From Candidatus Woesearchaeota archaeon (lineage in GTDB: Archaea > Nanobdellota > Nanobdellia > Woesearchaeales > UBA11576): a stretch of 54,602 nucleotides of DNA. Numbering within the stretch: the first letter of the stretch is position 1; each line of letters begins with the position of its first letter. The notes below the pieces were generated by a model that saw only the letters and a list, made by a program, of their open reading frames with translations, was not told the origin of the DNA and searched no databases. The stretch spans positions 1-54,602 of the forward strand of contig JABMQF010000011.1 of the NCBI GenBank assembly GCA_013203345.1. Reading direction: 5' to 3'. Positions 1 to 54,602 of the stretch are shown here, piece by piece. The position numbers and the translations under genes are program-made.

Positions 1-7732: not shown

Positions 7733-8143
7733 ATGAAGTGTATTCGTGTTAATGTCAATAAAATAGAAGTTGATGATTTTTCTGTAAGGGATGGTGCGCA
7801 CCTTAGCATTTTCTTTGATGATGGTGGTAAAAAATGTCTGAAATACTCAACTCAGTTGAGCAATATAGATGAAGATGTTAAGAATATCCTAATAAAGATT
7901 CAGGTGTATGAGAAGTCACAAAACAAGGTGCTTGATGCAGATGACGTGCTTGATGGCTTCATAAGTGTTCTTGTTGAGAATGAAGAGGAGGTGATGTGTA
8001 AGATGAATACATTCCTCTGTAGACTTAAGGATGAGCACTCAAGACTAAAAAGTCATGGTTCACACTCAGGATATATGGAAGCACTTAACAGAATGCAGAA
8101 GAAATGTCTTGAAATTAAACCCAAGACTATCAGGAATATCTAG
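7733..8143 (+). CDS. hypothetical protein (136 aa)
   Basis: ATG-initiated ORF in otherwise non-coding space, with no recognisable motifs. Confidence 0.55.
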   Translation: MKCIRVNVNKIEVDDFSVRDGAHLSIFFDDGGKKCLKYSTQLSNIDEDVKNILIKIQVYEKSQNKVLDADDVLDGFISVLVENEEEVMCKMNTFLCRLKDEHSRLKSHGSHSGYMEALNRMQKKCLEIKPKTIRNI

Positions 8144-8245
8144 GTTCTTTTTAAAAATAGATTCTCAAAGCATCATCCTTTTGTTGATTTTTTCTCATCA
8201 TCAATTAACTCGAATCTGCACAAATGGTAAAAAGAAACAAAAAAA

Positions 8246-10372
8246 TTATACTTTAGGTTTTGTTACCATATACACAACAAGCACGACTATTCCAACAACG
8301 ACAAAGATACTGAGCAATGAAAGCAATGCAATATACACTCCTGATCCTCTGAATCCTTGGTTATTTGACAAGTCTGTTATCTTTGTTGATGACGCTACTG
8401 CGCCCTGGCTTCCTGTCTGCGGATCTCCGCTTCCGTAGAACACATCAATACCTGATGTTGTTGTCTGTGTTCCTGAAGGTGCGGTTGTGTCTGTTGTTGT
8501 CCCAGTTGTGCTGCCTGAAGATGAAGTTCCACTGCTGGAAGTTCCTTCTCCACACTCTACCGTGACTTGTATATCCTTTTCATCTGTCTGTCTACTTCCG
8601 CCATCCCTGAATAGTTTTGCAGTTATCTTGTGACTGCCTTCGCGAACATCTGCAGGAATATTGATTGACTTCCTGTACTCAAATTCTGTACAGTCATCCT
8701 CATCATCCTCAAATGCTATACAATTGTCATCATCATACGCACCCATCTCAAACTCTTCTGAAATGCTTATGCTTAATGAGTCGCTATTGAATTTCAGTAC
8801 AACTTCATCATCACTCTTGGTGCCAATGGATCTTCCGTCAGCATACAATGTGATTGATCTTCCGCATGACGCTGTCGAAGGTGCATCGAGCCTTGTGAAG
8901 ATGAATTCCGCCCTGTTCTCTCTGTCAAGATTTACTGAGAAATTCAAATATGCCCTATGTACCGCGTTGTTCCTGTCTCTTCCGGTAGCGTAAAGAGTAA
9001 CTAAGAGTTCTCCATAAGGAGCTTCCCAGTCAATCTCATCTTCGTCAAAGTCAATAACTTCTTCGTCAGATTCATCACCTGCGTCAACATCGAATTCATC
9101 TGTCTCTCCATCTACATCGTCTCTGTCTTCTCCTGCTTCAAAAAAAGTGGCAAAGACTGTGATATCATCTATGTCAAATCCATCATCATTATCAAATGTG
9201 TTTTCGAGCCTGACCTTGACTGCAAAAGAATCTCCAGGTTTAGCATCATCATCTACTGTATCACCATCTGATACTGTATCCCACGATCCACCATCTATGC
9301 TGACTCTTACCCTTTCAAATGAAAGCATTGACTCAACATTTGTGACTATGTTTGATGTCTGATCAAGCTGATCTGAGCTGAAAACAAGGTCTCCTATGTC
9401 TTTTACACCAGAGGCAGTATCATCATCTATGTATGTTGTAACAGTGGTTGTAAAGCTTGATCCTGCTGTTAGTGATGCAGGGGCTACGTTTTCAATCACT
9501 GTATCTGGAGCGGTTGTTGTCAAAGTTATACCTGTAAGACCAAAGTCTCCTGTGTTCTCGATTGTGATTGTTTTAGACACATTCTCTTCCCTGTTGCTTT
9601 CTGCATATTCTACATGCGGCATTGACAAGGTAGTCTGCTGTGCTCTGATAGTGACTGCAAGATCTAATGTCCTATTGACACCAGCATATGAAAAATTAAC
9701 ACCACCACTGTATGCTCCTGTTGCCTGATCTGCAGGCGGGTTGAATACAACAGGTAATGTTACAGTTGAATCATGATTAACATTAAGTGTGCCTGTAGCA
9801 GCACTTGATGTAGTTAGTGTGTTTGCACCTGATGTGAATGTTGGTGTCAGTTCATAATCAAGTCCTGTTATATCATCATTACCTGTGTTTGTTATTGTGA
9901 CTGTTATCTGTCCACTCAGGCCTTGTGCGACTGTGAGGCTTTCTGCTGATGCAGTGTAACCAGGTACTGACCGAACCTCAACAGTTAGAGTAGTACTGTC
10001 ATGTGTTAGTTCATCATACCTTGCTTCAATTGTGCCTGTGTAAGTTCCTGCCTTCTGGCCTGATGGTATGCTTACAAGGACATTGACTATCTGATCAGCT
10101 CCTGCAGAAATATCTGCTGTAGTAGGTGTAAGTGTGACTGCAGAAACAGGTATTGTTTCTGTTCCATCTACCAGCTCTGTGACTGTGAAATTAACAACAT
10201 CAAAGTCTGCTGTGTCTGTGTTTTGAACAGTTATTGATTGTGAATTGTTTATCTCGCCTGGCGCTCCAGATACTTCAACGTCTGCCCCAAGAATACTAAT
10301 CGGACCGATTGCTGAAACACTAAATGCGAGAAATACAGCTAAAATCAAGTATACAACAGTTTTTATGTTCAT
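8246..10372 (-). CDS. surface/S-layer-like exported protein with C-terminal membrane anchor
   Basis: I set the start at ATG 10372 (MNIKTVVYLILAVFLAFSVSA signal peptide) with GGAGG 11 nt upstream; the track ORF begins at TTG 10390. The body is T/S/V-rich and beta-type, with an acidic D/E block, an S/T-rich linker and a C-terminal TM (VYIALLSLLSIFVVVGIVVLVVYMV). Confidence 0.85.
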   Translation of the reverse strand: MNIKTVVYLILAVFLAFSVSAIGPISILGADVEVSGAPGEINNSQSITVQNTDTADFDVVNFTVTELVDGTETIPVSAVTLTPTTADISAGADQIVNVLVSIPSGQKAGTYTGTIEARYDELTHDSTTLTVEVRSVPGYTASAESLTVAQGLSGQITVTITNTGNDDITGLDYELTPTFTSGANTLTTSSAATGTLNVNHDSTVTLPVVFNPPADQATGAYSGGVNFSYAGVNRTLDLAVTIRAQQTTLSMPHVEYAESNREENVSKTITIENTGDFGLTGITLTTTAPDTVIENVAPASLTAGSSFTTTVTTYIDDDTASGVKDIGDLVFSSDQLDQTSNIVTNVESMLSFERVRVSIDGGSWDTVSDGDTVDDDAKPGDSFAVKVRLENTFDNDDGFDIDDITVFATFFEAGEDRDDVDGETDEFDVDAGDESDEEVIDFDEDEIDWEAPYGELLVTLYATGRDRNNAVHRAYLNFSVNLDRENRAEFIFTRLDAPSTASCGRSITLYADGRSIGTKSDDEVVLKFNSDSLSISISEEFEMGAYDDDNCIAFEDDEDDCTEFEYRKSINIPADVREGSHKITAKLFRDGGSRQTDEKDIQVTVECGEGTSSSGTSSSGSTTGTTTDTTAPSGTQTTTSGIDVFYGSGDPQTGSQGAVASSTKITDLSNNQGFRGSGVYIALLSLLSIFVVVGIVVLVVYMVTKPKV

Positions 10373-10731
10373 TTTATTCAAGGCCTCCAAATATAATGCT
10401 TTTAATGATAATAACCACGTTTTAACGCATTTAAAAGCTTATAAAACGCCATTAAAGACTTAAACACACCCACCTCTTAGTTTTTGTATAATAATAACAA
10501 TAAAATATTGTTTGCTATTGGTGAATAGTGATATCTCTTATATAAATGTTTGTTAAAAATCCTGTATTTTCAATCAGACTTAAAAACAACAACCCATATA
10601 TAGATGAGAACTCAAGTCCTAATACTGACTAGTTTTTCTGATATTGAGCATGAATCACAAGACAAGGTGTTTGAAAAGAAAATATAATCATTTGATTTAC
10701 CGTTCTAAATTAGAATTATGTCAGCACTTAT

Positions 10732-10760
10732 CAGTGACAACAAAACAAAACATTTATAAA
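10732..10760 (+). promoter_or_regulatory. conserved promoter box CAGTGAyAACAAAACAAAACATTTATAAA (BRE/TATA-like)
   Basis: It is nearly identical to 11826-11854 and related to 16161-16184. It ends 41 nt upstream of ATG 10801, with SD GAGGTG (10788-10793) in between. Confidence 0.6.
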
Positions 10761-10800
10761 GAAGCTCTAAACCATTCATATCATTAAACGAGGTGTTCAA

Positions 10801-11808
10801 ATGTCTTCACAAAATCCGTCAAGAAGAGATTTCCTAAGATTTCTAGGAGCTACCGCAGCAGTGGCAGCAACAGGGACTGCTTTAAGTTCAATTGATGGAG
10901 TTCTGAACAGCACATTAGGCGAACAGGACACTGAAACTAGAGATAGACAAGTTCGCGTCCAAGAGATCGTTGACAATTTTCCCCAAACAATTCCTTGCGT
11001 CAGACATATTGACTACAACGTCCCTGACGACGCAACAAAACTCATGGTCTTCATCCCTCAGCTTCATGAAATTAACAATGGAGAATTTGATTCACCATTT
11101 TTGATCCAAGAAGAAGTATATCACCCCCAGAATGATATTTATGCGATATTACGATTTTTGCATCATGAATATGGTGTTGAGAATTATTTTTCTGAAGGCA
11201 TACTCTCTGACTGGTCTCAAGATGAATTTATACAGGAGAACATCACTAATTTAGATGAGTTCTTCACATATCAAGAAACCAGAAATCTAGAATGCAGCGA
11301 CGACTCGAATGAGATAATGGCCCTTAACCACGAGGCAAATGAAACAGGGATGACCCCGTCTCTTCGAGATAGGATTGAAGATGCCGTAGAAAGATTCATT
11401 TTCAGTTGCCGAAATTACGGTGCGGATGAGGAATACAGCGGTCTTTCTGGTATAGATGTTAACCAGAGGGTCATGCTGGAAGGTTTTGTGACTCCAAGAC
11501 AGACAGAAACACCCGAACTCAATCAGGCAGCAGGTGACACACTTCGACCTTTGTTGACTTGTAGGATGGGTGGTGGTGATTGCAGATACGAAGAGGCTGC
11601 TTTTGAAGAGAAACAAAAAGAACGAGATAGGTATGCGACTAGACAGGTTGCAGGGTCTGATCAAGTCATCAATCCTTTGGTTTACGGAACATCACACGAC
11701 TTTACAACAGCAGTTCACAACTACAATGCCAAAGAACGGACAAATCCTCAAACAAGCGAAATATTGGGTTTGATTACGCTTTGGCCGAATTCTGTTCCAG
11801 ACAACTGA
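10801..11808 (+). CDS. exported hypothetical protein with twin-arginine (Tat) type signal peptide
   Basis: N-terminus MSSQNPSRRDFLRFLGATAAVAATGTAL. The rest is acidic, with no motif I can name confidently; a Tiki/TraB-like ..QLHE.. / YGTSHDF pair is speculative. Confidence 0.8.
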   Translation: MSSQNPSRRDFLRFLGATAAVAATGTALSSIDGVLNSTLGEQDTETRDRQVRVQEIVDNFPQTIPCVRHIDYNVPDDATKLMVFIPQLHEINNGEFDSPFLIQEEVYHPQNDIYAILRFLHHEYGVENYFSEGILSDWSQDEFIQENITNLDEFFTYQETRNLECSDDSNEIMALNHEANETGMTPSLRDRIEDAVERFIFSCRNYGADEEYSGLSGIDVNQRVMLEGFVTPRQTETPELNQAAGDTLRPLLTCRMGGGDCRYEEAAFEEKQKERDRYATRQVAGSDQVINPLVYGTSHDFTTAVHNYNAKERTNPQTSEILGLITLWPNSVPDN

Positions 11809-11825
11809 AATAGTTAACCACCAAA

Positions 11826-11854
11826 CAGTGATAACAAAACAAAACATTTATAAA
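11826..11854 (+). promoter_or_regulatory. second copy of the conserved promoter box
   Basis: CAGTGATAACAAAACAAAACATTTATAAA differs from 10732-10760 at a single position. It lies 51 nt upstream of ATG 11905. Confidence 0.55.
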
Positions 11855-11904
11855 CAAACACATCTTTCTCATACCACATAGTATCAAAACAGAGGTAAAC
11901 AAAA

Positions 11905-12111
11905 ATGAATTATACTACAAACAATACATACGATCAACACATCACAAGAGAGGCCCAGAAACGGTCCACAACACCAAAAAGGCACTACAACGTGCTTGGC
12001 CTGAAGGATACATCCGAAAACCCGCAAAAGCACACAAAAAGGATAGCCTTCGAGAGATTAGTAACACCAAAACCAGTAAGAGAACACCCACTCTCAAAAC
12101 CCAATAATTAA
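11905..12111 (+). CDS. small basic hypothetical protein (68 aa)
   Basis: The ORF has its own copy of the promoter box and an AGAGGT SD-like site. The composition is low-complexity and basic, so coding status is uncertain. Confidence 0.35.
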   Translation: MNYTTNNTYDQHITREAQKRSTTPKRHYNVLGLKDTSENPQKHTKRIAFERLVTPKPVREHPLSKPNN

Positions 12112-12330
12112 TCCAATTTCAATTATTTCACTCTCTTTTTCTTAAAATACAAAAACCCAAACATTTAAATAGTAGTCTTTATATACAAAACAATACCAGT
12201 ATACAAAAACATACATCGACTACATTTATCACACTAAAGCCTTTGCAAGGTCTCAGTGATTGCATAATGCTGGTAGCAGTAGGGGATGCATGTAGGAAGT
12301 GCGTTCTGCTAAAAAAAAGAGGTTGTAGCC

Positions 12331-14172
12331 ATGAAAAAAAGTGTAAATACGCTTTTGCCATTCTTAGTTACGCCAGCTTTAGCTCTTGCTGATAACAATT
12401 TCAAGATTATTAACAACCACCAACCAATGAATTTTTTTGGCAACATGCTCAACGACGGCGATTACATAAAACAAGATATGATCTACCAAGTGAAGACGAG
12501 TATTTCTGACCCTGAAACTGACATCGATGATGTCTTTTTCTCATGGGTCGGATGTAATGAGCACAATCTTGAAAAGCGCACAAAGCTGTCCCTGATTGAT
12601 AACGCCTATACTGGAGACACGGTATTTACAAGTTTTACAGATGGGCAGCGAGTGTGTTTTTCTTTTTCATCAAATTACAATGGCGATGAATCAATTATAT
12701 CAAAAGGTATGTTCATCGTCAATAATGTTCCACCAAACTTAACTTTAGTATCTCCCAGCGACAAAGCCGCTGTGGGCATAGGAAGTAAATTTAGCTTCCG
12801 TGCTGTGGATAACACCGACTCAGTGATGCAATGCAGTATCTACATCGACGGCGTAGAGTACAGAAAGGACATAGCAGCAAAAAGCATGCAAATTGTATCT
12901 GTTGAAAATAGTGAGATGGATGAAGGAGAACACTCCTGGAGTATTGAATGCGAATACATCGCAGGATGGACTAGCTACAGTAATACATGGACTTATTTGT
13001 TAGACAAGACACCACCAACCATAGTGATGACTACTCCAGAAAATAATAAGATTATTGCAGACTCGACGTATCTGGAGTTTGAGGTCACCGACAACAACGG
13101 TATTAGTGATGTATATTTTGTTCGTGACGGCAATGAGACATTAGTTGACTCCATCTTCAAAATAAATATTTCGGATTGGAATGACGGACCGAACGAATTT
13201 GCGGTTCGCGCGGCGGACTCATTTGATAACCAGGCTGAGCAGACAAATCGGATAAGAATTGATAAAAGTCCTCCGCAGATTGTGCTTTCCAACCCAGACA
13301 ACAACAGTACAAGTGACATACATGTGAACCTAAACTATAGTGTGCTGGACAACTACGATAATGACATGGACTGCAAGGTCTACGTGGACAACAAGAGATT
13401 ACAGCAGCATAAAGCGCGGCAGGATGCGAGTATTATCTGGCCCGCAGAGATGGCAAAAGGAGGACATAGGTGGAGTGTTCAATGTGTCGACAATACAGGC
13501 AACGTCGGTCAGAGTGATGAAAGGGATATTTTTATTGTTGATTCGAGTGGCCCTGACATTACTTTTAGTGTCCCTGACAAAGTCTTCAGAGGTGATCTGG
13601 TAAAAGTAAGCCTAAATGTGGATGACATCAGCGGAGTTTCAAAAGTTATTGCCGAGCTTAGGAATCATCATGATTATTTCCAAAGCATCCCCCTAAAGAT
13701 TGGAGAGGCATACACTGCTGAAATTGAGACCACAGTTGACTGGAAAGATGGCGCATATACATTAGAAGTATACGCTGTTGACACATTGAACTTTTTTTCT
13801 TATACAGAATACAATATTACAATGGAGGTAAAAAACGATGTTGGAGTTAGAGAAGAGCAGTCAGACATTGAAGTTGGAATACCACTACACAAGTCAGAGG
13901 AGTGCGAGGTTGCTACGGTTACGAAAGACAAGAGAACTACAATTGGCATTGGTAAAGCCTATGGCTTCATGAAGGGTCTTGACATCGGCTTAGGTAAAGT
14001 TTTTCTCGTCCTTGCTCTTATGAGTATGCTTTTAGGGACATTGCACAGATTTGGATGGAGCAAAGATGATAACAAGAAAAACCCTGCTGCAGTTGACGTA
14101 TTGTCTTGCAGCTCTGACAGTTTAAGTATTGATTCTTATATGGAAAACAGGAATAAAAGGAGGAATAAGTGA
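12331..14172 (+). CDS. exported protein with repeated Ig-like domains and C-terminal TM anchor
   Basis: It has a signal peptide (MKKSVNTLLPFLVTPALALA). Modules repeat with D(K/S)(T/S)(P/G)P.I....P openings: DKTPPTIVMTTP, DKSPPQIVLSNP, DSSGPDITFSVP. There is a C-terminal TM (VFLVLALMSMLLGTL). The stop TGA overlaps the next ATG (ATGA at 14170-14174). Confidence 0.85.
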   Translation: MKKSVNTLLPFLVTPALALADNNFKIINNHQPMNFFGNMLNDGDYIKQDMIYQVKTSISDPETDIDDVFFSWVGCNEHNLEKRTKLSLIDNAYTGDTVFTSFTDGQRVCFSFSSNYNGDESIISKGMFIVNNVPPNLTLVSPSDKAAVGIGSKFSFRAVDNTDSVMQCSIYIDGVEYRKDIAAKSMQIVSVENSEMDEGEHSWSIECEYIAGWTSYSNTWTYLLDKTPPTIVMTTPENNKIIADSTYLEFEVTDNNGISDVYFVRDGNETLVDSIFKINISDWNDGPNEFAVRAADSFDNQAEQTNRIRIDKSPPQIVLSNPDNNSTSDIHVNLNYSVLDNYDNDMDCKVYVDNKRLQQHKARQDASIIWPAEMAKGGHRWSVQCVDNTGNVGQSDERDIFIVDSSGPDITFSVPDKVFRGDLVKVSLNVDDISGVSKVIAELRNHHDYFQSIPLKIGEAYTAEIETTVDWKDGAYTLEVYAVDTLNFFSYTEYNITMEVKNDVGVREEQSDIEVGIPLHKSEECEVATVTKDKRTTIGIGKAYGFMKGLDIGLGKVFLVLALMSMLLGTLHRFGWSKDDNKKNPAAVDVLSCSSDSLSIDSYMENRNKRRNK

Positions 14173-15003
14173 TGGTACTCGAGGAGCTTTTCAGCCCTCA
14201 GGTTGTAAAGCACAGACCTTACATCTCATTATTCTTCGGCTTTTTTTAGCATAATATCTTTTGCTATAGCTTCATTAATATTCAGGAGCGCGATATCAAT
14301 AGCAGTCATATTCCTAACAACTCTTTTCCTTGTACCAACCATGATACGGCTTGTTTCTATGGAAGAAAAATCTGCAGCGATACACGGTCTTAAGAATTTT
14401 TTCTCTATACACAAAGATATATTTGAGGTATATCTTTTCGCTTTCCTTGGTGTGTTCATAGGATTTGTGCTGATAGGTCTTATTTTTGGAAGTTCATTGT
14501 TTGATTTTCAGATGGGTTTCCTGGAATTTCAGCAAGGAATCACAGAAGAATAAATCAAGGGTTTTATTGACGGCAGCACATCATTTTCTGCCAGCCAGGC
14601 TGTCAGTCTTTTCACACATTCATTATTGATACTTATGATATGTTTCGTATTGTCTTTTTTTTATGGAGCATCTGCTATGTTTCTGATAATACTTAATGGC
14701 TCTGTGTTTGCAAGTTTCATAGTGCTAGTCATAAGGACTATAAGTTCATCAATAGCTCACAGCGCGCTTGCGATGCTTGTCTTCATGATACATCTGATAC
14801 CAGAAGTAAGTGGTCTCCTAATCGCAGCAATAGCTGGAGGGGTTGCATCAAAGGCAATGACGCATGAAAAGATAGGATCTCCTGGTTTCAAGAATGTCTT
14901 CAAAGACGCAACAATCCTCTTGTTGATAGCAGTAGGACTTGTCCTGATCTCTGCCCTGCTTGAGACCTTTATCACAGGCAGACTGTTCCAGTTGATATTC
15001 TAA
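14172..15003 (+). pseudogene. SpoIIM/DUF95-like membrane protein gene interrupted by a frameshift at a T7 run and by an in-frame TAA
   Basis: Segment 1 (14172-14249) is MVLEELFSPQVVKHRPYISLFFGFF*, ending in TAG directly after T7 (14241-14247). One T fewer would join it to segment 2 (14248-14553). The TAA at 14551-14553 is in frame with segment 3 (14554-15003), which contains the track ORF 14626..15003. All three segments are hydrophobic TM-type sequence. Confidence 0.6.
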
Positions 15004-15117
15004 AAGATACCAGCCAGAACAAAATAGACATGATGAAATAAAGGATTAAACTTTATCAAACCGATAAAATCACGGGATATTATTACTAAATGATAAATAC
15101 GCAGTAACAGCAGTTTT

Positions 15118-16005
15118 ATGAGTGTATTATCACTAACTTATCCTATGAGTCTTCTAAAAGATAACAAGTGGTACTTGAATGATTCTAAGCTTTGCTACCT
15201 GACAGATGAGCAGGCAAAGGATTACCTGGCTCTAACAGGATCAAAGGAGTACAGCGCGGGCATGCATGATGCTGAGACAATGTTGATCAGCAACAATATC
15301 GATATGATAGTGTCAGGGATCCATGAGAAGGCCAAGCTGTTTGACCTGGGTTGTGGTGACGCATTGAAGACAATTGATATCCTGAAGCATGCCCGAAAAA
15401 GAGGCAAAGATCTTGACTTCTATCTGGTGGATATCAACCAAATAATTCTGAAGACCGCGATGACAAATTCAAGGCAGGCAGGATTTAATCCCCGCGGCTT
15501 TCAATCGGATTTTTGCAGATTTGAGTATTTAGTGAAGGTGACGAGGCCAGCACCGCAGACAGTAGTCTATCTTGGCGCCAACTATGTGAACAAGGATCCC
15601 TCAATACTTGCAAACATCAGACGCGGCATGCAGTCAGGTGATCTGATATATTTTTCAGCCCAGAACGGTGATGGTGACATTGAGAGGATATTGAAACAAT
15701 ACGACAACCTATCAATGCGGAACTGGCTGTTCCACACAGTCAAGAAGCTGGGTTTTCGCCCTGATGATGTCCAATATTTTGTGGGATTCAATCATGACAC
15801 CAGTGATATCGAGATGAAATTCAGGATATGTGATTTGCCTGAAAAATCGCGGTGCCTTGGCTTCGATGTTGGTGATGAGTTGGTGGTCGCGACATCAAGA
15901 AAGCCTACTCTGGATCAGTTCAGGCGTACAGCAGAAGAATATTTCTCAGGTCAAGTCCTGTTCAGTCCAGACAGGTCCTATGTCGCATTCCTCGGTCAGA
16001 AATGA
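15118..16005 (+). CDS. SAM-dependent methyltransferase, EgtD-like (histidine-specific methyltransferase family pattern)
   Basis: It has motif I LFDLGCGDALKT. The downstream layout (VVYLGANYVNKD..., DIEMKF..., ATSRKPT...) resembles the EgtD/Methyltransf_33 family. Confidence 0.65.
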   Translation: MSVLSLTYPMSLLKDNKWYLNDSKLCYLTDEQAKDYLALTGSKEYSAGMHDAETMLISNNIDMIVSGIHEKAKLFDLGCGDALKTIDILKHARKRGKDLDFYLVDINQIILKTAMTNSRQAGFNPRGFQSDFCRFEYLVKVTRPAPQTVVYLGANYVNKDPSILANIRRGMQSGDLIYFSAQNGDGDIERILKQYDNLSMRNWLFHTVKKLGFRPDDVQYFVGFNHDTSDIEMKFRICDLPEKSRCLGFDVGDELVVATSRKPTLDQFRRTAEEYFSGQVLFSPDRSYVAFLGQK

Positions 16006-16160
16006 TCCTTTGGGATATACTAGCCTATTCAGGAGTCATCGCACGATATTTGTGATGGAATTCTTGTTTGCTAATTTAAAGAAATACAGGCATAAATCAC
16101 ATATTCATAGAAGTATTCAGAGAACACCTTTTTCTCTAACAATGTAAACACTCCTAAGTA

Positions 16161-16184
16161 GTCACAAAACAAAACATTCTTAAA
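16161..16184 (+). promoter_or_regulatory. degenerate third copy of the promoter box
   Basis: GTCACAAAACAAAACATTCTTAAA lies about 90 nt upstream of ATG 16273. Confidence 0.35.
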
Positions 16185-16272
16185 CCCTACACAAATAACA
16201 TGAATTGTTCTGCAGCTAACCACTAGCATTCAAATCTGCAGTCTTAATTCACACATTAAAAAGGTACAACCC

Positions 16273-17013
16273 ATGAAAAACATAAAATCCATAGCTACAG
16301 CCGTTGCAGCAGCATATATTTCACTGACTAGTCCTGCAGCAGCAGAGGAGGCAGATGAGCTTGAGGATATTATGACTCCTGTTGTTGAGTCTGAAGCGCA
16401 AGAATCACCTCTGGAAGACATAACCCTATCCAGCAGTGCATCCTATAACAGTGTCTACTACAACCGTGGCATGCGATTCTCTGAAGGTCCTGTCATACAG
16501 ATGTTAGAAGCCATCAATTACAGGTTTCTGACAATAGGCCTCTTCGGTAACCTCGACCTGACAGATGAGAGGGTAAATGAGGTCGACGTCTTGTTTGAAC
16601 TCAGCAACGACATAGGAATCCTCAACATCACTAGTGGTTATGCCCTGTTCCTTTTCCCTCAGGGCGACCCTTCAAGGTCTATGGAAGTATACGCGCGGAT
16701 AGGGCTTACAAGCCCATTGCAGTTCAACGTGACACTCGCTTATGATTTTGAGGCAGGGGATGGATTATATGGAGAAGTAAGAGCAGGGCATGATATCCAG
16801 AAAAAAAATTTAACACTATCCCTCTCGACAGCAGTAGGCATAAACGACGAATACTGGAGAGAAGGTAATGGACACAATCTCGAATTCAGGGCATCCATGC
16901 CAGTAAACATACCAGGACCATTCACAGTCCGCCCCACAGTAACATACAGTCTAGGCCTGAGCGAGGATACAGAATCAGTCTTCCAATGGTCTGTCGCACT
17001 TGAGACAGATTAA
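16273..17013 (+). CDS. exported beta-strand-rich protein, pattern reminiscent of bacterial TorF/Gcw_chp-type beta-barrels (tentative)
   Basis: It has a signal peptide (MKNIKSIATAVAAAYISLTSPAAA) and then alternating hydrophobic/polar strands. The YNSVYYNRGMRFSEGPVIQ start and the E.D.. / Y.L.LFP motifs resemble the Gcw_chp layout as I remember it. Confidence 0.7.
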   Translation: MKNIKSIATAVAAAYISLTSPAAAEEADELEDIMTPVVESEAQESPLEDITLSSSASYNSVYYNRGMRFSEGPVIQMLEAINYRFLTIGLFGNLDLTDERVNEVDVLFELSNDIGILNITSGYALFLFPQGDPSRSMEVYARIGLTSPLQFNVTLAYDFEAGDGLYGEVRAGHDIQKKNLTLSLSTAVGINDEYWREGNGHNLEFRASMPVNIPGPFTVRPTVTYSLGLSEDTESVFQWSVALETD

Positions 17014-17050
17014 GATTTATCATGCATCTCAAGAGAGTATAGGTATTCAC

Positions 17051-17866
17051 ATGGGATTAGAAAGATTCGTCGAAATATCAACAGGCATTCAGATGAATGT
17101 CGAAGAATTAGTCGAAAAAGCAGCAGGCAAAATCACGCTGCCAGAAGATCCTTCCAAGGAGTATCTTGAGAAGTTCAGGAATCTGGCAGGAGGGACCATA
17201 GAAGGGCCGATATTCTTTCTCGATGAGACATCAAGGTTAAATGCCTTTGATGAAAGATTAAGCACAGCAGAATACGTGCCATCCGAATGGGAAGAAAACT
17301 GCATAGAAAGGACTAGTGTTTCGGGAGACATTTCACAATTTTTCAACAGACGAAGTTTCAATAAGGCCAAGACCCAGAAAAGCGAAGAGGTCGCGCAATG
17401 CATTACTGCTCTCGAAGATGCTTTCGGCCAGGTGTTTGACAGGGATTACACCCCCGGAGACATAGTACTGTTCAAGAGAATACACTCAGGAATAAAAACA
17501 ATTGACATAGGCGTATATATTTCTGAAGCAACCAACACCCAAGACAGAAGCGACCTCAAGTATGTTCGTGTAGATGCCCTCAAACAGATAGAAATCAAAG
17601 CAGAAGATATACTCTGCAAAGCAGAAAAGACATTACATCCCCCATCAGACGGTGACATTGCTGTGGTGTATCATGCAGGCAATATTGAAATCTGCGGGTA
17701 CGCAAGCATACCTAAATCAGGATCAAACCCCTATGTACTGTCCATTGACGCTGCAGCATCACTCCCCCTATACACACGCGAACAAATAAAAGATAGGGAC
17801 GTATATCTGCTGAAGGCATGTGTGATAAATGACATAGTAACGCCCAAGAAAGGACCTTACAGGTAA
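17051..17866 (+). CDS. hypothetical protein (271 aa)
   Basis: I set the start at the first ATG (MGLERFVEI); the track ORF begins at TTG 17000 and overlaps the upstream gene. It has two PGDIVLF / DGDIAVVY SH3-like strands. Confidence 0.6.
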   Translation: MGLERFVEISTGIQMNVEELVEKAAGKITLPEDPSKEYLEKFRNLAGGTIEGPIFFLDETSRLNAFDERLSTAEYVPSEWEENCIERTSVSGDISQFFNRRSFNKAKTQKSEEVAQCITALEDAFGQVFDRDYTPGDIVLFKRIHSGIKTIDIGVYISEATNTQDRSDLKYVRVDALKQIEIKAEDILCKAEKTLHPPSDGDIAVVYHAGNIEICGYASIPKSGSNPYVLSIDAAASLPLYTREQIKDRDVYLLKACVINDIVTPKKGPYR

Positions 17867-18028
17867 TCTGTAAACACTCCACAGGAATCACCCACTAAAA
17901 CATATTTAAATCCGCAATGAATAACCGCATTGTCCTGCGTAAAGAAACTCCAATGATAAGCATGATCGGGATGTGAGGGCACAGGATATAAAGAAGGGGT
18001 CTGAAAGGCCCTATTCATACTCGCCAAA

Positions 18029-18379
18029 ATGACATTTGAACCAAGAGCAAAACTCACTGAAATTCTCTCAGACTATGAGCATCCACAGTCACAGTTATAT
18101 CCAAGCACATTCAATATAATGTGCCAGGATAAATGTCAAGAATTAATAGATATTCTGAACAATGTTCCAACACCCCGCAAAGGTGCAAAAAGACCACAAT
18201 CTCCAGTCTTTGGAAGAACAGGTTGTAGATCATTAGCAAACTACAAAAAAGCAATGAATGAATATTTATCAAGATGGGGCTTCAAGTTCAACAATCCACA
18301 CATATACAGCACACCACCCGCTATTTTTGAATCTGTCGCCAACTACCTTGAACAGCATTCAGAAATAAAGAAATCATAA
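18029..18379 (+). CDS. hypothetical protein (116 aa)
   Basis: ATG-initiated ORF with ordinary composition. Confidence 0.5.
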   Translation: MTFEPRAKLTEILSDYEHPQSQLYPSTFNIMCQDKCQELIDILNNVPTPRKGAKRPQSPVFGRTGCRSLANYKKAMNEYLSRWGFKFNNPHIYSTPPAIFESVANYLEQHSEIKKS

Positions 18380-18739
18380 AAATCCGCAGAAATTGCCCTA
18401 CTCCACCCTAAAGGGAAGAGTTTGACCGGGTAATTTATTTTGAAAGCGAATTTTTAGGATGCCAAAAATTTTGTGAAATTTTTGCGCATAATCATATTCT
18501 TCGCAGAACCTACATCTAATCAGTCTCACCAACCAACAGACAAACCAATCCAGAGCTGTTTCCGCTAGATATAAACAAAGAAAACACCATAGTAGACAAT
18601 ATAACATCACAAGATAATACAGCCCAACCAGCACCATCGTAACAAGTCAGATCAATGCTGTAGACAATAAAGTAAGAACAAAATCAAACATTCTGAGTTT
18701 AATTTTCCAACTATCCCCATAGTTAGTATTCATATTAAA

Positions 18740-18989
18740 GAAAATGAATCTGCTTACGCACAGAGGCACCATGCGCAAGCAGTCCAAATCAACCCCCCAA
18801 AAAGATTATTATGTGAAAACCCAATGAAAATGATCCCTGCACACGAGGCGTCATGCGCAAGGTCGTCAAACCCCCAAAAAAGATTATTATGTGAAAACCC
18901 AATGAAAATGATTGCCTGCGCACGAGGCGTCATACGCAAGCAAACCAAAACCCCCCAAAAGATTATAATTGTGGAAACCCAGTTGAGTG
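18740..18989. repeat. tandem repeat, about 78-79 nt unit x about 3.1
   Basis: GATTATTATGTGAAAACCCAATGAAAATGAT starts at 18804 and 18882, with a degenerate copy at 18961. Each unit also carries CTGC.CACGAGGCGTCAT.CGCAAG and a C-run + A-run. Confidence 0.85.
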
Positions 18990-19327
18990 TTTTAGTTAAC
19001 TTCTCATTTAACCTAACAGAACTAGGTAGGTGTAACTTATATATAAAGATTCCGTTTTTTCCCCTATTTCCTAAATTGCCGTTACTCGATATAAACCATT
19101 AGAGCCCTTATAACACCAATTTAACTAAAAAAAATACAACAAAAAACATATTGCCATTTATAAACTGAAACGAGTTCGAGTATACGAATTTCGATACTAT
19201 TTCCGTTCTTGCTGATAAAGAATCAAGAAAAAAACCTCTACCAAGTAATTAGAAATTACTGTAAATCATCAATAATTAACAGAATAGAACCTTATGCAGA
19301 TCACTAATTATCAAACATTCAACTCAA

Positions 19328-19924
19328 TTACCTTGAACTGTCTGACTGTCTTTCAAGCTCTAATTTCTTAGATATTGCACCCGATAGACCTGATTTCTGA
19401 TATGCATTAATTATCTCATCAGTAAGACACGCAACCATGCTCTTTCTTGAATTAAACGCCTTTTGATAAGAATTCTGGACCATGTTTTTGACTGCCTGAT
19501 CAATCCTTCTCTGCGGAGCGACCTCAACAGCTTTAGGGTATTTAGCCCCACCATATTCAATTGTAACGATTTCTTCCCTTGGAGCTGCGTTCTCTACAGC
19601 TTTTACAAGCACACTTATAGGATTCTCATTAGTCTTTTGCTCCATAAGCGCCAAAGTCTTCTCCATAATACCATAAGCAGTAAGACCCTTTCCTGTAATA
19701 TGATAAGAGGATATCTCGTGCTTCTTAGCCCTATGGCCAGAATTCATAATCCTGTTTATAAAGCGTTCTACTATGAATACATTTGATTTGTGGAATCTGA
19801 ATTTTGCACTCTTACCGCCAGTCATAGGAACTATCCTTGGTTCAAGATTTATATAACCCTTAAGACCAAGATCTTGTACTATTATTCCCTCGACACTCCA
19901 ACGGTTGAATACAAGTATTGCCAT
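19328..19924 (-). CDS. rps7: 30S ribosomal protein S7 (uS7)
   Basis: Archaeal uS7 pattern: FNRWS..V.V.D.GL..YI.L, IVERFINRIM, NPISVLVKAVENAAPREE, and a C-terminal KKLELERQ. ATG 19924 lies just after the S12 stop; the alternative GTG 19930 overlaps it. Confidence 0.93.
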   Translation of the reverse strand: MAILVFNRWSVEGIIVQDLGLKGYINLEPRIVPMTGGKSAKFRFHKSNVFIVERFINRIMNSGHRAKKHEISSYHITGKGLTAYGIMEKTLALMEQKTNENPISVLVKAVENAAPREEIVTIEYGGAKYPKAVEVAPQRRIDQAVKNMVQNSYQKAFNSRKSMVACLTDEIINAYQKSGLSGAISKKLELERQSDSSR

Positions 19925-19926
19925 AT

Positions 19927-20364
19927 TCACTTCCTCGCTTTTTCCAACTTGCCTCTAAGAAGCGCGTTGAGGGACTGGTCATTGACTTTTACGACTTGCC
20001 ATCTGACACCAGGCATATCGCCTTTTGATCTTCCCATATTACCGCCAATACATTCAATAACAACCTCATCGTGTTCATCGACAAGCTTTGTTGCACCATC
20101 ACCTGGCAAGAATGCTGTTATCTGCTTTCCATTTTTGATGAGCTGCACTCTTGCGCACTTCCTCATAGCAGAATTTGGCTGTTTTGCTTCAAGCTGTACT
20201 TTCTCTAAAATTATTCCTTTAGCCTGACTAGCGCCGACAAGCGGGTCTGATTTCTTCTTAAGGTTCAAAGCCCTCTTAACAAACCATTTATCACTCCATC
20301 TGCTTTGTTTACGTCTCTTGGAGCATTTGACTCCAGCCCTAAGCCCATTTGACTTTTTACCCAT
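19927..20364 (-). CDS. rps12: 30S ribosomal protein S12 (uS12)
   Basis: Motifs [30 protein letters not shown] and [27 protein letters not shown] (plus 20383-20391) lies about 20 nt upstream, so the transcript is probably near-leaderless. Confidence 0.95.
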
Positions 20365-20525
20365 GACGCTGAGGAAAAATCGAGTCTATATAAAGATTGT
20401 GGTGAGTTTTAAACAAAAATAAAAAAGTCAAGAACAACCTAATAAATCCAACAGTTGAATCATTTCTTTACAGATGCAATAAATAAAATAACTAATACCA
20501 TTCATAAGTAGTCATTCCAGCAATA

Positions 20526-20533
20526 TTTATATA
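20526..20533 (+). promoter_or_regulatory. TATA box TTTATATA for the 20555 gene
   Basis: It ends 22 nt upstream of ATG 20555 with no SD, consistent with a leaderless transcript. Confidence 0.45.
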
Positions 20534-20554
20534 CCTAATTAAAATAACAAGCAT

Positions 20555-20959
20555 ATGGCAAGGAGAAAATTAGAGGGAATTCTCACAGCATTAGTATTCA
20601 TTAGCGGGCTTACCATGGGCTATATACAAGGTAACACGCATAGAAGGGAACAACCATCACAACACACCCTAACAAATTGCTATGACAATTCTGCTGTAGC
20701 TGATTATTTCGAAGCTTATCATGAAAATGAGACAAAACTCATACAAAGACTTGCCAAGAGCAACACAGAACATATAGATTGCGAGATTGAATCACAAATC
20801 TGCATATCATACATGAAACAGTGCTTTAACATACTAGGAAGATCTCATAAAGCACTTGAACATTGTATTGCTGAAGACATGACTACATTAGATGAGCTTG
20901 ATCAAGGACTTTTTCAATACGAAATAGAAACATTCAGTCCAGTCTCTTTCAATAACTAA
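20555..20959 (+). CDS. hypothetical N-terminally anchored protein (134 aa)
   Basis: ATG-initiated ORF with one N-terminal TM (ILTALVFISGLTMGYI). Confidence 0.6.
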   Translation: MARRKLEGILTALVFISGLTMGYIQGNTHRREQPSQHTLTNCYDNSAVADYFEAYHENETKLIQRLAKSNTEHIDCEIESQICISYMKQCFNILGRSHKALEHCIAEDMTTLDELDQGLFQYEIETFSPVSFNN

Positions 20960-20960
20960 A

Positions 20961-21437
20961 TCACGCGAACATAGCCGCAATCCAAACACCTGTGAAGTGC
21001 GTGGCAAATATTACAACAACAGCTATACTCATGTGTTCTGCTATCGCATTCCATGCTTTTTTGTTCTGTTCTTTTGCCATCCTATAACTCAACACACTAA
21101 GTACTAAAAGCCCCCATACTATACTCACAAGCACAGCCACATCAAGCCTGAACATCAGTACTGGAACAAGGAATGTCAACGCAAACAAGAGCTTTGAGAA
21201 GAATGTCGCGAGTGTCGACTGCCAGATTTCTTTTGTTGTGTGCTTGTTCTCTGACTCTTCTGATATGTGTATTCCCAACGCATCAGAAAATGCGTCCGCA
21301 ATCGCTATGGTCAGTATGCCACCGACAACTGCGAGCTGTGAATGAGTTCCTGCGTTAAGACCAACCATAAGACCAAGTGTTGTTATTACTCCCGATGTTA
21401 GACCAAATGATATTCCAACTTTTGTTGAGTGTTCCAT
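20961..21437 (-). CDS. VIT1/CCC1-family membrane protein (predicted Fe/Mn transporter, short archaeal form)
   Basis: Motifs GLTSGVITTLGLMVGL, the AIADAFSDALGIHISEES loop and TM helices typical of the VIT family. Confidence 0.75.
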   Translation of the reverse strand: MEHSTKVGISFGLTSGVITTLGLMVGLNAGTHSQLAVVGGILTIAIADAFSDALGIHISEESENKHTTKEIWQSTLATFFSKLLFALTFLVPVLMFRLDVAVLVSIVWGLLVLSVLSYRMAKEQNKKAWNAIAEHMSIAVVVIFATHFTGVWIAAMFA

Positions 21438-21471
21438 ATTATATCATCCTTTTTTCTTGACATGCTTATGT

Positions 21472-21611
21472 CGGAAATGCGGGCGAAAACCGCGCACTTT
21501 AGTGCGCGGATGAGCATTTCCGAGCATCCTAAAAATCCGCCTGTCAAAGCAATCATTCCGATCAAACTCCGCACTTCAGTGCGGAGTGGAATGAGACCGC
21601 GGCGGATTTTT
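21472..21611. other. two tandem GC-rich stem-loop modules (structured RNA or palindromic insertion)
   Basis: Module 21472-21522: the stem CGGAAATGC/GCATTTCCG (9 bp) encloses the hairpin CCGCGCAC-TTTA-GTGCGCGG. Module 21531-21611: AAAAATCCGCC/GGCGGATTTTT (11 bp) encloses TCATTCC/GGAATGA (7 bp), which in turn encloses the hairpin CTCCGCAC-TTCA-GTGCGGAG. Confidence 0.8.
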
Positions 21612-22244
21612 ATGATTTTCTTTTTGGTACTCAAAATATGAATAAAAAATTGCCCAAAGTGACGAAACAATGACTGGCACGACCATGAGCAGTACAGAAT
21701 AGTTTGGAAATATAGCGCCTGTTGCCGCAATCACTCCCGATATCATAAATAATTTTGACCCAAGAACATGAGTCTTCTGCCAGACCGTATCGCTGCTAAG
21801 TGTCCAGGGTGTCCGAATTCCTACAAACCAGTTCATTTTGATATTTTTTATCAACAATCCAAGAAGAAAAAACAATGCTCCAATTCCTGGCGCTATCGCC
21901 TGCGACATGTTAAACCCAAGTCCTATGTTCCACATCACTATAAGCAGGTTGATGTATGAAATAAAACACATCAATGTAATGATTATGAAGTTGTATTCTC
22001 GTCTAAATTTCTCAAAATTCTTTTTGAGAGGATCTATCAAAGGTAGCACAAGAAAAAGTGCAAGCATACCAAGCGATACAAGAGGCAGCAATAAAAGTCC
22101 CCAGAACTTTGACATTGTCCCATTCGCCTGACCGTCTGCATTCCAATGAGTTGCTATAGTACCTGTTAATTGCGGATATGCCCATAAAGATATCATCGCC
22201 GTGATAAACAATATACATATAGATAATAATGTGGCTTTTTTCAT
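21576..22244 (-). CDS. SdpI/YhfL-family membrane protein (DUF1648 + SdpI-like)
   Basis: Motifs WAYPQLTGTIATHWNADGQANG (DUF1648-like) and NWFVGIRTPWTLSSDTVWQKTH (SdpI motif). The last 13 codons and the stop lie inside the structured module 21531-21611. Confidence 0.8.
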   Translation of the reverse strand: MKKATLLSICILFITAMISLWAYPQLTGTIATHWNADGQANGTMSKFWGLLLLPLVSLGMLALFLVLPLIDPLKKNFEKFRREYNFIIITLMCFISYINLLIVMWNIGLGFNMSQAIAPGIGALFFLLGLLIKNIKMNWFVGIRTPWTLSSDTVWQKTHVLGSKLFMISGVIAATGAIFPNYSVLLMVVPVIVSSLWAIFYSYFEYQKENHKNPPRSHSTPH

Positions 22245-22405
22245 TATACGTCAGGTATAAGTTTCTTGCCTACTGAGTCGAGCAAATCCTGTGCTGACTC
22301 ATCAATCTTGATATCTGGAGAAGAGCAGTAAGGACACCTGTTCGGTGATCGGTCCGTCTTTGGCTTGAATTTGTATCCACATGATAAGCATCTGTATCCA
22401 ACCAT
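22244..22405 (-). CDS. small zinc-ribbon protein (53 aa)
   Basis: I set the start at MVGYRCLSCGY..., with GAGGTG 7 nt upstream. It has CxxC...CPYC. Its stop overlaps the SdpI-like start (TAATG), implying co-transcription. Confidence 0.65.
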   Translation of the reverse strand: MVGYRCLSCGYKFKPKTDRSPNRCPYCSSPDIKIDESAQDLLDSVGKKLIPDV

Positions 22406-22479
22406 ATCTAACACCTCACAAAAACAAATATGTCTCATTTTATATAAATATTGCGAGATATTGCATCATTTTGTATTAT

Positions 22480-23148
22480 ATGAGTAATTATCTAAAAAAA
22501 AGTTTTATTACATTACCCCACATCATAAAATTCATGTCACAAAGAAACCACAATAAATACAAGAATCTTACAAAGAAATTACGAACCAAGTTCGGAACGC
22601 AGGCATTTATAGATACCGCCAAGGTTGTCCAGAATTGCGAGACAGGTATCAAAAAAACATACAATGCCAAATGTGACGGCGACAGAATTGCAGGCATAGA
22701 TAATGTTGTGAATTCATTTTTCAGATGCGCAAGTAATATTGTTAACAAAGAATTCTATTTTAATGATGATTTGGATTGGCTTTATGATAATTATGCATCA
22801 TTAATAGATGCAGGCATCAGCAAAAACGCTGGCAGTCTCACCCTTTCTTCAAGATTAGTTCAAAGAGACAGTAATAGTCAAATCTATTGGGAGCTCGACA
22901 TACGTTCTGAAGAAGATTCCATGAGCAGAGTGCTTGAGATGTATGCCACTGAAGCAAAAAGAGGTAATACAAATATAGATTATAACGCAGAGGTGTTCGG
23001 CGGCAATTACGCACGATGGAGAGGCATCAACCATAATGCTGTCATGTTTAACAAAGTCCTTGTAGACTTCCCTCTAGATGATGACAATAAAATAGAAAAA
23101 AAAGAAAAAAATAAAGATACTTATAGGGACGCGTCGCGTCTTATTTAG
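22480..23148 (+). CDS. hypothetical protein (222 aa)
   Basis: I chose ATG 22480 because TATATAAA (22441-22448) lies 32 nt upstream. The upstream part of the track ORF overlaps the divergent gene. ATG 22534 is an alternative start. Confidence 0.55.
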   Translation: MSNYLKKSFITLPHIIKFMSQRNHNKYKNLTKKLRTKFGTQAFIDTAKVVQNCETGIKKTYNAKCDGDRIAGIDNVVNSFFRCASNIVNKEFYFNDDLDWLYDNYASLIDAGISKNAGSLTLSSRLVQRDSNSQIYWELDIRSEEDSMSRVLEMYATEAKRGNTNIDYNAEVFGGNYARWRGINHNAVMFNKVLVDFPLDDDNKIEKKEKNKDTYRDASRLI

Positions 23149-23719
23149 CCAGTCGTTTGTTAGCTCTCTGGCTTGGCCGTATCTTCTCTGCACCTTCACC
23201 TTTACTGCGCATTCCACGTCCTTTCTTTCCTGCCGAGGTTAATCCTCTAAAGACTCTTCCCCTGTTATCAGATTTGCCGACAAATTTGAGCTGCTTATCA
23301 GATAATATCTGAGGATGATCTTTGTCGAGCAGTATGATTTCATACCAGTAGTTCTTTCCATCCTGAGATACCCAATAAGAATTCAAAACTTCACAGTTTG
23401 TGTATTTTTTTTGCGCTCTCTGTTCTGCGACCAACTGATAGTTGATGTTGACTATCTTGAGCCTTCTCATTGCCCTGCTTCGTCTGCCTGATTTGAACTG
23501 CTCACGCATCCTTCCGCCTCTTGACACACGCTGCCTGACCATTATGATACCAGGCTTTGCTTTGTACCCAAGTGATCTTGCTCTGTCAGGTCTTGTAGGT
23601 CGTTCTATCCTGACTGTGACTGGCTCTCTTCGCCATTGTAGAAGTCTTTCACGCCATAGCTCAGGCATATTTTCTTGTGGTTTTTTCCAGAGCTGTCTTA
23701 CATATTTGAGATATCCCAT
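23141..23719 (-). CDS. rpl15e: 50S ribosomal protein L15e (eL15)
   Basis: Motifs MGYLKYVRQLWKKPQ...WRREPV..RIERPTRPDRARSLGYKAKPG. SD GGAGGCC lies upstream. Confidence 0.93.
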   Translation of the reverse strand: MGYLKYVRQLWKKPQENMPELWRERLLQWRREPVTVRIERPTRPDRARSLGYKAKPGIIMVRQRVSRGGRMREQFKSGRRSRAMRRLKIVNINYQLVAEQRAQKKYTNCEVLNSYWVSQDGKNYWYEIILLDKDHPQILSDKQLKFVGKSDNRGRVFRGLTSAGKKGRGMRSKGEGAEKIRPSQRANKRLAK

Positions 23720-23898
23720 TCTTAGGCCTCCGTTATTATTTGTTATTTAACAGCGTAAAAGCGCTGTATGTGCTAAATTCAGGCAAGCCATCGCCCACAT
23801 CTTTAGCTGATACAGTGGAGAAAAGCCACATTTATAAAGGTTTTGGAGTTTTCTGCAATGATAATTTTTTAAACCAATAGATTACCAGGCATTCTACC

Positions 23899-25293
23899 AT
23901 GGAAAAGAAAAACCTTGCTGTAATCGCCTCGCGTCTCAAGTGTGTGGACGCTATAAGCGTGGACGCAGAGAACTGGATCAATAAGTTCGTGAACAAAGGG
24001 TATAATGTTCACCTTATAGCTGGTAAGTTCGGTGAGCCTGTCAACCTGCCAATTTTCGAACTGCATGAGATGGATTATAAACATCCTGAAGTGCGGGGTG
24101 TGAAAAGCATAATGTTCAGCTCAAAGCTGGATAAGCAGGGGCGTAAAGCCGCAGATATTCTTATTGACCGTCTTGTGAAACGTATCAAAGGTCCTTTGAA
24201 AAATTATCTTGTAAAGAACAAGATAGAGGTTTTGTGTATCGAGGACGCTTTGGGTTCTTTGAAGAATGTGCCTTTAAACATTGCCTTGACACAGATAGTC
24301 TCTGAATTGGGTCTGCCCACAATCAGTCATTATCATTATCTTCATTGGATAAATCCTTACTTCGCAAAGTTCAACAACTTCCCAAAGATAACAAATAACC
24401 TACCACCAAAACTAAAGAACATAACGCACATAACAAACACAGAGAACGCGCGTCTTCGACTTCTTGCAGATAAACGAGTAAGTTCAAGCATCATCCCTAA
24501 CACAATTGACACTGACAAGCTAAGCACGATTGACGATTACAATAGTGATTTCAGGAAAGCGCTCGGCATAAACGATGATCAATTGATTTTTCTACAGCCA
24601 ACAAGGGTAAAGAGGAACAAGTATGTGGAAAGATCTATCAAGCTTGTCGCAGAGATTAATGACATAACCAAGAAGGATAATGTGCTTCTGATAACCGGTT
24701 CACCTATCTACTCCCGCGGTAATTATTTTGAAGAGATTGTAAGGAAGATGAATAAGCAGGGTGTGAAAATTATTTTTGCTAATGATCGAGTGTTTATGAG
24801 TAGGCATCAAAACTCTGAGCAGAAATTTTATTCAATTCACGATGCGTATCTTCATTCAGATGTTGTGATATATCCTACTGCAGGTGATGCATTCGGAAAT
24901 CCCATAATAGAGTCTGTTGCGTATAGAAAACCTCTTGTTGTAAACAACTTCTCTAACTTGAATGGTTTCCTCAACAAAGGTTTCAAGTTTGTTGTGATGG
25001 ACCAGAAAGTCGATGCAGAAGTTGTTTCTGACACGTATCAGTTGATAACCGATAATGACAAGAGACAGGATATTGTAGAACATAATTATAATCTGCTCAA
25101 AAAGCATTATTCTTCTGATGTTCTTGATGAGGCCTTGATGCCTATCCTAAAACAGATTGACGAGCAAAAAAGTCTTATGTCTCGTGTTGCTGGAATCATA
25201 ACGCCTTGGAACAGAAAAAGAAAAGATATTAAAGACCCTGATCTTAAGAACAAAAAAGGAGGATATAAGGAACCCAATGCGAAAAAAAAATGA
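23899..25293 (+). CDS. glycosyltransferase, GT-B fold (GT4-like) with Lys-rich C-terminal tail
   Basis: The C-terminal half has the GT4-type pattern (...YPTAGDAFGNPIIESVAYRKPLVVNN...). The N-terminal Rossmann-like half is less diagnostic. Confidence 0.75.
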   Translation: MEKKNLAVIASRLKCVDAISVDAENWINKFVNKGYNVHLIAGKFGEPVNLPIFELHEMDYKHPEVRGVKSIMFSSKLDKQGRKAADILIDRLVKRIKGPLKNYLVKNKIEVLCIEDALGSLKNVPLNIALTQIVSELGLPTISHYHYLHWINPYFAKFNNFPKITNNLPPKLKNITHITNTENARLRLLADKRVSSSIIPNTIDTDKLSTIDDYNSDFRKALGINDDQLIFLQPTRVKRNKYVERSIKLVAEINDITKKDNVLLITGSPIYSRGNYFEEIVRKMNKQGVKIIFANDRVFMSRHQNSEQKFYSIHDAYLHSDVVIYPTAGDAFGNPIIESVAYRKPLVVNNFSNLNGFLNKGFKFVVMDQKVDAEVVSDTYQLITDNDKRQDIVEHNYNLLKKHYSSDVLDEALMPILKQIDEQKSLMSRVAGIITPWNRKRKDIKDPDLKNKKGGYKEPNAKKK

Positions 25294-25999
25294 GCTTGAT
25301 GATCTCGGTCTGTCTGAGGATGACATTATCGAGTTTGATGAAAACGAGAAAGCACCGAAGACAGATGATATTGAATTAAACTTCATCTATTTATTTCCTA
25401 AAGCATGTCCTATCTGTGGTGGTGATGTTAAAGGTAATGATCATTTCCATTATTACTGCAGAAAGTGTAATATTCTTTTTGACAGAGACCATCTTTCCGA
25501 AGGTGGAACATGTATCCGTAAGACAAGTCTGACAAGTGATGAACGTAAAGAGCTTGAAAAGAAACGCAGTGAACTTTCTGAGAGGATGAATAATGTGTTT
25601 TCTGAAAAAATAATCAAGGAAGATCTACCTAAGACACCTACGCAAGAGGAACCAATTCAAAAACCAGATATTATAGAGCCTACTACAATGCCTTCTGCTA
25701 ACGATCTCACCAAGCACTTGATGCCAGAGCCTACAGTGGAAGAAGACCTGCCTGATGCGCACGAAGAAATTGAAGAAGTTATTGAAGAATCTCCTGAGCC
25801 TGTGAAAACAGACTATGCTCTTGAAAATGAAAACCGAATTATCGCTTCTTCACAATCAACAAAAATGCATTCTGGAGCTTGCCATTTCGTGAAAAAGATT
25901 CATCCTGAGAATCGCATATATCTCGGTTCAATCAAGGATGGTGAGTCTGAGGGTTATGAGATGTGTGTCTGCTTGAGGCGGCTCAAGGCGAAGAAGTAG
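25277..25999 (+). CDS. zinc-ribbon protein with C-terminal Ada-type-like Zn-binding motif
   Basis: Motif CPICGG...YYCRKC near the N-terminus. The C-terminus, HSGACHFVKKIHPENRIYLGSIKDGESEGYEMCVC, resembles the H..C.....I...N...F.s..eA...GY.pC motif. It overlaps the upstream gene by 17 nt. Confidence 0.65.
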   Translation: MRKKNELDDLGLSEDDIIEFDENEKAPKTDDIELNFIYLFPKACPICGGDVKGNDHFHYYCRKCNILFDRDHLSEGGTCIRKTSLTSDERKELEKKRSELSERMNNVFSEKIIKEDLPKTPTQEEPIQKPDIIEPTTMPSANDLTKHLMPEPTVEEDLPDAHEEIEEVIEESPEPVKTDYALENENRIIASSQSTKMHSGACHFVKKIHPENRIYLGSIKDGESEGYEMCVCLRRLKAKK

Positions 26000-26009
26000 A
26001 TTGACCTAT

Positions 26010-26819
26010 TCAATTCAATTGTTTTCGTTTTGGTAAATAATTCTTATCAGAAACAACGATTTTTCCAATATTTTTCTCCAAGTCTTTTCTTGCTCTTCCT
26101 GCTACATTCCCTCCCTTGTTTGCTGAATCCTTACATTCAACAAAGCCCTGCGCGTCTTCCTGTTTTGTGATGTCTGTGGTGGCTTTTTCTCCAAACATTG
26201 TCAAGATAAGCTCCCAGTCAGTCATATGATCTCTCAAGTTCTGATTTCTGAGCTTCTTGAATTCCTTATATTCTCCAATTGTCTTTCCGAAGGTTGCTTT
26301 AGATATCTCATTAGTGAGAATTCCGAACTCTTTAGCAGTCTGCACATTCCTTTGCTTCCATTCATCTGTAAGATCCTGTCTAATAGCTATTCCACGAATC
26401 CGTTTATCTATCCATTCCTTGGGATACCCTTTCAGTTCATAGTATTGCTTGATTCTATCTTGTCCTAATTCAGGATTTTCAATCTCTACAATCCTCTCAT
26501 AACCTACTTGAGCAAGCCATTTCTTGAATGGTTCAGCTTTCTTTGAATGAATTGACTGGATTATCCGGAAGAGTGACTTGGTATTGGCACAGTCTGTCAA
26601 ATAAGACTTCCCATCTGATGAAGGCAACTTAAGTTGTACCCAAATTGGGGACAACTCAAGAGAGTTAAATTCACGATTCTTCACCTTACCCCAATATTGT
26701 CTCGGTGTAGGACTATCTGTCAGAACCTCAACAACATCAACAACAGAGAAATACCATTCATCATCGTGCCAGGTACGTCTGATATTCTTGTCCTGAAAGA
26801 CAACTAATCTATTTTCCAT
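26010..26819 (-). CDS. Bro-N domain / DinD-like (DNA-damage-inducible protein D family) protein
   Basis: I set the start at MENRLVVFQDKNIRRTWHDDEWYFSVVDVVEVL (Bro-N-like). The downstream ...KKWLAQVGYERI.EIENPE...RIKQYYELKGY...IRGIAIRQDLTDEW region resembles DinD-type proteins. The track ORF's extra 40 codons overlap the neighbouring gene. Confidence 0.75.
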   Translation of the reverse strand: MENRLVVFQDKNIRRTWHDDEWYFSVVDVVEVLTDSPTPRQYWGKVKNREFNSLELSPIWVQLKLPSSDGKSYLTDCANTKSLFRIIQSIHSKKAEPFKKWLAQVGYERIVEIENPELGQDRIKQYYELKGYPKEWIDKRIRGIAIRQDLTDEWKQRNVQTAKEFGILTNEISKATFGKTIGEYKEFKKLRNQNLRDHMTDWELILTMFGEKATTDITKQEDAQGFVECKDSANKGGNVAGRARKDLEKNIGKIVVSDKNYLPKRKQLN

Positions 26820-26995
26820 GAAAATATGTAAGGAATTGTCATTTATATAACCTGTGTCAATAAGTCCAGTGGATGTGAAAATTTCCGGAAGTTTCACACA
26901 CCTTGTCAAGGAGGGCCTGGCAAGCCTACAAAGATTCATTTCATGACTATTGGGGAGATGTCAACCAACTCGAAAGAGACCTATTCGCAATATAC

Positions 26996-27421
26996 ATGCA
27001 CGTAAAAAATGGAGGAGAGGGAATCACAGACCTACTCGATGTCGCACACTCACAAGAAGAAGAACTCAAAGAAATAGCATCAGATGAGTACTGCATAACC
27101 TGGTTAACACAACAAGAATACAATGCAGAAGCAAGCAAAATATTCAGCGAACAGGGCGGACGACACTACAACGAAGACCTTGCAAAGAAAATAATGGAAA
27201 TGAAAATCAACAGGATTGAAGATCTAATGGAGCCAGAAGTCACAATGACAAAAGATCAATTCCTTATACAGTGCTTATATGACTCAGAAAGACCTTGGAT
27301 CAAAGAAAACTACAGCAAAGAATCATACTACAAAGAATTCCTAATGGACATGAGATACGACAGACCTGAAGAATGGGAAATACTCAAATCTAACATATTT
27401 AAGAAAGCCAAAACAGCATAA
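26996..27421 (+). CDS. hypothetical protein (141 aa; start uncertain)
   Basis: This is the first in-frame ATG; the track ORF starts at TTG 26903. No motif recognised. Confidence 0.45.
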   Translation: MHVKNGGEGITDLLDVAHSQEEELKEIASDEYCITWLTQQEYNAEASKIFSEQGGRHYNEDLAKKIMEMKINRIEDLMEPEVTMTKDQFLIQCLYDSERPWIKENYSKESYYKEFLMDMRYDRPEEWEILKSNIFKKAKTA

Positions 27422-27428
27422 GAAAACC

Positions 27429-28202
27429 CTACTGCCCAGGCTTATTCACAAAGTTCTCTTTAATGAATGTTGCCATAGTATCATTACCTGCTGCAACATA
27501 GATATCATAAGCAGTCTTAACTAGCCCTTGTCTAATACATTCATCTCCAAGTTTTGTCAGCTTCTCAGAGTCATCCGCAAGTTGGTATGCTTTCGAGGCA
27601 TAGTTGAAAAATGGATGCTTAAAACAATTATCGCCTAGTTCTACTAATTTTTCTTTGCTATCTAAGTATGAAAAAATCTCTAGTGCTGAGTCCCATTTTT
27701 CTCTTTTCATACATTCATCTCCTACAAGCAGTAGTTTCTGTCTGTCATTAACCGCTTTGTATGCTTTGATTGCATCTGAGAATTTGCTTTCTTTGAGACA
27801 TTTATCTCCTACAATTGAGAGTTCAGCCAAATCTTCTGCTAGAACATACATATCCACTGCTTCTGAGAACATACCTATGTTCTCATAGTTCTTGCCGATT
27901 TTTGAAAGTTTAGACTTGTTGCCTATGAACATGAATGCTTTTATCGCTTCGTTGATCTTGCCTTTTTTGAGACATTCATCGCCTACTTCATTGAGTAGCT
28001 GCTCTCTAGTATTTTGATCAAACATGGATAGATTGACTGATTCTATTCCTTTCTCTATAAGTGCTGGAACGAGCTTGCCAAAATTCTTGATAGGGCTGGA
28101 CTCCATAGTCTCTTTTGTCTGTTCCACTATGTCATCAACGACTTTCTTTGCAGCAGAATCTTCATGTTTTGGTTCTTCTTGAGGCTGATCTTCTTCTAAC
28201 AT
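27429..28202 (-). CDS. repeat protein with about six 34-35-aa helical (TPR-like) GD.C repeats
   Basis: The recurring unit is (V/L)GD(E/K/N)C(L/M/I/F)K......A(I/L).(A/I)(Y/F).......KL... Confidence 0.8.
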   Translation of the reverse strand: MLEEDQPQEEPKHEDSAAKKVVDDIVEQTKETMESSPIKNFGKLVPALIEKGIESVNLSMFDQNTREQLLNEVGDECLKKGKINEAIKAFMFIGNKSKLSKIGKNYENIGMFSEAVDMYVLAEDLAELSIVGDKCLKESKFSDAIKAYKAVNDRQKLLLVGDECMKREKWDSALEIFSYLDSKEKLVELGDNCFKHPFFNYASKAYQLADDSEKLTKLGDECIRQGLVKTAYDIYVAAGNDTMATFIKENFVNKPGQ

Positions 28203-28326
28203 TTTAGGACCTCTGTTTTGGCTTTATGCGATAACAATTCATTTATTAATTTATAAAACTATCTCTTTGATTTTTTGTGATATTATGATCGTACAAAAAA
28301 AAGGATAAAAAAAATATTTTATGGCA

Positions 28327-29238
28327 TCAGAACTCAATCTCGACTTCCGGTACCCTATTGACGTCTTCTACAGTCACAGTTACTTCCTGTGTTACGGTGG
28401 ATATGCCGTCTGTTGCAGACACTACAACTTTGTGGGTTCCCGAATCACCATAGTCTGTTGTCTTTGTAGAACTGCTCATCCAGCCAGAGTAGGAATAGGT
28501 TATCCTGTCTCCGTCACCATCTGTTGACTTAGGGGTGAGCACAACTGTGTCTCCCTCTTCTACATTGATATCAGCTATGAATGCAAGTACTGGTTTGTTG
28601 TTCTTTGGTTCCACTATTAGCTTGACCTTGTTAATGACTTCTTCCTTGCCATCTGACACTGTGATTTCAGGATAATATACTCCCTGATCACCTACTCTTG
28701 TCTGCCACTCACCATCTTCGTCAAGTGGTTGTGTGAAAGTATATGTCAGCTCATCACCATCTGCGTCTGTTGCTTTGACTGCGATATTGACAAGTTCTCC
28801 TTCAGTTACTATTAATGTTGGAAGGTCTTCTTCAACAATTGGTCTATAGGGCGATCTTGTGAAGCTTTCTTCATCATCTTCTTCAGCTTCATCAACAACA
28901 ACCTCTTCGTCTTCAACAGGTGCTGTCCTACTTGTTGGCTTAAAGGACTTCACTACAGGCTCATCAGCTTCTTCAGCTTCTCCAGCTTCTCCAGCTTCAT
29001 CAGCTTCTCCAGCTCCATCTACATCTTCAGCTTCATCAAGTCCTTCATCAACCTCTTCCCACCAATCATCATTATCAAACTCATCATCTCCAAGATCAGT
29101 TACATCTATCTCGACATCTTCAACTGCATCTTCAGGAGCCTTGTATGTTGGGGGCTGATAGCCCTGGCACCCAATGATTGATAGTGTTATGATTAGAATT
29201 CCGAGAAATACCAGTGAATTCACATAATTTTTTTTCAT
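28327..29238 (-). CDS. lipoprotein-type exported protein with acidic linker and two cadherin/PKD-like Ig domains
   Basis: It has a signal peptide with a lipobox-like LSIIGC, a D/E/A-rich low-complexity block, and two modules with TDADGDELTYTF / TDGDGDRITYSY and ...VSDG / ..ATDG motifs. Confidence 0.85.
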   Translation of the reverse strand: MKKNYVNSLVFLGILIITLSIIGCQGYQPPTYKAPEDAVEDVEIDVTDLGDDEFDNDDWWEEVDEGLDEAEDVDGAGEADEAGEAGEAEEADEPVVKSFKPTSRTAPVEDEEVVVDEAEEDDEESFTRSPYRPIVEEDLPTLIVTEGELVNIAVKATDADGDELTYTFTQPLDEDGEWQTRVGDQGVYYPEITVSDGKEEVINKVKLIVEPKNNKPVLAFIADINVEEGDTVVLTPKSTDGDGDRITYSYSGWMSSSTKTTDYGDSGTHKVVVSATDGISTVTQEVTVTVEDVNRVPEVEIEF

Positions 29239-29473
29239 TTACAAACCACCTCAGCGTGTTTTTTTGGGAAAGTTATCACGCAAGAATAGGGCATTCTTAT
29301 ATAAATTTTGTGGTAGTAAAAAAATTCTTTTTGTTAGTCCTTATTTGGAGACACAGGCTATTTTTATGTTTTACGCATTTCTTTCAAGTATTTTATGATT
29401 GATTTAAACTGATTTATGTATCACATTGACTTCAAATAATTTTTTTCGTCTCAGGTGTATGGTTAAAAACCTA

Positions 29474-29481
29474 TTTATACA
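29474..29481 (+). promoter_or_regulatory. TATA-like box TTTATACA for rad50
   Basis: It ends 21 nt upstream of ATG 29502, with no SD. Confidence 0.4.
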
Positions 29482-29501
29482 AATGTGTTTTTTTATATTC
29501 T

Positions 29502-31970
29502 ATGATTCTACATTCAATACGTATGAGGAACATCAGAAGCTATACTGATGAGAAACTGGTTTTCCCTGAAGGTTCTATACTTCTTGCAGGCGATATAGGC
29601 AGTGGGAAGTCTTCAATACTCCATTCTATAGAGTTTGCATTGTTTGGTGCGAGAAGGGATTCTATATCTGGCGATGCTCTTTTAAGAAAAGGTAAAGATG
29701 ATGGTGAAGTCGAGCTTAATTTTCAGGTAGAAGGTAAAGATGTTGTAATTCTACGGAAGCTTAAGCGTCGTCGCGATTCTGTGGCACAGGAAGCTGGTTT
29801 CATAATTATTGACAACAAAAAGTTAGAATGTACTCCAACAGAACTTAAGGCAAGAATATTGAACCTCCTTGGCTATCCTAAGGAGATGCTGACAAAGTCA
29901 AAGTCATTAGTCTATAGATATACAGTATACACTCCTCAAGAAGAGATGAAACACATTCTGCTTGAAGGGCATGAGCAACGCGTCGACACATTAAGAAAGG
30001 TTTTTGGTATTGACCGTTATAAGCGCGTAGCTGAAAACTCAGGATTCTATGCGCGTTCGCTAAAAGAGCGCAGAAAAGTTTTGGCAGGGGTTGCACAAGG
30101 TCTTGATGAGAAGATTACTGAGTTGAAGTCAAGACAGGTTGTATTGGATGCTGCAAAGCAACGCGTACAAGATCTTACACCAAAACTCGAATACGTAAGG
30201 TCTGTGAAAAAAGAAAAGTTATCTGAGCTTGATGTGATTGAGACAGAACGTTCACAGCTTGAAGATTCAAAAAAGAAATCTGGCATACTTGAGGCGCGGC
30301 TTATGGAGATTGTTAAGCAGCGTAGCAGAAACAATTCTGAGATGGAAGAGATTAACGCAGGTATAAAACATCTTAATGACAAGCTGGAATCTGTTGATGA
30401 AAAAGAATACCCTCTTTCAGATGCGATTGAAAAGAATATTGTTAGTAAGGAAAATGAGCTGGCAGATCTGAATGCAAAGATGAGTGCGCTTGCAGAAAGA
30501 GCTAAGCAGATTGACTCTCGCATTGCGCAAATGAATAAGGATATAGAGATAAAATCGTCAAGGGTATCTGCAGCAGAAGATAAACGTAAAGCGGTTGGTC
30601 TTATCATGGCTGAACTTTCTATTAAAGATAACGTGTCATCTGAGCTTGAGTCAATAGGAAAAAATCTGGCAGAAATATCAACATCAATAACTAAAAACTC
30701 GACTTCATTGAACTCATCAAATAATCTTAAGGCAGAGATATCAGGGCTTGATGAATGTCCTACTTGCAGACAGAAAGTAGATGCAGTTCACAAGAGCTCT
30801 ATAATTGATACTGAAGATAGGAAAATTGCAAAGCTTGTTTCAGAGATTGGATCACTTGAAAAAGATAAAGCAAGTACACAATCAAAAGTCAATGATTTGT
30901 CAGAGAAACTAAAGCAGCTTGTGATTAAAGAAAATGGACTTGCTGTTCTTAAGGTAGAACTTAACAACATTTATTCTGTTGAAAAGGAACTCAAAGAGAC
31001 AAGGCGTCTTTGTGAAGAATACACAACAGAAAGAAAAAGAATATCCAATGATTCTGCAGATAACACCCACAGCGAAAAACTTTCTATTGATATCAGAAAA
31101 GGAAAGGATTTACTCAAAGAGATAAGAAGATATGAGATACTTTTAAGTGAAAAAAAGCATAACCTGGAACTTGTTGCTGAAAAACAGAAGAGAAAAGATG
31201 AGCTTACATCTCTTCAGGACAGTTTGCGCCAGGAAGTTGGACTGATAAATAATGAGAAGCGTTTGCTAAGTGAGAAGATGTTAGGACTGTCTTCTGTTGC
31301 TGAACGGTTTGCGCTTGGCAAAGAGGTTTTTGAGCGCATCTTGTCTGAAGAAAAGGAATTAGAAGTTGAGATTGGAAAGGCAGGCAAGGAGGCAGAAGCT
31401 CTTGCAAGCATTGTGAGTTCTATTGAAAAGGATGTCAAGTCAAAAGAGGATGCTCTAAGAGAGCACGGCAGACTAGGTATTCTGCTTGAATGGATAGAGA
31501 AAATTTTCATGCGTTTGATGGGTGTTATGGAACGTCAGGTGCTTGCCAGGGTTCATGGACAGTTCAGCGAACTTTTTTCGTCATGGTTTAGAATTATGAT
31601 AGAAGATGAGGTAATTTCTGTACGGCTTGATGATTCTTTCTATCCTGTTGTTTCTCAGAATGGACATGAGACAAATCTTGAATCGCTCAGTGGTGGTGAG
31701 AAGACATCTATTGCTCTTGCGTACAGGCTTGCGCTTAATAGAGTAATAAATGACATGATAAGCAGTATCCGAACAAGGAGCCTTCTGATACTTGATGAGC
31801 CTACTGATGGTTTCTCTTCTGATCAGCTTGATCGCGTACGAAATGTTCTTGATGAGCTTAACACAAGACAGACAATAATTGTGAGTCATGAATCCAAGAT
31901 AGAAAGCTTTGTAGACCACATAATTCACATAAACAAAGATGAACACATAAGCAGAGTTATAAGAAATTGA
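29502..31970 (+). CDS. rad50: Rad50-type SMC-like DNA double-strand-break repair ATPase
   Basis: Walker A GDIGSGKSS, long coiled coil, zinc hook CPTC (LDECPTCRQKV), signature LSGGEKTSIALAYRLAL, Walker B LLILDEPTDG, and H-loop IIVSHE. Confidence 0.92.
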   Translation: MILHSIRMRNIRSYTDEKLVFPEGSILLAGDIGSGKSSILHSIEFALFGARRDSISGDALLRKGKDDGEVELNFQVEGKDVVILRKLKRRRDSVAQEAGFIIIDNKKLECTPTELKARILNLLGYPKEMLTKSKSLVYRYTVYTPQEEMKHILLEGHEQRVDTLRKVFGIDRYKRVAENSGFYARSLKERRKVLAGVAQGLDEKITELKSRQVVLDAAKQRVQDLTPKLEYVRSVKKEKLSELDVIETERSQLEDSKKKSGILEARLMEIVKQRSRNNSEMEEINAGIKHLNDKLESVDEKEYPLSDAIEKNIVSKENELADLNAKMSALAERAKQIDSRIAQMNKDIEIKSSRVSAAEDKRKAVGLIMAELSIKDNVSSELESIGKNLAEISTSITKNSTSLNSSNNLKAEISGLDECPTCRQKVDAVHKSSIIDTEDRKIAKLVSEIGSLEKDKASTQSKVNDLSEKLKQLVIKENGLAVLKVELNNIYSVEKELKETRRLCEEYTTERKRISNDSADNTHSEKLSIDIRKGKDLLKEIRRYEILLSEKKHNLELVAEKQKRKDELTSLQDSLRQEVGLINNEKRLLSEKMLGLSSVAERFALGKEVFERILSEEKELEVEIGKAGKEAEALASIVSSIEKDVKSKEDALREHGRLGILLEWIEKIFMRLMGVMERQVLARVHGQFSELFSSWFRIMIEDEVISVRLDDSFYPVVSQNGHETNLESLSGGEKTSIALAYRLALNRVINDMISSIRTRSLLILDEPTDGFSSDQLDRVRNVLDELNTRQTIIVSHESKIESFVDHIIHINKDEHISRVIRN

Positions 31971-31983
31971 TAAATCAACAAGC

Positions 31984-32253
31984 AAGTCAATACTAATTCT
32001 ACCACAAACCACAACAACAACACAGCACACAACACAAACCACAACCACTCACACCCTGCCAATACCCGCACAACCAACAATTACAGCAACACCCCTGCCT
32101 GTGCTACTGCTGCCACCTAGCGAGCCTAAACCTCTAACTTAAAAAAACCTAACGCAGTTGGGCGAACACATCAAAAACCACAGCAGTGCGAGCGTGGCAG
32201 CAGTTATTGCACAGGCAGGGAAAAACTGCTAAGTCAGAAAATCTGAAGAATCC
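31984..32253 (-). repeat. GC-rich dispersed element, copy B (inverted relative to copy A)
   Basis: The reverse complement aligns with 7402-7678. Its arms CCCTGCCTGTGC...ACTGCTGCCAC and GTGGCAGCAGT...GCACAGGCAGGG pair with each other and differ from copy A by compensatory changes. A CA-rich tail lies at 31999-32056. Confidence 0.85.
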
Positions 32254-32306
32254 ATGCCAGAAAAACTAAAAAATTCAACTTCCCAACTTCTTTACAGTAT
32301 TCTTGT

Positions 32307-32693
32307 TTGATTGATTTTGTCGAAAGGTTTAAATATGCAATTACGCAAGAACCGTTTATAGAGGTGCTATTCTTGAAACGCCCACAAAAAAAACCAACAA
32401 TAATCAAAATTCCTGAAACACCCCATCCACATGAGGTGCCGTATCATAAACTTACAAATCTTAGTAGGAAATACATTAATTGGAAAAAAATAATGATAGC
32501 AGTCATATTCATACTTCTTGTTTTCATGGTTCTGAACGTAATTGTCTCAAGTCCATTCATAACAGGTTACGCTGTTTCAGGTGATAACAGCCTTAATCAG
32601 GAAAGGTTCATGGGCACTGCTTCACTTCTTGCAGTCATATTTGCATTCTTCACACTGTTCATACTTATTGTGAACAAAAAGGTGAAGAGGTAA
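32307..32693 (+). CDS. hypothetical membrane protein (start uncertain)
   Basis: The ORF is TTG-initiated and the first in-frame ATG lies only at the TM region (MIAVIFILLVF). It has two TM segments. Confidence 0.4.
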   Translation: MIDFVERFKYAITQEPFIEVLFLKRPQKKPTIIKIPETPHPHEVPYHKLTNLSRKYINWKKIMIAVIFILLVFMVLNVIVSSPFITGYAVSGDNSLNQERFMGTASLLAVIFAFFTLFILIVNKKVKR

Positions 32694-32712
32694 TTCTCAA
32701 AAAAATAAAAGA

Positions 32713-32964
32713 TTATTTGGCCAGCTTGTTGTATACATACACAAATGCGTACACTATTACAAAGCCAATTATTGCAGCTTCAATCATCCCTGTAATGATT
32801 CCGACAATACTGAGTGAGAAGAACATGTGCCATTGCTTCATCATATCAACAGCGCCAGTGTAGATACCCAGTTTACCAAAAATTCCTAACAGCAACATCA
32901 ATGCAGCTGAGACAATCGCTGCAGCAAGACCTGCAGGCAAACATTTGCATTTCTCTTTAGCCAT
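32713..32964 (-). CDS. small membrane protein (83 aa, 2-3 TM)
   Basis: The start MAKEKCKC has AGAGGTG 6 nt upstream. It has hydrophobic helices. Confidence 0.65.
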   Translation of the reverse strand: MAKEKCKCLPAGLAAAIVSAALMLLLGIFGKLGIYTGAVDMMKQWHMFFSLSIVGIITGMIEAAIIGFVIVYAFVYVYNKLAK

Positions 32965-33076
32965 ATTTTCACCTCTAAATTCATTCAACAACTTTTTTCA
33001 ATCTGAATTGCTATCTATTTAAGATCAACATAATCAATAATTCCCATAGCATCAACAGATTTCTTGTAGCCATAAT

Positions 33077-33292
33077 TCACTTTTTCTTATGTGGTTTGAC
33101 AAGCCAGTTATGTGTTAGCCAGAATATGACTGAAAACACTAATGCTCCAATCATAAAGTATAACAATCCTAAAATACCCATTCCAAACCATCCTGCTCCA
33201 CCCATCATACCCCAATCACCCATCATACCATAGTCTGCAAGAACAGCAGGTACCAACAGGAGAAACATAGACAACAATATTGCTTTTTTCAT
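33077..33292 (-). CDS. small exported/membrane protein with Met/Gly-rich motif (71 aa)
   Basis: The start MKKAILL has GAGGTG 6 nt upstream. It has a signal peptide, then DYGMMGDWGMMGGAGWFGMG, then a TM segment. Confidence 0.65.
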   Translation of the reverse strand: MKKAILLSMFLLLVPAVLADYGMMGDWGMMGGAGWFGMGILGLLYFMIGALVFSVIFWLTHNWLVKPHKKK

Positions 33293-33398
33293 AAGGAACA
33301 CCTCGTAGGTCTTATATGGTTCAAAAGTATTTAAAAGTATTTAAAAAGTACAATTAGATGATAAGTTAGGCTATCACAGCCCCACTCATCAGCGATGT

Positions 33399-33656
33399 CT
33401 AGCCACGCCAGCCCATCATACCGCTCATACTACTAAGACCATAGCTATTTGTGCATCCTTCATGTAGTGGATCCGTCTGCTCAGAATCCAAACTTTCAGT
33501 CATGGAATCATGTATTTCATCCATACCCTCAAGACTCAACAAATGCCCAAACATATTCCACCTCGAATTACTCGACTCCAAATCACCTTCATAGGAATAT
33601 ACTGCAACAGCCAAAAGCAAAAAAGCGGCAAACACAACTAAAATATTCTTTCTCAT
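33399..33656 (-). CDS. small exported protein, His/Met-containing, ends in MSGMMGWRG (85 aa)
   Basis: The start is MRKNILVVFAAFLLLAVAV (signal peptide), with GGTGA upstream. It lies 5 nt after the stop of the preceding gene. Confidence 0.6.
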   Translation of the reverse strand: MRKNILVVFAAFLLLAVAVYSYEGDLESSNSRWNMFGHLLSLEGMDEIHDSMTESLDSEQTDPLHEGCTNSYGLSSMSGMMGWRG

Positions 33657-33661
33657 CTCAA

Positions 33662-33895
33662 TCACCTTCTGTTACGAGAAACATAATTGTCCATCAATGT
33701 CTGGTAAAGCTCAGCATTATCTCCTGCCGCAAACCTATAATATTTCTTCATACATTCAGGGTTGTCATGGACCAAAGAGGTAGGAGATTCCTTAGGATAG
33801 CACGAAACAAAATCATCCAAACTCATACTCACAAAAAATCCATTTTCATAAACTTCTACCTCCTCACAACACATGTAGTGATTAACTTCTACCAT
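33662..33895 (-). CDS. small Cys-containing cytoplasmic protein (77 aa)
   Basis: I set the start at the third Met (MVEVNHYMCCEE) because GAGGTG lies 6 nt upstream, the same spacing as in the neighbouring genes. Confidence 0.55.
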   Translation of the reverse strand: MVEVNHYMCCEEVEVYENGFFVSMSLDDFVSCYPKESPTSLVHDNPECMKKYYRFAAGDNAELYQTLMDNYVSRNRR

Positions 33896-34272
33896 CTGCA
33901 TCACCTCATCAAAACACCATTTTAACTATTTCCTACCAAATTACTCCTAATTCTTATCTGCCCCGTTTCATCGACTTCCCAATGGTAAATATCTCCCACT
34001 AGGAAATTTTCCCAAATTAGATTATCGCTGTTCACTTACTAACCCCTCTGAAATGATTTTCTGCAAAAACATGTCAGGTAATACAATACCAAAACGGTCC
34101 CAGTACAGAACCCTTTGTTCTTTCATCAACAATTCTTTTGCTACGTCCATTGCGACTCACCTCGTGAATATAAGAATAGTAAGATCCACGTCACTTAAAT
34201 AAAATATTAAAGAAAAATCAGAACAAACTTGCATAAAGCTTAAAAAGGTCAATATACTATTTTTAAAGCAAG

Positions 34273-34935
34273 ATGGGATACCTATTCGCAACACCGAGCT
34301 GGTTCTTTGGCATAGATATTGCATTAGAACTAGCTTTCGCAGTAATTACATTAGCAGTGGGTCTGTACTCATACAAAGTCTATAAATTATCAGGTAAAAA
34401 CCAGGTGAAAACATTCAGCATAGCATTCAGTCTGATATCTGTTTCTTATCTTATACAATCAATCACAAACTTTCTTATCCTATCAAAACTGAATGAAAAT
34501 GTATGTAGAGCATTCAATATAGCCAGCATCAATACGCTTAACAACATAGGATTTTATGCATACATGCTCTTTTTCACAATAGGACTGTTGACCTTGACTC
34601 ACACAACATTAAGAAGTAAAAATGAGAGAATTTACCCTCTCATGTTTGCAGTGACGTTTCTAGCAATCCTATTCAGCACAAACCAATTATACATATTTTA
34701 TCTGCTTGCATCAACACTCCTTACCTACATGGTATGGCATTACTTCCAAAACTACATTAAGAATAAACAGACAAAGACTTTAATTGTGTTAGTTGCATTT
34801 GTATTCCTGCTGTTTGGAAGACTGCATTTCCTTGTAAGTGTAAATCACAGCCTGTTCTACATGATAGGTCACTTCCTTGAATTAGTCGCATACATCCTAA
34901 TCCTTATTAATCTGATACTAGTCATACGAAAATGA
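34273..34935 (+). CDS. integral membrane protein (about 6 TM)
   Basis: 220-aa hydrophobic ORF whose stop overlaps the next start (ATGA). Confidence 0.7.
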   Translation: MGYLFATPSWFFGIDIALELAFAVITLAVGLYSYKVYKLSGKNQVKTFSIAFSLISVSYLIQSITNFLILSKLNENVCRAFNIASINTLNNIGFYAYMLFFTIGLLTLTHTTLRSKNERIYPLMFAVTFLAILFSTNQLYIFYLLASTLLTYMVWHYFQNYIKNKQTKTLIVLVAFVFLLFGRLHFLVSVNHSLFYMIGHFLELVAYILILINLILVIRK

Positions 34936-35210
34936 ACCAAAAAAGAAATCGACTTACAGTAATTCATGACATACTAAGAGTCATCCAGAAAAAGAACAGT
35001 AAGATAAAGCCGACACATATCATCTACAAGGCAAATCTCTCTCACGCAATGCTCGAAGAATACATGAAAGAGATGATAGAGAAAGGATTTGTAGAAGAGC
35101 AAAAACAGAAAAAAGGAAAGACATACTCGCTGACCGAAAAAGGATTTAATTTTCTAAAAGAATACAAAACAATAACTGCATTTCTGGAATCATACGGATT
35201 AGGAGACTAA
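34932..35210 (+). CDS. winged-helix DNA-binding protein (archaeal wHTH type)
   Basis: The segment ...IYKANLSHAMLEEYMKEMIEKGFVEE....GKTYSLTEKGFNFL.. is a typical small archaeal wHTH layout. Confidence 0.65.
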   Translation: MNQKRNRLTVIHDILRVIQKKNSKIKPTHIIYKANLSHAMLEEYMKEMIEKGFVEEQKQKKGKTYSLTEKGFNFLKEYKTITAFLESYGLGD

Positions 35211-35234
35211 CATCAAAAGACAATAAAAATAGGG
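35207..35234. repeat. left copy of a 28-nt direct repeat (26/28) matching the tRNA-Pro 3' end/trailer
   Basis: CTAACATCAAAAGACAATAAAAATAGGG compared with 39741-39768 CTGACATCAAAAGACAATAAAAATGGGG. It overlaps the stop codon of the wHTH gene. Confidence 0.85.
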
Positions 35235-35336
35235 TGTTTGCCCTGTTGTACTAAATTTTGTTTGTTTTCTTCATGCGTCTACACTTTCCTCCATATATAT
35301 TAATCACCAATTTTAGAGAATTTTAGTTCATGTTTT

Positions 35337-36317
35337 TTATTTTAGTATTCCATCCAGGAACAGATCTATGAATAATACTTCTTTCATAACCCAGTAGTCT
35401 TGTTTTTCTATTATATCTGAATAATTCTTTCTAAAGACTTTTGATATTTTACCTATTTCGTTTGGTGTTTTGAATGCGCATATGAATAAAAATGAGTTTA
35501 TGTTTATATCGTAACTTGCATAGACTATGTTGTTGTTTTCTCTTATTACATTTCTTAGTCTTCTATATTTTTCTTTTGATATGTTACTTAGTTTTATTTT
35601 GAATAAATACTCTGTATATCCTAGTTTTGACAGGTTTATTGATGTTGAATATCCTGCTATTATCCCTTTCTTCTCTAAGTTTTTTATTCTGTATCTTACT
35701 GTATCAAATGTTAGTTTTAGTTTTCTTGCTATCTCCATGTAACTTAGCGATGCATCTTTTGTTAGTATTTTTAGTATTTGTTTGTCTTTCTCTGTTAATT
35801 GTACTTCTCCTTCAGTCCATTTTATTGCAGGAGGCCGTTCTAGTTTTAGTTCTTGGTATATGTCTTGTATCAAGTCTTCTGCTTTGAGTATTTCCGTGGA
35901 TGATGATACTTCATAACTATTCAGTGTTTCTCCAAAGTGTTCTGTTATTTCTTTTATGATCTCTATCAAATGTAAATAGTTTTTTGCCGAGAATTCTACC
36001 ATTAGATCCCATTGTCCTAACATGCTTTCTGCCCATAGAGCATAATCGTGTTCTTTGAAGTATTTTATTATCTCTTTTTTATCATATATGTCTTCATTAA
36101 ATCTAAAAAGCATGATGAATGGTATATGTCCTAAGAGCGAGTAGTTTAATTTGGGTGTGAAGTTTATTATTATCCCTCTTTTTTTCAGTTTTTGTATTCT
36201 GTAACCAACAGAGCTTTCACTCACACCTATTTTTTTCCCTAACTGCTTGTAGCTTTCTCTAGAATTACGTGATAAATAATACAATAATCTCCTATCTTTC
36301 TTATCAATTTCTAACAT
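35337..36317 (-). CDS. Lrp/AsnC-family transcriptional regulator, tandem-duplicated (two HTH + two ligand-domain modules)
   Basis: IDKKDRRLLYYLSRNSRESYKQLGKKIGVSESSVGYRIQKLKKRGII and LTEKDKQILKILTKDASLSYMEIARKLKLTFDTVRYRIKNLEKKGII are each followed by an ..N.S.LGY.. segment. Confidence 0.85.
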   Translation of the reverse strand: MLEIDKKDRRLLYYLSRNSRESYKQLGKKIGVSESSVGYRIQKLKKRGIIINFTPKLNYSLLGHIPFIMLFRFNEDIYDKKEIIKYFKEHDYALWAESMLGQWDLMVEFSAKNYLHLIEIIKEITEHFGETLNSYEVSSSTEILKAEDLIQDIYQELKLERPPAIKWTEGEVQLTEKDKQILKILTKDASLSYMEIARKLKLTFDTVRYRIKNLEKKGIIAGYSTSINLSKLGYTEYLFKIKLSNISKEKYRRLRNVIRENNNIVYASYDININSFLFICAFKTPNEIGKISKVFRKNYSDIIEKQDYWVMKEVLFIDLFLDGILK

Positions 36318-36492
36318 ATCAAGGATAATATGTAATTATTTATAAGTTTTTCCATAAATCAGCTAAAAACTGGCAAAAAGTGTTATATAATAGTATCGTT
36401 TACCCTTATTAAGGAGTAAAAACCACAAAAACAGGGGGAAAGACTTCCAACTTGAATTGATCAAAAAATAATTAAAAAACGGAGGAAATAAA

Positions 36493-37245
36493 ATGTACAC
36501 CCAAACAAATAATTATTCTACAATTTGCGACCGTATCAAAGAAGGTCCGCCTGTCCACACAAGATTTATTAAGCCTTATGAAGCAAGATTGTATACCTCT
36601 GCTGAACAAATCAGACAAGATGGCAGAGTTATCATGACTGGTAAACAGTATGTGCAAGTTCTTCTTGGTGAATTGGGAAATCCTGCAGATATGGAATTAA
36701 TGCGCGATAGCTACGTCACTCTTCCAATAATAGCTCTACCAGATCCTGATGAAAAGAGTCTGGCATTAAGACTTGTCTCTAATCACCAACTGATTGACGA
36801 ACTTACATGGAAAACAAAATTAGATGAAGGGATGATTCCGGTGTCTCAGGAACTCTATGACGGCGCGCTTGGTTTAGATTGTTTTGAAATTGATCATGAT
36901 TCGGCTGTCAAACTAACAAAAGACGAGTATGATCTTCCTGATTTAAGAAAGAAAATATTCACTCACATTGTTGGAGGAGAAGAACAATTGGTAGAAAAGT
37001 GGAGACGTGCTATAATAGACTATACAAAGATTGGTGATCCCGATATTATGCCTTTCATCCCATATCCTTACTCAAAGTATAAATTCCACCACGAAGGAAT
37101 GGACATATCATCAATATTAAAAGGCGGACGATATGTAGGTGTATCTAATCTCGCAATCAGATCTCCAGCCAAAACTATCTTCCCAATAGATTTCGAGTAT
37201 AGTCAGTTTTTTGGGCTAGTGCCTAATGTGCTTGATTTTGAATAA
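36493..37245 (+). CDS. hypothetical protein (250 aa)
   Basis: GGAGG lies 8 nt upstream of the ATG. No motif recognised. Confidence 0.65.
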   Translation: MYTQTNNYSTICDRIKEGPPVHTRFIKPYEARLYTSAEQIRQDGRVIMTGKQYVQVLLGELGNPADMELMRDSYVTLPIIALPDPDEKSLALRLVSNHQLIDELTWKTKLDEGMIPVSQELYDGALGLDCFEIDHDSAVKLTKDEYDLPDLRKKIFTHIVGGEEQLVEKWRRAIIDYTKIGDPDIMPFIPYPYSKYKFHHEGMDISSILKGGRYVGVSNLAIRSPAKTIFPIDFEYSQFFGLVPNVLDFE

Positions 37246-37272
37246 TTTGTCAAGAACAAATCTAAGCGAGTC

Positions 37273-37446
37273 TTACCTAGCGTACGCTGATCTAATCAGA
37301 TCAAACTGTTCTGGAGCAAATCCTTCAATAATATTTTCATTTATTTGAAGCTCAGAATAATCTTCGCAAATAAGATTATTACCTTTGTCATTACCTTGGT
37401 ATTTAACCAACTTATTCGTATCAATGAAGACCACTATTTTTTTCAT
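37273..37446 (-). CDS. small ORF (57 aa), possible truncated PIN-like N-terminus
   Basis: This ORF is below the track's size cut-off; I translated it by hand as MKKIVVFIDTNKLVKYQGNDKGNNLICEDYSELQINENIIEGFAPEQFDLIRSAYAR*. The IVVFIDTN start resembles the first PIN strand. Confidence 0.3.
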   Translation of the reverse strand: MKKIVVFIDTNKLVKYQGNDKGNNLICEDYSELQINENIIEGFAPEQFDLIRSAYAR

Positions 37447-37489
37447 GTTTCCTCGTCTACTTTTTCAAGTATCGGTTGTTGTCAAAAAA

Positions 37490-37588
37490 TGTGGAGCGAG
37501 GGAATCGAACCCCCTCATCGGCCGTGGAAAATCCAGCTGTTATCATTGCTCTAATACAACATTAGGTGGAATGCGCCATGCACTCCAC
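37490..37588 (-). tRNA. tRNA-like gene, isotype unresolved (multi-intron tRNA or degenerate tRNA)
   Basis: The minus strand ends in ...GGGGG-TTCGATT-CCCTC-GCTCCAC-A plus a T-run, which is a canonical T-arm, acceptor 3' strand and discriminator. The matching 5' strand GTGGAGT lies at 37582-37588. The total of 99 nt implies about 25 extra nt. I could not fold a canonical D arm or anticodon arm by eye. Confidence 0.45.
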
Positions 37589-37720
37589 GCCGATGCTCCC
37601 ACCAAACGCTGCAATTCCTAATTTAACATATGACGCCATGTTCATCACCTCCATATACAAGACAATATAGGCTAATGTCGCATAGGCCACAACAACCGCA
37701 GTGAATTTTAACTCCACAGT

Positions 37721-38335
37721 TTATCGGAATTCATCAATAATTTCAATTATTTCATAGGCTAAGCTTAATGGTGTTGAGTCCCTGCTTATCAGTTCAGTAC
37801 CTGCATCTTCATGGACCTTTTTTATTCTTTTCGCATGTGTCTTGGCATCTTCAATTTTTTCTTTTGTTTTTTCATAGAGTTCGGTTTCAGTCTTTGTTTG
37901 AAGGCCAAGTTTTTCTGTGACAAGATCACAGACTTGTCTTTGGTCATATGCGGGTGAATTATAGTATCCATCATGACAAAGAATCCAAAATTCAAAGCAA
38001 GGATTTGAATAGATAATTTTGATTTCTCCCATCTTACTTCGAATCGTTTCGAAAACATCTGCTGTGTTATTATCATCCCTGTCAAACACACAGACAATTA
38101 TATCTCTCTCACTATCGAAGGAGTCCTTGTTGATCTTGAATTCACCGTTCTGGAACCTTAATGCTTTATCAAGTATCTGATCAGCTCTTGTCACTCCAGC
38201 TTCAAGTGGAACGATTTTCAATCTAAGTTTCTCAGTAACGCGAAGATTCTCAAAGTACCTCTTTTCTGTCTTCCCTTCACAGGAGATCCATAGTTTACTT
38301 GTCTTTTTTAAAGTTGTAGGACGTCTTCTAACCAT
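37721..38335 (-). CDS. RloB-like protein (AbiLii-like, predicted Toprim-type nuclease partner)
   Basis: Motifs LWISCEGKTEKRYFENL, IVCVFDRDD and IIYSNPCFEFWILCH are the hallmark RloB motifs. It overlaps the upstream ATPase gene by 8 nt. Confidence 0.85.
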   Translation of the reverse strand: MVRRRPTTLKKTSKLWISCEGKTEKRYFENLRVTEKLRLKIVPLEAGVTRADQILDKALRFQNGEFKINKDSFDSERDIIVCVFDRDDNNTADVFETIRSKMGEIKIIYSNPCFEFWILCHDGYYNSPAYDQRQVCDLVTEKLGLQTKTETELYEKTKEKIEDAKTHAKRIKKVHEDAGTELISRDSTPLSLAYEIIEIIDEFR

Positions 38336-39590
38336 CTTCTGCCTCGAAAAATGTCTCGTCGATGAATGGAAGACCCCCTACACGACCATTCAGATAAGCA
38401 TTTTCAAAACTAAGTGTCTCTCTCAGATCAAAATTTAGCAAAGAGTTTAATTCTGTCCACTTATTAGGTGCTTTTGAACAAATATATACCTGATCTCGTC
38501 TAAATAAGTCCTTATTCTTTAGTAGGGTAGTATCATGTGTGGTAATAACTAGTTGTCCATTTTTTTCATTATATTTGCTGTGAAATAACTTAATCAAAAA
38601 CTCTGTGATGTTTGGGTGTAAATTAAGTTCAAATTCGTCTATGAAAAGAGTTTTGCCAGTCTTTAATATATCAAATATTAGGCCAAGCAGGGCTATAGTT
38701 TTTTGAGTTCCATGAGACTCTTCATCTATGTCTAACCTGACTTCTTTTTTGTTATTATCATAATGAACAAATTTAACGTCATAGAATTCTTTCTCAGTTT
38801 CCTTTAGAGGATTAATTATAGCACCCTCATTTCCAAATTTTAATTCTAAACCGTTGACTTTACGTAACTCTTTTTTAACTTCCAAATCTATTATTCCACC
38901 AAAGTCTGTTTTCTTAAGAATTTTCAGGACTTGTGCCTTAATTTCTTTATCTTCATGTATTTGATGCATGGTCAAATTTGTCTGATTAGGATTTATCACA
39001 ATATCATTTACTATGAACTCATATACACTCCTGGTTTTTTCAAATCCTAGTTGTGTGGCTCTTGACAAATACAAGACGTTATCAGTCATCTGTTTCTCAA
39101 TCAGTTTCTGTTGAGGTTTATCATCTGTGAACTTGAACTCCTTAGAGTTAGTTCTACTGAAAATCAAGGCCTCCCTACCTTTTGGCCAGAAGTACAAGTA
39201 CTCATCAACGATTTTTTCATCATTACATGAAAAACCATACTTATATTTTACATCATCTTTAATGAAAATAATTTCAAATTTGCTAGGTTTATTGATATAT
39301 GCACTATCCAGTTTGAATGGCTGTCTAGTGGGCATCATCTTATTGAATTTTTGATCAACATTGAAATTATGTGAGTTTTTCACTAAGAACCACATGAAAA
39401 AAACTGAGTGGATTAGATTTGACTTGCCTGAGGCATTTGCACCATATACTGCAACAGATCTGAGTAGATTCTCCTTGTCTGGTAAAGCTATTAGATTCTG
39501 AGCTAGCTTCTTGCTAGATCCTGCATCTAAGCTTAATACTGCTGGTTCCTTTATTGAAAGGAAGTTTTGAATTGTAATTTCGACTATCAT
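38328..39590 (-). CDS. AAA_21/ABC-type ATPase (RloA/AbiLi-like)
   Basis: N-terminal IQNFLSIKE..., Walker A YGANASGKSN, Walker B LFIDEFELNLHP, and the VITTHDT H-loop region. Confidence 0.85.
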   Translation of the reverse strand: MIVEITIQNFLSIKEPAVLSLDAGSSKKLAQNLIALPDKENLLRSVAVYGANASGKSNLIHSVFFMWFLVKNSHNFNVDQKFNKMMPTRQPFKLDSAYINKPSKFEIIFIKDDVKYKYGFSCNDEKIVDEYLYFWPKGREALIFSRTNSKEFKFTDDKPQQKLIEKQMTDNVLYLSRATQLGFEKTRSVYEFIVNDIVINPNQTNLTMHQIHEDKEIKAQVLKILKKTDFGGIIDLEVKKELRKVNGLELKFGNEGAIINPLKETEKEFYDVKFVHYDNNKKEVRLDIDEESHGTQKTIALLGLIFDILKTGKTLFIDEFELNLHPNITEFLIKLFHSKYNEKNGQLVITTHDTTLLKNKDLFRRDQVYICSKAPNKWTELNSLLNFDLRETLSFENAYLNGRVGGLPFIDETFFEAEDG

Positions 39591-39740
39591 TTTAGCATAA
39601 TTAAGAAGTGCTCATTTATATATTTATCGCTTATTTTTGCAAATTGTTTGCGGAAATAAGGCATAAATCATCAAAATAAGGGTTTTATTTATAAATGCCT
39701 GCAAAACACGTAAATACTGCCCAAAAACACACAACTCATT

Positions 39741-39768
39741 CTGACATCAAAAGACAATAAAAATGGGG
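39741..39768. repeat. right copy of the 28-nt direct repeat (tRNA-Pro discriminator/acceptor end plus trailer)
   Basis: See 35207-35234. Its last 5 nt are the 3' end of tRNA-Pro. Confidence 0.85.
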
Positions 39769-39867
39769 CCTCGAGGACTTTCGAGCAAAGCATAATCGCC
39801 ATAGCAATTCGAACCCCGGTTAGAAGGCCCCCAGCCTCCAGTGATAGCCAAACTACACTAAGGCCCC
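39764..39867 (-). tRNA. tRNA-Pro (anticodon GGG) with a 30-nt intron in the T-loop (about 39777-39806)
   Basis: The minus strand reads GGGGCCT-TA-GTGT-AGTTTGGCTA-TCAC-T-GGAGG-CTGGGGG-CCTTC-TAAC-CGGGG-TTCGAAT[30 nt]CCTCG-AGGCCCC-A. The acceptor stem is perfect. The intron's 3' end (CTCGAAAGT) mimics the T-loop, as in tRNA-Tyr. Confidence 0.85.
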
Positions 39868-39963
39868 ACGTTATATTTCATGTTATTTTATTACGTTATT
39901 TTCTTACATTATTTTATTACGTTATTTTCTTATATTATTTCCATTGCCAATTGCGTATCAAAC
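39859..39963. repeat. direct repeat R1 (about 105 nt) containing five tandem 13-nt iterons
   Basis: It starts in the tRNA-Pro 5' end (CTAAGGCCCC). The 13-mers at 39882-39946 are GTTATTTTATTAC, GTTATTTTCTTAC, ATTATTTTATTAC, GTTATTTTCTTAT and ATTATTTCCATTG. It ends in CCAATTGCGTATCAAAC. Confidence 0.85.
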
Positions 39964-40035
39964 AACAAACCCTGAGGGTTTGTGTGCCAAAGCATTTTTG
40001 ATGCTTTGAGCATGAGCATAACCATTTGCTACCTG

Positions 40036-40154
40036 CTAAGGCCACATATTATATCTCATGTTATCTTCTCACATTACTTTCTCAAATTATTTTCTTAAGT
40101 TATTTTCTCACATTATTTTCTCACGTTGTATTCATTGTCAATTGTATATAAAAC
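40036..40154. repeat. direct repeat R2 (about 119 nt) containing six tandem 13-nt iterons
   Basis: It starts with CTAAGGCCAC. The 13-mers at 40060-40137 are GTTATCTTCTCAC, ATTACTTTCTCAA, ATTATTTTCTTAA, GTTATTTTCTCAC, ATTATTTTCTCAC and GTTGTATTCATTG. It ends in TCAATTGTATATAAAAC. It is offset 177 nt from R1. Confidence 0.85.
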
Positions 40155-40303
40155 TTTTCAGATGTTTTTCTTCAAACCGATTTGCTTGCTTTACCTATGA
40201 TTTCCACTCTTTACATAGTTGTTTCAATAATTTTCTAAGCGAAATATTTATATACTCACCCCACTGTTGGATAGCTATTTTGCTGCTTGCAAGAGGTGCC
40301 AAT

Positions 40304-41776
40304 ATGAAAAAAACATTTGTGATACTTTTAGGATTATTTCTGATATTTTCCACAATAGCATATGCTGATGTAATTACACCAAAGGATGTTTTGATCAGAG
40401 TAGATGCTATTAATAACAAGATAACTGACCTGGACAAGGGTTATGCAGAATTCAATATCTCAATAACCAACAACAAAGACAGTACAGATAGCTTTAAGAT
40501 GCTTTATCTTGATCCTCCTAATTGGTATGCACAAATTCTGCCAGGCACTTCTGCCAGAACTGTGAAACTTGCACCCGGTGATACTGGCAGCATCCATATG
40601 TTTGTGAGACCTGATAAGCTTAAGCGTGGCACCTATGGCATCAGAGCTCTTGTGCAAGCAATTGGTACAAATTATGTTTATGATGACGCTGTTCTTCGTA
40701 TTGTGGTTGGTGTTGATGAAGATGAAATACCTCCAGAGCCTGATTTGGATGTTGATGTCTCTGTTCCTGCGCAGATGGATCCTACCGGGACGTATACTGT
40801 GCTTGTGAACATTGCAAACAATAACAAAAGGCTTCTTGAGAATGTTAAGGTCAGTATATCAAGCAGCATAATTGCAGATTCAACAAATGTTACAATACAA
40901 CCAGAGGATACAAAGAGCATATCTTTTGCAGTGCTTCTTATGGATAATATAAAGCCTCAAAAGGATAGTCTAGCTATAACTGTTGATTATGAGGGTGAAG
41001 TGTTCCATGATTCAGTTCACAACTTTGATGTTGTTGAGTATCTTCCTCCTTTCCAGACAGATATTGAAGTAGAAAAGAAATGGCTTAAACAAATCAGAAC
41101 AATTCGTATTACAAATACTGGTAACGCTTTAAAGTCAGATTCTATGAGGTTAGAAACTTCTCTTAAGGAGCGGTTCTTCTCAAATTCCGATCCCAAATTC
41201 AGAATTGTTGAACAGGATAAAAAGAGCTTTTTAGTTTGGGATGCTTCTTTAGAACCTGATGAGTCTATGGATATAACATTGACAACAAGCTATAGATGGC
41301 TTGTTCTGGTTGCTATCTTGATCATTGTTCTTCTTGCGCTTAGATTCGCAATTCCAAGTCCTCTTTTGGTTAAGAAGAAATTGAGGTCTGTCCATAAGTC
41401 TCATGGAGGTATTGCTGATTTCTCTGTGATTATTTACCTTCAGAACAGAAGTAAGACTGCTCTTACCAACATAAGGGTTGTTGAGCGTGTGACTAAGATG
41501 GTTGAGCTAAAGCATGACTCTTTTGCAGGCTCACTTCACCCTGCTAAGATGCATAAGCACGATAATGAGGGTACTCTTCTGGAATATAGATTCGGAGAGC
41601 TTGCACCTGGTGATGAGAGAATTATTAAGTATAAAGCGCACTCTAAGCTGCACATCTTCGGCGATATTACCATCAAACCTACAGTAGTAGAGTTTATTTC
41701 TGGTAAAGGCATTAAAAGAAAGTCCCGCTCTAGGGAACTGTCAATATCCACAGAAGAGACAAAAGAAAAAAAGTAA
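40304..41776 (+). CDS. exported protein with signal peptide, one TM and a basic cytoplasmic C-terminal domain
   Basis: I trimmed it to ATG 40304 (MKKTFVILLGLFLIFSTIAYA), with TTTATATA about 50 nt upstream. The upstream part of the track ORF runs through repeat R2. A TM segment WLVLVAILIIVLLAL lies mid-protein. Confidence 0.8.
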   Translation: MKKTFVILLGLFLIFSTIAYADVITPKDVLIRVDAINNKITDLDKGYAEFNISITNNKDSTDSFKMLYLDPPNWYAQILPGTSARTVKLAPGDTGSIHMFVRPDKLKRGTYGIRALVQAIGTNYVYDDAVLRIVVGVDEDEIPPEPDLDVDVSVPAQMDPTGTYTVLVNIANNNKRLLENVKVSISSSIIADSTNVTIQPEDTKSISFAVLLMDNIKPQKDSLAITVDYEGEVFHDSVHNFDVVEYLPPFQTDIEVEKKWLKQIRTIRITNTGNALKSDSMRLETSLKERFFSNSDPKFRIVEQDKKSFLVWDASLEPDESMDITLTTSYRWLVLVAILIIVLLALRFAIPSPLLVKKKLRSVHKSHGGIADFSVIIYLQNRSKTALTNIRVVERVTKMVELKHDSFAGSLHPAKMHKHDNEGTLLEYRFGELAPGDERIIKYKAHSKLHIFGDITIKPTVVEFISGKGIKRKSRSRELSISTEETKEKK

Positions 41777-41805
41777 AGAATTTTAATATTTTATTTTTTT
41801 TATTA

Positions 41806-42435
41806 TCACCTATTGCCGTAATAGAAGATTTTTTCTATTGACACATCTTCAGGCTGGTAATTTCCTGATCTTGCATGAGGCTCTGGCTTTTTTTCTACTG
41901 GTGGAGGAGTTCTTTCTCCTTTGAATTGTGTCTGTCCTTGATTCACATCTTTCGGCTTCATAGGAGGTGTGACAGGACTATTGCTCATCTTCTCAAGCTG
42001 TTGCTTTATGTTTGACATATCTGCTATAATCCCATTTATTTTCTGCTCAACGCTCTTGATGTGTTCTCTGTCCTTATTTATAGCATCTGTAAGATTGTTC
42101 ATTGAGTTTTGCTGTTCTTTGATCAGACTTTCTATCTTTTGCTTGTCTGAACAGCATTCAGTTGTTGATTCTTGTTGTTCTGATAAGTGTTCAGTTTGTG
42201 GACTGTGCTGCGGCTCAGGCATTTGTTGTTCCTGCACTGGCGGAATTTCATGATGTTCTACTGGTTGCAGTTCTTGCACAACTTCTGTATTTTGTTGTTC
42301 TTGAACCGGGACTGCCCCGCCCTCTACCTGTTGTGTTGCAAGCTGTATTGCCTGCTCCATGCTTCCTGCTTGGCCATGCTTCATAAGCTCCCTTGCAAGA
42401 TTGTTTATTTGTTGAATTTTAGAAACGTCATCCAT
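41806..42435 (-). CDS. hypothetical Q/E/P-rich protein (209 aa)
   Basis: The start MDDVSKIQQ has GAGGTG 5 nt upstream. Confidence 0.6.
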   Translation of the reverse strand: MDDVSKIQQINNLARELMKHGQAGSMEQAIQLATQQVEGGAVPVQEQQNTEVVQELQPVEHHEIPPVQEQQMPEPQHSPQTEHLSEQQESTTECCSDKQKIESLIKEQQNSMNNLTDAINKDREHIKSVEQKINGIIADMSNIKQQLEKMSNSPVTPPMKPKDVNQGQTQFKGERTPPPVEKKPEPHARSGNYQPEDVSIEKIFYYGNR

Positions 42436-42470
42436 GATCGCACCTCGAATAAAGAGCACTTATAAAGGGT

Positions 42471-43481
42471 TTATTTCCTCGATGAAGCACTCATATTATC
42501 AAGCATTTCGAGATCATGTAATATATTAATCTTTTCCTTTTTGAAGAATTCAAAAACAACATGCACTTTGTTTATATCTATCTCTTCTGCTTCCGCCTCT
42601 TTCTGCAACAATTTGTGCATCTCTTCTGTGGAAAGCCTTGATTTTTTCTTCAGCTCTTTATGTTCTTTTCTGTCAACAAGAACCCATCTATCGAGATTAT
42701 TTACTATTGACTTAAGCACTTTCTCGAATGTTCTAAGGTTTGCAAGATGGATTTTTATAAGCTTGTTCATGCTTTTTGTGTATGTTTTTTTCTCATGTGC
42801 TTTTAGAAGTGTGATGAGGTGCTGTATTTCTTCTATCTCTTTCCTAACCAGGTCTTCTTCCTGTTTAAGCATATCGGGTGTGAATTTTTGGTGTTGTTTG
42901 CGAAATATGTTTTTGAATGTATTTTCACTACTACCAACTATTTCTGCTATATCTGGATAGTGCTTTTTGAGTTTTGCTATGCTTGTATGCCATCCTCTGC
43001 CTGTAAAGTGCGCTAACTTATGTTCTTTTATCTCTTCAATGACATATCTTATTGCCTGATCTCTTGTATCATGCGAGTTTTCTTTGCCAATTACTTTTTT
43101 TAGCAGGTCTTTGTACTGGTTCTGACAAGTTATTGATTTGTACTTCTTAGAATCAGGATTACTCGCGAAAGCATGATAGACATAGTATTCTGCTGCAATA
43201 AGCAGCGCTCTGTGCTTGCGCACATCACTCTGTTTCAGACCTCTTGTAACCACGATTATTTTGCCGACATCACCTTGTGCTGCTTTTTCGCGACTATTTG
43301 TTCTAAACTCCCACATCTTGGTAGCTCCAAGTGAAGCCGTCTTTAATTCTATATGTGATGCGGATATTTTTTGTGCATTAAGCTTTTTCTTTCTCTTTAT
43401 TGTTGTGTATATCTTTTTGAGGTATGAATTTATCTCTAATGTCAGAAGTCTTGCATAATCCTCTTTTTTGACTTTCAGCAT
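42471..43481 (-). CDS. hypothetical basic protein (336 aa)
   Basis: The start MLKVKKEDY has GAGGTAA 5 nt upstream. This avoids an overlap with the upstream gene. Confidence 0.65.
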   Translation of the reverse strand: MLKVKKEDYARLLTLEINSYLKKIYTTIKRKKKLNAQKISASHIELKTASLGATKMWEFRTNSREKAAQGDVGKIIVVTRGLKQSDVRKHRALLIAAEYYVYHAFASNPDSKKYKSITCQNQYKDLLKKVIGKENSHDTRDQAIRYVIEEIKEHKLAHFTGRGWHTSIAKLKKHYPDIAEIVGSSENTFKNIFRKQHQKFTPDMLKQEEDLVRKEIEEIQHLITLLKAHEKKTYTKSMNKLIKIHLANLRTFEKVLKSIVNNLDRWVLVDRKEHKELKKKSRLSTEEMHKLLQKEAEAEEIDINKVHVVFEFFKKEKINILHDLEMLDNMSASSRK

Positions 43482-43491
43482 ACTGATTACC

Positions 43492-43980
43492 TCATAGTGT
43501 TGATGTGAATCGATCATTACCCATATAGAACAGTCGCTTCCTATCGTCTTTGTTGCTTTTTGATGTTACTTTCCCTACAAATAATATGTGGTCTCCTGTT
43601 TCTAATTGATCAATGACTTCACACTCAAGCCATGCGCTAGCTTCCTGTATCCTACAGCAGTCTATCGAATCGCATTCCTCTTTAGTAAGTCCTTCTTTGC
43701 AGAACTTATCAACTACTTCTCCTGTGGAACGTCCGCAGTAAAGAGCCATACCTTTCATCTCGTGCGCGATAAAGTTGACTGCAAATACTTTACTTTCCTG
43801 TATGAGTTTACAAGAGAATCTTTTCTTGCCGATACATATCCCGTAAAGATAAGGATCAAAGCTTAATGGCGTATGCCATGAGAGTGTTATGATATTATCC
43901 TTTTGTAGTGTTCTTCCCAGTGAGTCTGTTTTTCCCCTCGCTGTGACGAGTACAACTTGTCTTGGGTTTACGGTTTCCAT
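43492..43980 (-). CDS. flavin reductase-like (FMN-binding split-barrel) protein
   Basis: Motifs VNPRQVVLVT, ITLSWHTPLSFDP, ICIGKKRFS..LI.ESK.FAVNF and ETGDHILFVGKV. I set the start at METVNP, directly after the upstream stop; the alternatives are 43995 and 44022. Confidence 0.75.
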   Translation of the reverse strand: METVNPRQVVLVTARGKTDSLGRTLQKDNIITLSWHTPLSFDPYLYGICIGKKRFSCKLIQESKVFAVNFIAHEMKGMALYCGRSTGEVVDKFCKEGLTKEECDSIDCCRIQEASAWLECEVIDQLETGDHILFVGKVTSKSNKDDRKRLFYMGNDRFTSTL

Positions 43981-43981
43981 C

Positions 43982-44761
43982 TTAAAGCTGGACATACCCC
44001 TTCTTTTTTCTAGTGCCTTCAAACTCCCCTATCTTGATTATTCCCACAACGAAGAATATCAAAAATACTATGTATTGCAGAAAATACACATTGAGTGCAA
44101 ATGGCATCTTTGCAAGATCTATTATTATCATGGGTGTCGCGGCGAGCAGTGATACCTTCAATGCTTCTGTGAAGAAAAGATCGAATTTGGCCAGTCTTGC
44201 TATGATGAATGCAACAAGCGCTGCCAAAAGAATGACCAGTAATATCTTTATGCAGTATATCAGATAGAACAAGAAAAGCAGTGACGGTGTCATCAACAAA
44301 AGAATGACTGTGACTAATACCTCATTCTGTAGCAAATTCTTATAATCTCTTGTGGGTGTGCTTACCACTTTCCCTGTGAGGGTTTTGGTATAAACATTCT
44401 CTTCTGTGACAAGTATCCTTCCTTTGCCAATATCTGTTGTGTTTGTCTGTGTGTCGATTGTCATGAATGGTTTTGATATCGGGAAAGATACAGGACTGTT
44501 CATGCTTGTGTTTATGCTTATATCGAGTGTATCAAAGTGTGACAATTGATTGCTTGTGAATCTGGCTATCGCAGGCAACATCAGCAGTGTTGCTATAACA
44601 AAAGCAAGGAATACAAATGAGAAGAAATATGTAAATACATCTCTTGTTCTTTTCTCTCTTGCTTTATTGTAATTCCAGGGATTCAACGCCAACCATGCTG
44701 TCCTTAGGAAAGGCATTGACTCTCCAACTATCTTTACCTCTTTTAAATCACGCTTTCTCAT
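43982..44761 (-). CDS. integral membrane protein (259 aa)
   Basis: It has an N-terminal TM, an extracytoplasmic segment, and then three C-terminal TM helices. Confidence 0.7.
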   Translation of the reverse strand: MRKRDLKEVKIVGESMPFLRTAWLALNPWNYNKAREKRTRDVFTYFFSFVFLAFVIATLLMLPAIARFTSNQLSHFDTLDISINTSMNSPVSFPISKPFMTIDTQTNTTDIGKGRILVTEENVYTKTLTGKVVSTPTRDYKNLLQNEVLVTVILLLMTPSLLFLFYLIYCIKILLVILLAALVAFIIARLAKFDLFFTEALKVSLLAATPMIIIDLAKMPFALNVYFLQYIVFLIFFVVGIIKIGEFEGTRKKKGYVQL

Positions 44762-44813
44762 ATTATAACTGTCACACGCATTCCTTATTTAAAAAGGTTG
44801 TCATGTATACTCA

Positions 44814-45347
44814 TCACTCTTCTTTTTTATCAGGTTTAGAATTCAGTTCGCGTGCCTTCTCACAGATGAATATGATATCTTTGTCTTCCATCACTATCCT
44901 TTTGATTATGAAATTATTGAGTATCAGCTTCTGAATTTCCTCTACTTTCTTTGACTTCCTCAAGAGAGTTATAACAAACACCCCTTTACCGACTCTTTTC
45001 ATCTCTTGTATTCCTTTCAGAGGATTTTCAAAATTATGTATTGCTGTAATGCAGGTGACTACATCAAAGCTCTTGTCAGGAAATGGAAGGCTCTCTGCTT
45101 TTCCAACCATGAAGTCTTTTTCTGGATATTTTTCTCTTGCGATTCTTATTAGCTCTTGACTTGGATCAACACCTGTAGTCTCACAGTCCCATCTGCTTGT
45201 GCTTATTCCAGTTCCACAACCCACATCCAGAAGTTGAAAATCCTTCTCTACTTTGTACTCCTTGACAATCTTGTCCATCTTTGCCTGCTGTTCTTCTTCA
45301 TACAGGCCATCGTATCCTTTTGCTATCCCATCGTAATAATTTGTCAT
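44814..45347 (-). CDS. class I SAM-dependent methyltransferase
   Basis: Motif I LLDVGCGTGIST and post-II DVVTCITAIHNF. I chose the start MTNYYDG at 45347 because the TATA TTTATAAA (45370-45377) lies 22 nt upstream. The track start at 45368 is too close to the TATA. Confidence 0.85.
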   Translation of the reverse strand: MTNYYDGIAKGYDGLYEEEQQAKMDKIVKEYKVEKDFQLLDVGCGTGISTSRWDCETTGVDPSQELIRIAREKYPEKDFMVGKAESLPFPDKSFDVVTCITAIHNFENPLKGIQEMKRVGKGVFVITLLRKSKKVEEIQKLILNNFIIKRIVMEDKDIIFICEKARELNSKPDKKEE

Positions 45348-45395
45348 AACATAAACCACCCACACCATATTTATAAAAGATTCTATCCAACAACA

Positions 45396-45403
45396 TTTAT
45401 AAA
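45396..45403. promoter_or_regulatory. palindromic TATA box TTTATAAA (ACATTTATAAA consensus) for the 45426 gene
   Basis: It ends 22 nt upstream of ATG 45426 with no SD. A second TTTATAAA at 45370-45377 serves the divergent methyltransferase gene. Confidence 0.5.
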
Positions 45404-45425
45404 CAATAAAGCCGTTGTTCTCCCC

Positions 45426-46595
45426 ATGTTTGACTCATTGTCAATTGAAAAGAGGCGTATACTGCTAGAGTATCCTTTTGCAAGAGCTTTTGCGGCAGAA
45501 AAACTGGACTTTGAAACATTTCTTGACAATATTAACGAGTTCAAACCTGATCTCATAAAAAAAGGTTTCACTGATTCTGATTTTGAGACACTTTCAATAA
45601 TCAAAAAAGTCCATGACAGACAAACAGACATGAAAGAAGGCTTGGAAATCCTGAAGAAATACAACTTCCCAATTGATCAAGACAAAAAGTTTGCGTATTT
45701 CCTTGCAACGCACTCAGAAGACCTTCAAAGCATGGCAAAAGCTGCAGGAAAAAACGTAGTGTCAATGTTCCAGTATGGACTGCCAGAAATAAATAGCATG
45801 TTAGAAAAAGAAATAATCACATGGCCACAGATCGTCAATGGCCTGCCTGAGATGGCTAATCAATCAAGAGAAAACACAGATTATATGTTCAACACAGATT
45901 GTATGTTCAAGTTTGGCATACCACAATTTAACCGCCTGTTAGAAAAAAAAATAATCACATGGCCGCAGATGGTAAAAGACCTACCACTGATGACAAAAGC
46001 AACCGGACCCAACGCATGGAGATTGTTCTTTCATGGCATACCTGCAATAAAAAATCTGATCACAAAAGAAAACTGGCCACACATAGTAGAATTGACAAAA
46101 ACATCAGGACACGGCACAAATGATCTGTTCCAGTACGGCCTACCCGTGATAAAAGAAATACTCACAGAAGAAAATTGGCCACACATTATAGAATTGACAA
46201 AAGCAGTAGGAGAAGACACAGCTTATCTATTCCAGGTCGGCCTAATAGAAATAAAAGACATACTCACAGAAGAAAACTGGCCTTATATCATAAAAATAGC
46301 AAAAGCAACAGGGAAACACACCAATTATGTGTTTTATCACGGTTTAGCCAATGTCAAACATCTGATTGATGAAAGTAATTTAAGAAATTTTGTTGATTTC
46401 TTTGTGTATGTGGGAATATCGAATCAAAGAATCATGAAAATGATGCGAATATTCAATGTACTTGAACCTAGGACAGATCCTCTTTTGCTTTATCTAATAA
46501 TGTTCAAGCCGAAATTAGTGCTTAATATATTACAAAACGTCATTTGTTGGAACAGTTACAGATCGATTTTGATCAGGAATTGGATCTTTTTTTGA
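45426..46595 (+). CDS. repeat protein with at least six copies of a 38-aa ..(F/Y).GLP.IK..LTEENWP.I..L.K..G..T.. helical repeat; possibly the N-terminal part of a frameshifted larger gene
   Basis: I trimmed it to ATG 45426 (MFDSLSIEKRR). There are three near-identical 114-nt units at about 46069-46330 plus diverged units upstream. The ORF ends in TGA directly after T7 (46587-46593). Confidence 0.75.
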   Translation: MFDSLSIEKRRILLEYPFARAFAAEKLDFETFLDNINEFKPDLIKKGFTDSDFETLSIIKKVHDRQTDMKEGLEILKKYNFPIDQDKKFAYFLATHSEDLQSMAKAAGKNVVSMFQYGLPEINSMLEKEIITWPQIVNGLPEMANQSRENTDYMFNTDCMFKFGIPQFNRLLEKKIITWPQMVKDLPLMTKATGPNAWRLFFHGIPAIKNLITKENWPHIVELTKTSGHGTNDLFQYGLPVIKEILTEENWPHIIELTKAVGEDTAYLFQVGLIEIKDILTEENWPYIIKIAKATGKHTNYVFYHGLANVKHLIDESNLRNFVDFFVYVGISNQRIMKMMRIFNVLEPRTDPLLLYLIMFKPKLVLNILQNVICWNSYRSILIRNWIFF

Positions 46596-47989
46596 GAATC
46601 GCTTCACCAATAACATTGAAAGAGAAGAATTTTGCTGCTTTGGCTAAGATTACCAGACCGCTAAAGGACATTCCTGCTCAAGCAAAAAATAATTTCTTAA
46701 AATTTCTTGATCTGAGCATTCATACTTTTCAAGACGTGAATGTCAGCTTTGTGAAGTCTTTACAAGAGACTGACTTCAGAAATATAGATGATTTTTCTTT
46801 TGTGGAATTAGTATATATTTATCTGAAGTTTGCTGAAAATCCTGAGCTTAAGATCAATAATCTAAAAAAGTCTCTTAAGAAATTGAAAAAAGAGGAAAAT
46901 AAATGCTTAAAGCTAATCAACGATAAGATATCTTATGAAAATCTTAATTCCATGGAGAAGAAGAAGCTGTCAGCCACTCTACAAAAAATCTCAGAAATGT
47001 TCTTTGATTCAGTCCTTACCTTATATTCAGAAACAGCGAAAGACAGAATAAAATACTCTCTTGAAAATACGTTCAAGATCAAGATAAAAAACATAAGCAA
47101 AAAAACAGATAATGAAAGTTTCTTCAATGCGTTATGTATATTGAAGACATTAGAAGAAGACAAACACCCTAATTACCCTCATTGTTTCAATCTGATCAAG
47201 CATTATCTGGAAGATAAAACATACCCATTAAAGAGAGAGATACTGAATTGTTATCCATGGACACTACCCCAAAATAAGGATTGGTGCAAAAATCACTTAA
47301 GTAACAAAGAGTGGTTGAAAGATTTCAGGAAAGAATATGTGGTTACTTCCAAAGACAAAGAAAAGACGAATGTGGAAGAAAGGATAAAACATCATTTAGA
47401 ACAGGCACAAAAGATAATCACCGAGTTACATTTGGAGATTAAAGGATTGAACCTGAATAATATTGAAGAACTCTACAAAAAGCTTGCGAAAGAAAAGACA
47501 AAATACCCTGGCAGCCTTATCTCAGATCTTAAGACCCAGATTTCTGCAATCAAGTCATTGCAAGGAGAAAAAAAGGCAGGAAAAATATCTGTTGGAAAAA
47601 TCATCATACAACCTGAATTTGACCCTCTTGAAATTTTGCAGATGGGTAATTATGTGTCAGGCTCGTGCCTTGCCACCAATGGAGCGAATTACTGGAGCAC
47701 TGTGACCAATGCAATAGAAGTGAACAAAAGGATTCTCTGGGCAAAGGACTCCAAAGGTAAAATAATTGCCAGGATCCTTATAGCTGTTGACAAAAATAAC
47801 AATATTCTCAAATTTCCAATATATTACGAAATAACAACCAACCTGAATAAATACTTTGACGAATATCTTGTTGAGCTGGCAAAAAAATGCGGCTTTGGTC
47901 TGAAAGGAAATAAAGACAATGTGGAAGAGCTCATAACTGATGAATGGTACTCAGATTCAGAAATTGAAATTGAATTAGACCATTTATAA
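46544..47989 (+). CDS. hypothetical protein (481 aa as TTG-initiated ORF); probably continuous with 45426..46595 through a -1 shift
   Basis: There is no ATG or SD near the 5' end. The frame is open from 46526 and overlaps the upstream ORF by 52 nt. The amino-acid sequence in the overlap (LEQLQIDFDQELDLFL) looks more protein-like than the upstream ORF's tail (CWNSYRSILIRNWIFF). Confidence 0.7.
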   Translation: MLEQLQIDFDQELDLFLRIASPITLKEKNFAALAKITRPLKDIPAQAKNNFLKFLDLSIHTFQDVNVSFVKSLQETDFRNIDDFSFVELVYIYLKFAENPELKINNLKKSLKKLKKEENKCLKLINDKISYENLNSMEKKKLSATLQKISEMFFDSVLTLYSETAKDRIKYSLENTFKIKIKNISKKTDNESFFNALCILKTLEEDKHPNYPHCFNLIKHYLEDKTYPLKREILNCYPWTLPQNKDWCKNHLSNKEWLKDFRKEYVVTSKDKEKTNVEERIKHHLEQAQKIITELHLEIKGLNLNNIEELYKKLAKEKTKYPGSLISDLKTQISAIKSLQGEKKAGKISVGKIIIQPEFDPLEILQMGNYVSGSCLATNGANYWSTVTNAIEVNKRILWAKDSKGKIIARILIAVDKNNNILKFPIYYEITTNLNKYFDEYLVELAKKCGFGLKGNKDNVEELITDEWYSDSEIEIELDHL

Positions 47990-48000
47990 ACCCAATAACA

Positions 48001-48008
48001 TTTATAAA
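48001..48008 (+). promoter_or_regulatory. TATA box TTTATAAA for the 48031 gene
   Basis: It ends 22 nt upstream of ATG 48031. A second CATTTATAAA copy at 47981-47990 overlaps the preceding stop codon. Confidence 0.45.
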
Positions 48009-48030
48009 CTTCCCTGCACATAATGCCTCT

Positions 48031-48276
48031 ATGAAAAACAAATACATACTCATACTAGGTATAATCATCATCATAATATCAACTTACGCTTTAGTGCAGA
48101 CCAATGAAAAAAAGTCTGATTGTGAATCCATCGCAGGTCAGGTTCTTCAGTTCTTAGACCAAGACACAAACAAGGACTGTGAATCTCTTAATATATGGTT
48201 CTTTTTGTCTTATCTAGGGTTGGCTTTAGGTGTTGCATTAACAGTCATAGGTTTTATACCAAACCCTAAATCTTAA
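48031..48276 (+). CDS. small membrane protein (81 aa, two TM)
   Basis: N-terminal TM ILILGIIIIIISTYALV and C-terminal TM. Confidence 0.6.
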   Translation: MKNKYILILGIIIIIISTYALVQTNEKKSDCESIAGQVLQFLDQDTNKDCESLNIWFFLSYLGLALGVALTVIGFIPNPKS

Positions 48277-48301
48277 AAACTCCTACTCACTTCTATATGA
48301 A

Positions 48302-49189
48302 ATGGAAGCATCAGATATTAAGAAGGACCATACAAAATCCCTAAACCTTCTTTCAGGTCTCACAGGTCACAAGCATGTGAAGCTTGTTCATCGAGGTAAC
48401 GCAGCTATTCTGTGTGCTTTGTTCATCACTAAGAAGATTAACCCTAAACCTTTTGTTCTTATTCCTGATCAGGGAGGGTGGATATCTTTCAAGACTTATC
48501 CTAAGATGCTTGGTTTTGATATTAGGACTGTGAAGACCAATAGAGGTGTGATTGATCTTATTGATCTTGAGAAAAAAGCCGAGTCAGGCGCTGCCTTTAT
48601 TGTGACAAGTTTTGCAGGTTATTTTGCTGAGCAACCAATGAAATATATTTCTACTATATGTAGAAGGTATGGTTGTCTGCTCATAGAAGACGCTTCGGGC
48701 GCATTGGGTGATGCTGAACTTTGTGATGGTGATTATTCTGATATCATTGTAGGAAGCTTTGGAAAATGGAAACCGATTAATATTGAGTATGGTGGTTTCA
48801 TCAGCGTTGGCAAGAAGGAGTATTTTACTGAAGCTAATGAAATATTCTCTACCACTAATCATTATCCTGAATACTCGCAACTATTAAGCAAGCTAGGCTC
48901 TGCTAAACAGAATCTTTTGAAGATGGTAGATAGAGCAGAGAAGGTTAAACAAGAACTTTCTAATAAATTCCCTGACCTGAAGATAATACATAGGGATCTT
49001 AGGGGAGTCAACGTGATAATCCGATATCTGAACAATTCAGAAAAGGATATGGTCAAGGCGTATTGCGAGAATAACAAGTTTGAGTTTGTTGAGTGTCCTA
49101 ATTACATAAGGCTTGATGAGGATGCGATTAGCATCGAGCTTAAGAGGAATGAAATTGTTGAAAAAAGAGGTGATGTCAATTCTTCGTGA
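48302..49189 (+). CDS. PLP-dependent fold-type-I enzyme, DegT/DnrJ/EryC1-like (short form), tentative
   Basis: The series VHRGNAAILCAL..., FVLIPDQGGW..., LLIEDASGALGD and IVGSFGKWKPI follows the DegT-like order of motifs, including a candidate PLP lysine in SF..K. Confidence 0.6.
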   Translation: MEASDIKKDHTKSLNLLSGLTGHKHVKLVHRGNAAILCALFITKKINPKPFVLIPDQGGWISFKTYPKMLGFDIRTVKTNRGVIDLIDLEKKAESGAAFIVTSFAGYFAEQPMKYISTICRRYGCLLIEDASGALGDAELCDGDYSDIIVGSFGKWKPINIEYGGFISVGKKEYFTEANEIFSTTNHYPEYSQLLSKLGSAKQNLLKMVDRAEKVKQELSNKFPDLKIIHRDLRGVNVIIRYLNNSEKDMVKAYCENNKFEFVECPNYIRLDEDAISIELKRNEIVEKRGDVNSS

Positions 49190-49580
49190 ACCAGAGAGTA
49201 TGAATGAACTTGTTTATTTTACACAACGTGGTGTCGGAAAAGGCAATGTGAAGGCTTGGGCTCGTAAAAGCTTGTGCCCGAAATGCAAAAAAGGTACTAT
49301 GAGTAAACCTGTTGACGAGAAGACAGGCAAGGTCAAGATCCGCGCTAAGGAATACCTGTGCCCTGAATGTGGTTACATGATTGAAAAAATAGCGTATGAA
49401 GAGACTCTTGAATGCGAGGTAATCTACACATGTCCTGAATGCAATAATAGCGGTGAAGCGAGTGTGCCGTTCAAATGGCGTACTTTCCAGGGTATGAAAT
49501 CTGTTTTGTTCCAGTGCGATAAGTGCAAAGCTAAGATACCTATAACAAAGAAGATGAAGGAGAAATCAAATAAGAACTAA
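49173..49580 (+). CDS. zinc-ribbon protein with four CxxC pairs (135 aa)
   Basis: CPKC, CPEC, CPEC and CDKC. I set the start at ATG 49173 (or 49200), overlapping the upstream gene by 17 nt. The longer track ORF is an in-frame upstream extension inside the previous gene. Confidence 0.7.
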   Translation: MSILREPESMNELVYFTQRGVGKGNVKAWARKSLCPKCKKGTMSKPVDEKTGKVKIRAKEYLCPECGYMIEKIAYEETLECEVIYTCPECNNSGEASVPFKWRTFQGMKSVLFQCDKCKAKIPITKKMKEKSNKN

Positions 49581-51127
49581 CTTTTCCAGGTTCTTGCCAC
49601 TCTGTCGAATCTATTTTTCCTCAGGTATGTACAGTGTTCATTAGATGCTACAAGTCTTTGTATTTTTTTGTGTATTCCTGAGTCTTGTCCTGGCTGTAAC
49701 ACCTGTTCAATGCTCGAAAATTTTTCATGGTATTTTTCAGTAGGGAGTTCGTATACAAGATTCTCTGTTACTCTGACAGGTCTTGGTATGATAAGTTGAC
49801 CATAACCATTTGGAGGGTTTTCTGTTTCAAGCATTCTTTTGACCTGAATGTCCAGGTTACCTTTTCCTTCTTCAATAAGTGCTCTGATATGAGAAGGAAG
49901 CGAGTCAGGATCTTTGTAGAAATCAACAACTTCTATCTTCTCTCCTTTTAGCAGTCCTTGGTCTACCTGTTCAGGAGGAATATTCATGAGCGTATATGTT
50001 GTCCTGACTCCAAAGTTCTCTTCATGCAGTTCATGTTGGTATCCAAGTTCCTGCATCTGTTCTTTAGTATAAGTCGCTAGTTCTGTTTCGACAACAAAAA
50101 GTCTGTTCTGTGCTTTTTTGTATGGATTGATTGATTCATCCCTTCCGAATATTGTGTTCTGTATTCTTCTGTAATACAGGTCAAGATAACTTTTTGCCAT
50201 GTGCAAATGTGCTGGTCCACAGAGCGCTACTTGTTTTATTATGTTTATGATATCTATTTTTCCTTTTTTCAATGATTCTGTGAATTCTTCTGTACCTATC
50301 CTGGTTAATATACTATCAAGCTCTTTCTTTTGCGACTCGAGTGGTTCTTTGTATCCTTCCCATATTCCGTTGGAAAAAAGATCCCCCCATTTTCTATAGA
50401 GGTTGTCAAGTCTGAATCTTGTTTCTTCCAGTTGTATTAACAGTACAAGATTGTCTTGTTTGATATTTTCACTGCCTGACTTTGAGAACATATCTATTGT
50501 GTTCACATTTGGTGTCATGCACATCTCAAATAGTCTTGACTTGAACAAACCTATCATATTGCCCTGGAGTCTTGGATATGGACATTCGCGCGCAAAATCA
50601 ATAGCACTTTTTAGATAGTCATCGAGTTCGTCTATGCGCGGGTTGTTCATCATGTTTTCAAATTCAAGTAGAAGGTTTGCGTCTTCTGGTGATGGGGTTG
50701 AACGTGTGCGGTCATGATTATTGTCTTCAACACATATTGTGTACATGGTCAGTATATCTGATAATGCTGTTGAGAGTATCTGATCTTGTTCATTTGAGAT
50801 TATGTCTTCTTTGAGTTGTCTAAGATTTACTACGCAGTGGTCGATGAATGATATATCATTTAGAAATGCTGTATGTATTGTTTCCATAACGTCCCAGGCT
50901 GATGCCGCCTGGACAATTCTTTTTCCATCTTTTTCTTCATAGAGGTTTTTTTTTGCTGCGTTTATCTTTTCCTCAAATTCACTCCAGAGTTCTTCTTTTT
51001 CTTCGCCTGTAAGTCCTTTGTAGTTTTCCGGCGTAGATTCCTCTAACTGGCTACTCGAGTATTTGAACATGTCATCATTTATGAGCTCTAGAAGAGCTAA
51101 TTCGCTTGAATATGTTAAATCTACCAA
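49577..51127 (-). CDS. hypothetical protein (516 aa)
   Basis: It is a long clean ORF with a TTG start at 51127 and GGGGGGT 5 nt upstream. No motif recognised. Confidence 0.7.
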   Translation of the reverse strand: MVDLTYSSELALLELINDDMFKYSSSQLEESTPENYKGLTGEEKEELWSEFEEKINAAKKNLYEEKDGKRIVQAASAWDVMETIHTAFLNDISFIDHCVVNLRQLKEDIISNEQDQILSTALSDILTMYTICVEDNNHDRTRSTPSPEDANLLLEFENMMNNPRIDELDDYLKSAIDFARECPYPRLQGNMIGLFKSRLFEMCMTPNVNTIDMFSKSGSENIKQDNLVLLIQLEETRFRLDNLYRKWGDLFSNGIWEGYKEPLESQKKELDSILTRIGTEEFTESLKKGKIDIINIIKQVALCGPAHLHMAKSYLDLYYRRIQNTIFGRDESINPYKKAQNRLFVVETELATYTKEQMQELGYQHELHEENFGVRTTYTLMNIPPEQVDQGLLKGEKIEVVDFYKDPDSLPSHIRALIEEGKGNLDIQVKRMLETENPPNGYGQLIIPRPVRVTENLVYELPTEKYHEKFSSIEQVLQPGQDSGIHKKIQRLVASNEHCTYLRKNRFDRVARTWKS

Positions 51128-51212
51128 ATATGACCCCCCAAAAAAAACAAATATAACAACTATTCAGTAGTTAAACATATATAAATCTTTTTGTTTAAAG
51201 AAATCATAAAAA

Positions 51213-51365
51213 TCAGTCAAGCTTTGTGCCGCATTGAATGCATACCTGTGAATCAATTCTATCACTCCACTCAGTATTAACCCCCCATTCTATCTTTATC
51301 TCGCATTTCGGGCACTTGGGCTCAAGATACTCTACAGAATTAAAGAAATCAACACCTTTACTCAT
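51213..51365 (-). CDS. small zinc-ribbon protein (50 aa), absent from the ORF track
   Basis: My hand translation is MSKGVDFFNSVEYLEPKCPKCEIKIEWGVNTEWSDRIDSQVCIQCGTKLD*. GGGGAG lies 8 nt upstream. It has CPKC...CIQC. Confidence 0.5.
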   Translation of the reverse strand: MSKGVDFFNSVEYLEPKCPKCEIKIEWGVNTEWSDRIDSQVCIQCGTKLD

Positions 51366-51568
51366 TGTCTTTGTCTCCCCTTTTCAACTACTTAACCACA
51401 ATAAAAACATAGATATTCAACGATATGAGGCCCAATTCACAACATATCAAAATATAATACCCTTACCAACTTTAAAAATCTTTGCTTAAAGATTATATAA
51501 CAAACATCAAATCACACATATAAATGATGCAAAAATAGTTAAATAAGTTATTGGCACTGCAAACCAAG

Positions 51569-51922
51569 ATGCCACTTGAAAATTACAGGAATAAAGAATG
51601 CCCTAAACTGGACACCTTGATGCAAGGTGTACAAATACGAGTGTACACGCTCTCGGCTTCAGGAAGGCCAACATTCAGTGCTAAAGAGACAGAGGCTGAA
51701 GCTCGCCTATACAGCTCAACACCAGTATACGATTATGATAATTCAATGTTCGATAGTATTGACACAAAACTACTTGCTACTGAGTGTCGCAACGAAAAAC
51801 GGGAGCTAAAAGCAAACGCCCGTAACAAAGGAGTCTTTTCGAGAAGCGCTGATTCTCCAAGAAATCACGCAGTTAGTATGACCGGAGAGGTTATGAAAGA
51901 AGGTTCTGGTAAACAAAGATAG
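51569..51922 (+). CDS. hypothetical protein (117 aa from first ATG)
   Basis: The ORF faces the polB 3' end. No motif recognised, so coding status is uncertain. Confidence 0.35.
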   Translation: MPLENYRNKECPKLDTLMQGVQIRVYTLSASGRPTFSAKETEAEARLYSSTPVYDYDNSMFDSIDTKLLATECRNEKRELKANARNKGVFSRSADSPRNHAVSMTGEVMKEGSGKQR

Positions 51923-51934
51923 GGATCACAATGA

Positions 51935-54602: not shown

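Follow-up and report, generated by a model that had tools for sequence, protein, structure and literature searches.

Prokaryotic MITEs, among them the archaeal SM1–SM4 elements of Sulfolobus, are small, non-coding, multicopy and intergenic sequences with end repeats, a target duplication of fixed length and no transposase of their own. The enterobacterial ERIC/IRU repeats and the SMAG repeats of Stenotrophomonas are intergenic imperfect palindromes of ~100–130 nt that have compensatory stems and form RNA stems in read-through transcripts. The BOX elements of Streptococcus pneumoniae and the BIMEs of E. coli are built as modular mosaics, with variable internal tandem units, optional modules and strong secondary structure. 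The Correia elements of Neisseria are MITEs whose end repeats can carry promoter-like sequences and which form RNA hairpins in transcripts. The REP/REPIN sequences, which are mobilized by RAYT, are hairpins with co-evolving arms.

Here we analyzed a window of 54,602 nt, which is the whole stretch of a Woesearchaeota contig presented above, in which a reading made from the sequence alone had noted two copies of a GC-rich palindrome with mirrored substitutions in its arms. The palindrome is not a stand-alone structured-RNA gene. It is probably the inner hairpin module of a non-coding MITE, the ends of which were not seen in the sequence-only reading, and we think it likely that its fold is selected as a single strand, most likely as RNA. 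The MITE is a new family of a known kind, with a covarying internal hairpin that is conserved in one genus. A published census placed a Woesearchaeal genome among the most MITE-dense of the archaea (PMC11602168).

The element is likewise small, non-coding, multicopy and intergenic, with end repeats, a fixed duplication and no transposase of its own. It differs from other prokaryotic MITEs in that conservation is greatest not at its ends but in an internal hairpin, which is interrupted and has invariant boxes, in that many copies without recognizable ends keep the hairpin, and in that no parent insertion sequence was identified. The ERIC/IRU and SMAG repeats are bacterial, have different sequences and have effects shown at the RNA level, whereas the hairpin described here, which is known from sequence, lies within a larger element that has its own ends. 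The variable 31–33-nt C/A-rich units and the A-rich units recall BOX elements and BIMEs, but the modules are unrelated, and in the present element the 8-bp duplications and 16-bp end repeats are clear. Correia elements form their hairpin from the end repeats and duplicate TA, while the element described here has an internal hairpin and a duplication of 8 bp. The likeness to REP/REPIN sequences lies in the co-evolving arms and in the inverted doublets seen in one congeneric genome; in contrast to them, RAYT/Y1 is absent from most carriers, and end repeats and a duplication are present. Membership of the REP/REPIN-RAYT elements or of the IS200/IS605-derived palindromic elements was rejected because Y1 does not accompany the repeats and because of the end repeats and 8-bp duplication. 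Integron attC sites were rejected because the copies are dispersed in both orientations and not in same-orientation arrays.

Anatomy of the hairpin and its copies in the window

Copy B, at 31984–32253, is flanked by a Rad50-type ATPase gene (29502–31970), whose stop codon precedes it, and by a small membrane-protein gene (32307–32693), and its sequence is as it had been described. Those coordinates hold for the sequence and not for the extent of the element, which appears to run on to ~32300. The quoted arms are exact: read on the minus strand, CCCTGCCTGTGC...ACTGCTGCCAC pairs with GTGGCAGCAGT...GCACAGGCAGGG, and in copy A (7433–7558, plus strand) GCTGCCTGCGC...ACCATTGCCGC pairs with GCGGCAACGGT...GCGCAGGCAGC. 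Alignment of the two copies confirmed the mirrored differences on which the sequence-only reading was built (CTGCG/CTGTG with CGCAG/CACAG, and GCCGC/GCCAC with GCGGC/GTGGC), and added two more (GCTG/CCTG with CAGC/CAGG, and ACC.TT/ACTGCT with AA.GGT/AGCAGT). Both copies fold as a single long interrupted stem. The fold of copy B has an energy of −56 to −61 kcal/mol, and none of 200 shuffled sequences was as stable on either strand. In copy B the C/A-rich sequence is on the plus strand, in copy A on the minus strand. The features of the copies in the window are as follows.

31984–31993, plus strand: remnant of the left terminal inverted repeat of copy B, AAGTCAATAC, 11 nt past the Rad50 stop codon
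32000–32092, plus strand: C/A-rich tract of copy B, made of decayed 31–33-nt units of a direct-repeat family, each with the outer 5′ arm motif (CTGCC)
32093–32104, plus strand: outer stem 5′ arm of copy B, CCCTGCCTGTGC, which pairs with 32209–32220 (alignment columns 6–17 with 126–137)
32106–32116, plus strand: inner stem 5′ arm of copy B, ACTGCTGCCAC, which pairs with 32194–32204
32117–32125, plus strand: 3-nt bulge CUA and then box 1, GCGAGC, of copy B, near-invariant in the 56 own-genome and 59 cross-species copies
32126–32187, plus strand: type I core of copy B, with the small hairpin CCTAAC-GCA-GTTGGG at 32148–32162 (from the 56-copy alignment)
32188–32193, plus strand: box 2, GCGAGC, of copy B, which opposes box 1 as G-C, C-G, G·A, A·G, G-C, C-G
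32194–32204, plus strand: inner stem 3′ arm of copy B, GTGGCAGCAGT (from the fold and covariation counts)
32209–32220, plus strand: outer stem 3′ arm of copy B, GCACAGGCAGGG (from the fold and covariation counts)
32227–32237, plus strand: internal TGCTAAGTCAG motif of copy B, which resembles the terminal repeat core TAAGTCA and lies directly past the hairpin in most copies
32285–32300, plus strand: possible decayed right end of copy B, AACTTCTTTACAGTAT compared with TGACTTATTACATAC, a weak match by eye (~10 of 15, with one indel)
7427–7562, minus strand: hairpin module of copy A (covariance model match of 142.6 bits; fold z-score of −5.5 on this strand)
7670–7687, minus strand: left terminal inverted repeat of copy A, GTATGTAATAAGTCAACA, 15 of 15 against the consensus of its first 15 nt
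7243–7426, minus strand: downstream module of copy A, with a TATA-like box (7343–7366) and the GCCUUCGG hairpin (7325–7332), from the module alignment
54575–54602, plus strand: outer and inner 5′ arms of copy C (GCTGCCTGCGC, ACCGTTGCCGC), ended by the end of the window

The left-end remnant of copy B matches the inner part of the family left end, GTATGTAATAAGTCAATAC, and its outer 9 nt have diverged. The possible right end lies just upstream of the TATA box of the next gene, GGTTTAAATA. The GC skew of the C/A-rich tract of copy B is approximately −0.5. In the downstream module of copy A, homology between copies reaches 130 nt, and the arms of copy C are preceded by three 33-nt C/A-rich units at 54495–54593.

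On the C/A-rich strand the hairpin, which is the best-conserved part of the element, begins with an outer stem of 11–12 bp and, past a small internal loop, an 11-bp inner stem; then come the CUA bulge, box 1, a core of 60–70 nt, box 2 and the returning arms. GCGAGC is repeated in direct and not in inverted orientation, and both boxes are essentially invariant in every species. The pairs between them (33–109, 34–108, 37–105 and 38–104) are 99.5% paired around an invariant central GA/GA. Between identical boxes the core is a mosaic of at least four unrelated types. The common type has the small hairpin CCUAAC-GCA-GUUGGG and a 3′ half, CGCAGUUGGGC, that is kept in most species; CGCAGTTGGGC in the type I core is also retained by most species of the genus. 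In the other genomes the outer stem is often absent, or is unrelated in sequence and still pairs.

By inspection of the alignment and the RNAalifold structure, the boxes form a plain 2×2 G·A loop with a bulge nearby. A kink-turn of the L7Ae-binding type was rejected, as two G-C pairs lie between the CUA bulge and the G·A pairs and the opposite strand has GAGC before the stem; bulge-helix-bulge and hammerhead motifs did not fit on inspection. Rfam gave no matches in the window at gathering thresholds, and permissive searching of 31900–32400 gave matches at chance level only (E above 1). Scans of the window for tRNA and tmRNA found none. Coding, whether of a Gly/Cys-rich peptide on the G/T strand or of a Thr/Pro-rich tail on the C/A strand, was rejected on the basis of the 31-nt units, core indels of 1–2 nt and inconsistent frames; the frames on the C/A strand are open only because that strand lacks T. 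A 5′ leader of a gene family was also rejected, as the M-L-M-x-G-K-L-R-K starts downstream are short and inconsistent and the flanking genes are unrelated.

A second mini-repeat of ~45 nt, TTTAAGCTTTGCTTGAAACCCTGTCAAATCTTTGATTTGGCAATG, which has two small hairpins, was observed inside the 3′ inner arm of five hairpin copies (C105:11383-11560, C33:7878-8060, and on contigs C99, C38 and C12), where it is flanked by repeated GGYAATGG. It also occurs as an optional module past the UUCG hairpin on contigs C128, C29 and C101, once in tandem.

Covariation of the arms

The structure was modelled as 27 pairs on the C/A-rich strand, and pairs were counted on three alignments comprising 56 copies from the same genome, 30 from ten other genomes and 59 from public records (~145 in total). 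Within the genome, 92.3% of cells were paired, compared with 87.4% after shuffling, and double changes were found at 9 of the 27 pairs and in 96 cells, where 33 were expected. The corresponding values for the ten other genomes were 91.4% and 71%, with 24 of the 27 pairs and 143 cells double-changed, and those for the public records were 94.2% and 75%, with 25 of the 27 pairs and 224 cells double-changed. None of 500 shuffles reached the own-genome values for paired cells, changed cells or covariation score; the coarser measures in that set were not significant, with 251 of 500 shuffles for the number of pairs double-changed and 57 of 500 for further pair types. In both cross-species sets, the alignments of which were fitted to the model, a procedure that favors the structure, no shuffle of 500 reached the observed value on any of the five measures, two of which are rarely inflated by relatedness alone. 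As a control, the 3′ partner was slid by 1–3 columns, and pairing fell to 20–49% in all three sets.

The sequence-only reading had named arm changes that are not mirrored in additional copies as the result that would speak against it. The mirroring held in the 56, 30 and 59 copies, and covariation is strongly supported in more than 140 copies, with shuffles beaten across species and, on all but the two coarser measures, within the genome. Its proposal that a stem of more than 20 bp around a core of ~60 nt is kept by selection is borne out by the 27 modelled pairs, and its argument that two independent decaying repeats would not behave in this way is upheld by the excess of double-changed cells in the genome and by the results across species.

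In the inner stem, 93.5% of cells are paired in the genome and 95–96% across species, where 10–11 of its 11 pairs are double-changed. Without a supplied structure, RNAalifold recovered the inner stem and the box pairs, with 11 of 14 pairs compensated. There are 40 distinct inner-arm haplotypes in the genome, 33 of which have at most one unpaired position, and one copy has a private double transversion, CCTC/GAGG.

It could be argued that mirrored arms require no selection on a fold, if the arms were kept alike by templated repair or gene conversion, or if the same protein bound both arms as duplex DNA. Many of the mirrored changes are common to whole subfamilies, which means fewer independent events than cells counted, and the occurrence of one arm haplotype with different cores indicates exchange between copies. 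However, passive homogenization is unlikely because the 3-nt bulge, the internal loop and the GA/GA are conserved asymmetries that copying from arm to arm would erase. The GCGAGC boxes, being direct and not inverted, offer no symmetric double-strand site, and the outer arms of other species are unrelated in sequence yet pair. A spacer of 60–70 nt also makes arm-to-arm templating in duplex DNA unlikely. We consider an origin of the mirroring without a fold to be very improbable; the hairpin would instead be kept by selection on the single-stranded C/A-rich fold.

Changes that are private to single copies are about half as dense in the stems as in the flanks, and 13 of the 18 private stem changes break pairs. 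As private changes mostly break pairs, much of the selection is probably on which copies propagate, and the constraint seems to fall mostly on propagating lineages and to be weak at most on resident copies. If the hairpin is the inner module of a MITE, part of what appears as selection may likewise act on copy propagation and not on each resident copy.

Ends, modules and spread of the element

Complete elements are 312–454 bp long and have 16-bp terminal inverted repeats, GTATGTAATAAGTCAR at the left and its reverse complement at the right. The end motif is almost confined to the neighborhood of hairpins. Many copies have lost one or both ends: among the 61 full-length copies, ~18 have a recognizable left end, ~12 a right end and 4–5 have both. 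Perfect 8-bp target-site duplications were found at offset 0 around two elements, C72 (ATTATATC, 332 bp) and C134 (AGAAAATC, 398 bp), and a copy in a congeneric genome has a duplication, TTCTTTGA, that is likewise 8 bp, perfect and at offset 0. In this genome the duplication was found in only two of the ~4–5 complete end pairs, and two other pairs show none. We assign the element to the MITEs because it is short and non-coding, has 16-bp terminal inverted repeats and a duplication of fixed length (8 bp), and is present in many dispersed, intergenic copies. The non-coding nature is apparent from core indels of 1–2 nt, repeat units of 31 nt and the lack of a shared reading frame.

Homology between copies extends past the hairpin for up to ~120 nt in one direction and up to ~340 nt in the opposite one. 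On the C/A strand, the hairpin is preceded by 0 to ~4 C/A-rich units of 31–33 nt per copy, each of which repeats the outer 5′ arm motif GCUGCCUGC, so that the 3′ outer arm could pair in several registers. Units with this motif were seen in the window at 54495–54593 and 32041–32073, and on another contig at C15:13300-13445. The downstream part comprises TGCTAAGTCAG, tandem A-rich units, a TATA-like box and a C(UUCG)G mini-hairpin, together with ~60 nt of conserved sequence that form the right-end block. There is usually no TATA box before the element when the upstream gene is co-directional, which argues that the element has no promoter of its own at that end.

A BLAST search of the 1.69-Mb assembly gave 43 matches at first, and iterated nhmmer gave 84, of which 61 were full length. 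Many copies lie at contig ends, as the assembly breaks at them, and read depth over the core in the source metagenomes was ~35 times that of the flanks. The copies are dispersed over intergenic DNA at approximately one per 20 kb, and all four orientations with respect to neighboring genes are represented. A covariance model made from 56 copies found 3–53 copies in 9 of 11 same-genus genomes, and outside the genus it matched 2 of 49 genomes of the family and order, one a weak match in the same family and the other in another family. Overall, copy number within the genus ranges from 0 to 54. The hosts found by an exact-pattern scan of public genomes are labelled as Candidatus Woesearchaeota or “Nanoarchaeota” MAGs. 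One record, CAZLYC01 (loci L091–L131), is labelled “uncultured Methanosarcinales archaeon” and is a congeneric Woesearchaeota genome with 53 copies; another, DASPMU01 (L113/L123), is a MAG labelled Alphaproteobacteria that has two contigs with the element at 44% GC. Both records are probably mislabelled or mis-binned.

No transposase with the MITE ends was found among the multicopy reading frames of the genome. The 8-bp duplication points to an enzyme of DDE type that acts on duplex DNA, and a cut-and-paste transposase of this type may have been supplied in trans. No empty-site variant was found in the contigs of four metagenomes, as the contigs break at the repeat. The same end motif bounds other small elements with different interiors in other families of the order. 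In a genome from another family of the order (G176), the end motif followed by an identical 40 nt was observed at four contig ends (C42, C55, C69 and C80). These contigs may represent an unassembled multicopy element, and a candidate autonomous relative; a metagenome scan for the interior of that element found nothing.

In other species of the genus the hairpins are compact (~95–135 nt) and mostly without recognizable ends, so that the hairpin may predate the MITE and be merely carried by it. Among the small membrane-protein gene of the window and its homologous loci (L070, L068, L064 and L067), an element is found just upstream in four species of the genus and none in a fifth, although orientation and gene order differ. 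This is a hint that elements may stay at one site for a long time and not move freely. Relative to Rad50, the membrane-protein gene of this genome is oriented differently from its homologues.

These observations bear on a second explanation, namely that the hairpin is a functional multicopy non-coding RNA or cis-acting RNA module to which a protein binds at the bulge and at the platform of tandem G·A pairs, and which is selected by the host in place, with the MITE ends as a secondary vehicle. The compact hairpins without ends and the shared gene neighborhood are as it would predict, as is the lower density of private variants in the stems. Moreover, the boxes and CGCAGUUGGGC are retained across species in which Rad50 is only ~45–50% identical, and the UUCG tetraloop, like the tandem G·A, is a motif typical of RNA. 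However, such a module would not be expected to range from 0 to 54 copies within one genus or to have its cores swapped among at least four unrelated types, and the target duplications show real transposition. The copies have no orientation bias relative to their neighbors, and those after a co-directional gene have no promoter of their own. General positional conservation across species is not above chance (4 same-end matches compared with ~2 expected). The pair-breaking private changes and the absence of an Rfam family match also count against it, and we regard host selection in place as unlikely. The preferred reading remains a hairpin that forms the inner module of a MITE.

The folding strand and possible roles

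The sequence-only reading left the medium as RNA, cruciform or hairpin DNA. That choice can be narrowed only by reasoning. A spacer of 60–70 nt makes extrusion of a cruciform from double-stranded DNA improbable, and so the fold should form in a single strand. The hairpin is probably selected in that state.

Single-stranded DNA would be one such medium, with the hairpin recognized by an enzyme of HUH/Y1 type, as in REP/REPIN-RAYT or IS200/IS605-TnpA systems, or folded on the lagging strand for mobilization. Covarying arms that tolerate G·T are typical of REPINs, the adjacent inverted hairpins in one congeneric genome are like REP doublets, and fragments of IS200-type TnpA are present in this genome. 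Tandem G·A is stable in DNA also. However, the Y1 transposase (PF01797) is present in only 2 of 12 genus genomes and is absent from genomes with 24–53 copies, and the IS200 ends here carry a different hairpin. Single-strand transposition of the HUH type is not known to produce terminal inverted repeats together with an 8-bp duplication. The C(UUCG)G loop is special in RNA and not in DNA. Selection of the fold as single-stranded DNA is thus very unlikely in our estimation. As single-stranded DNA would need an HUH-type enzyme, which is unsupported here, RNA is the most likely medium. The sequencing runs found to contain this sequence, which come from a freshwater site, were all of DNA.

The IS200-type TnpA is the only multicopy transposase in the genome; its ends are unrelated to those of the MITE and it is absent from most element-bearing genomes. 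Fragments of this IS200/IS605-type (Y1) TnpA were observed at contig ends (C34:5-286, C43:9-230 and C33:33526-33663) with an end hairpin, CGACCTAAAGGTCG, that has no relation to the MITE. One of these fragments is adjacent to GGCTCGCTACCGCTCGCC, which resembles both hairpin boxes joined without arms or core.

The RNA would most likely be that of the C/A-rich strand, and the identity of the strand is less certain than its single-stranded state. The tandem G·A speaks for the C/A strand, as its counterpart on the opposite strand would be U·C. The fold z-score was better on that strand in 53 of 56 copies, and C(UUCG)G hairpins occur on it only, in 11 of 54 copies compared with ~0.7 expected. In this genome G·U cells are also more numerous on the C/A strand (77 compared with 25 on the other); this bias is gone across species (32 compared with 26) and is reversed among private changes (2 compared with 7). 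As a proof of the RNA strand the G·U bias was thus rejected, since it holds in this genome only.

We propose that the fold most likely forms in RNA when transcription of neighboring genes reads through the element. The RNA stem may then stabilize or insulate transcripts or bind a protein, as in the bacterial ERIC, BOX, Correia and SMAG repeats. Alternatively, the hairpin could be the leftover of a structure that blocked read-through in a parent insertion sequence. A more specific proposal is that the stem, the CUA bulge, the tandem G·A of GCGAGC/GCGAGC and the CGCAGUUGGGC loop form a protein-binding RNA module, conserved across the genus, that the MITE has spread into dozens of transcription units, where it would insulate, stabilize or process read-through transcripts. 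This is speculative, and we give it a low probability. If it were true, a mobile element would be building a common post-transcriptional signal into the reduced genome of a DPANN archaeon.

The ~145 aligned copies from more than 10 genomes constitute a well-populated example of genuine covariation in an uncultivated DPANN archaeon. With the ends, 8-bp duplication and modules of the element defined, annotators can mask ~1.5% of these genomes, which avoids false gene calls on the stop-free C/A-rich strand. If the hairpin functions in RNA, archaea would have in this element a counterpart to the bacterial ERIC, BOX and Correia repeats, and it might offer a way into the gene regulation of organisms beyond the reach of culture; if the hairpin is needed for propagation only, the element would be an ordinary selfish repeat.

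During our studies on the window we noted a further repeat and a multicopy protein family. At 18791–18991 there are three tandem units with a period of ~79 nt, each with a GC-rich piece, CCTGCRCACGAGGCGTCATRCGCAAG, and an A-rich piece, which have no match in Rfam. The reading frame at 26010–26939 (minus strand) has five paralogues on other contigs, and together these six members are the only sizeable multicopy protein family of the genome, which may resemble phage domains of the BRO-N/KilA-N type.

Follow-up and report, generated by a model that had tools for sequence, protein, structure and literature searches.

Two 28-nt direct repeats on the plus strand, CTAACATCAAAAGACAATAAAAATAGGG (35207–35234) and CTGACATCAAAAGACAATAAAAATGGGG (39741–39768), bound a 4.5-kb islet in the window, the 54.6-kb stretch of DNA that was analysed as a whole, and form the distal and the tRNA-proximal att junction of the islet, respectively. 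As the first-pass annotation had reported, the two copies are identical at 26 of 28 positions; they share a perfect 21-nt core. With regard to the possibility, raised by that annotation itself, that the 28-mer is a common trailer, a search of the window at up to three mismatches returned only this pair, none of 100 shuffles gave a match (0/100), the 21-mer core did not occur elsewhere in the window, and the tRNA-Pro(GGG) trailers of eight other Woesearchaeota were unrelated to that of the window.

The integration target, a tRNA-Pro(GGG) gene, lies at 39764–39867 on the minus strand and carries a 30-nt non-canonical intron (39777–39806) just after the T-loop. Because of this intron the gene was overlooked by ARAGORN and Rfam, neither of which detected any tRNA in the raw sequence of the whole window; a canonical tRNA-Pro(GGG) cloverleaf was obtained with ARAGORN only once the 30 nt were taken out. 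In L074, the orthologous gene is interrupted by an intron at the identical position. The intron-free cloverleaf therefore defines the extent of the right repeat on the acceptor end and trailer: it consists of acceptor bases 69–72 (39765–39768), the discriminator (39764) and 23 nt of trailer, which agrees with the earlier assignment of this copy to the end of tRNA-Pro. The left repeat, again as annotated, overlaps the TAA stop codon (35208–35210) of a wHTH gene (Pfam HTH_45, E 5e-20). It is cut off at this stop codon and lacks the CAGAATGAGTT part, an arm segment found in all other junctions except the distal one of L073.

The GC content of the islet is 33.9%, compared to 39.1% for the rest of the window, and no 4.5-kb segment from outside the locus reaches a value this low (mean 39.3, sd 1.7, minimum 35.8), confirming that the interval is AT-rich relative to its flanks. 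The composition is uneven, ranging from 29.7% in the Lrp-type gene, the most AT-rich one, to 38.2% in the gene for a 250-aa protein. The former (35337–36317, minus strand) encodes a tandem AsnC/Lrp-type regulator, as had been proposed, which comprises two wHTH plus ligand-domain units and in which Pfam recognised HTH_AsnC-type and HTH_24 domains in two stretches each. The 250-aa protein (36493–37245, plus strand) had been described as an orphan, and indeed a search for a close homologue found none; its 13 remote homologues are all devoid of Pfam domains. Its AlphaFold model (pLDDT 82) has a predicted C-type-lectin fold, with 5ioo_A as the top Foldseek match (E 3.6e-5, TM 0.55/0.63), and the predicted fold resembles that of the Nanoarchaeota DGR variable protein AvpA. 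No VR/TR repeat, template repeat or reverse transcriptase is present as a DGR part for this protein.

Two further features lie between this gene and the defence genes. A 57-aa ORF (37273–37446, minus strand) had been read as a PIN-like remnant, but this was not supported: it had no Pfam or PADLOC match from which a function could be assigned, and its similarity to the PIN protein of L078 was not significant. A structured tRNA-like RNA (37490–37612, minus strand) contains an acceptor-type stem of 7 bp with a single bulge, a canonical T-arm (GGGGG-TTCGATT-CCCTC), which alone scored in Rfam, and a long ATCGGC/GCCGAT helix around ~70 nt; its folding energy is low (MFE -49.7 kcal/mol, z -2.9). ARAGORN gave a poor Gly(TCC) only with an arbitrary 57-nt deletion. 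The 'aberrant tRNA-like gene' of the first-pass annotation stands as a structured RNA whose T-arm and acceptor stem are of tRNA type, but it is not recognisable as a tRNA.

The ATPase and RloB pair turned out to be an AbiL system. AbiLi (38328–39590, minus strand) is an AAA_21/AAA_15 ATPase (PADLOC AbiLi, E 1.2e-80; Pfam AAA_21, E 9e-35) and AbiLii (37721–38335, minus strand) is RloB-like (Pfam RloB, E 5e-29; PADLOC AbiLii, E 2e-20). As in the AbiL abortive-infection system defined in PADLOC, the genes for the AAA_21-type ATPase and the RloB-like protein are adjacent and overlap (here by 8 nt), and both components are strong matches. The system is archaeal here, with its closest homologues in Nanoarchaeota/Woesearchaeota, Aenigmarchaeota and methanogens, and is a putative anti-virus defence system. 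The AbiLi and AbiLii proteins are 74% and 76% identical, respectively, to those of the Nanoarchaeota contig L078 (74% DNA identity over 2 kb).

In L078 the same AbiL pair resides inside a 13-kb element located 3′ of tRNA-Pro(CGG). This element contains an intact tyrosine integrase that is 84% identical to that of L073; the upstream partner ORF of the integrase and a NikA-like gene are 78% and 76% identical between the two. The catalytic R, HxxR, H and Y are conserved in both integrases, which are short (257–260 aa, catalytic domain only), are accompanied by a separate, overlapping upstream ORF of 140–159 aa, and share less than 30% identity with every plasmid or phage integrase included in the search. 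The cargo is a copper-type ATPase/metal cluster in L073 and a multi-system defence set in L078. In the window, neither the islet nor any other part of the 54.6 kb contains an integrase or integrase fragment, as the first-pass annotation had stated, and the integrase with a matching att that it had suggested looking for was found in the sibling L078, beside a homologous trailer. SSV-type (type I) integration into archaeal tRNA genes splits the integrase gene, leaving Int(N) and Int(C) at the borders. The islet shares the archaeal tRNA-gene integration, but no integrase fragment lies beside either repeat, and the sibling integrases are intact inside their elements.

Judged by alignment, both ends of the islet match the ends of the integrase-bearing L073/L078 elements. 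The P arm, beside the proximal att (39700–39740, plus strand; motif AACTCATTCTG, in tRNA sense CAGAATGAGTT), aligns with its tRNA-proximal counterparts in the L074 and L078 elements. The trailer in the right repeat is homologous to the trailers beside tRNA-Pro in L074 and L078; that at the L078 tRNA-Pro(CGG), CCCCATTTTTATTGCTTTTCGATGCCAGAATGA, matches CCCCATTTTTATTGTCTTTTGATGTCAGAATGA of the window (blastn E 1e-5). The distal P′ arm (35232–35262, minus strand; in tRNA sense GTACAACAGGGCAAACACCCT) forms a T-arm-like hairpin and aligns with the integrase-proximal arms of L078 (14658–14677) and L073 (3849–3868), whose shared pattern ACAGGGnnAACAyCCCyATT recurs directly inside the left repeat of the window: CATAACAGGG[C/G]GAACATCCCCATT aligns there with GTACAACAGGGCAAACACCCTATT. 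This distal-arm similarity by itself was not significant in a window-wide or L073-wide search, and it is convincing only because of its predicted position, the tied-best window match to the L078 distal arm falling exactly at the P′ arm. The direct repeats of L073 and L078 themselves are short and patchy, with 7–10 nt perfect. From these comparisons, the elements appear to belong to one family (three members available) of tyrosine-recombinase elements that insert at tRNA-Pro 3′ ends in Woesearchaeota/Nanoarchaeota.

In the closest relative found (L073/L074), 186 nt of spacer separate the wHTH gene (79% aa identity to that of the window) from the trailer and tRNA-Pro(GGG), and there is no islet, which answers the suggested search for an empty site. 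In a blastn comparison, the homology of L074 to the window ended at 35214 and restarted at 39730, so that 186 nt stand in place of the 4.5 kb of the window.

The wHTH gene was considered as a chromosomal flank of the islet and rejected, as the gene order of L073 identifies it as cargo belonging to an older member of this element family. The remnant of this sibling element (32713–35210, about 32.3–35.2 kb) consists of TM92, TM74, p88, p80, TM220 and wHTH, a metal-homeostasis-type cluster that lacks its integrase and P-type ATPase. These genes have counterparts in L073 (55–79% aa identity), where they lie between tRNA-Pro and a Cu-type P-type ATPase, the NikA-like gene and the integrase; TM220–wHTH homologues elsewhere occur in other contexts. 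This makes the islet a single module within a larger island that is both composite and inverted. As defined by the ancestral order conserved in relatives, the true chromosomal flanks are Rad50 (29502–31970, plus strand) and p492, a 492-aa secreted/membrane protein (40298–41776, plus strand): the order Rad50, tRNA-Pro(GGG) on the plus strand, p492 is found in eight Woesearchaeota loci, and in 18 relatives tblastn located p492 homologues immediately after Rad50 or tRNA-Pro. By this comparison, the tRNA-plus-island block is inverted relative to Rad50 and p492 on either side of it. A search of the inversion breakpoints revealed neither inverted repeats nor tRNA copies, and one for a third att copy at the outer end of the older element found none. 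Integrase-linked chromosomal inversions have been described for the pTN3 integrase in Thermococcales (PMC5495485); here too a tRNA and integrated elements form a block inverted relative to conserved flanks, but unlike the pTN3 case the breakpoints lack such repeats, and a role of an integrase in the inversion of the window is pure speculation.

The best explanation, to which we assign a probability of about three in four, is that 35235–39740 represents an integrated mobile element whose own integrase was either lost or never present. The comparison with relatives supports the proposal of an integrase-less islet, bounded by attL and attR at a tRNA gene, that is decayed or mobilised in trans. 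The window belongs to a Woesearchaeota/Nanoarchaeota (DPANN) archaeon, and the 4.5-kb stretch is a decayed mobile element carrying AbiL, an integrase-less, CIME-like member of the tRNA-Pro-targeting family within a composite island. In the mechanism we propose, the site on the element would combine a hairpin arm resembling a T-arm with a CCCCA-TTTTT core and a CAGAATGAGTT arm. The family integrase would recombine this site with the 3′-terminal bases and the trailer of tRNA-Pro, keeping the tRNA intact and duplicating the core at the far end of the insert. A second element would then have entered the tRNA-proximal att of a resident L073-like element. The AbiL islet lies between the tRNA and the older L073-like element, as expected from such an entry, and tandem accretion would account for the unusually long, clean repeat. 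The left copy would represent the core plus the first 23 nt of the homologous arm of the older element, later truncated at the wHTH stop. In the window the core directly adjoins the wHTH stop, while L074 has a ~190-nt arm between wHTH and the core, so the tandem model needs an extra deletion. Later deletions would have removed both integrase modules and the outermost att, and the whole tRNA-plus-island block would also have been inverted between Rad50 and p492. Since both att junctions survive, an integrase provided in trans by a sibling might in principle still excise the islet as a CIME-like element.

Alternatively, a single L073-like element may have been remodelled internally, with loss of its integrase/ATPase segment, the AbiL–Lrp segment and a copy of the att core and distal arm having been moved or recombined into the space that separates wHTH from the tRNA-proximal arm, homologous recombination with an incoming relative being one example of how; the left repeat would then be an internal relic and not a junction of successive integrations. 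Positions 39730–39740 (weakly to ~39643) are homologous to the L074 spacer, which is contiguous with wHTH there, no arm lies between the core and the wHTH stop, an outer att copy is absent, and module exchange by homologous recombination among related integrated archaeal MGEs is known (PMC8371274). However, the islet has proximal and distal arms in the order and orientation of a complete element, its GC content differs from that of the wHTH block (33.9% versus 36.9%), and AbiL in L078 accompanies the same integrase family without the metal cluster, making this remodelling unlikely. We consider it similarly improbable that the islet is an active satellite, excised, transferred and re-integrated by the integrase of a sibling in the same genome or of an incomer. 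The well-preserved junctions (26/28, perfect 21-nt core), the presence of both arms, the intact integrases in two other genomes and the precedent of CIMEs (PMC5704250) are in favour of this idea. However, the 54.6-kb window contains no integrase, the left junction is truncated and lacks the CAGAATGAGTT arm segment, and the islet is present in all five same-species contigs (5/5), among which, as in scans of public collections with the 21-mer, neither a circular junction nor an empty site was seen; the five contigs showed no excision polymorphism. Far less probable, and already disfavoured, is that the islet belongs to the ancestral chromosome and was deleted in the L073/L074 lineage, its repeat being a duplicated terminator or trailer with no recombination role: islet gain versus loss is not strictly polarised because the relative is distant (Rad50 50% aa), the repeat is AT-rich, oligo-T and terminator-like and follows both the tRNA and the Lrp gene on the minus strand, and the species shows no polymorphism, but recombination between the repeats predicts wHTH–core–tRNA where L074 has wHTH–186-nt spacer–core–tRNA, distant relatives have tRNA-Pro directly between Rad50 and p492 without such genes, in another genome integrase-bearing elements at a different tRNA-Pro isoacceptor are bordered by this same trailer and distal arm, the islet stands out in composition, and the 21-mer core is confined to the two repeats in the window.

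CIMEs and tandem accretion at tRNA/att sites have been described, for example for ICESt1/ICESt3-related islands of Streptococcus thermophilus (PMC5704250). Like CIMEs, the integrase-less islet keeps attL and attR without integration or transfer genes, forms a tandem with a decayed relative at the 3′ end of a common target gene, and shares att specificity with integrase-bearing siblings. CIMEs are bacterial, whereas the islet host is archaeal; the islet family has no known conjugation module, with only a NikA-like gene in the siblings, and the available sequence contains no helper integrase, mobilisation of the islet being putative. In archaeal MGEs, integrase loss after integration and tandem integration are documented, and elements with a pNOB8-type (type II, non-partitioned) tyrosine integrase occupy tRNA genes, with integrase-less or tandem ones in Methanococcales and Thaumarchaeota (PMC8371274). 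The family described here likewise targets the 3′ end of a tRNA gene, which is included in the direct repeat, and the sibling integrase gene is likewise intact at one element end. Unlike the pNOB8-type, the att/tRNA overlap is 4–5 nt only, with the repeat mostly trailer, and the short sibling integrases have the separate overlapping ORF. The terms 'DPANN', 'Woesearchaeota' and 'Nanoarchaeota' do not appear in the main text of that review (PMC8371274). The islet would now be a fixed passenger that provides AbiL defence, the tandem Lrp regulator, the lectin-fold protein and the tRNA-like RNA, and it represents an ordinary sort of genomic island in a poorly studied lineage.

Comparison of the 28-mers at 35207–35234 and 39741–39768, described in the first-pass annotation as the borders of an AT-rich islet, confirmed that they are identical at 26 of 28 positions, with a perfect 21-nt core. 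The pair was unique in the window at three mismatches or fewer, and none of 100 dinucleotide shuffles produced a match. These direct repeats bound the islet (35235–39740), and one of them includes the 3′ end of a tRNA: since tRNA-Pro(GGG) reads 39764–39867 on the minus strand, the right copy consists of acceptor bases 69–72, the discriminator A and a 23-nt trailer, in agreement with its original assignment to the tRNA end, and the islet begins at this trailer. The left copy overlaps the TAA stop codon of a 92-aa HTH_45 winged-helix (wHTH) gene, also as described. The GC content of the islet was 33.9% compared to 39.1% for the rest of the window and was below that of every 4.5-kb window outside the locus, bearing out the claim that the interval is more AT-rich than its surroundings.

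Neither ARAGORN nor Rfam reported a tRNA across the whole 54.6-kb window. A 30-nt non-canonical intron (39777–39806) directly follows the T-loop of tRNA-Pro(GGG), and its removal yielded a canonical cloverleaf in ARAGORN. The orthologous tRNA-Pro(GGG) (~1720–1850) on the JGI contig L074 contains two introns, one of 19 nt at the equivalent position and one of 42 nt in the D-loop. In addition, the first 10 nt of the window tRNA together with ~90 nt of its upstream region are tandemly duplicated at 82% identity (39858–39960 and 40036–40140), and T-rich repeats with a 13-nt period make up each copy. A 5′ tRNA-like fragment (GUGGCCUUAG...) starts with the second copy and is followed by two hairpins (39955–40045, z −2.0). 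This feature may be an inversion scar or a small RNA gene. Split-tRNA pairing with the 5′ fragment at 40036–40045 (GUGGCCU) was rejected, as this fragment is complemented neither by the tRNA-like RNA of the islet (acceptor GCUCCAC) nor by the tRNA-Pro 3′ end.

Both the tandem AsnC/Lrp regulator and the ATPase–RloB pair annotated in the islet were found, and the latter was identified as the AbiL defence system. PADLOC detected AbiLi (E 1.2e-80) and AbiLii (E 1.7e-20), the AbiLii/RloB Pfam family was matched at E 5e-29, and the AbiLi AAA ATPase and RloB-like AbiLii genes are neighbours that overlap by 8 nt. The 250-aa ORF (orf250; 36493–37245, plus strand), annotated as an orphan, is indeed without a close homologue; it has 13 remote homologues, none with Pfam domains. 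Its structural model was confident (pLDDT 82), and the top and sole significant Foldseek match was 5ioo_A (AvpA, a Nanoarchaeota diversity-generating retroelement [DGR] variable protein; E 3.6e-5, TM 0.55/0.63), from which orf250 is predicted to adopt a C-type-lectin fold. Sequence-level support for this fold was not found. A DGR was rejected, as no segment of orf250 recurs in the window as a template repeat and a reverse transcriptase domain was absent from all ORFs scanned. For the 57-aa ORF (orf57), described as a PIN-like remnant, derivation from PIN was not demonstrable, and that annotation was rejected. The aberrant tRNA-like gene held up as a structured RNA (37490–37612, minus strand) with a canonical T-arm and a 7-bp acceptor-type stem and without a D-arm, but it is not a recognisable tRNA. 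It forms a long ATCGGC/GCCGAT helix around ~70 nt (MFE −49.7 kcal/mol, z −2.9), and an anticodon-loop-like UUUCCAC appears only after removal of 57 nt. Possible identities of this RNA are a tRNA-Gly with several introns, a tRNA mimic and a relic of an att site.

The TM220–wHTH gene pair on the left of the islet has many Woesearchaeal homologues, the closest of which (76–79% aa identity) are on two near-identical JGI contigs, L073 and L074. The search for an empty site was successful here: in both contigs wHTH is followed by a 186-nt spacer, the trailer and then an intron-containing tRNA-Pro(GGG) on the opposite strand, with no islet. Blastn homology between L074 and the window extends up to 35214, 4 nt past the wHTH stop, and starts again from 39730, 11 nt before the right repeat. 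The islet is thus missing at the homologous site of a related genome, a distant relative whose wHTH is 79% identical at the amino acid level. The two sister-sample contigs differ by a precise 27-nt indel (CTCATTCTGGCAGCGAAAGTCATAAAA; L073 ~11125, L074 1696–1722) covering exactly the trailer segment that corresponds to the window repeat, which may be an att-site polymorphism.

With Rad50 on the plus strand, the order in L073 is Rad50, a 149-aa gene, tRNA-Pro(+), an element, TM128′, p492, p217 and p348. The element comprises the spacer, wHTH, TM220, p80, p88, TM74, TM92, a 36-aa ORF and a YHS/HMA P-type ATPase, followed by a NikA-like gene, a 70-aa ORF, a PF00589 integrase and a 159-aa partner ORF. 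This gene order implies that in L073 the wHTH cluster is cargo of an integrase-bearing element lying 3′ of the same tRNA, in the ancestral orientation. The window retains TM128, TM92, TM74, p88, p80, TM220 and wHTH and is without the ATPase-to-integrase segment. On this comparison, the earlier reading of wHTH as a flank is corrected, wHTH being element cargo itself. The TM220–wHTH pair and small Met-rich membrane proteins recur beside HMA/P-type ATPase, DsbD, DUF411 and thioredoxin genes (window 32713–35210; L073 6003–10938), suggesting that the cluster is a copper or metal-homeostasis cassette moving between contexts.

The best AbiLi homologue (74% aa identity) was found on the Nanoarchaeota contig L078 (GCA_042576705.1), and the AbiLi–AbiLii DNA of the window and L078 is 74% identical over 2 kb; AbiL is the sole islet module common to a sibling element. 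The integrases of L078 and L073 are 84% identical, their overlapping upstream partner ORFs 78% and their NikA-like genes 76%, and both integrases retain the catalytic R, HxxR, H and Y. This family integrase is short (257–260 aa, catalytic domain only; L073 3899–5127, L078 13391–14571) and in both contigs is preceded, with a 25-nt overlap, by a 140–159-aa ORF, so that either an arrangement of two ORFs or a frameshift has been conserved. No relatives of the two integrases were found in IMG/VR, and comparison with plasmids and phages returned only generic tyrosine recombinases at <30% identity. The L078 element (1463–14710) is a ~13-kb defence island at tRNA-Pro(CGG) that carries an N6/N4 methyltransferase, a DEAD/SNF2 helicase, AbiL, an 8xMP protein and two ThsB-type TIR proteins, and an RHH–PIN pair lies just outside it. 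AbiL homologues at ~61% identity on other contigs (L082–L085) were rejected as the same element, as their contexts differ, adjoining either a DDE transposase or T4SS-like genes and a tandem Lrp; the latter is unrelated to the islet Lrp (21% identity). On the DPANN-like contig L085 (1309–11838), the AbiL pair (61% aa identity) adjoins this unrelated tandem Lrp and T4SS-like genes (TrbC-type pilin, TrbL, TraC/VirB4-like), suggesting that conjugative-type elements also carry AbiL in these archaea.

The L078 element starts at tRNA-Pro(CGG) with the trailer CCCCATTTTTATTGCTTTTCGATGCCAGAATGAAT. The window trailer CCCCATTTTTATTGTCTTTTGATGTCAGAATGAGT matches it (blastn E 1e-5), and the same trailer is present in L074. 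Trailers at eight other tRNA-Pro(GGG) genes are unrelated, and the 28-mer has only two matches in the window, contrary to what a common trailer would give; the trailer therefore belongs to the element family and not to tRNA-Pro genes generally. At the other end, the sequence directly next to the partner ORF of the L078 integrase, ~13 kb downstream, is CATAACAGGGCGAACATCCCCATTTTTTAATTCTTTAGAATGAGTTATG; that beside the integrase in L073 is CATAACAGGGGGAACATCCCCATTC, and GTACAACAGGGCAAACACCCTATTTTTATTG... lies immediately inside the left repeat of the window. The distal-arm similarity alone was not significant in a whole-window search, the tied-best match being at exactly the predicted position. 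Thus the proximal trailer and arm match L078 and L074, and the distal arm matches L078 and L073, significantly only as a position-specific match. The shared proximal and distal arms imply that each end of the islet has its counterpart at one end of the integrase-bearing elements, with order and orientation as they should be. Within L073, a clean tRNA/trailer direct repeat was not found beyond CCCCATT.

The reported lack of an integrase extends from the islet to the window: no ORF scanned across it contained PF00589 or another recombinase domain, and tblastn of the window with the L073 integrase and partner ORF gave no match. The proposed search for an integrase with a matching att site, unsuccessful in the window, succeeded in the sibling elements of L073 and L078, which have homologous ends. 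The islet (35235–39740) has neither a NikA-like nor a transfer gene and does not carry the integrase of its own expected of a tRNA-targeting tyrosine-recombinase element. An SSV-type (type I) element was also rejected: in such elements the integrase is partitioned into Int(N) and Int(C) at the two borders, whereas wHTH, Lrp and AbiLi border the repeats here, with no integrase fragments. The islet keeps both attL and attR junctions, the left one truncated on its outer side, as expected of a cis-mobilizable element (CIME). The neighbouring block at 32.7–35.2 kb, the candidate tandem partner, is orthologous to the L073 element cargo but is without an integrase, a proximal arm and an outer att.

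Rad50 (29502–31970) places the window in the Woesearchaeota/Nanoarchaeota (DPANN). A scan of GTDB-representative genomes with Rad50 reached a best identity of 51%, supplying a synteny frame but no close relative. A homologue of p492 (492 aa; 40298–41776) lies just downstream of Rad50 in 18 of the relatives retrieved, and in 8 of the 18 tRNA-Pro(GGG) is located between them on the same strand as both, indicating the ancestral order Rad50(+)–tRNA-Pro(+)–p492(+). In the window, ~7.8 kb separate Rad50 from tRNA-Pro, and the tRNA points the opposite way. Against L073 and eight more distant relatives, the block 31971–40297 (TM128 through wHTH, the islet and tRNA-Pro) is inverted with respect to Rad50 and p492. 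Inverted repeats were looked for at the breakpoints and not found; one breakpoint, between Rad50 and TM128, has a 330-nt low-complexity spacer rich in C and A (ACAACAACACAGCACACAACAC...; 31971–32306). A 309-aa protein encoded 8 kb upstream of the island (26010–26939, minus strand) has a Bro-N domain (E 1e-10), which is typically found in viruses and mobile elements.

Taken together, these comparisons support a reading in which a larger island at tRNA-Pro(GGG), composite and inverted, contains the islet as one of its modules. The central proposal of the first-pass annotation, an integrase-less element next to a tRNA with attL and attR, is supported by the islet-free relative, by the shared AbiL, trailer and arms, and by the sibling integrases. 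The family integrase would recombine an element site, probably made up of a T-arm-like hairpin arm, a CCCCA-TTTTT core and a CAGAATGAGTT arm, with the tRNA-Pro end and trailer. The AbiL element may have entered the tRNA-proximal att of a resident L073-like element; such tandem accretion at att has been described for bacterial CIME/ICE arrays (PMC5704250) and would explain why the window repeat, at 28 nt, is much longer than the 7–10-nt perfect repeats of L073 and L078. The left repeat copy would then combine the core with the start of the homologous arm of the older element, cut short afterwards at the wHTH stop. Deletions would have removed both integrase modules and the outer att, and the tRNA-plus-island block would then have been inverted. 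No third att copy was found at the outer end of the older element (31960–32320 and the TM128/TM92 gap), where scores fell in the range given by shuffled sequences. Archaeal mobile elements are documented both to lose their integrase and to integrate in tandem (PMC8371274). In L074 wHTH is adjoined by a ~190-nt arm; the left junction of the window lacks this arm, whose homologue lies on the other side of the islet, as could also result if a single element had been remodelled via recombination with a sibling, a history that we consider improbable. An ancestral islet whose repeat is merely a terminator is disfavoured, because deletion between the repeats would not produce the arrangement found in L074 and mobile elements with the same ends occur at a different tRNA-Pro isoacceptor.

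The islet is most probably a decayed element that has become fixed as a passenger. It was carried by each of the five same-species contigs, which come from three samples, and every contig retrieved by exact matches to the wHTH, RloB and Lrp proteins had this arrangement; exact matching of AbiLi and p217, with the starts used, returned no record. Scanning IMG/VR and the JGI metagenome collection with the 21-mer core for empty sites or attP gave eight hits, all with unrelated flanks, which are chance matches of an AT-rich word. The islet may still be mobilisable in trans. It is rather unlikely that the islet is a functional integrase-less satellite of a family of DPANN integrative elements, whose short two-ORF tyrosine recombinase (targeting the last bases of tRNA-Pro and the trailer) would capture it and move it in trans and would also have assembled the composite island by accretion and inverted the tRNA-plus-island block. 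If so, a working CIME/accretion system would operate in ultra-small symbiotic archaea and shuffle their modules for defence and metal resistance.

A tRNA-linked genomic island with a lost integrase, defence cargo and a sibling in tandem is of a well-known kind; the lineage and the element family are new. DPANN mobile elements are poorly charted, and the main text of a review of archaeal tyrosine recombinases contains none of the terms ‘DPANN’, ‘Woesearchaeota’ and ‘Nanoarchaeota’ (PMC8371274). Because non-canonical introns made the target tRNA invisible to ARAGORN and Rfam, automated island finders based on tRNA calls would miss such islands in these lineages. The window locus, L073 and L078 define a small tRNA-Pro-targeting element family with a recognisable att architecture, an unusual short integrase with a separate upstream partner ORF, and interchangeable cargo (AbiL, Thoeris-like TIR proteins, methyltransferase and helicase, or a copper-ATPase cluster). 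This family supplies concrete att and integrase sequences for experiments and illustrates the movement of defence genes among genome-reduced symbionts.
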